From Azolla caroliniana (lineage: Eukaryota; Plantae; Polypodiophyta): a DNA stretch of 37,622 bases. The notes beneath the pieces are model-generated. The model was not told the origin of the DNA, did not search any database, and saw only the letters and a list, made by a program, of their open reading frames with translations. Below are positions 1-37,622 of the stretch, one piece after another (within the stretch, counting starts at the first letter, position 1; each line of letters begins with the position of its first letter). The stretch spans positions 1-37,622 of the forward strand of contig JBHGNT010000298.1 in the NCBI GenBank assembly GCA_043228905.1. Direction: 5' to 3'. Both the position numbers and the translations under genes were made by a program.

Positions 1-3000
1 AGCACTTTTAGGTGTCATCGAGTTCTTGCCTCTGCTCTCTTAGATTCAGGAGCCAACTCTTGTTTTATGGACAAATAATTTGGTTTATCCGAGAAAATCC
101 TATTGAAAAACCTCCCTTGCCCTGCATCTTTTGTAGTCATTGATGGTCGCCCTATTTCATCTGGGAATATAGTTGAAGAATCTGAGCCAATTTGAGTAGT
201 TCTTGGTAGCTTTGCTTGTATGATTTCCTTCAATATAATTAGTATCCCTGAGCATCCAGTTATCCTTGGTTTGCCTTGGTTTGAACTCCACAATTCTGAA
301 ATTGACTGGAGAAATCGAACAATCAATGATTTCCAGCAGAAACCCGAATCCAGCTGCCTTGTTACTACCAACCAAGATTCAAAGCCTCACCAAATCTCGC
401 CCATCTCTCTACAAAAATTACGAGAAGACGGGAAAACAAATGAAATGCTTGTTTTTGCAGTAATAGCAAACCCATCCTCTAGCTCGCAAGGGGCAAGTAC
501 TCCCCTCCCTACCAAGTACTTGGATTTTGAAGACATCTTCAACAAAGCTAAAGCTAGTTCTCTCCTAGACCATCGGCCTTATGATTGTCCTATCGATCTA
601 CAACCTGGGAAAGAGCCACCATGGGGCCCAATATCTAATCTATCACCTTCCGAACTCAAGGCCCTTCGAGAGTATATAGACAAGCACTTAGCAAATGGAT
701 TCATTCGACATTCTAAAAGCCCTGCTGGTGCACCCATCTTCTTTGTCAAGAAGAAAGATGGATCTCTACGACTGGTCATGGACTATCGGGGTCTAAACAA
801 AATCACAGTTCGAAATAGATATGCTCTACCCTTGATTTCAAGTTTACTAGAGCATCTTAGTGGAGCAAAAGTTTTCACGAAGCTAGATCTTCAAGGTGCA
901 TATAACCTTGTTCGGATACATCCAGGAGATGAATGGAAGACAGCATTCCGTACTCGATACGGACATTTCGAGTACATAGTTATGCCTTTTGGTCTCACGA
1001 ATGCGCCCACGGTTTTTCAACACATGGCGAATGATATTTTCCGCGATTTTTTGGATTCATTCACCATAGTATATGTTGATGACATCTTGATCTACTTGAA
1101 AACTCAAGAAGAGCATGACATACATGTCCGCCAAGTCTTCCAACACTTACGAGAATATGGGCTCTATGCCAAAGTTGAGAAATGTAGCTTTGATCAAAAC
1201 CACGTGGAGTTTCTGGGGTATGTGGTTTCACAACAAGGTATATCTATGGATCCGTCTAAGGTTCAGACTATTCTAAACTAGCAACCACCTCGTTCAGTGC
1301 GTGATGTTCAATGTTTCTTAGGATTTGCAAATTTTTACCACAAATTTATCAAGAATTATTCAAACACTGTGATGCCTCTCACAAAGCTTACACGAAAGAA
1401 CAAGTCGTTCACATGGAGTTCTAGTGCAACCAAAGCTTTTGAAAGCCTAAAGAGCGCATTCACTTCTGCTCCAATTCTACTTCATGCTGACCTAGAAAAA
1501 TCATTTATCATCGAGGCGGATGCGTCTGATTTTGCCCTAGGAAGTATCTTGTCACAGACAAGAGATGATGGGAAGCTACATCCAATTGCTTTCCATTCAC
1601 GCAATTTCGAAGCTACAGAGATCAATTATGAGATTCACGACAAAGAGCTTCTAGCCATTATAGACTCGTTTGAACAGTGGAGACATTTCTTAGAAGGTTC
1701 TCCCCACCAAATCATTGTTTACAATGATCATAAAAACCTCACATACTTTCAAAGTGCTAGAGTCTTGAGTCGTCGCCAAGCTCGTTGGGCACACTTTCTA
1801 ACGCGTTTTGACTTCGTCATCACATATCGCCCAGGAGTGCAACAAGGAAAGGCAAATGCTCTCTCACGAGGATCTTATTTGGCTCCACAACCAGGAGAGC
1901 CCACATTTGATCATCAAAAACAAATCGTCTTGGGGCCTAATCGGTTACAACTATTAACTATTAATGCCTCTCAAGCATTTGAAGATTCAAGTCTTCTTGA
2001 TTCAATCCGAATAGATATCATTTCTGATGAATTTGCTCAAGATATATTGAATCATATAATTTCAAGTCGCGCTTCTTCTTCAAGCTCCATGAATCCTCGT
2101 AAAGATTATAACCAGTTTAAATGGGATAATGGTTTACTTTTTCGCAACACTCTTTTTTATGTCCCAAATGGTTCGTCTCGACTTCAAGTAATGCAATATT
2201 GTCACGACAACCCAATGGCCGGGCACTTTGGAATCCACAAAACTTTAGAGCTAGTTTCTCGAAACTATTGGTGGCCTCACCTTCGAGAGTTTATTGAAGA
2301 TTATGTTCGTAGTTGTGATGTGTGTTGTCGGTCAAAGATTCCACGACATCGACCATATGGGTTATTACAACCATTGCTAGTTCCTATTGGTTCGTGGAAA
2401 TCAATCTCGAGGGATTTTATTACACATCTTCCAATTTCGAAGAGTTTTGATGCTATTCTCACTATAGTAGATCGATTCACAAAGATGGCGCATTTTCTTC
2501 CATGCACGAAAACCATCAACAGTAAAGAAACTGTAAACATCGTTATGAAAGAAGTATTTCGGCTTCACGGTCTTCCGAATGACATCATTAGTGATCGTGG
2601 CCCACAATTCATCTCAAAATTCTGGAAACACTTGCTTGAGATGCTCAAAATTTCCTGTAAACTTTCGTCAAGCTATCATTCACAAAGTGACGGTCAAACC
2701 GAGCGGACAAATCAAACATTAGAGCAATATCTTCGGTGTTTCATCAATTACCAACAGGATGATTGGGTGGATTTTTGCACTTTGCAGAGTTTGCATACAA
2801 TAATTCAGTTCATTCCCCAACAGGGTATACTCCATTTTTTGCAAACATAGGATATCATCCTCGTTGGACAATGATGGAACATCCAGAAATCTCGAAAAAT
2901 CCTGTTGTTGAAGATCGTCTGCGTTAACTCCAAGACGTGCATGTTGCACTTTCTCAACATTTGCAAACTGCTCAAGCCACACACAAAAAAGCCGCAGATC

Positions 3001-3500
3001 GTCACCATCTCGACTCTTCACCAAAGGAACCGAAGTTTCGAATTGGGGATCGTGTATGTTTACTACGACGTAATGTGAAGACTACTAAACCTTGTGACAA
3101 GTTGGATTATCAACGACTTGGTCCATTTGTTATCTCCAATCAGATTAATGATGTTGCATTCCGCCTTGATCTACCTCCACAGATGCATCTACATCCGGTA
3201 TTTCATGTCTCATTGTTGGAACCCTACATTGGTAGTTCCATTCCAAATCGGGTTGTTCTACCCCCACCTCCAGTTCAACTTGTTGATGGCCTAGAATTTG
3301 AAGTCAAAGCTATTTTGGACTCCAAGATAATACGTAAAAAGCTTTATTATCTCGTGGATTGGTTAGGATACACACCAAATGACCGTACTTGGGAGCCAGG
3401 TGAGAACCTTGATAATGCCTCTAACTTGGTGGCTGAATTTCATCGCCAATATCCAGATAAGCCAAGTCTGAATTCGTCGCTGGCAAATTTTGTCATCAAA
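1..3500 (+). pseudogene. Element A pol pseudogene (protease, RT, RNase H, integrase, chromodomain)
   Basis: LLDSGA protease motif at ~37-54. RT motifs KTAFRTRYGHFEY..MPFGLTNAP and YVDD in ORF 220-1281. RNase H ADASDFALG and NYEIHDKELLAI. Integrase H-H-C-C and SDRGPQF in 1297-2850. GPF motif and chromodomain FEVKAILDS...YLVDWLGY...TWEP in 2937-3563. In-frame stops (76-78, 1279-1281) and a frameshift near 2775. Confidence 0.93.
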
Positions 3501-3512
3501 GGAGGGGGATGG

Positions 3513-3955
3513 TGTCATGTGTATACAAAACTAAATAAGCTTTATGGTGATTCGAACCCATGACCTCCTCAAAGAAGGCATACAACCCCATCCATTAGGA
3601 TACATCATATTGTATATATTAAATAATAAATTCTATTATATCAATAGGAAATAAATATAATAATATTATTGAAATGTCGCCACCTTGCATAGGCTAACGC
3701 ATGATTGCTAAGGGGCATGCTTGCATGAATGCCAATTGGCGATCATGCGTGCCTATGCATGTATCCAAACCATGCTATATAAACATGTATTTGACTATTG
3801 ATGAACCATTCTAGTTCAACGCCAGTCTTCGGCATATTCTTGTAAACGTTGCTCTCATTGTTAATACATTATGAAATTCTTCTTATCTCTCTCATATCTT
3901 TCGCTTCTCATTCTCTTCTTCATTTTAAAACTCGTTCCTAACTTTGGCCCTGACA
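3513..3955 (+). repeat. 3' LTR of element A (443 bp)
   Basis: Begins TGTCA directly after the purine tract AAAGGAGGGGGATGG and ends TGACA where copia B sequence resumes. TATATAAA at 3776-3783. The partner LTR is outside the window. Confidence 0.85.
3545..3605 (-). promoter_or_regulatory. tRNA-like Pol III A-box/B-box module in the LTR of element A
   Basis: Minus strand reads TATCCTAATGG (A-box-like, 1 mismatch)...GGAGGTC-ATGGGTTCGAATCACCAT (variable loop, B-box and T-arm). TTTT follows downstream (+ strand AAAA at 3527-3530). It is not a complete cloverleaf. Confidence 0.55.
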
Positions 3956-6120
3956 CGCTATCACGCCGAATATCCGGATGTGCGATAAGTCTGGCTTCTT
4001 TCCGAAGTATTTTTCGTGCGGAGTGACCTCGTGCACGCCGGATGTTGTGCACCAGTTCATTAGGTAGACGACCGTATTTGCAGCTTCGGCCCAATATGAC
4101 TTGGGCATATGCTTCTCGTTCATCATGGCCTGCGCTACTTCGAGGATGTGCTGATTTTTGCGCTCGGCTACTCCGTTTTGTTGCAGAGTGTGTCGGCAAG
4201 TGAATTCTCGCTGAATTCCTTCCTTTCGGAGATACGTCATGAAATCGTCCGAGAAGTACTCCTTGTCACCATCCAATCGAAGGCATCGTACATGTCGGCC
4301 CGTGGCTTTCTCGACTTCATTCTTGAAATTTTGGAAGTGTCCGAACACTTCGCTGTTTTGCCACATCGGGTAGATCCAAGTGTGCCTAGAGAAGTCGTCG
4401 ATGAAGAGCACGTAATATCGGCATCCGCCGAATGTAGCCATCTGCGCCGGTCCCCATACGTCGGAATGGACTACGTCGAGTAGACCTTTGCTCACGTTCC
4501 GCTCTTTCGGGAATGGGTGTCGGTGTTGCTTGCTGAATTGGCACGCTTCGCATACACCTTCAATCTCCTTCTCTTTGAATGTCGGGAGTCCGATGACGAC
4601 TCCTTTCGATTTCATTGCTTTGAGTTTGTTGAGATTGATGTGGCCGATTCGCTTGTGGCATAGCCTATGTCGGAGTCGGCTTTCGTGCTTTTCGCGAACA
4701 TGGCGGATTTCATCTCGTGTGAATCGAGAATGACCATCCGGCCCTCTCTTCGTCCGCGTGCAATGAGTCGGCCCTCTTTTTCGATGAAGCAACCGCCTTG
4801 ATTAAATCGAACTTGCATCCCTTGCTCTACACTTTGGCCAACGGAGACCAAATTCTTCGTAATGGTTGGTACATGCAAGACATTTTTAATGTAATTTTGC
4901 TTACCTTCTTTTCCGAACGGAACATTGCCGATGTGTCGAATTGGGTGCGTAGTGTCATCTCCGGTTTCGACATAACCGGGTCGCTCCGGCTCTCGAAGTT
5001 CGAGAAACCATTCTTTATGAGATGTCATATGGTTTGAGGCTTCGGAGTCAACAAACCATACGTCCTCCGGATTGAGGGCACTAGTTGAGGTATAGGCCGA
5101 CATAGAGTTTGCTCTATGTTTCATCATGAACATTCCGCCACGGTCGGAGTTGTATGTGTACATTCCACCACGATCCTCATAGTCGAAGTTGTGCCTGTAC
5201 ATTCCGCTATACTCTTCGTAGTTGGAATTGTGCACGTAATTCGCGAGTTGTCGGCTTGTGGAAGCCGATTCACGCATCTTCTTTCGGCACTCTTCTTCGT
5301 GGTGGCCGAGCTTTCCAAAATATCCGCATTCGGTTGCATTTTGACGGCTCAGGCCGGAGTGGAAGCTCCCCCTTCTTGCGAAGGTTCCTCGTTGGCTTCC
5401 ATTTTGCGGCTGAAATTGGGAGTTGTTATTGTAGGTCGGACCTCGTCCGCCTTGTCCTTGGCCGAATCGGCCTCTCGACCGTCCGCGTCCTCTTCCTTTG
5501 TTCGAGTGCGTGTAGAGCATGTGGCCTTCCGACTCATTGCTCCTTGTACGCACGTGGTTTTCTTCGACCAATAGCATTGATTGGAGCTCGAAGAAGGAGG
5601 GAGATTTCTCCCGTGCTAGAACGGCGGTTCGCATCGCGCCGAACCGTGGTGCGAGGCCGCCGAGGCATATTTGAACCATCTCATCATCATCGATATTTAC
5701 GCTTATTGAGCCGAGCTAATCGCAAAGCTCCTTGATCTTCAAGGTGTATGTCGTAATGGACATGTCCCTTTGTTGAATGTTGTTCAACTCTTGGCGGAGT
5801 TAAAGTCGTCTTGCAGTTGTGTTCGCCGCGAAAATCTTTCGTAGATTTTCCCATGCCTCCTTCGGCATCTTGGCTTCACGAATGTAGCAGAGCATGTGAT
5901 CGTGAACACATGTCGCCAAGCAATACATCATGCGGCTTGCGGCTTGCTCCCATGTCGCGTATCCGGGAGCCGCTTCGGCGGGTCGGTCTTCATGCGCTCC
6001 TTTGATGTAGCTCCAATAGCCTTGTTCGACAAGGTATAGGTGCATCTTGTACTCCCAAGATGCGAAGTTGTTTCGATCCAACTTCTCGGTATGGAGAGCA
6101 CTCCCCATTTGAGTATTCAT
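3956..6120 (-). pseudogene. Element B gag-pol pseudogene (gag, zinc knuckle, protease, GAG-pre-integrase, integrase)
   Basis: TEKLDRNNFASWEYKM gag N-terminus, degenerate knuckle CGYFGKLGHHEEEC, protease WFVDSEASNHMT, integrase VHSDVWGP/FIDDFSR/QQNGVAERKN. Split over ORFs 5800-6120, 4612-5679 and 3938-4792 by stops and frameshifts. Confidence 0.92.
5131..5238. repeat. Degenerate 3x tandem repeat (30/39/39 bp) in the B gag-protease linker
   Basis: Units start CATTCC at 5131, 5161 and 5200. Peptide reads HNSNYEEYSGMY-RHNFDYEDRGGMY-TYNSDRGGMF. Confidence 0.7.
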
Positions 6121-6212
6121 TATGTCGATTCTTCTTCTTCTTCTTCTCTCTTTGAATGCGAGCTATGTAGCAAAGCTACGATAGCGATGAGCCGGTTCTT
6201 GGTCGTCAGCGT

Positions 6213-6471
6213 TGTCGTGAAGATCCGTCACTACGCGCGGATCGTGAGGCAGAACCGCCGGGGTTCTAGACTAGAAGGATTTAGATTCGATACAAGCTTT
6301 GGCGAGGAAGTACTTAAGATAGATTGGGAAAAAGAGAAGATGAGATTACACGATTGATTTCAAAACGAATTTCTTCCTCTTAATTTTCATACCAAAAACA
6401 CCGTGTTTTTCTCCTCTCCCTTCCCTCTTTTATAGATGCTCTCATGCATATGATGCATGTGAGGGTACAAG
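6213..6471 (-). repeat. Truncated 3' LTR of element C (259 bp)
   Basis: Matches 22735-22993 with about 6 substitutions by eye. The remaining ~790 bp of LTR, the PPT and the integrase C-terminus are deleted. Confidence 0.92.
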
Positions 6472-8675
6472 GGTACTTCCTTGTTGTACTGTGTTGATTG
6501 TCAAGGGTGCTGTCGTAAACCAAAACCCAATCCCCTTCTTCAATCTTCTTGGGACGAAGTCTATGCGTGTTGTCGAACCGAACTTTGTTCTTTACTCGGG
6601 CTGCCTTCATCATCTTTCGCGCTTTTTCTAAATCTTCAGGTCTTCTTTCAAGTTGCCTTATCCGCGCCGCTAATAACTATTCTCGGCTCATCTCGTTCTC
6701 CCACGGTATCGCTACCCATGAGGCGATCGTTCTTTCAATGGGCATAATCGGCTTTTGTCCATACATAAGCTCCGTCGGCATATACCCTGTCACCGAGCTA
6801 TGTGTCGTTCTATCGGCCCACAAGGCATAGGGTAATAGTCGTGGCCAATTCCCGACTCGACCGTTGCATGCCCGTATGATGGCTTTAACGATAGGTCCAT
6901 GCCCTCGCTCGATCTTCCCATTTGCTTCCGGATTGTAGGCAGTCGTGAGGGAGAGCTTCATGCCTAGTCTTTCGAAGAGCTCCGTCGCTTCGTGCGCGTC
7001 CAATCCCCTCGGTCGGCCACTATCTTCCCTACACATCCATATCGGCAAACAACATCTTCAAGTAGAAATTTGCAAACGGCTGAAGTCGTCTTATTTGTCA
7101 AGGCTCGTCCTTCCACTTGATTTGTCAAGTCTTCCCTTGCGAGCGCTAAGTACTTCATTTGTCCCACTCCCATTGGCATCGAGACCAGATCCACCATCCA
7201 TTTGAAGTGAATGGTGAGTGGGTATGTCGGCTTTAACTCATCACGATGACGTATATTTGAATATATTTGGCAAGTTTCACATGTGGACACGAAATGGAGT
7301 ACATCTTTGTACATGCTTGGCCACCAGTACTTCTCCTTCAATTTTTCGAACGTCGCCCATGTTCCTCTATGACCTGCCCAAGCACTCTCGTGGAATTCGG
7401 TCATCAGCGTCTCTTGCTCTTCTTTCTTTACCACCACTCGACGTGGTATTCCTGTCCTTCTTTTTGGATGTCGCCAAAGGAATCCTCCCTTCAAGAAGTA
7501 TCGATAAGCTTTCTTCCAGATTCGTAGGGCCTCCTCCTTTGTCAACGAAGCATCGGTCGTCAATGTTCTTAGGAATCTACCGATGAGTAACCACTCTCCT
7601 TCGTACTCGTTCTCGTTGAAGGCGTGGAGGGTTTGCGTGTCCTGGTCTTCCGTCGACAATCGAGCCATCTTGAAGAAGTCGAGGGCGACATCTTCATCTT
7701 CCGAAACCATGTTACTTCCATTTGAAAATCTTGCCCTCGACAGCATGTCAACCATGGCGTTCTTCTTCCCTGCGATGTGACGGATCTCTGGGTTTAAAGA
7801 CTTGATGTAGGCAATCCACCTTAGCATAGCAAGATCTGGGGTCGCACATCCCGAGACCATTCCGAGAATTGGGAGACAATCTATCTCTATTATCACTTCT
7901 GACCCGATCAGGTAATCTTTGTCCGTCTTCACTGCCGACACAATACTCCAAAGTTCTCGCTTGACTTGGGCATATCTTTGTTGCCATTCGCTGAGAACCT
8001 TTGCTCCGAACCAGACGGCATATCGCGCATTATCTTCACCTTCTTGATTGATGACCCACCCGATTCCGGTTGGGCTCGTATCTACGGTCACGTAAATTGT
8101 TTTCCCTTCGGCATAGTCGGCCTTCCTTAGTGCCGGAGCTTCAAGAAGTAGTTTCTTTAATCTTCGCATCGCCTCTGTGTGCTCGTCTCGCCATTCGAAC
8201 TTTATTCTTTTCTTTAGTAGTCCATATAACGGTTCGGCGACATGAGCGTAGTGAGGAATCCATATATGATAAAACGCGCACGCTCCAAGGAACCTTCGAA
8301 CCTCCGTTTGGTTTTCGCATTCTTCTTTCATGTCTTGGATTGCGTTCACTTTGGATGGCGAGGGCTTCCGGCCGTATGCTCCACACAAGTGACCTACCAC
8401 CAAGATCTCCGGTTGCCCGAATGCGGATTTTTCTCCCGAAAATGTCAAATTCGCATCTTCGAGCCTTTGAAGCACCTTCTCGCAATCTTTCATATGATCT
8501 GCAACGAACTTTCTACAACCTTCCTTATCTTTCGATTCATCTTTCTCCTCATCCGAACATCCTTTTATCGGAATATCATCCAAGAATGGCATCGTGATGT
8601 CCGGAATGCAATTCTTCAAGACTTTATTCATGGCATTCACCATATGAGCCACCTAGTTCGTTGCGCCTTGGGGTA
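6472..8675 (-). pseudogene. Element C pol, distal part (RT C-terminus, RNase H, integrase)
   Basis: PQGATN*VAHM with a stop replacing the expected Ser, FLDD, TVDTSPTGIG (RNase H), H-H-C-C (HESAWAGH...CETC), IVADRG, TAYNPEANGKIERG. Frameshifts near 7000 and 6670. Confidence 0.92.
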
Positions 8676-8680
8676 AGGTA

Positions 8681-9112
8681 TGTTAAGAAAACGTAAAGAA
8701 GGCACTCGGGCTCTTCTTATGTGCGCGGCGGATCGTGGTGTGCTAGATCGTTTAGTGCTCAAACACAGACAGAGAAAGGAAAGGGGACTTACCTCTGTAG
8801 TAGCAAAATGGTTTTCTTCTATTACATGTAGAGCTCAACTTGCTCTCGTCAGTCTTCTGGTCTCACACTCTCTCTCAGAGTTCTCTCCTCACTATTCTCT
8901 GTTTTTTCTTACTGCTTCTTACTTCCTATTTTCTCTCACTTACTTTTACCTAAGTCATAAGTTATTACACATGCAGCTAATTAGCTGCCAGTAGCTAATT
9001 AGCTGTCACTAGCTAAATAGTTGTTTTACCTTTTTGTTCACTAGTAGCTAAATAGCTACTATAGCTTATTTCTCATAAGCATCACATACCATGTTGAGCT
9101 TGCTTCTCAACA
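8681..9112 (-). repeat. 3' LTR of element D (432 bp)
   Basis: Identical to 18940-19408 except one substitution and a 37-bp indel. Adjacent PPT CTCCCCCT at 9113-9120. Confidence 0.97.
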
Positions 9113-9202
9113 CTCCCCCTCAAGCTCAACTTATTCTTGCTTGAGGTTCTCTTCAATCTTCTTTTCCATTTTGCTTTTTAGCCATCTCATCAATGTCTAC
9201 AA

Positions 9203-9813
9203 TGTTGGGATTACGGTCCCTTCGGATGGGATGGTCGGATGTCGGAGATGAATGCCGACAAGCCCGGTTTCGGTTTCGGATCCGGATGACGAAGACCCCG
9301 GCTTCGGTGCCGGATGACGAATGTACCCGGAGAGCGATCCGGATGCAGGGACATATCCGTGAATATGTTCGCTATGGGCCCCTGAGGCCACAGTTGTAAA
9401 TAGCCCCAAAGTCATATGTGTATAAATATGACTTAGGGCAAACAGTTTTAGTGTTGCTTATCATTTTTCTGTTTTTCCACTCAAGAGGAGTGAAGAGGGA
9501 GCAGCCGTGAGACAGAGTGAGAGATAGAGCGCGAGAGAGGAAGAGGACGACGCCTCTGTGTATTTTCGCCGCCTGTGGCGAGGACAGCGAGCTCAAGGTC
9601 GTCGCCTTGGAGCTCGTCATTGTATACTTCTCTTGTATAGTGTCGTTTGGAGTCTTGTACTCCCGTGGTTTTTCCCATCTAGGGTTTTCCACGTTAATCC
9701 CTGTGTACTCGTGTGTTTCTCTCTTTTGGTTTCTATTTTCTGTTGCATTGATCCGCGATTACAAATGGTTGTGGCCGAGCGGTGAAGGTGAATCCAAGCG
9801 TTGATTCCCAACA
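9203..9813 (+). repeat. 5' LTR of element E
   Basis: Direct repeat of 13903-14513. TATAAATA at 9421-9428. Confidence 0.97.
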
Positions 9814-9816
9814 AAC

Positions 9817-9828
9817 TGGTATCAGAGC
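9817..9828 (+). promoter_or_regulatory. Primer binding site of E (tRNA-iMet)
   Basis: TGGTATCAGAGC, 3 nt after the LTR. This is the standard plant initiator-Met PBS. Confidence 0.95.
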
Positions 9829-9842
9829 GACTGTTGCAGAAA

Positions 9843-12800
9843 ATGGAAGGCGGCGGCAGCGGGCAGCCGATGATGATGGTGCTGAATGCGCAGAATTACG
9901 CCGACTGGAAGATCAAGATGGAGGATCTTCTGATTGTTCGGGACCTGTACGAACCGATTGACAGGTCGGAAATACCGAAAGGGGTACTTGAGTCGGAGTG
10001 GAAGCTCCTGAACCGGAAAGCCGTAGCGACGATCCGACAATATGTCGATGTAAGCGTCCTACAACATGTGGCGAACGACACCAACGCATATGAGATGTGG
10101 AAGAAGCTGTCGGGCCTCTATGAGAGGAAGAATGCGTTGAACCGGACCTCCCTGATGAGGAAGATAGTGAATCTCAAGTACCGGGACGGCGAGAGTATGG
10201 TTGAACACGTAAGCACGTTCATGGGATTCGTGAATCAGCTTGCGGCGATCAAGTTCCCGTTGGAGGATGCAATGCAAGCCATCATCCTGATGTGTACATT
10301 GCCGGAAAGCTGGGAGAACTTGGTGGTGACTCTCAGCACCTCGTGCACCGAAGATAACTTGTCCTTACAAACGGTAAAGACAAGTATTCTGAATGAAGAA
10401 GCGCGTCGGAGAGATAAGGAACCGGCCTCCGACCCGAAGATGCTGTTTACCGAATCGGATCGGGGAAGACAATGGAACCGGAGTCCGCAAAGACGGGAGA
10501 AGTCGGGGACCCGGTCGCAGTCAAGAGGAAGGCCCACATGCTTCCACTGTGGGAAGCCGGGGCACTTCCGAAAGAATTGTCGGCATTACCGAAAAGACAA
10601 TGGAACCGACAACACCGATTCGAAGAAGTCACCGGAGAGAAACGGTGCATACCGGGGAGCCACGGACCGGAATGGTTCGGATCGGCGAGGGCAGGACCGG
10701 AAAGGAACAACGGCACTCGCGGCAAGTGAGGAAGAAATCATGCTCATCACCGAAGAAGGTGAACTAAACGTTGCCGGCGATGAGACGACCTGGGTGGTCG
10801 ATTCCGGAGCATCGTTCCACCTGACCCCAGAGAGAAGATACTTCTCATCCTACACAGCCGGTGAGCGTGGCTGTGTTCGGATGGGAAATGAAGGTACGTG
10901 CCGGATTGCCGGCATAGGAGACGTGTGGTTGACAACCCCGACCGGATGCAAAATGCTGCTGAAGGATGTCCGACACGTTCCGGAGGTTCGATTGAACCTG
11001 ATTTCGGCCGGGAGGCTAGACGATGAAGGCTACACAGGTAGCATCCGGAACGGCGTAATGAAGTTCAGCAAGGGGAGCCTGATAGTGGCTCGGGCCCGGA
11101 AGATCAACACACTGTACCTGATGAATGCCCGGTTATGTCCGGAAGAGCTGAATGTGGCAGCCGACACTGCCGGTGAGCTGTGGCACAAAAGACTGTGTCA
11201 CATGAGTGAGAAGGGGATGAAGAGGCTTGCAGAAGACAACCTTATTCCAGTGAAGCATGTGCACCTGGAGAAGTGCACCGATTGCCTGGCCGGTAAGCAG
11301 AACCGAACCTCCTTCCACTCAAGGCCACCGACGAGACGTAGCGCACCATTGGAGTTGGTGCACACCGATGTGTGTCAGGTAGAAACGAAGTCACATGGCG
11401 GAGCCCAGTACTTCGTAACTTTCATAGATGATCATAGCCGAAGACTGTGGACGGCACCGATGAAGACAAAGGACCAAGTGTTGTCCGTCTTCAAAGAACT
11501 CCACGCGAGAGTGGAAAGAGAATCCGGCAAGAAGCTGAAAGCGATACGAGCGGATAACGGAGGGGAATACCGGGGACAGTTCCAGGAGTACTGTCGCTCG
11601 AAGGGAATCCGACTCGAGTTTACTGTGCCGAAGACGCCGGAACTGAACGGGCTGGCCGAGAGGATGAACCGGACCATAATGGAGAGGGTTCGGAGTATGC
11701 TGGCGCATGCGAAATTACCCAAGGGATTTTGGGCTGAGGCAATGTCGACGGCGACATATGTGATAAACAGATCACCGTCAGTACCTTTGGACGGAGACAC
11801 GCCGCAGAGAGTGTGGACCGGTAGGGAAGTATCCTACCGGCATCTGAAGGTGTTCGGGTGTCTCGCATACGTGCATGTGGCAAAGGACCGGAGAGGAAAG
11901 CTAGATCCAAAGACCCGGCCATGCATATTCCTCGGTTACGGCGACGACGAGTTCGGCTACCGAGTATGGGACCCGGTCGACAAGAAGATATTCAGGAGTC
12001 GAACACTCGCCGACTGGGAGTCGGAGAAGAAGATGAAGAGCTCCAAGTCGACCGGTGAGGATAAACTCTACGAGGAGCAGTCCCGACCGGCAAGGGACCG
12101 GTTAGCACTCGAGGATCCGGCCGAAGACGGTGAAGAAACCGAACCGGCCGAAGAAGACGAAAATGATACCGGAACCGGCCCCGATCCCGAAATGGATTCG
12201 GATGAAGAAGAATCGGAAGAACCGGTTACCGAAGCTCCGAAACGGAGATACCCTCAAAGAGAGAGAAGGGCCCCCCGGAGATTTCCGGAACCAGAGCACG
12301 TGTTGCTAACCGACGAGGGGGAGCCGGAGAGCTTTGAGGAAGCGAAGCATGACACCCAGAGCCGCAGGTGGTTGAGTGCCATGCAGGACGAGATGGATTC
12401 CCTGCATGAGAACCACACATATGAACTTGTGGAGTTGCCGAAAGGAAAGCGGGCACTTCGAAACAAGTGGGTGTTCAAGCTGAAACCGGGAGATGCCGGA
12501 AAACCCCTGAGATACAAAGCCAGGATCGTGGTGAAGGGGTTTCAGCAAAAGAAGGGCGTCGACTTCGACGAGATATTTGCCCCGGTAGTGAAGATGACCT
12601 CCATCCGGACGGTGCTGAGCATAGCGGCAAGCATGGACCTCGAGGTAGAACAGATGGACGTGAAGACGGCATTCCTTCACGGTGACCTCGATGAAGAGAT
12701 CTACATGCAGCAACCGGAAGGATTCGAGAAGAAAGGGAAGGAGCACCTGGTATGCCGGTTGAAGAAGAGCCTTTACGGACTGAAGCAGGCTCCCCGGCAA

Positions 12801-13892
12801 TGGTACCGGAAATTCGACTCCTTCATGACCGACGAAGGGTACCTCAAAACGCAGTCCGACCACTGCGTGTTTGTGAAGAAGTTCGAAGGAGGAGACTTCC
12901 TAATACTCCTCCTGTACGTGGACGACATGTTGATCGTCGGACGGGACCAGGTCAAGATACGGATGCTGAAGAAGGCTCTTCACCGAACCTTCTCAATGAA
13001 GGACCTGGGTTCGGCGAGGCAAATACTAGGGATGCACATCATCCGGGACCGGAAAAAGAAGCAGTTGTGGCTGTCACAGGAGAAGTACGTGACGAAGGTG
13101 CTTCACCGGTTCAACATGTCGGAAGCAAGACCGGTCGGATCGACCCTCCCGGCAAACTGCAAGCTGTCCAGCAAGCAAAGTCCCAAGACAAAGGCTGAAA
13201 AGGAGGATATGATGAAAGTGCCGTATGCCTCAGCCGTCGGGAGCTTGATGTACGCCATGGTGTGTACGAGGCCGGACATCGGATATGCAGTCGGAGTGGT
13301 GAGCCGGTACATGAGCAATCCCGGCAAAGAGCATTGGAACGCGGTCAAGTGGATACTCCGATACCTGAAGGGCACAGCGAATGTGTGCCTCCGATTCGGC
13401 TCCGATAAACCCGAACTCGACGGTTTCACCGATTCGGATATGTCGGCTGATACAGATACCAGCCGGTCCACATCAGGGTATGTGATGACGTATGCAGGGG
13501 GAGCTGTTTCGTGGCAGTCGAGGCTGCAGAAGACGGTTGCGTTGTCAACCACGGAGGCGGAGTACATGGCGGCTGTTGAAGCCGGCAAGGAAATAATATG
13601 GATGAAGGACTTCATTAGAGAGCTCGGTATCCGGCAGGAGGAGTACCAACTCTACTGCGACAGTCAGAGTGCAATCCACCTTGCGAAGAACGCGGCCTAT
13701 CACTCCCGGACGAAGCACATCCAGCGAAGATATCACTGGATCCGGGAAAGGATAGAAGACAAGGAGTTCGTGCTGACAAAGATCCACACGGACGAAAATG
13801 GGTCGGATATGCTGACCAAGGTCCTCACACCCGACAAGCTGGAAGCATGCCGGAAGAGGATCGGATTGGAGAGACATCCCATGCCGAAGTGA
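9843..13892 (+). CDS. Element E gag-pol polyprotein (1349 aa from ATG 9843): gag, CCHC knuckle, protease, integrase, RT, RNase H
   Basis: Uninterrupted ORF with NYADWKIKMEDLL, CFHCGKPGHFRKNC, WVVDSGASFH, VHTDVC/FIDDHSR/DNGGEY/NGLAERMN, QMDVKTAFLHG, LYVDDML, FTDSD and RTKHI. Confidence 0.96.
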   Translation: MEGGGSGQPMMMVLNAQNYADWKIKMEDLLIVRDLYEPIDRSEIPKGVLESEWKLLNRKAVATIRQYVDVSVLQHVANDTNAYEMWKKLSGLYERKNALNRTSLMRKIVNLKYRDGESMVEHVSTFMGFVNQLAAIKFPLEDAMQAIILMCTLPESWENLVVTLSTSCTEDNLSLQTVKTSILNEEARRRDKEPASDPKMLFTESDRGRQWNRSPQRREKSGTRSQSRGRPTCFHCGKPGHFRKNCRHYRKDNGTDNTDSKKSPERNGAYRGATDRNGSDRRGQDRKGTTALAASEEEIMLITEEGELNVAGDETTWVVDSGASFHLTPERRYFSSYTAGERGCVRMGNEGTCRIAGIGDVWLTTPTGCKMLLKDVRHVPEVRLNLISAGRLDDEGYTGSIRNGVMKFSKGSLIVARARKINTLYLMNARLCPEELNVAADTAGELWHKRLCHMSEKGMKRLAEDNLIPVKHVHLEKCTDCLAGKQNRTSFHSRPPTRRSAPLELVHTDVCQVETKSHGGAQYFVTFIDDHSRRLWTAPMKTKDQVLSVFKELHARVERESGKKLKAIRADNGGEYRGQFQEYCRSKGIRLEFTVPKTPELNGLAERMNRTIMERVRSMLAHAKLPKGFWAEAMSTATYVINRSPSVPLDGDTPQRVWTGREVSYRHLKVFGCLAYVHVAKDRRGKLDPKTRPCIFLGYGDDEFGYRVWDPVDKKIFRSRTLADWESEKKMKSSKSTGEDKLYEEQSRPARDRLALEDPAEDGEETEPAEEDENDTGTGPDPEMDSDEEESEEPVTEAPKRRYPQRERRAPRRFPEPEHVLLTDEGEPESFEEAKHDTQSRRWLSAMQDEMDSLHENHTYELVELPKGKRALRNKWVFKLKPGDAGKPLRYKARIVVKGFQQKKGVDFDEIFAPVVKMTSIRTVLSIAASMDLEVEQMDVKTAFLHGDLDEEIYMQQPEGFEKKGKEHLVCRLKKSLYGLKQAPRQWYRKFDSFMTDEGYLKTQSDHCVFVKKFEGGDFLILLLYVDDMLIVGRDQVKIRMLKKALHRTFSMKDLGSARQILGMHIIRDRKKKQLWLSQEKYVTKVLHRFNMSEARPVGSTLPANCKLSSKQSPKTKAEKEDMMKVPYASAVGSLMYAMVCTRPDIGYAVGVVSRYMSNPGKEHWNAVKWILRYLKGTANVCLRFGSDKPELDGFTDSDMSADTDTSRSTSGYVMTYAGGAVSWQSRLQKTVALSTTEAEYMAAVEAGKEIIWMKDFIRELGIRQEEYQLYCDSQSAIHLAKNAAYHSRTKHIQRRYHWIRERIEDKEFVLTKIHTDENGSDMLTKVLTPDKLEACRKRIGLERHPMPK

Positions 13893-13902
13893 AGGGGGAG
13901 TT

Positions 13903-14513
13903 TGTTGGGATTACGGTCCCTTCGGATGGGATGGTCGGATGTCGGAGATGAATGCCGACAAGCCCGGTTTCGGTTTCGGATCCGGATGACGAAGACCCCG
14001 GCTTCGGTGCCGGATGACGAATGTACCCGGAGAGCGATCCGGATGCAGGGACATATCCGTGAATATGTTCGCTATGGGCCCCTGAGGCCACAGTTGTAAA
14101 TAGCCCCAAAGTCATATGTGTATAAATATGACTTAGGGCAAACAGTTTTAGTGTTGCTTATCATTTTTCTGTTTTTCCACTCAAGAGGAGTGAAGAGGGA
14201 GCAGCCGTGAGACAGAGTGAGAGATAGAGCGCGAGAGAGGAAGAGGACGACGCCTCTGTGTATTTCCGCCGCATGTGGCGAGGACAGCGAGCTCAAGGTC
14301 GTCGCCTTGGAGCTCGTCATTGTATACTTCTCTTGTATAGTGTCGTTTGGAGTCTTGTACTCCCGTGGTTTTTCCCATCTAGGGTTTTCCACGTTAATCC
14401 CTGTGTACTCGTGTGTTTCTCTCTTTTGGTTTCTATTTTCTGCTGCATTGATCCGCGATTACAAACGGTTGTGGCCGAGCGGTGAAGGTGAATCCAAGCG
14501 TTGATTCCCAACA
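13903..14513 (+). repeat. 3' LTR of element E
   Basis: Direct repeat of 9203-9813, preceded by the PPT. Confidence 0.97.
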
Positions 14514-17500
14514 TACAACTTCCATCATGTTCCGAAACTGTGTATGCTTTTCCACACTCAATCCCTTTGTGAGAATATCAGCAACCTGCTGATTTGTATT
14601 CACATACACCAGATCAACTTCTCCTTCAATCACTTTTTCTCTAACAAAGTGATAATGCACTTCAATGTGCTTTGTTCTTGCATGGAACACAGGGTTCTTT
14701 GCAAGTTGAATGCTGCTCATGTTGTCACACCAGATTGTGACAGTACCGTCTATATACTCTCCCAAATCAGCAAGCAATCTTCTAATCCATACATCTTCAC
14801 AAGTGGCTATGGCAGCTCCTCTGTACTCAGCTTCAGTACTAGACAATGCAACAGTAGCCTGTTTCTTGCTACTCCATGAAATACCTGCACTTCCCAATGT
14901 AAAGATATATCCACTTGTGGATCTCCTGTCTGTTTGGCTTCCAGCCCAATCAGCATCTGTATATCCTTCCAGATTTATGTCCAAATCAGCCCTGTAAAAC
15001 AATCCATAGTTCTGAGTAGCTTTTACATACCTCAGAATTCTTCTAATGCAGTCCAAATGTGGCTTTGTTGGCTGTTGCATAAACTGGCTGACTAATCCAA
15101 CAGCATAGCTCAAATCAGGTCTTGTTATAGTCAAATAAATAAGGCTGCCCACCATAGACCTGTACATGTTTACATCTTCTATCTTGGCTCCCAAATCAGC
15201 CCTCAACTTGCAGTTTTTATCAAGTGGTACAGCAATAGGTTTGCATCCAAGCATACCATACTTTTTCAACATAGTTGTTGCATACTATTTTTGCAACATA
15301 CATATACCACTTTCAGATCTGATGATTTCAATACCAAGAAAATATCTCAGATCTCCCAAATCTTTCATATGAAACTGCATTTCCAGATTTTTTTTCAACT
15401 TTCTTATTTCATCCACGGAATCTCCTCCAATAATCAAATCATCTACATAAATCAGAATAATAACAATGCAATCATTTTCACTTTTTACATACAAAGAAGG
15501 ATCAGCTTTTGACATTTTGAAACCAAGATTTTTCAGAGAATCTGAAAGTTCTCTGTGCCATGCTCTTGGTGCCTGTTTCAGTCCATAGAGAGCTTTTTTC
15601 AGCTTACATACATAATCAGGATGTTTCTTATCTTCAAAACCTGGTGGTTGACTCATATACACTTCTTCTTCCAAGTTACCATGTAAAAAGGCATTTTTTA
15701 CATCCATGTGATGCAAAATCTATTTTCTAGCTGCTCCTACAGCAAGTAGTGTTCTCAAGGTTGCCATCTTTGCAACCGGTGCAAAAGTCTCATCATAATC
15801 AATCCCTTGCATCTGAGCATATCCTTTTGCAACCAATCTTGCTTTATGTCTACTTACATTCCCATTGGAGTCATGCTTTGTCTTGTAGACCCATTTGCAG
15901 CCTACCACATTTTTCTCTTTTGGTAACTTCACTAAATCCCACGTTTTGTTCTCAGCCAATGCATCAATCTCTTCTTGCATTGCATCCATCCATTTCTTCT
16001 CAGATTTTGCTTCTTCAAAGCTGTTTGGGTCAGGGATCTGTACCACCTTAGACATATATGCATAGTGCATAGCCATATATGTATCATACCCAAATCTTTC
16101 CACAGTCTTTTTCTCTCTATCTGATCTTCTCAGTTTCTGATTTGCATTCTTTATTGCCTTTTCCATACCAGGGATTTTCATTTCCTGTATTCCAAGGAAA
16201 TCATCCAAAGACATATCTGAATCTTCATCTTCCATGTTTTTTGATAGGTCATCTGGGATTTCATACTCTGGCATTTTCTGTTTTCCTTTTTTGTCATCAG
16301 ATTTTTTCTGTCCAGTTTTTCCACTCCATGAATTTGAATCAGATTTACCATCTGAGCTTTTTGATGGTCCAGAACATTCTGTTGATGTTGGACTTTGCTG
16401 TCCAGCCTTGTCTCCATCTCTGTGACAGTCTTCTACATTTTCTGATCTGTCTTTGTCTTCATTCTGACAGTCTTCATCAGTCTCTAGATTCTGTTTTGGG
16501 CTGTACCAACTAGCCAACTCATCAAATATCACATCTCGACTTGTCACAATCTTTTTAGTCACAGGGTTATAACATCTGTACCCTTTTTGTTCTTCTGAAT
16601 ATCCAACAAAGATACATTTTTCTGCTTTTGGATCCAACTTACTTCTTACTTCTGCAGGCACATGTACATATGCAAGGCATCCAAACACTTTCAAGTGTTG
16701 TAAGCTAGGCTTCCTGCCATAAAAACACTCTTCAGGAGTTGCCTCATGTACTCCTGATGTAATACATCTATTTAAAATGTAATTTGCTGTATTTACAGCT
16801 TCTGCCCAATAGTATAATGGCATGTTCTTCTCAGTCATCATTGCCCTTGCTATGTTCACCAAAGTTCTGTTTTTCCTCTCAGCAACTCCATTTTGCTGTG
16901 GAGTATATCGGCATGTGAACTGTCTTCTTATTCCCTGATTACACAAAAAATCAGAAAATTCATTGGAGAAATACTCTCCTCCTCCATCAGATCTCAAACA
17001 TTTTATCCTTGTACCAGCCTGCTTTTCTACCATGCATTTAAACTTACGAAAACAGTCAAATACTTCACTTTTCTCCTTCATGAAGTACACCCATGTCTTT
17101 CGTGAACAATCATCAATAAATGTAACATAAAATCTGCATCCACCAATAGATGCATTCTTTGTTGGTCCCCATACATCCGTATGTACCAAATCCAACAAAT
17201 TTTTACTTACATGTCTCTCATGAGGGAATGGCAACCTGTTTTGCTTACCATATTGACATGCTTCACATACTTTTCCCATTTCACACTTTTTCAAGTTTGG
17301 CAGTCCAGCCACTGCATCTTTTCTCAACATATTCTTTAATGTTTGCATACTTATATGGCCAATCCTTTTATGCCACATTTCCACATCTGAGATTACACTC
17401 GTTCCATTTGCAAACATGGCTGAAATCTGTTTGGGCATTTCTACATCCAAGATAAACATTCTTCCTTGTCTCTTCCCTTTTGCAATGAGCTTCCCATTCT

Positions 17501-18794
17501 TTTCTATATAGCATCCACTTGGCTTAAACTTTACTTGCATACCTTGCTCTACTATCTGTCCAACAGAAATCAGATTCTTAGCAAGATTTGGAACATGCAT
17601 CACATCCAACATATACTTGGTTTTTCCTCTTTCTTCCCACAATGGGATATCTCCAACATGTTTTATTTGGTGAGTTGTGTCATCACCTGTTTGTACATAA
17701 CCAGGAACCTCTGGTTCTCTTAAACTCTCAAACCAATTTGCATGTCCAGTCATATGGTTAGATGCCCCCGAGTCTACATACCACGTAAACTCTTCATTAC
17801 ATTTCTGTGAGCTTTCAGCCACTGCTGCTATCTCATGTTGCACTACAAAAACACCTTCCTTTTCGCAATCTTCACTAGTAGAGGCATAGTTACTCTGTTG
17901 TCCTTTTCCTCTTTTCTCATCATTTTGTTTCTTGTAACATTCAGCCTGTGTATGGCCTGGTTTACCACAATACCAGCAGCCATCATCATTTACATAAGTT
18001 TGCTTACCTCTACCTCGGTTGCTCCCCCTGCCTCTGTTGTTGTTTCCTCCTCTATGAGCTTGTTGTCCTCTTCCTTGAAAGCCATTATTATTGGTTCTTC
18101 CTGAGCCAAATCTTCCATGGCCTCTTCCTCGGCCTCTTCCGGCATTATTATAGAGGGCTTGCCCCTCGTTCTCTGAGTTTCCTTTATTTGCATCATCCAT
18201 CTGATTCCTTTCCTCTACCACAAGCATTGAGACCAGATCTGAAAAACTTGGGATACTATCCCTTGTGAGCATAGAAGTTTTAAAACTCTTGTATTGAGGT
18301 CCTAAGCCTCTTAAGCATATTTCCACTTTGTCATCATCTTCTATCTTCACATTGATAGAAGCAAGTGATTCACATATACTCTTGATTTTTAGGGCATATT
18401 CATTTATTGACATCTTACCTTTTTCTAAGGTATTTAGCTCAGTCTTCAACTGTAGCTTTCTAGCTTTTGTGTTTACTGCAAACAGTTTTACCAAACTGTC
18501 CCAAGCTTCTTTTGGGAGCATAGCATCCTGTATGTGCCCAAGCATCGAATCTGAGATGCTAAGTGAGAGCCAATGCATTACCTTCCTTGCCCCTTGATTC
18601 CAATCTTTGAATGCTTTAATCTGTGCTGCTGTGGCATTTTCTTCTGGGATCTCTGGAGCCTCTTCTAGGTCTCCTTCAATGTAATCCCAGTATCCTTTCC
18701 CCATCAGAAAGTTTGTCATTCTGAATTTCCACGCCGGGAAATTGTTTTTATCTAATTTCTCTGTGACCATTTGGCCTACATTCTCTGCAGCCAT
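14514..18794 (-). pseudogene. Element D gag-pol (one frame, two premature TAG stops; last codons continue at 9197->9153 beyond E)
   Basis: ORFs 15720-18794, 15285-15716 and <15272 share a frame and are separated by TAG at 15720 and 15285. Motifs [59 protein letters not shown]-terminus ...MMEVV|DIDEMAKKQNGKED* ends at 9153. Confidence 0.94.
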
Positions 18795-18927
18795 TTTTTT
18801 TTTCTTCCAAAAACCAGGGTTTTGCTTTAGTTACTTCAACAAGTAACTTTCTGATTTCTGATAAGCAAACAGAGAAATACCTTTCTCAGATCTATGCACT
18901 TTTGTACTCTTCTTTATGAGCAACTCT

Positions 18928-18939
18928 GCTCTGATACCA
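18928..18939 (-). promoter_or_regulatory. Primer binding site of D (tRNA-iMet)
   Basis: The + strand GCTCTGATACCA abuts the LTR at 18940. Confidence 0.95.
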
Positions 18940-19408
18940 TGTTAAGAAAACGTAAAGAAGGCACTCGGGCTCTTCTTATGTGCGCGGCGGATCGTGGTGT
19001 GCTAGATCGTTTAGTGCTCAAACACAGACAGAGAAAGGAAAGGGGACTTACCTCTGTAGTAGCAAAATGGTTTTCTTCTATTACATGTAGAGCTCAACTT
19101 GCTCTCGTCAATCTTCTGGTCTCACACTCTCTCTCAGAGTTCTCTCCTCACTATTCTCTGTTTTTTCTTACTGCTTCTTACTTCCTATTTTCTCTCACTT
19201 ACTTTTACCTAAGTCATAAGTTATTACACATGCAGCTAATTAGCTGCCAGTAGCTAATTAGCTGTCAGTCGCTAAATAGCTGTTCACTAGCTAATTAGCT
19301 GTCACTAGCTAAATAGTTGTTTTACCTTTTTGTTCACTAGTAGCTAAATAGCTACTATAGCTTATTTCTCATAAGCATCACATACCATGTTGAGCTTGCT
19401 TCTCAACA
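18940..19408 (-). repeat. 5' LTR of element D (469 bp)
   Basis: Direct repeat of 8681-9112 with 37 extra bp in the AGCTAATTAGCT array. Confidence 0.97.
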
Positions 19409-19413
19409 AGGTA

Positions 19414-20483
19414 CACATCCGCACAAGCCCGATCGGAGTCCTCATGGTTGTAATGTCCCGGCTGTCGATCGCCAACTGGAATTGGTCATATCCGGAGTAG
19501 AGATCGCCAATGGAGTAGATGGACCGGCCCGCAAACGCTTCGGCAAATTCGTCCACGCTCGGACCGATTCCGGCATTTCGAATTGTCACCTTGTTGACGG
19601 GTTGAAGATCTTGGATGAATCGCAATGATCCATTCTTCTTCGGCACCGTGAACCACCTATTGGAATAAGGAGCATTCGACGGTTCTAGAATTCCCATACT
19701 CACCTTCTCCTTTAAGAGCTCGATCAGCTTCGGAAGGTGTGCTCTCGGAACCGGTATCGGTTTCAAATTCCAAGGCACATGAGGCACCGTGAAGATCACC
19801 ATTGGCTCTATAACCTTTGGGTCGGCACATCCGATTTCTCGTGGGAAGAATGCGAAAGCCTTCCCATGTCTCTCAAGCATATCGCGAAACATTCGCTCCT
19901 CTTCAGGGAGAAGGAAATCCTCCTTTCCAACTCGTAGCTTCCCCTTCGTCTCTTTGGTGAAGTCATGACCTATCTTCTTCGGATCTCTTAAGCTTGGATC
20001 GTTAGCGACTTCCTTCATCTTTTGCCAGCTATCTTCCGGTAGCGGAACCGCAACTGGCTTGATCTTCTTATCCACCATTTTATATTTCGTGTTGATGTCA
20101 GCTTCCTTCATCGAGATGTCACGACGGTATTCATCGATGATAGCGTACATGTTGACGGAGTTAACCGAAATCACGCGTTGGCTGTGAAGATAGCTCAAGT
20201 CCACGACGTCCTCGATTTCGCCGATGGTGTCGTTAAATGAGGCTTCTTCCATAATATGAGTCACGAACTCTCCTTCTTCTATTATGTTCTCTTCTTTCAG
20301 CATCTTCTCGAATTCTTGTATCCGGCGCTTGTGCTTCTTGTCGGGTAATACTAGTTTACATGCGCCACTAGGTGTGACACATGTTGCTTCTCCTTGCAAT
20401 CCACGCGCTCTTCTTTCTTGTGGGGTCTTGTGATTGCTCGGACTATTTGTGCCCCATGCTTCAATAGTCCGCTCTAAAAATCC
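19414..20483 (-). pseudogene. Element C pol, proximal part (linker and RT N-terminus), in the -1 frame relative to gag-protease
   Basis: PSNAPYSNRWFTVPKKNGSLRFIQDL and IGDLYSGYDQF. The frame is open from the GGATTTT site at 20483-20477 to the D insertion. Confidence 0.9.
20421..20483 (-). promoter_or_regulatory. Putative -1 programmed ribosomal frameshift signal of element C
   Basis: G GAT TTT TAG, 5-nt spacer, stem CGGACTATT/AATAGTCCG. Loop TGGGG is complementary to downstream CCCCA. Confidence 0.75.
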
Positions 20484-22668
20484 GAGGATTCGCCTCCGAG
20501 ACTATCTCGATTCCTTTCATGATTGGCTCGCACCGTTAGGAATTGGACCGATCTTTGGTTGTCAAGACTCTTTATTCGTGCGAAGGCTGCTCCATTATCG
20601 AACACTTTGGTCTCCATCCGAGATGATGTGATATAAGGTTGCCCTAGGATGACAGGATGCGACGCCGATTCTTGTACGAAGAAGTGTTGTTCCATCTCCA
20701 CATCCCCGATCGTGACTTTAACATTGGGACAAGCTCCGTACAAGTCCTCCGTAGACTTTGTTGCCGCGCGAATCTTCCATCCGTGGTTTGTATTGATTGG
20801 CCATCTTCCCTTTTTGTAGAAGTCGGTTGACATGAGGTTGATCTCCGAGCCGTGGTCGATCAAGGCTACGACAGTCTCTTTCTTCTCCCCGATCTTCACC
20901 GTGCCGTTGTCGCTCGTGCCCAATGAGGTCGAGTGTAGTGGTTGTCCACCATATCTTCATCGATTTCGTCTCTTGCCATCGTTATGGCATTCGTTTTTTC
21001 TTTCTGCGGCTTCTCTTCTTCCTCGTCCGATTGTTGTCTCTTTCTCTTTACAAGGTCCACGATCGTGTCATGGAACTCCTTCTTCGTAATGCCAAGCAAT
21101 TCCCTCAAGGACAAAGTTACATGGCTATCAAGAACTCGTTCTTCGAGAATCTTCTTTAGGTCCGTCGTCTGCTCTATGTCCGACCTTAGCTTATAGGTAG
21201 GTATGGTCCTTGTCCTCCGAGCGGGGTCTTCGACACCAACCTTCACGGGCCGAACCGTTTCTTCAACTCGTATGCTCGGCTCCTCTTTTCGGCTTGATTC
21301 TCGTTCCTCCATTTGTAAAGGTCGACTCGTCTCCGCATCGTCCTTCTTTTTCGCGTTCCTTGTTTCATGTCTTTTTGATGGCCCTTGCTCTTCTATTCTT
21401 TTTTTCTTTTCTTCGACGAACACCTCGTGGTTGTCGCACATCACCTCTGCGAGTATGGTGTTGTCGTCCACCGGATCCGACCACCCGGTTATGCTCTGCA
21501 CGCTTCGGTCCGCAAGCTCTACCTCGTTCGATGTGATTTTTCCCTTCTTCTCATATTCGAGAACGGAAGTCCAAAACTTTGCTCCCGCTCTAGCAGCTTC
21601 AGTCTTGTCTTTCCCGACTCTTATTCCGGCCGACGCAACATAGTGCATCGCATCCACATGAGTCGCATCGGCATCCTCCATAGATCTCTTCATTCCTCCT
21701 CTTCCGAAATTCACCCGTAGGGGTCTTCTAGTCTCGCTTGAGCAGATCATGTTGTCCTCTATGTATACGATATTTTGTCGAATCGCCTCTCGAAGGCTCG
21801 CACAATCCCTTCTCATGTGGTCCATGCTATCGCACCACACGCATCTAAAGGGTTCTTTTCCTTTAGGGCCCCGACGATTCATGTTGGCTAGCGTGACCTT
21901 CTCGAACTTCTTCGCTAGCTCTTCAATGATGTCGTCATCAATCTTCTTTTCTTCCACGTTACTTTGTCTTGGCGGCTCAGCTACTTTCGGCGGTCTTGCT
22001 TTCTCCGTGGTAGTCGGTCCCGTCAAGTCGGTGTCATCAACCCATTGGCGACACTTGTCGAGCCTATTGCATGCCCGCTTCACCGCGATCCAGTCCGCTA
22101 CGAGCCCATTTGCTTGGGTATCATCTTCGAGAAGAGTCCCCAACTCCCGTCTATCCTTTATGTCCACGGCCTTCAAGAAGTTCAAAGTCTTGTCCTCTTC
22201 AAGCAACACTTGGTCCGTATTGGGGAGACGACTAAACATCTGGTCGAATTCGTCGTACACCCTCGAGACGCTCATCTTCTTATTCTTCTTCTCTATCCAC
22301 TTCATCAGGGCATGTCGAGTCATCCTCGTTGAGTCTTCAGTCACGAACTCCGCTAGTATCGTTTTCTCGAACTCGGACCATGTTGTCTTTCCTTCTTGAA
22401 GCTCGATGACGCGTCTTTGGATGTTGTTGGCGACAACTCTCTTGAAGCTTGCGATTTGACGTGCCTCGGACACGTCCCTTTGATTCATCTCCCTCTTATA
22501 TGCATCAAGGAACTTCATAACGTTCCTTCCATCGAATTGGCCCTCGAGCTCTACGACACGATCGACAGCCTTCTCCACGCTCGCGTCGTTGTCCCGAGAT
22601 CTCATCATTTGCTCGACGATTAGCATCATCCTTTCGAGCTCTCCCGCTTGGTTGCTTGAGGACGCCAT
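20474..22668 (-). pseudogene. Element C gag and aspartic protease
   Basis: Gag ORF from ATG 22668 with knuckle CVWCDSMDHMRRDC. Protease ALIDHGSEINLM...VILGQPY in 20474-20923. One frameshift near 20905 is probably a small deletion. Confidence 0.88.
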
Positions 22669-22708
22669 CTCCAAGTATTAATCTCGACTTGATCCTTCCT
22701 ACCGCCTC

Positions 22709-22726
22709 TTCACGTCGGGTTCACCA
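22709..22726 (-). promoter_or_regulatory. Primer binding site of C, complementary to tRNA-Trp
   Basis: The + strand TTCACGTCGGGTTCACCA equals the 3' 18 nt of plant cytosolic tRNA-Trp as I recall it. It lies 8 nt from the LTR. Confidence 0.8.
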
Positions 22727-22734
22727 CTTAATTA

Positions 22735-23781
22735 TGTCGTGAAGATCCGTCACTACGTGCGGATCGTGAGGCGGAACCGCCGGGGTTTTGGACCAGAAGG
22801 ATTTAGATTCGATACAAGCTTTGGCGAGGAAGTACTTAAGATAGATTGGGAAAAAGAGAAGATGAGATTACACGATTGATTTCAAAACGAATTTCTTCCT
22901 CTTAATTTTCATACCAAAAAAACCGTGTTTTTCTCCTCTCCCTTCCCTCTTTTATAGATGCTCTCATGCATATGATGCATGTGAGGGTACAAGACATGCA
23001 TAAATTGCATGTTTGCCATTTGGCGCTTAAGTATTACATGTGGTGCATGCTAACCATGTCACTCATTTTAGCACTCATGGATGAGAATTTACATGTAAAA
23101 GTACAATGATAGAAATATAATTTTAACTAAATACTATGGCTTAATGGTAAGCCATTTGACTCCTAACTTGGAGGTGCAAGGTTTGAATCCACACTTGCCC
23201 TCCTTGTATATGTAAATATGTATATATATTTATATATTTATTTTATCTAGTCGCCGGTTCGCCGGATGTCGCCGATGGATGCCGACGCCGAATACCGATG
23301 CCGACGTCGACGCCGGATGCCGCCGTCGGATACCAGTGCCGACGCCGCATGCCGCCGCCGGATTGTGGTCGGATGCCATCGGATCACCGGCTCCATCGCC
23401 GGTCCGGTTTTGGTTGGCCAAAACCCTTTTCGAGTAGCTAGCCACCTCCACTCTAAGTTCAAGTTACCTTGAACTCTCTATGCTCCACACATAGACACAA
23501 AGATAATATCTTTTGCTCCACCTTATATATGATGAGAGCCGTATTTGTCGTGCCTATGTGGGATATCTCACAATTTTCTCTTTTCTTTTCACAAACTTTA
23601 TACCCTCATATCTTGACATTTAGTTATCCATTTCTCGTGTAATAAAGTACATTCGAAACCTCCATCATTTTGTACTTAGATATTAAAAATGTTTTCTTCA
23701 CAATTATTGTATTATGTGATTCATACTCGATTTCGTACGTTTTATGGGATTTTCACACTATTGCCGAAAATCTTCACGACA
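22735..23781 (-). repeat. 5' LTR of element C (1047 bp)
   Basis: 12-bp terminal inverted repeats. The first 259 bp repeat 6213-6471. Flanked by PBS and TSD. Minus-strand TATAAAA at ~22950-22956. Confidence 0.9.
23135..23198 (+). promoter_or_regulatory. tRNA-like Pol III A-box/B-box module in the LTR of element C
   Basis: A-box TGGCTTAATGG 23137-23147 with D-arm-like hairpin GGCTT-AATGGT-AAGCC, then GGAGGT, then B-box GGTTTGAATCC 23180-23190. An AT-rich tail with TTTT follows at ~23242-23245. Confidence 0.62.
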
Positions 23782-23840
23782 GCGTAGAGCACAACACACG
23801 ATCACAATGAGGCGAATGGGCTAGATCGAGCTACCAAATC

Positions 23841-23852
23841 GCTCTGATACCA
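23841..23852 (-). promoter_or_regulatory. Primer binding site of B (tRNA-iMet)
   Basis: The + strand GCTCTGATACCA abuts TGTAAAG at 23853. Confidence 0.9.
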
Positions 23853-23922
23853 TGTAAAGAATCAAGAGATGGATTCTTGTGAAGCGGAAGAGATATGAGT
23901 TATGTGTGTATGAGAGAGAGAG

Positions 23923-23960
<38 letters not shown>

Positions 23961-24271
23961 TGAGACGAGGAATAAGACACAGAGAATACGCAAGGTAAAT
24001 GTATATTAACAAAGGAGAAAGACTCAACAAAATACAAGGTGGGAGGAGGGTGCTTTATATAGTCACCCTCTCTCTTCATTAACTACAAGGCTCGTGGAGC
24101 ATGGGGAATGTGAAAGCTCATAAGTTATGTGTCATAGAATATGATTCTATGACTCATACTAAATGCTAGAATACAAAGAGGTGACTTAATGGTGACTCTT
24201 GACCATTGGAGTGTCTATTCATTCTCAATGTGAGTTCACACACTAGACCAAGTTGAGCTTGATTCTCAACA
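23853..24271 (-). repeat. 5' LTR of element B (419 bp), containing a (GA)n(TG)n microsatellite at ~23912-23958
   Basis: TGT...ACA ends. Terminus GTTGAGCTTGATTCTCAACA resembles the D and F LTR ends. LINE sequence starts right after it. Confidence 0.85.
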
Positions 24272-24592
24272 GCTCGCTAATGGCAATACTATTTGGATGT
24301 ATAATGGAATCAAAGATAAGTGCATGGGCTGAAAAAAAATGGTAAGAGAGCTTATGGACAGGCTGGCTTTCGAAAACACCATAGCACCATTGATCACCTT
24401 GTCACTCTTCAAGTATTAATGAAGGAAAGACGCCATGGAGGTAAAGGTTTATATTGTTCCTTCGTAGACTTTAAGAAAGATTTTCATATGGTACCTTGTG
24501 AGCATCTTTGGACACAAATGGAAGAACTCAAAGTGCCAAGTGAATATATGTTTGTAATCTCCTGAATATATGAGAAAGTTATATGTTGTGCA
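24272..24592 (+). pseudogene. RTE-like LINE reverse transcriptase fragment, left part
   Basis: GQAGFRKHHSTIDHLVTL and LYCSFVDFKKDFHMVP are non-LTR RT motifs. Confidence 0.85.
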
Positions 24593-25014
24593 TGTGAATG
24601 TTAATGTGCGGAAGCGTCAGACAGAACCGGCTCAGCCAGATAGTAACAGAAAATGAGATAAAGGTTTAATGGAAAAGCTTAAAACACAAAGGAGACACAG
24701 AGAGCAGAACATAAAACTATATTCAAAAATTAACTCTAAAACTCTGTACATACAACGTGCTAAACAACACTATTTATACAAGTCCATAAAGGACTGACAT
24801 AAGTATTGACAGGTACTTCAATGCTCACACGTGCGACTGACACTAACTACGAGACAATGATTACCTAGTAGTCTAGGCTACTACTAGGCTTCCATTACCC
24901 ACTCGAATCCGGCTCTCCGATCCGGCTCCCCGATTTGGCCGGTTGTTTTCAGATACCGATCTGGCTCAGGCTTATTCAGCCAATCTAGATCCGGTTGAGC
25001 TTGCTCACTCAACA
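24593..25014 (-). repeat. 3' LTR of element F (422 bp)
   Basis: Direct repeat of 31605-32038, followed on the + strand by CTCCCCCT (PPT). Confidence 0.93.
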
Positions 25015-25619
25015 CTCCCCCTCAAGCTCAACTTGAGGTCGGATCGTGGTGTTAGTGTCCGCGGCAGCCGGTTCTTCTACCCGGCTCCTTTTCGCGTTGC
25101 TCCGCCTCACTCACGTTCCTCGTCCAATTCGGTCTTGTTTGTCGTGACCCTTCTGGTTCTGCGTACCTCGATCTCCTCGGTCGGCTTGTCTGCTCAGCAG
25201 GCCCATTTTAGCTCCCTTGTTGTTGCGCCTCCAGCACTTGTCGACCTGTCGGTTCCTTCCTGTTGGCATCGACTTCCGCTCCGTTTGTGTCCGCTTGGCC
25301 TTTAGTTGACCCGACTTCTCCGAACCTTGAACCAAATCGGTTTCCTTCGATTTGTTCCAGCTCTTATCTGAGTTGGTGTTCTCCAACTTGTGTTATGGTT
25401 TCAAGCCCTTCACCACACCAGACTACGTCCGGTTCTTGGCCGTTTTCTTTCCGTCGGCTCTATCCTTCTTGATTCTGCCACCGTTGCCGCTTGTTCCGAC
25501 CTTTCCGGATGTGCCAACTCCTTCGGACGGCTCGGCTTCCTTTTTCCTCTTGTCTCCCCCTTTGTTGGTTCTTTCTTCCTCTCCGGCTCCTTGTTCGGTG
25601 CCATCTGTTCCCTTTCCTT

Positions 25620-28600
25620 TTCTCCCCCTCAAGTGCAGCACGACGAGATACTGAACACCAAGCATTTCGGTGAAGTGTTGCAATTTGTCCTATCCGAGCG
25701 GTTTGGTGAAGATATCGGCAATTTGCCGATCCGTCTGAACATACCGAAGTTCTACTTCATCACTCAAAATCCGTTCACGCACAAAGTGATAGTGGACTTC
25801 TATGTGCTTCGTCCGAGCATGGAACACGGGGTTCTTGGCGAGTTGAATGATGCTCATGTTGTCACAGTAGATCAGGATCGGGGTCGGTACCTCAATCCAT
25901 AGGTCTCGCAGTAGTCGCCAAAGCCAGATGGCTTCATAAGTGGCATTGGTAGCGCCCTGGTATTCAGCCTCAGTGCTCGATAGAGCCACTGTTGGCTACT
26001 TTTTGCTGCTCCACGCAACAACCGCGCTACCCAGAGAAAACATGTAACCGAAGGTGGATCGGCGATCCGATGCATCACCAGCCCAGTTGGCATCAGTATA
26101 TCTTACTAGCTTCCGAGCTATACTGTGTCGGTATAACAGTCCCCGGTCCTTCGTGCCACTCACATACCGAAGTATCCGGTGTGCGCACTAAAGGTGCTCG
26201 ACGGTTGGCTTCTGCATGAACTGGCTTATCACTCCGACCGGGTAACTGAGGTCGGGTTGAGTGATTGTCAAGTATATCAGGCTTCTGATGATTTGTCGGA
26301 ACCGTTTCTCATCGCAGGTCGGTCCAAAGTTGGGACAAATCTTCTAGTTCCAGTCCAAGGGTGTGGAGACAGGTCAGCACTCCGTCATACCAAACTTGTA
26401 CAACATATTCAACATATAGTGTCGTTGTGAGAGCAATATGCCGTCAGGGGTTCAGATCACCTCGATCCCGAGAAAATAATGAAGGTCCCCTAGGTCCTTC
26501 ATTTCAAATGCGTCCGATAGCTAGGACTTTACTCGGTCGATTTCATTGAGTTCGGGTCCGGTGATGACTTAATCATCAACATAAAGTAGGATGCAAACCG
26601 GACCGTTCGGACCTTGCCGAATGAACAACGACGAGTCGGATTTAGAGGTCACAAACCCCATCTTATGCAACTGGTGCATGATCTTTGCATTCCAAGCTCG
26701 AGGGGCTTGTTTCAGACCATAAAGCGACTTCTTGAGCTGGCACACCGCTGACTTGTTCATCTCCGACTGAAAACCGGGAGGTTGGATCATATAGACCCAT
26801 TCTTCAAGGTCACCTTGAAGAAACGCATTCTTCATGCCCATCTGGTGAAGACTCCACCCCCTTACCGCAACAACCGCCAGTACCACACGAACCGTCGTCA
26901 TCTTCGCTACTGGAGCGAAGGTCTCGTTGTAATCGATTCCCTCGGTCTGTGCGTATCCCTTCGCCACTAACCGGGACTTGTACCGATTAACCAAACCGTC
27001 GGCATTTTACTTTACCTTGTACACCCATTTGCAACCGATCGGTTTATAGTGTCGGGGAGGGTCAACGAGGTCCCATGTGTCATCGGCATCTAGTGTCCAC
27101 ATTTCTTCCTCCATAGCGGCACGCCAATTTGTGCCCTTTGTCGCTTCTACGTAGCTCTCCGGCTCACGCACTTCTGCCACCTTAGTCATGAACGCATAAT
27201 GATGCGCCATGTACTCATTGTACCCGTACTACGTAACGGGGTTCTTCAGGCGGGAAGACCGGCATAACTTGGTATTACCCGGTTTCGGACCCTTCTTGGC
27301 CAAGTCGGACGTCGTTCCCGAAGATCCGCCTTCATCCTTTCCGGAGTCGGATTCGCTCCGATCCGACTCAACGTTGCCGGTTTCGTATTCCGGCATCTTC
27401 TTCTTCCCCTTCTCTTTGCACGTGAACCGTCTCCTCGGTTCCTTGCGCGGGGAGAGCACGGAAGAGTCTCCACTATTCGCCGGTTCCTCATCTGACTAGT
27501 CATCCCGACTCAGCCGCTCATTCGGTCCACTTAGCCGGAATGAGATCGGACTCTCTTCTAGAGTGTTGAAGTCTTCATCTTCTACCTGGACCTCCTCGGG
27601 CTCACTAGCCTCATCTTTCGGAATCGGGTCTTCGTCAGAAGTTGGAGTCGGTAAGGAGTACCATGATGCTGTCTCATCAAACTCGACATCTCGGCTTACT
27701 CGGACCTGCTTAGTCCAGGGGTTATAGCACTTATACCCCTTCTGCTCATGCCAGTAACTAACTAGAATGCACTTCTCCGACTTCGGATCCAGCTTCCTCC
27801 GCTTCTCATCCAGTACATGCACATATGCTATGCTACTGAATATCTGAAGGTGTCTCAAATTCGGCTTTCGCCCGAAATACAACTCATGTGCTGACACCTT
27901 GTCACCGATCCGGTTTTGGATGTAGACGACCATCTGGACCGCCTCGACCCAGTAGAAATGGGGCATGCTCTTCTCCTTCAGTATTGCCCTTGTCGCGTCG
28001 ATAATCGACCGGTTCTTCCTTTCGGCCACACCATTTTGCTCCGGTGTGTACCTGTAGTTGAATTCTCTCCGAATTCCGTTCTATTGCAGACAACTGTTGA
28101 ATTGGCTGGAAAAGTATTCCTTCCCGCCATCCGACCGCATGCACTTGATCTTCCTCTCCGTTTCCCGTTCAACCAAGATTTGAAGGTTCTGGAAACACTC
28201 GAAGACTTCGCTCTTCCTCTTGATGAGGTAGATCCACATGTGCCGGTTGTAGTCATCGATGAAGGAGACGAAATACCGACTCCCGCCAAGACTAACGTCT
28301 TGTGCCGGTCCCCATACATCCGAATGGATTAAATCGAGCTTGTTATGGCTCCGGTTTCGATTGGTGGGGAATGGAAGCCGATGTCGCTTCCCGAGTTGGC
28401 AGGCTTCACAAATTCGGCAAACCGAAAACAACTTGTTTCGATTGAAAGTCTCAAAGCCTCTGATAATTGACGTGGCCGATCCTCTTGTGCCACAGGTCGA
28501 TGTCCGATTCGACCTTCTGCCCTTTCGCAAACATAGCAATGTTGACATCATTAGTGTTGAGGATGAACATCCTCCCGTCTCTGTGCCCTTGCGCAATCCA

Positions 28601-28796
28601 GAAGTAGTCTTCTTTATCGAGTTAGCCTTGTGCTTCATCACGAAGGCTGGCCCTTTACCGATTTCCCAGTTCTGGATCCTTCCGCGTAGTGTGAGCTTTG
28701 CCGGTTCTCCCGATCGGTTTTGTCGAATTCGGATTTGTCCGAATCGGCGCGCTTCTTCCAGCACTCGCTTTCTCTGTGGCCCTTTTTGCCACAGTA
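25620..28796 (-). pseudogene. Element F pol pseudogene (integrase, RT, RNase H); protease deleted
   Basis: CEACQLGK, IHSDVWGP, SDGGKEY, NGVAERKN, RLVAKGY, LYVDD, ALSSTEAEY and HARTKHIEVHYHF. Many stops and frameshifts. No DSGAS protease motif between the knuckle and GAG-pre-integrase. Confidence 0.92.
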
Positions 28797-31331
28797 CTAG
28801 CATTCCGTGTCGGCCTTTCCTTGTCGGTTCTCGGCGCCGCTTTGACTCCCCCTGCTTGTGGAGGGTCCGGAACTGCTGTCGGCACAACCTCTGTGCCTCC
28901 GGTCCTGCTCTTTTCGGCCGCCTCCATTGCGTGTTGACCCACCTCGTCCACCACGTCCATGGGGCCGATCTATCCCCGTGTACAACATCTGGTCGTCTGA
29001 TTGAGTGGTCCTTGACCCACTTGCATGGTTTTCTTCGACCATCAGCATCGATTGCAAGTCAAATAAGGACGATGGTTTCTCCCAGGTGCAGATCGCTATT
29101 CGGATTGGCCCATACCTTTGCGCTAGACCATTGAGGCAGATTTGTACCATCTCATCTTCGTCCACCGTCACGTTGATGGACCCGAGTGTGTCACAAATCT
29201 CCTTTATCTTGGTGGTGTAGTCCATAACCGACATGTCTCTTTGCCGGATGTTGTTCAGCTCTTGTCGGACCTGCAACTTACGAGCCATGGTACTTGCGAC
29301 GAAAATCTTCCGTAGATTTTCCCAGGCCTCCTTCGACGTCTTTGCATCCTTGATGTAGTTGAGCATCTGATCATGCACACCGGACACGAGACAGTACAGT
29401 ACCCGACTCACTCCTTCTTCGACCATCAGCATCGATTGCAAGTCAAATAAGGACGATGGTTTCTCCCAGGTGCAGATCGCTATTCGGATTGGCCCATACC
29501 TTTGCGCTAGACCATTGAGGTAGATTTGTACCATCTCATCTTCGTCCACCGTCACGTTGATGGACCCGAGTGTGTCACAAATCTCCTTTATCTTGGTGGT
29601 GTAGTCCATAACCGACATGTCTCTTTGCCGGATGTTGTTCAGCTCTTGTCGGACCTGCAACTTACGAGCCATGGTACTTGCGACGAAAATCTTCCGTAGA
29701 TTTTCCCAGGCCTCCTTCGACGTCTTTGCATCCTTGATGTAGTTGAGCATCTGATCATGCACACCGGACACGAGACAGTACAGTACCCGACTCACTCCTT
29801 CTTCGACCATCAGCATCGATTGCAAGTCAAATAAGGACGATGGTTTCTCCCAGGTGCAGATCGCTATTCGGATTGGCCCATACCTTTGCGCTAGACCATT
29901 GAGGTAGATTTGTACCATCTCATCTTCGTCCACCGTCACGTTGATGGACCCGAGTGTGTCACAAATCTCCTTTATCTTGGTGGTGTAGTCCATAACCGAC
30001 ATGTCTCTTTGCCGGATGTTGTTCAGCTCTTGTCGGACCTGCAACTTACGAGCCATGGTACTTGCGACGAAAATCTTCCGTAGATTTTCCCAGGCCTCCT
30101 TCGACGTCTTTGCATCCTTGATGTAGTTGAGCATCTGATCATGCACACCGGACACGAGACAGTACAGTACCCGACTCACTCCTTCTTCGACCATCAGCAT
30201 CGATTGCAAGTCAAATAAGGACGATGGTTTCTCCCAGGTGCAGATCGCTATTCGGATTGGCCCATACCTTTGCGCTAGACCATTGAGGCAGATTTGTACC
30301 ATCTCATCTTCGTCCACCGTCACGTTGATGGACCCGAGTGTGTCACAAATCTCCTTTATCTTGGTGGTGTAGTCCATAACCGACATGTCTCTTTGCCGGA
30401 TGTTGTTCAGCTCTTGTCGGACCTGCAACTTACGAGCCATGGTACTTGCGACGAAAATCTTCCGTAGATTTTCCCAGGCCTCCTTCGACGTCTTTGCATC
30501 CTTGATGTAGTTGAGCATCTGATCATGCACACCGGACACGAGACAGTACAGTACCCGACTCACTCCTTCTTCGACCATCAGCATCGATTGCAAGTCAAAT
30601 AAGGACGATGGTTTCTCCCAGGTGCAGATCGCTATTCGGATTGGCCCATACCTTTGCGCTAGACCATTGAGGTAGATTTGTACCATCTCATCTTCGTCCA
30701 CCGTCACGTTGATGGACCCGAGTGTGTCACAAATCTCCTTTATCTTGGTGGTGTAGTCCATAACCGACATGTCTCTTTGCCGGATGTTGTTCAGCTCTTG
30801 TCGGACCTGCAACTTACGAGCCATGGTACTTGCGACGAAAATCTTCCGTAGATTTTCCCAGGCCTCCTTCGACGTCTTTGCATCCTTGATGTAGTTGAGC
30901 ATCTGATCATGCACACCGGACACGAGACAGTACAGTACCCGACTCACTCCTTCTTCGACCATCAGCATCGATTGCAAGTCAAATAAGGACGATGGTTTCT
31001 CCCAGGTGCAGATCGCTATTCGGATTGGCCCATACCTTTGCGCTAGACCATTGAGGCAGATTTGTACCATCTCATCTTCGTCCACCGTCACGTTGATGGA
31101 CCCGAGTGTGTCACAAATCTCCTTTATCTTGGTGGTGTAGTCCATAACCGACATGTCTCTTTGCCGGATGTTGTTCAGCTCTTGTCGGACCTGCAACTTA
31201 CGAGCCATGGTACTTGCGACGAAAATCTTCCGTAGATTTTCCCAGGCCTCCTTCGACGTCTTTGCATCCTTGATGTAGTTGAGCATCTGATCATGCACAC
31301 CGGACACGAGACAGTACAGTACCCGACTCAC
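28797..31331 (-). CDS. 844-codon ORF: six tandem 128-aa copia Gag capsid-region (Retrotran_gag_2/UBN2-like) repeats plus an RGG-rich tail; expression unproven
   Basis: Open frame across all six units. First ATG at 31286. It is frameshifted from the native gag N-terminus (31510-31350) and ends at a TAG replacing the Trp of the zinc knuckle. Confidence 0.5.
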   Translation of the reverse strand: MSRVLYCLVSGVHDQMLNYIKDAKTSKEAWENLRKIFVASTMARKLQVRQELNNIRQRDMSVMDYTTKIKEICDTLGSINVTVDEDEMVQICLNGLAQRYGPIRIAICTWEKPSSLFDLQSMLMVEEGVSRVLYCLVSGVHDQMLNYIKDAKTSKEAWENLRKIFVASTMARKLQVRQELNNIRQRDMSVMDYTTKIKEICDTLGSINVTVDEDEMVQIYLNGLAQRYGPIRIAICTWEKPSSLFDLQSMLMVEEGVSRVLYCLVSGVHDQMLNYIKDAKTSKEAWENLRKIFVASTMARKLQVRQELNNIRQRDMSVMDYTTKIKEICDTLGSINVTVDEDEMVQICLNGLAQRYGPIRIAICTWEKPSSLFDLQSMLMVEEGVSRVLYCLVSGVHDQMLNYIKDAKTSKEAWENLRKIFVASTMARKLQVRQELNNIRQRDMSVMDYTTKIKEICDTLGSINVTVDEDEMVQIYLNGLAQRYGPIRIAICTWEKPSSLFDLQSMLMVEEGVSRVLYCLVSGVHDQMLNYIKDAKTSKEAWENLRKIFVASTMARKLQVRQELNNIRQRDMSVMDYTTKIKEICDTLGSINVTVDEDEMVQIYLNGLAQRYGPIRIAICTWEKPSSLFDLQSMLMVEEGVSRVLYCLVSGVHDQMLNYIKDAKTSKEAWENLRKIFVASTMARKLQVRQELNNIRQRDMSVMDYTTKIKEICDTLGSINVTVDEDEMVQICLNGLAQRYGPIRIAICTWEKPSSLFDLQSMLMVEENHASGSRTTQSDDQMLYTGIDRPHGRGGRGGSTRNGGGRKEQDRRHRGCADSSSGPSTSRGSQSGAENRQGKADTEC

Positions 31332-31334
31332 TCC
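29031..31334. repeat. Tandem array of 6 x 384 bp
   Basis: Units start TTCTTCGACC at 29031, 29415, 29799, 30183, 30567 and 30951. The only difference seen is GAGGcAGA/GAGGtAGA, in the pattern C,T,T,C,T,C. Confidence 0.98.
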
Positions 31335-31604
31335 TTGCTCCCATACCGGAAGTCTTTGTGTGATGGCTCCAGTGCTGCTTCATTTGTTCCTTCCATGAAG
31401 CTCCAATATCCATGCCCCAATAGGTACTGGTGCATTTTATATGACCAAGACGCATAGTTGCTCCGGTCGAGCTTCTCTGTTGGAAGTGAACTCGCCATTC
31501 CTCTTTCCATATCTTCTCTCTATTTGTTGTTACTAGGTTCTAGGGTTCGTCTACAGAAGCAAATGTCGACTGCAGAGGTTCTCAACCCTCGTGCTCTGAT
31601 ACTA

Positions 31605-32038
31605 TGTGAATGTTAATGTGCGGAAGCATTAGATAGAACCGGCTCAGCTGGATAGCAACAAAAAATGAGATGAAGGTTTAATGGAAAAGCTTAAAACACA
31701 AAGGAGACACAGAGAGCAGAACATAAAACTATATTCAAAAATTAACTCTAAAACTCTATACATACAACGTGCTAAACAACACTATTTATACAAGTCCATA
31801 AAGGACTGACAGAAGTACTAACAGGTACTTCAATGCTCACACGTGCGACTGACACTGACTATGAGACAATGATTACCTAGTAGTCTAGGCTACTACTAGG
31901 CTTTCGATTCCCACTCGAATCCGGCTCTCCGATTCAGTCAGTTGTTTCCGGATACCGATCCGGCTCATCCTTCCGGATGTCGATCCGGCTCAGGCTTATT
32001 CAGTCGATCCGGATCCGGTTGAGCTTGCTCGCTCAACA
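31605..32038 (-). repeat. 5' LTR of element F (434 bp)
   Basis: Direct repeat of 24593-25014, adjacent to the PBS. Confidence 0.93.
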
Positions 32039-32910
32039 ATGCGCGTATGAGCGATAAACTTTCAGATTTTTTCAATAGCACTATTAAGCAAGGATGCCTA
32101 CTCTCACCAATTCTAATTGGTTTATGCATTGATGAAATTGAAAAAATGGTTTCCAAGTTTGTAAATGAATAAGTTGCAATTGGGAATGTTTTGTTATTAT
32201 GCTTTTGCTATATGCGGATGATGTAGTGTTTTTTGCAAATACTTTAGGAGATGCGCAAAAGCTTATGAAGGCATTGGAAAAAATTTGCATGCATACGAAA
32301 TTAAGTGTAAATAGCTCTAAAACAAAGATTGTGCTTGTGAAATGCCAAAAAAGAGATAAGCCATGCATATATACAATAATGTGCCACTTGAATGTGCGGA
32401 AAGCTTCAAATATCTTGGCCTTGAAGTTCCTTCAAATCATAGATTGAATGAATGTGCTACACGCCACTTAGAGGTGGGAAAGCGAGCATATTATGCATTT
32501 GAGAATACATGCAATCATGGAGATATTAAGTGTTGGGACCTCAAGAAATACCTTTTCGACACTTTGGTGACACTGGTGCTTGACTATGGGGTGGTAACAT
32601 CCCTAGATCTACTTGGAAAGAGTTTGAAAATGTCCAAAAACGTTTTCTTACAAAGTTTCTACAAGTCAAGAAACAAACATCATACATCTTCCTCCTCCTT
32701 GAGATGGGATCACTTCCCATTTGAGATCATGTCCATGGAAAGGGGTTGTTGAATACATATGCTTAAGGTTCAAAAAAGTCCCTCACATTGACTTCCTAGA
32801 ATCTCATGGGAAGCAAGGAAAAAGATCATAAAGATGCATAAAAGCAAATTTTTGTGTTCTAGTTGGATGCAATATATTAAAAAGTGGTTTGGTAGATGGG
32901 ATGCAACACC
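32039..32910 (+). pseudogene. RTE-like LINE reverse transcriptase fragment, right part (continues 24272-24592)
   Basis: IKQGCLLSPIL, LLLYADDVV, VNSSKTK and ESFKYLG motifs with stops and frameshifts. The right boundary is approximate. Confidence 0.85.
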
Positions 32911-33119
32911 TAAAGTGAAAATCCCAAATTGCAGACAAATTTATGTGGGAAATAACAAGCCTGTTTATTTCATACCAAACAAAAAAGCAGTCCAATCGAA
33001 CATACTTCCAATGATATCATATTATTTGTTAGGCGGGGGTAGACATGGATGGTAGAAAAGAACGGGGAATCACAAGGTGTATAGAGGGGTGAGTAGAGAG
33101 AACGAGGAATCGCAAGGTC

Positions 33120-33510
33120 CAATGGGCAGGCAAGGGCAAAAGTGTATTTATTCTGTGAAGGCAGGCAAGCGAAAGTATCTCCAACATTGTGGGCTGCGTA
33201 TGGACGCATTTTCCGCGTGCGTGCGTGCGTGTGTGAGTGGAGTGCTTGCGAGCGTGGGGCCGGATAATAAAAGAAAAGTCTTGTACTCATTCCATTCCCA
33301 GTCATATATATATATATGATGGATGCGCTCGCTCGCTCGCTCGCTCTTCTTCTTCATTTCTCACACTAACCAAGACTCTCTCATTTGGACTCTTCTCAAG
33401 TCTTTTACCACCAAAGTCTGTCTCTTGTCTTGTCTTGTCTTGTCTTGTATCTGTTCATCCACACTTTTTCCTGCTCTTCTTCCTCCCTCCTGCAATTCTA
33501 GGGTTTCCTC

Positions 33511-33548
<38 letters not shown>

Positions 33549-33644
33549 GTTTCTCTGCGCATCGAGTCTTCCGTTCTTCTTAGTGCCACGTCCTTCTGTT
33601 GCCTCGACTACTTCTGCAGCTTTCATGGCTTCTCCAAGGTATGA
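33120..33644 (+). promoter_or_regulatory. Probable host-gene promoter, 5' UTR and first exon
   Basis: TGGGCY site-II-like motifs, a (TA)n run at ~33304-33317, a pyrimidine-rich leader with (GCTC)n, (TCTTG)n and (CT)n, telo-box TAGGGTTT at ~33499, then ATG 33625 (MASP) followed by AAG|GTATGA donor at 33639. No downstream exon recognised. Confidence 0.4.
33515..33544. repeat. (CT)n microsatellite
   Basis: About 15 dinucleotide units read directly. Confidence 0.9.
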
Positions 33645-34249
33645 AAGTGCTCCTTTCTTTTCTGGTCGAACCTCTGCAAGGATTTTTTTTAAAAATTTTC
33701 CTCTGGGATCTTCTTTTATGTTAAATACCAATTCTTGCAGCTTCTGCATTGCGTTTCTTTTTCTTTCTTCTTTGATGCTGCTACAGTTCACGTGGCTTTG
33801 CACGGCTCCCTCAAATTCAGAAGGTAAGACTAATATCAGTCTATACTATATACCATAGAATGGATTCATCCATGTATATATATATATATACACACACACA
33901 CGAGGGAAAAGAAGAAATGAGAAATGAGAAAAAGATGGAGGCTATACTGCGTATGCATTCTGGCTTACATTATATTGGAGCCAAAATCTAGCGAGAAATC
34001 AAAGCAATCTATATGTTTTCGTTAGAATTGGACATAAGCTCAATCTAGAAGTATACCTATTTCACGAGATGAATTGAAAACATCAAGAACAGATCTGATG
34101 ACACACCAAACAAAAATCTGATAAAAGCAAGCAAAGCATGCCGTTCTCTTAATTGAGATGCGCATAACGGCTTGAGTATTTAATCATCAGTATAGTTTAC
34201 TATTTATCGAAGATCCATCAATATTTGAGATGAAATGCTTTCTAGATTT

Positions 34250-35250
34250 TCAAGTTTTAATGGTACATTCCCAGCAAAAAATGTAATTTACAGTTAAGTT
34301 TACAAATGCTAGGGTTCTACACTGATAATTTGCTGACCAAGCATAATTTTGTACTGTTTAAGTGTCTTTTCTCGAGGACTGCTTTGCATCAAGTATTCTA
34401 TAAATCTACTGGATATCCTAGGATATAATTCAACATCATCATGCCAGTTCCTATTAAGCCTATAAATATATTTGGAGGTGGCTTTGTGGAAGCCCATAGC
34501 TTCACCTTTACCACGTTCGCTCTTACTTCTCATGTGTAGTGATAATCCTTGCTGTTGAGATGTCGTTTTAGCCATGGATGGGATACTCAAACCAAGAGTA
34601 AATCATCAACATAGAGGACACTGTGAATGGGGCCACCTGATAAGTCGTGCCATCTCTTCAGCCACATTGGACACCTTCTCAATGACGTAGAGTCCAAAAA
34701 GAGTAGGGAGATTACACATCCTTGATTGATGTGTCTTGTGTTTGTGATGATATCCTATAATCTGTAAAGCATTCTATACAGCCCAACATGTGCTCATATA
34801 GTGCACATATTATCCCTCTCATGGAGAATGGATTTCAGAGTGATTAGTCTAGGAAATTTCAGCATGTTATAGTATCAAAGCCTTTGTGGAAATCCACAAA
34901 GAAACCAACAGCAAGCATCTGAAGCTCTAATAGATTTGGGATCTCCCAAAGCAAAGGTACCCAAGGCTTACAGTTAGGTCATCAAAACAATTGGCTGAAT
35001 ATGGAGACAAAAAATCATTGTTAGTATGTTGAAATGTAAGAATGGTTCTAGTTGCTTGGCATAAGTTAAATGTACTAACCCCATTCCAATATAGCTTGGA
35101 ATGTCCACACCTAAGCATAATTATAGGGGAAAAGAATAAAGCGATCCAAGCTGATATCATTCAATTGGATTAAATAGTCCATTGTAAGGATCTCTTCTTC
35201 TTATGTCTATCTCATGTGCTTTGTAGTGTGATAGAGCAGCTCAAGACCTG
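34250..35250 (-). pseudogene. Highly decayed RTE-like LINE RT remnant
   Basis: Minus-strand FVDFHKGFDTI (~34870-34900) and INQGCVIS (~34705-34730) resemble FVDFxKAFD and QGCPLSP in the expected order. Boundaries are approximate. Confidence 0.5.
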
Positions 35251-37622
35251 TTAACATCAATTAAAATTTGTGATAGGTAAATGTCATGCAAACCATTTGG
35301 AAGAATGGGCATGACAATTGTGCTTTTCGTGGGTTAGATATGCACAAATACCCCTTGAATAAAGAATTTTCCAATTGTTTCATCATGGAGTGGAATTTGA
35401 AGAACACCATGTTTGTCATTGTGCTGGTTTTTATGAAATACAGAAGGGCATATTGTTGCCTCTTTAATCAAATTTGGCCCACTATGCAAGGTAATGGAAT
35501 AAGGACCAATGGTGCTTGGGGCTTTTCTTGTTAGAACTCAAGAGTTAGAGGGAGAAGTTGTTGAAGGACAACAATAAAACCACACACGCTCAATAACAAA
35601 AAACAATTGCAACTTTCTTTAGCCCCATTGGTGAAGTGTGTGGTTTAATTTGACAAATAATGGCTATTATCTCTCCCAATCACAAGTTCTTCCCTCACTT
35701 TGGAGATCAAACTACGCTAGAGATATTTTGAAGACAAAACTCACAACATATTTGACTTGAGAATCTTACATGTATAGATGAGAAGACTCTTTTGTCACAT
35801 CTAATTCCAATTCTATTTTCTTTTTTATTTACTTGCAACATTAAGATTTAATGCCTTATTTGGTCTTACAGGCCATTTTTTATCTCTTAAAAGACATTAT
35901 TATGTCTTTCTTTCTCCATTGTAATTGCAGTCTTAATTAAGTGTTAACTAAAGGGCGACTAAGTTAATTTAGTGTTAACTATGGGCTGCCTATGTATTTG
36001 GGAAGTGATCTTTCTTCCTTCGCACTATGTGCCATGTAGTTGGTTGGAGCCATCTTTTGTGATTGGCAATTTCCATCAACTCCCGCAAACAACTCACTTA
36101 TTGATAAGCATGTGTTGTGCTATGAAGGATCGAACATGTAAATGGAGAATGTCCACTCATGTTGAGCAATATTGTTTCTTACTTTTAACAAATAGAAGTT
36201 GAACTACAAAGATTGGAATGTAATTTTCTTCTCTTCACTTGCGATCTTGTACTTTGTGTTTTTTGCAATGTCCATCTAATCTTTGCTTTTCGTTCCTTTG
36301 CATTTTTTGAAATGTATGCGTAACCTTTGAGTTCTTGTTCGCAACATTTTCTACAATGTTTGCCTAGTTTCTGTAATCAGGTTAATCTTTTTGTTCCTCC
36401 CTCTATGGTTTGCATTTCTCCAACCTAATTCTTGCACCTATTGTCCTAGCTATTGAATACAATGGATTACGAATGGACAACAAATGAAGATATGCTTCTA
36501 AACTCACATGAAGATGGTCTAGATCAACGGAAGACCCCAAAAAGTTACAATAGAAGAAAAGAATGAGATGGGAGCACCCTGACAAAGTGCCTAAAGGGCG
36601 CACGAGGCACCCAAAATTACATTAGATATTGAAGAAGGGAAAGGTGATCTCTTATCTCATTCATTTACCCAAGAGATCAATCATATGAGAGATGGCATAC
36701 AAAGCACTTTAAAAGAGGAAATGCAAAAAGATATAGGAAACCAAAAAAATAGTTGCATATCTCTCTCAAAATGGAGTTATTAGAAGCCATACAAAAGGAC
36801 ATAAGGAGTCTTGTAAAGAAATTAAACCTTGAACTTAAAGATGGCATTTTTGCAGTACTAAAAAGATGAAATATCCTCATATCATGTCGAACTAGTAGCT
36901 ATTGACGTTGAGTTACAAAAAGGACATGGTGCTTTGGAAAAATTTATTCCACTTTTAAAGACAATGTAATTAAGGAATTGCAAACATAGGTAGAGATGGC
37001 CAAAGATGCCAAAGCTCAAGTTGAGCATGCTAACAAAGAAATTAAAGCAAACGCTCCCAAAATAGAGGTTGTAAAAAAGCAAAAAGGAACATTGGTGGAT
37101 AAGATGCAATGATGAATGCTACATGAGAAGATGAAGCCAAAAGAAAAGCTCGTGTGTTCCATGTTCGAATGGTTGGTTGAGAAAGGACGCCCACAAGAAG
37201 ATTCCAAGAACTTCGAGCAAAGATTGAGCATAAGATACTCCATTTATTTCTAAATGGAGGGTAGGAAGAGATGAGGCTAGAGCTAAAGCCTTGATCATTC
37301 ACTTCATGGATATGGAAAAGAAAAAAAGCTTTCATATCCAAGACAAGGGCAGTTCAAGATGATTTTTTTTAGATGAAAATCTCACTCCAACTCAAGTAGC
37401 ACATTGCAAAGAAAACATGCCACGTAGCACATCACAAAGAAAACATGTCGCGAGTGCTCGATGCAAGAAAGGAAGGAAAATGGGTTGTACATAGAGATGG
37501 GAAGGTCATTATTGTAGAAAACAGGGTTACATGACCCTTAACATGACTATGGAACTGCCACTGCTTTTTTGCTAAGACCTTTATTCATGAAGGTTTTGCT
37601 TTAATTTCTTTATGAGCATGTT

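Follow-up and report, generated by a model that had tools for sequence, protein, structure and literature searches.

Within the 37,622 nucleotides of Azolla caroliniana DNA analyzed here (contig JBHGNT010000298.1; hereafter the window), a long reading frame runs through six almost identical copies of a Gag segment carried by a copia retrotransposon. The question raised by this locus is whether the frame encodes a protein built from repeated capsid (CA) domains or whether it is the accidental by-product of a tandem amplification in decaying DNA. The evidence points to the latter: the array is most probably a young tandem repeat derived from a transposable element (TE), a nascent minisatellite lying in a long-dead copia element and having no protein function.

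Anatomy of the array and of its host element

Tandem Repeats Finder (TRF) returned one array at 29031–31336, with a period of 384, 6.0 copies, 99% matches, zero indels and a score of 4591. Its parts are the following.

29031..31334, minus strand: head-to-tail array of six 384-bp units of 128 copia Gag codons apiece (TRF, exact unit comparison and six PF14223 stretches)
31334–30951, 30950–30567 and 30566–30183, minus strand: units 1–3 (register set in this analysis)
30182–29799, 29798–29415 and 29414–29031, minus strand: units 4–6 (register set in this analysis)
31057, 30673, 30289, 29905, 29521 and 29137, minus strand: the sole variable site in the array, at unit offset 277 (exact unit comparison)

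TRF and the exact comparison of units both confirmed the earlier description of six 384-bp units with a single Cys/Tyr difference. At the variable codon a unit has either TGC (Cys) or TAC (Tyr), giving C-Y-C-Y-Y-C in sense order, and elsewhere the six units are identical. On the plus strand the site is a C or a T within a CAG (CHG) context. Since all relatives carry Cys at this position, Tyr is the derived state. The 2306 bp of the array correspond to six units plus a 2-bp AA common to the upstream flank and the unit end, evidencing microhomology at the founding junction. Being composed of head-to-tail monomers homologous to a transposable element, the array is a TE-derived tandem repeat; with six copies at one locus within the window, it falls short of a satellite, which is defined by long arrays or many loci.

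An assembly artefact, in which one or a few real units had their copy number inflated or invented by the assembler, was considered. Assemblers perform least reliably on repeats as alike as these essentially identical units, and an exact look-up found no record elsewhere of the 829-aa product that would start at the first in-frame ATG of the array. However, the non-periodic C-Y-C-Y-Y-C distribution of a real-looking C>T variant is atypical for collapse or stutter, and the array sits between unique flanks, with clean junctions that are in register (unit-to-unit junction peptide ...LMVEEGVSRVLY...). Combined, these features make an artefact unlikely.

The element that hosts the array is composed as follows.

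31605..32038, minus strand: 5' LTR, 434 bp, with a TATAAATA box near 31790
31593..31604, minus strand: primer-binding site (PBS) TAGTATCAGAGC, with one mismatch to the tRNA-iMet type
28615..28740, minus strand: internal deletion site, with about 100 residues gone, including the aspartic protease motif of relatives (P0001 residues 255–397; tblastn of P0001 against the window)
25651..28461, minus strand: remnant of integrase (IN), reverse transcriptase (RT) and RNase H (RH), with 12 in-frame stops and in a frame different from that of the Gag ORF
25015–25023, minus strand: polypurine tract (PPT) GAGGGGGAG preceding the 3' LTR
24593..25014, minus strand: 3' LTR, 422 bp

The LTR pair, the PBS, the PPT and the gag-IN-RT-RH order, in which collinear tblastn to copia polyproteins places IN before RT, identify the host as an LTR retrotransposon of the copia superfamily whose protease has been deleted. 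The mismatch in the PBS was scored against TGGTATCAGAGC, the canonical tRNA-iMet-type form. The LTRs differ by 34 substitutions over 421 aligned sites plus 14 gap columns (8% difference; K2P 0.087), and the 5-mers flanking the element, CGCAT and TGCAC, share 3 of 5 bases. The element is dead, and each of the signs of age listed in the first-pass annotation, namely diverged LTRs, a mutated PBS, a missing protease and many stops, was found. Outside the unit, about 0.8 kb of Gag contains two lesions, a density comparable to that of Pol. An excess of stops in Pol relative to Gag was rejected as a signal, since 6 of the 12 Pol stops fall within about 380 nt and may represent a local frame slip. The surroundings of the array are a nest of TEs, and the array itself is enclosed by the decayed LTRs of its own element. 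A tRNA scan detected no tRNA genes in the window. The young polyprotein present in the window has Tnt1-like proteins as its best named matches (ca. 54%).

Reading frame, capsid content and the case for a protein

Three features define the reading frame and its borders.

28797..31331, minus strand: ORF comprising the six units and a 76-codon native Gly/Arg-rich linker, counting 844 codons with a bacterial-type GTG as start or 829 from the first ATG, 31286
28797..28799, minus strand: premature stop at the second position of the CCHC zinc knuckle, where the frame reads C*YCGKKGHRESEC
31352..31510, minus strand: native Gag start, ATG 31510, and first 53 codons (N-terminal arm and NTD helix 1), by comparison with the intact relative L001

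An 844-codon frame ending at the zinc knuckle had been described before, and such a frame is present, terminating inside the CX2CX4HX4C knuckle, with the stated dependence of its length on the start codon. Upstream, the frame is shut by a TGA at 31380–31382. A one-base frameshift near 31350 parts the native Gag start from the array, and the native ATG is now out of frame, also in agreement with the earlier description; the native start region has become a 60-codon upstream ORF. This ORF is among 11 upstream ATGs that precede ATG 31286, which is the first in-frame and the only eukaryote-type start, and in-frame Met codons are present in all units. The caveats that accompanied the original proposal, namely the loss of the native ATG and the one-in-three chance that a duplication keeps frame, are its stronger half.

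The ORF contains six Pfam Retrotran_gag_2 (PF14223) stretches with a whole-protein E of 1e-111, a match that passes the curated family cut-off of 27 bits. Within every unit the match runs over profile positions 41–170 of 172, and the unit is equivalent to residues 60–187 in the Gag of the intact relative. The earlier description needs one correction here, as the 128 aa of the unit fall short of the complete Gag core. The unit opens within NTD helix 2, three residues from the helix start, and stops five residues short of the end of the final CTD helix; it holds NTD helices 2–4 and the CTD but is devoid of NTD helix 1 and the N-terminal arm, so that approximately the first 50 of 90 NTD residues are missing. 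Consecutive units are fused without a linker, and both unit ends lie within helices, off the domain borders. By homology, each unit retains a near-complete CA-CTD, units 1–5 being without the last five residues of the final helix. The structural model of the intact relative's Gag (pLDDT 77) had 8vvw_A as its best structural match (E 5e-8, 182 aligned columns), and its comparison with the CTD structures of Ty1 p22/p18 and Drt2 gave TM values, normalised to the target, of 0.72–0.80. In a two-unit AlphaFold model the alignment rows covered one unit only, which accounts for the low score of the other, and the long helix that spans the junction is untrustworthy.

According to the first-pass annotation, the locus could specify a covalent capsid hexamer or a restriction factor. 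In its general form, this reading holds that the array encodes a multi-capsid-domain Gag, either a dominant-negative, lattice-poisoning factor directed against active relatives or an incipient domesticated gene. Transcription would start in the decayed LTR or arise by read-through, an internal ATG would serve for translation, and the multivalent CTDs of the resulting polyprotein would bind and poison the capsid lattice of copia elements of the same family that are still active. Consistent with it are the open frame of 829–844 codons, the Met codons in every unit and the near-complete CA-CTD in each, a fold shared with Ty1 p22/p18 and Drt2 (PMC8458377, PMC10951436). Opposed to it are the loss of the native start, with 11 ATGs and the 60-codon ORF ahead of the usable one, the truncated NTDs fused without linkers, and a location in a TE nest between decayed LTRs of the same element.

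The substitution pattern also argues against a maintained protein. Lineage-private changes common to all six units comprise 8 nonsynonymous and 2 synonymous ones (pN/pS ca. 1.1), whereas the same treatment of four relatives gives pN/pS of 0.30–0.65, and 8 of the 10 are C>T or G>A. These changes look neutral and suggest that the sequence was already decaying freely before it was amplified; the units themselves, being identical, hold no selection signal. Nor was conservation found of the kind that would mark a Gag-derived restriction factor: the junction, or any tandem arrangement, occurred in 0 of 67 related loci, drawn from short-read contigs that would collapse an array yet still show its junction.

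Searches for comparable proteins gave a concordant picture. No maintained multi-capsid protein comparable to the array was present among the best 150 of 3219 matches from 1.84 billion protein representatives; what the scan did yield was an annotation artefact and a second tandem array derived from copia. The former is a fern protein (P0133) with three Gag stretches, rejected as a parallel since its gene model stitches together dispersed copies across 87 kb. Proteins P0253 and P0184 were likewise rejected as tandem amplifications, as they represent two different Gags and a rearranged fragment. A word search with the 844-aa ORF, in a database poor in proteins of this family, returned 12 matches with query coverage of at most 21% and no multi-unit relative, and a literature search for duplicated or tandem gag yielded nothing relevant. 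The proposed targets were also examined. The related families in the window are only 66% and 44% identical over the Gag segment, and the youngest element in the window has no detectable match to it, whereas the restriction exerted by the Ty1 CA-CTD is subfamily-specific (PMC12530519). Poisoning of these families was thus not borne out, and neither was the covalent hexamer or restriction factor, in view of the truncated NTD, the missing linkers, the neutral-looking changes, the upstream ATGs and the absence of the junction from the 67 related loci. We consider a multi-capsid protein very improbable, and the chain from transcription to lattice poisoning equally so. If true, it would be a plant analogue of Ty1 p22 and Drt2 made in one step by tandem amplification, and it would bear on the origin of TE-derived restriction factors only if expression and inhibition in trans were demonstrated.

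Age and origin of the array

The units differ at no more than 1 of 384 sites (≤0.0026), at most 3% of the divergence between the LTRs, and a unit as old as the element would be expected to carry about 17 private changes. The near-identity of the units beside diverged LTRs indicates that amplification came long after insertion, as had been proposed. Although template switching by reverse transcriptase is able to create internal duplications, it is scarcely credible that the multi-Gag structure predates insertion, as a variant element generated in this way and transposed as such, because the units have none or one of those 17 changes, decay-type changes of this copy are common to all of them, the junction is seen in none of the 67 related loci, and a complete homogenisation by gene conversion, which could mimic unit identity, would be the recent DNA-level event itself.

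A recent accident in a dead element is the explanation that we favour, and its course may have been as follows. The element would have inserted, been silenced and decayed through frameshift, nonsense mutations, deletion of the protease and C>T drift. Much later, an error of repair or replication would have joined the end of a 384-bp Gag segment to its start over the 2-bp AA microhomology, producing the first duplication. Unequal sister-chromatid exchange, slippage or gene conversion could then have expanded and reshuffled the repeat to six copies, with one C>T change at the CHG site arising midway through the expansion and being carried along. When duplications, unequal exchanges and point changes were all allowed as steps in a search, no fewer than five events were required to arrive at C-Y-C-Y-Y-C, pointing to several rounds of exchange rather than a single burst; a rolling-circle origin from a single monomer was discarded as unsuited to the non-periodic C/Y order. 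The long ORF would result from the unit having chanced to be stop-free and to have a length that is a multiple of three, and the array is presumably not expressed.

Two observations weigh against an accident. The unit contains no stop, in an element with an average of about 2.5–4 disabling lesions per kb: the chance of a clean 384-bp piece, estimated at 0.2–0.4, combined with one third for the frame, gives about 0.1 overall, which is unremarkable across a TE-rich genome, though not certain. In addition, what is kept in each unit is a near-complete CA-CTD, which in Ty1 p22/p18 and Drt2 is the smallest module that inhibits (PMC8458377, PMC12530519).

As an accidental repeat, the array shows in clean and datable form how a piece of a retrotransposon begins to turn into a tandem repeat, with a 2-bp founding microhomology, at least five later events traceable by a single marker site and a process far younger than its host. 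Annotators should also be warned by it: where near-identical repeats in dead TEs are in frame, they produce very long ORFs and multi-domain "proteins" that are uninformative on function, an effect also seen in the fern and pseudoscorpion gene models of this analysis.

Comparison with known systems

The Drosophila Copia capsid (PDB 8vvw, 8s41; PMC11835246) shares the two-domain, all-helical CA fold with the model of the intact relative. By contrast to the unit, which corresponds approximately to its residues 51–178, it has a full NTD (1–90), located at the capsomer centre (PMC11835246). Ty1 p22/p18 and Drt2 of yeast are N-terminally truncated Gag proteins of the Ty1/copia superfamily that retain the CA-CTD (PMC8458377, PMC10951436, PMC12530519). 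They are single CTD modules made from a defined sub-genomic transcript or a domesticated locus, with expression, activity and subfamily specificity shown, whereas the putative product of the array would consist of six fused units of partial NTD plus CTD originating from a dead copy. Domesticated Gag genes of the Arc, PNMA or PEG10 type are free-standing host genes that have shed LTRs and pol, possess an intact ORF with an ATG start and are conserved at a syntenic locus; here, the element's LTRs and pol remnant still surround the array, and the native ATG is out of frame.

A parallel is found in the pseudoscorpion Cordylochernes scorpioides (L069), where a Gag-bearing copia segment is present in five tandem copies of 96–100% identity and annotated as one multi-Gag protein of 2422 aa (UYV64973.1, P0135). 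This case differs in belonging to an animal genome and to an unrelated copia lineage (34% identity), in its higher-order repeat of about 4.56 kb with a 1.4/3.1-kb sub-spacing and pieces of protease and RT, and in that its ORF arises only through the splicing of a gene model.

LTR retrotransposons are a well-documented source of tandem repeats, among them maize CRM1TR and CRM4TR, the satellites derived from the Ogre 3'UTR in Lathyrus, and a 250-bp centromeric repeat of wheat and rye that resembles the gag gene of cereba; founding by illegitimate recombination, followed by growth and homogenisation through unequal exchange or gene conversion, has been proposed for them (PMC3648361, PMC7004042). 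The array resembles these repeats in being a piece of an LTR retrotransposon repeated head to tail in a TE-rich region. Unlike them, it is a nascent array of six copies at one locus, its monomer comes from the Gag coding region rather than from an LTR or UTR, its frame is kept, and it still lies within its parent element.

A six-fold Gag array in a decayed copia element

Across the whole window, retrotransposons are nested in one another. The ORFs that were scanned included no cellular gene, and no tRNA gene was detected. The array and the element that carries it comprise the following features:

24593-32038, minus strand: copia-type LTR retrotransposon carrying the array
29031-31336: tandem array detected by Tandem Repeats Finder (period 384, 6.0 copies, 99% matches, no indels), the sole strong array
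31334 down to 29031, minus strand: six units in coding register
28797-31331, minus strand: ORF containing the array, 844 codons from a bacterial-type GTG, or 829 from the first in-frame ATG (31286)

Comparison of each position i with i+384 across the array gave just 4 mismatches, all at the same phase, and the units differed solely at offset 277, where the codon was TGC or TAC (sense order Cys, Tyr, Cys, Tyr, Tyr, Cys). Six Retrotran_gag_2 copies (PF14223, E 1e-111) were recognized by Pfam in the ORF, each spanning profile positions 41-170 of 172. Combined, the repeat-finder array, the identity of the units, the ORF and the Pfam copies confirmed, far beyond chance, the six-fold in-frame amplification described in the first-pass annotation. 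The Gly/Arg-rich tail mentioned there turned out to be the native CA-NC linker, found in relatives too. The AA preceding the first unit also closes every unit, which gives the array 2 bases beyond six full units; through this shared AA the founding junction shows 2 bp of microhomology.

The LTRs of the host element (434 and 422 bp) differ by 34 substitutions, 27 of them transitions, over 421 aligned sites, with 14 gap columns (K2P 0.087). The PBS adjoining the 5' LTR departs from the initiator-tRNA-Met type at a single position, a polypurine tract lies directly before the 3' LTR, and the flanking 5-mers agree at three of five positions. The native Gag ATG (31510) opens 53 codons followed by a one-base frameshift near 31350, so that it is out of frame with the remaining Gag and now heads a 60-codon upstream ORF. 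The Gag frame closes at a stop codon within the CCHC zinc knuckle; P0001, a 936-aa protein of an ENA metagenome assembly and the nearest full relative, has a stretch (residues 255-397, protease included) without a counterpart; and the integrase, RT and RNase H remnant, in a frame different from that of Gag, holds 12 in-frame stops. These lesions bear out the earlier description of a dead element. Just outside the 5' LTR there are two overlapping ORFs (32199-32752, plus strand) that bear a reverse-transcriptase motif of YADD type and resemble a LINE-type fragment.

Other elements in the window were as follows:

6213-22993: three-level nest of LTR retrotransposons
LTRs 6213-6471 and 22735-22993 (97.7% identical): outer, gypsy-like element
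LTRs 8680-9025 and 18939-19284 (98.8%): middle copia element inside the gypsy-like one, ORF 15720-18794 (minus strand)
LTRs 9203-9813 and 13903-14513 (99.3%): innermost, young copia element, intact 1363-codon Gag-Pol ORF 9801-13892
3956-6081, minus strand: piece of a second copia element, bearing stops and more similar to the amplified Gag than any other in-window sequence

The Gag-Pol ORF 9801-13892 is Tnt1-like and ~54% identical to named angiosperm elements. The fragment 3956-6081 shares 66% amino-acid and ~72% nucleotide identity with the unit, and 62-70% identity with P0001. A 592-codon ORF of the outer element (20896-22674, minus strand), whose sole match was DUF4100 (PF13352, E 3.5e-7), is presumably its Gag region. 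An 18-bp tandem repeat (AGCTAATTAGCTGYCACT) is present in both LTRs of the middle element (8975-9020 and 19234-19320) in 2.6 versus 4.8 copies, so short tandem repeats are unstable elsewhere in the window too.

Age and growth of the array

Were the units as old as the insertion, ~17 private changes per unit would be expected (half of 0.087 x 384); none or one was observed, and the maximum unit divergence, 0.0026, is 3% of the LTR distance. This supports the timing proposed earlier, with amplification long after insertion. Substitution rates commonly assumed for plants (0.7-1.3e-8 per site per year) would put the insertion, judged by its LTRs, at ~3-6 million years ago, a figure that follows from the assumed rates and is not a result; the last ancestor shared by the units would then be no older than a few per cent of this LTR-based age.

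Since all relatives carry Cys at the variable site, Tyr is the derived state. Read on the plus strand, the Cys-to-Tyr change replaces C by T within CAG, a CHG context; methylated cytosines of plant TEs typically end up this way. A breadth-first search that allowed duplications, unequal exchanges and point changes could not reach the order C-Y-C-Y-Y-C in fewer than five events, indicating that the array grew over several rounds and not in a single burst. The same irregular order speaks against a copy number inflated by assembly, which we regard as unlikely.

Structure and coding potential of the unit

The Gag of an intact relative (L001:719-1558, 280 aa) was modelled from a 71-row alignment, with a mean pLDDT of 77. 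The model has helices at 19-33, 36-40, 57-70, 74-81, 86-98, 102-114, 122-138, 145-154, 158-169 and 176-192, followed by a disordered basic linker and then the zinc knuckle. Its top PDB match was the Drosophila Copia capsid (8vvw_A, E 5e-8, 182 columns); PNMA2, the PEG10 CA-CTD and the CA-CTDs of Ty1 p22 and Drt2 ranked next (TM normalised to target 0.72-0.80). In Copia CA, residues 1-90 form the NTD and 91-186 the CTD, and the capsomer centre is built by NTDs (PMC11835246); by sequence alignment, Copia residue 90 corresponds approximately to residue 99 of L001 Gag. The repeat unit equals residues 60-187 of that Gag. It starts three residues inside NTD helix 2, without the N-terminal arm, helix 1 and the next loop (~the first 50 of 90 NTD residues), and keeps the entire CTD minus the last five residues of the final helix, which is joined straight to helix 2 of the next unit without a linker. 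Since the unit ends fall within helices, the breakpoints ignore domain borders. A two-unit model was uninformative on the second unit because the alignment rows spanned just one.

Judging from published architecture, a tethered hexamer would need intact NTDs at the capsomer centre and a connection from each CTD end to the neighbouring NTD; in the array intact NTDs are absent and there is no linker for such a connection. Eleven ATGs, among them the native Gag ATG with its 60-codon ORF, lie between a TATA-like box in the 5' LTR (~31790) and ATG 31286 and, because they come first, translation of the long ORF would be strongly disfavoured under ordinary scanning.

Scanning of metagenome contigs with one unit found 67 related loci, with identities of up to 87% (amino acid) and 88.5% (nucleotide). 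Most are short, low-coverage and stop-bearing, and the set suggests plant DNA inside metagenome assemblies. Dozens of short low-coverage contigs (L002-L055) from ENA assemblies ERZ1034375-ERZ1034427 bear mostly degenerate copies of the array's copia family, at up to 88.5% nucleotide identity, which makes it probable that genomic DNA from the source plant, or from a close relative of it, is present in those assemblies. With nine relatives as reference (eight of the 67 loci and the in-window copy 5560-5943), changes private to the window lineage and common to the six units numbered 8 nonsynonymous and 2 synonymous (pN/pS ~1.1), 8 of the 10 being C>T or G>A; four relatives, counted likewise, gave pN/pS 0.30-0.65. 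In direction only, given the small numbers, the lineage changes would fit neutral, methylation-driven decay before amplification.

The covalent capsid hexamer or restriction factor of the first-pass annotation is not supported, given the truncated NTD, the lack of a linker, the upstream ATGs and the pN/pS of ~1.1. Although the CTD is the module used by Ty1 p22/p18 and Drt2 (PMC8458377, PMC10951436), a functional multi-CTD inhibitor encoded by the array is very improbable: known CTD restriction is subfamily-specific and depends on three residues of the interface (PMC12530519), the in-window relatives share just 66% and 44% identity with the unit, and the youngest in-window element has no detectable match to it.

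Parallels and origin of the array

None of the 67 related loci carries two units in tandem or, even allowing up to four mismatches, the 24-nt unit junction, and a word search with the whole ORF reached a coverage of at most 21%. An exhaustive protein search with one unit gave 3219 matches at E <=1e-3; among the best 150, four proteins had more than one matched stretch. Of these, P0133 and P0135 come from spliced gene models in public records, which were taken as they stood. P0133 (MCO5611171.1, from the fern Adiantum nelumboides), a "hypothetical protein" in which a Gag N-terminal segment is present in three near-identical copies, was rejected as a parallel: its 87-kb gene model stitches near-identical Gag pieces of dispersed copies together, and it is probably an annotation artefact uniting dispersed TE copies. 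P0253 and P0184 were also rejected, one being two different Gags and the other a rearranged fragment. P0135, from a pseudoscorpion, comes from a real copia-derived tandem array:

L069:11300-23800, Cordylochernes scorpioides: copia-derived higher-order tandem array, ~4.56 kb with 1.4/3.1-kb sub-spacing

There, a Gag-bearing segment is present five times, with 96-100% identity and alternating 1.4 and 3.1 kb spacing, and the annotation turns the array into a single spliced protein of 2422 aa, in which five Gag domains are accompanied by Pao and gypsy pieces. P0135 thus indicates that tandem amplification of copia Gag pieces recurs, yielding multi-Gag annotations. Copies in these matches are young, and their repeat units are unlike the 384-bp unit; no diverged, maintained multi-capsid protein was found among the best 150 of the 3219 matches. 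A variant element that already carried the multi-Gag structure before insertion is contradicted by the age contrast between units and LTRs and by the lack of the junction elsewhere, and has next to no likelihood.

The array is most probably a DNA-level accident, a nascent TE-derived minisatellite; that it was a one-off is argued from the lack of relatives sharing its architecture. A microhomology-mediated duplication inside the silenced, decayed element would have been expanded and reshuffled via unequal sister-chromatid exchange, slippage or conversion, giving rise to the minisatellite with the long ORF as a by-product. Lesion density elsewhere in the host element is ~2.5-4 per kb, so a 384-bp piece would be clean with a chance of ~0.2-0.4; with one third for frame, the prior of an ORF-preserving outcome is ~0.1, which is not rare within a TE-rich genome, and this case was chosen for its striking look. 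The same route has been proposed for retrotransposon-derived tandem repeats of maize and legumes, and wheat and rye have a centromeric repeat similar to gag (PMC3648361, PMC7004042). The array is of the same kind as these known TE-derived tandem repeats, and is a little unusual in that it derives from coding sequence, keeps the frame and was caught at a very early stage.
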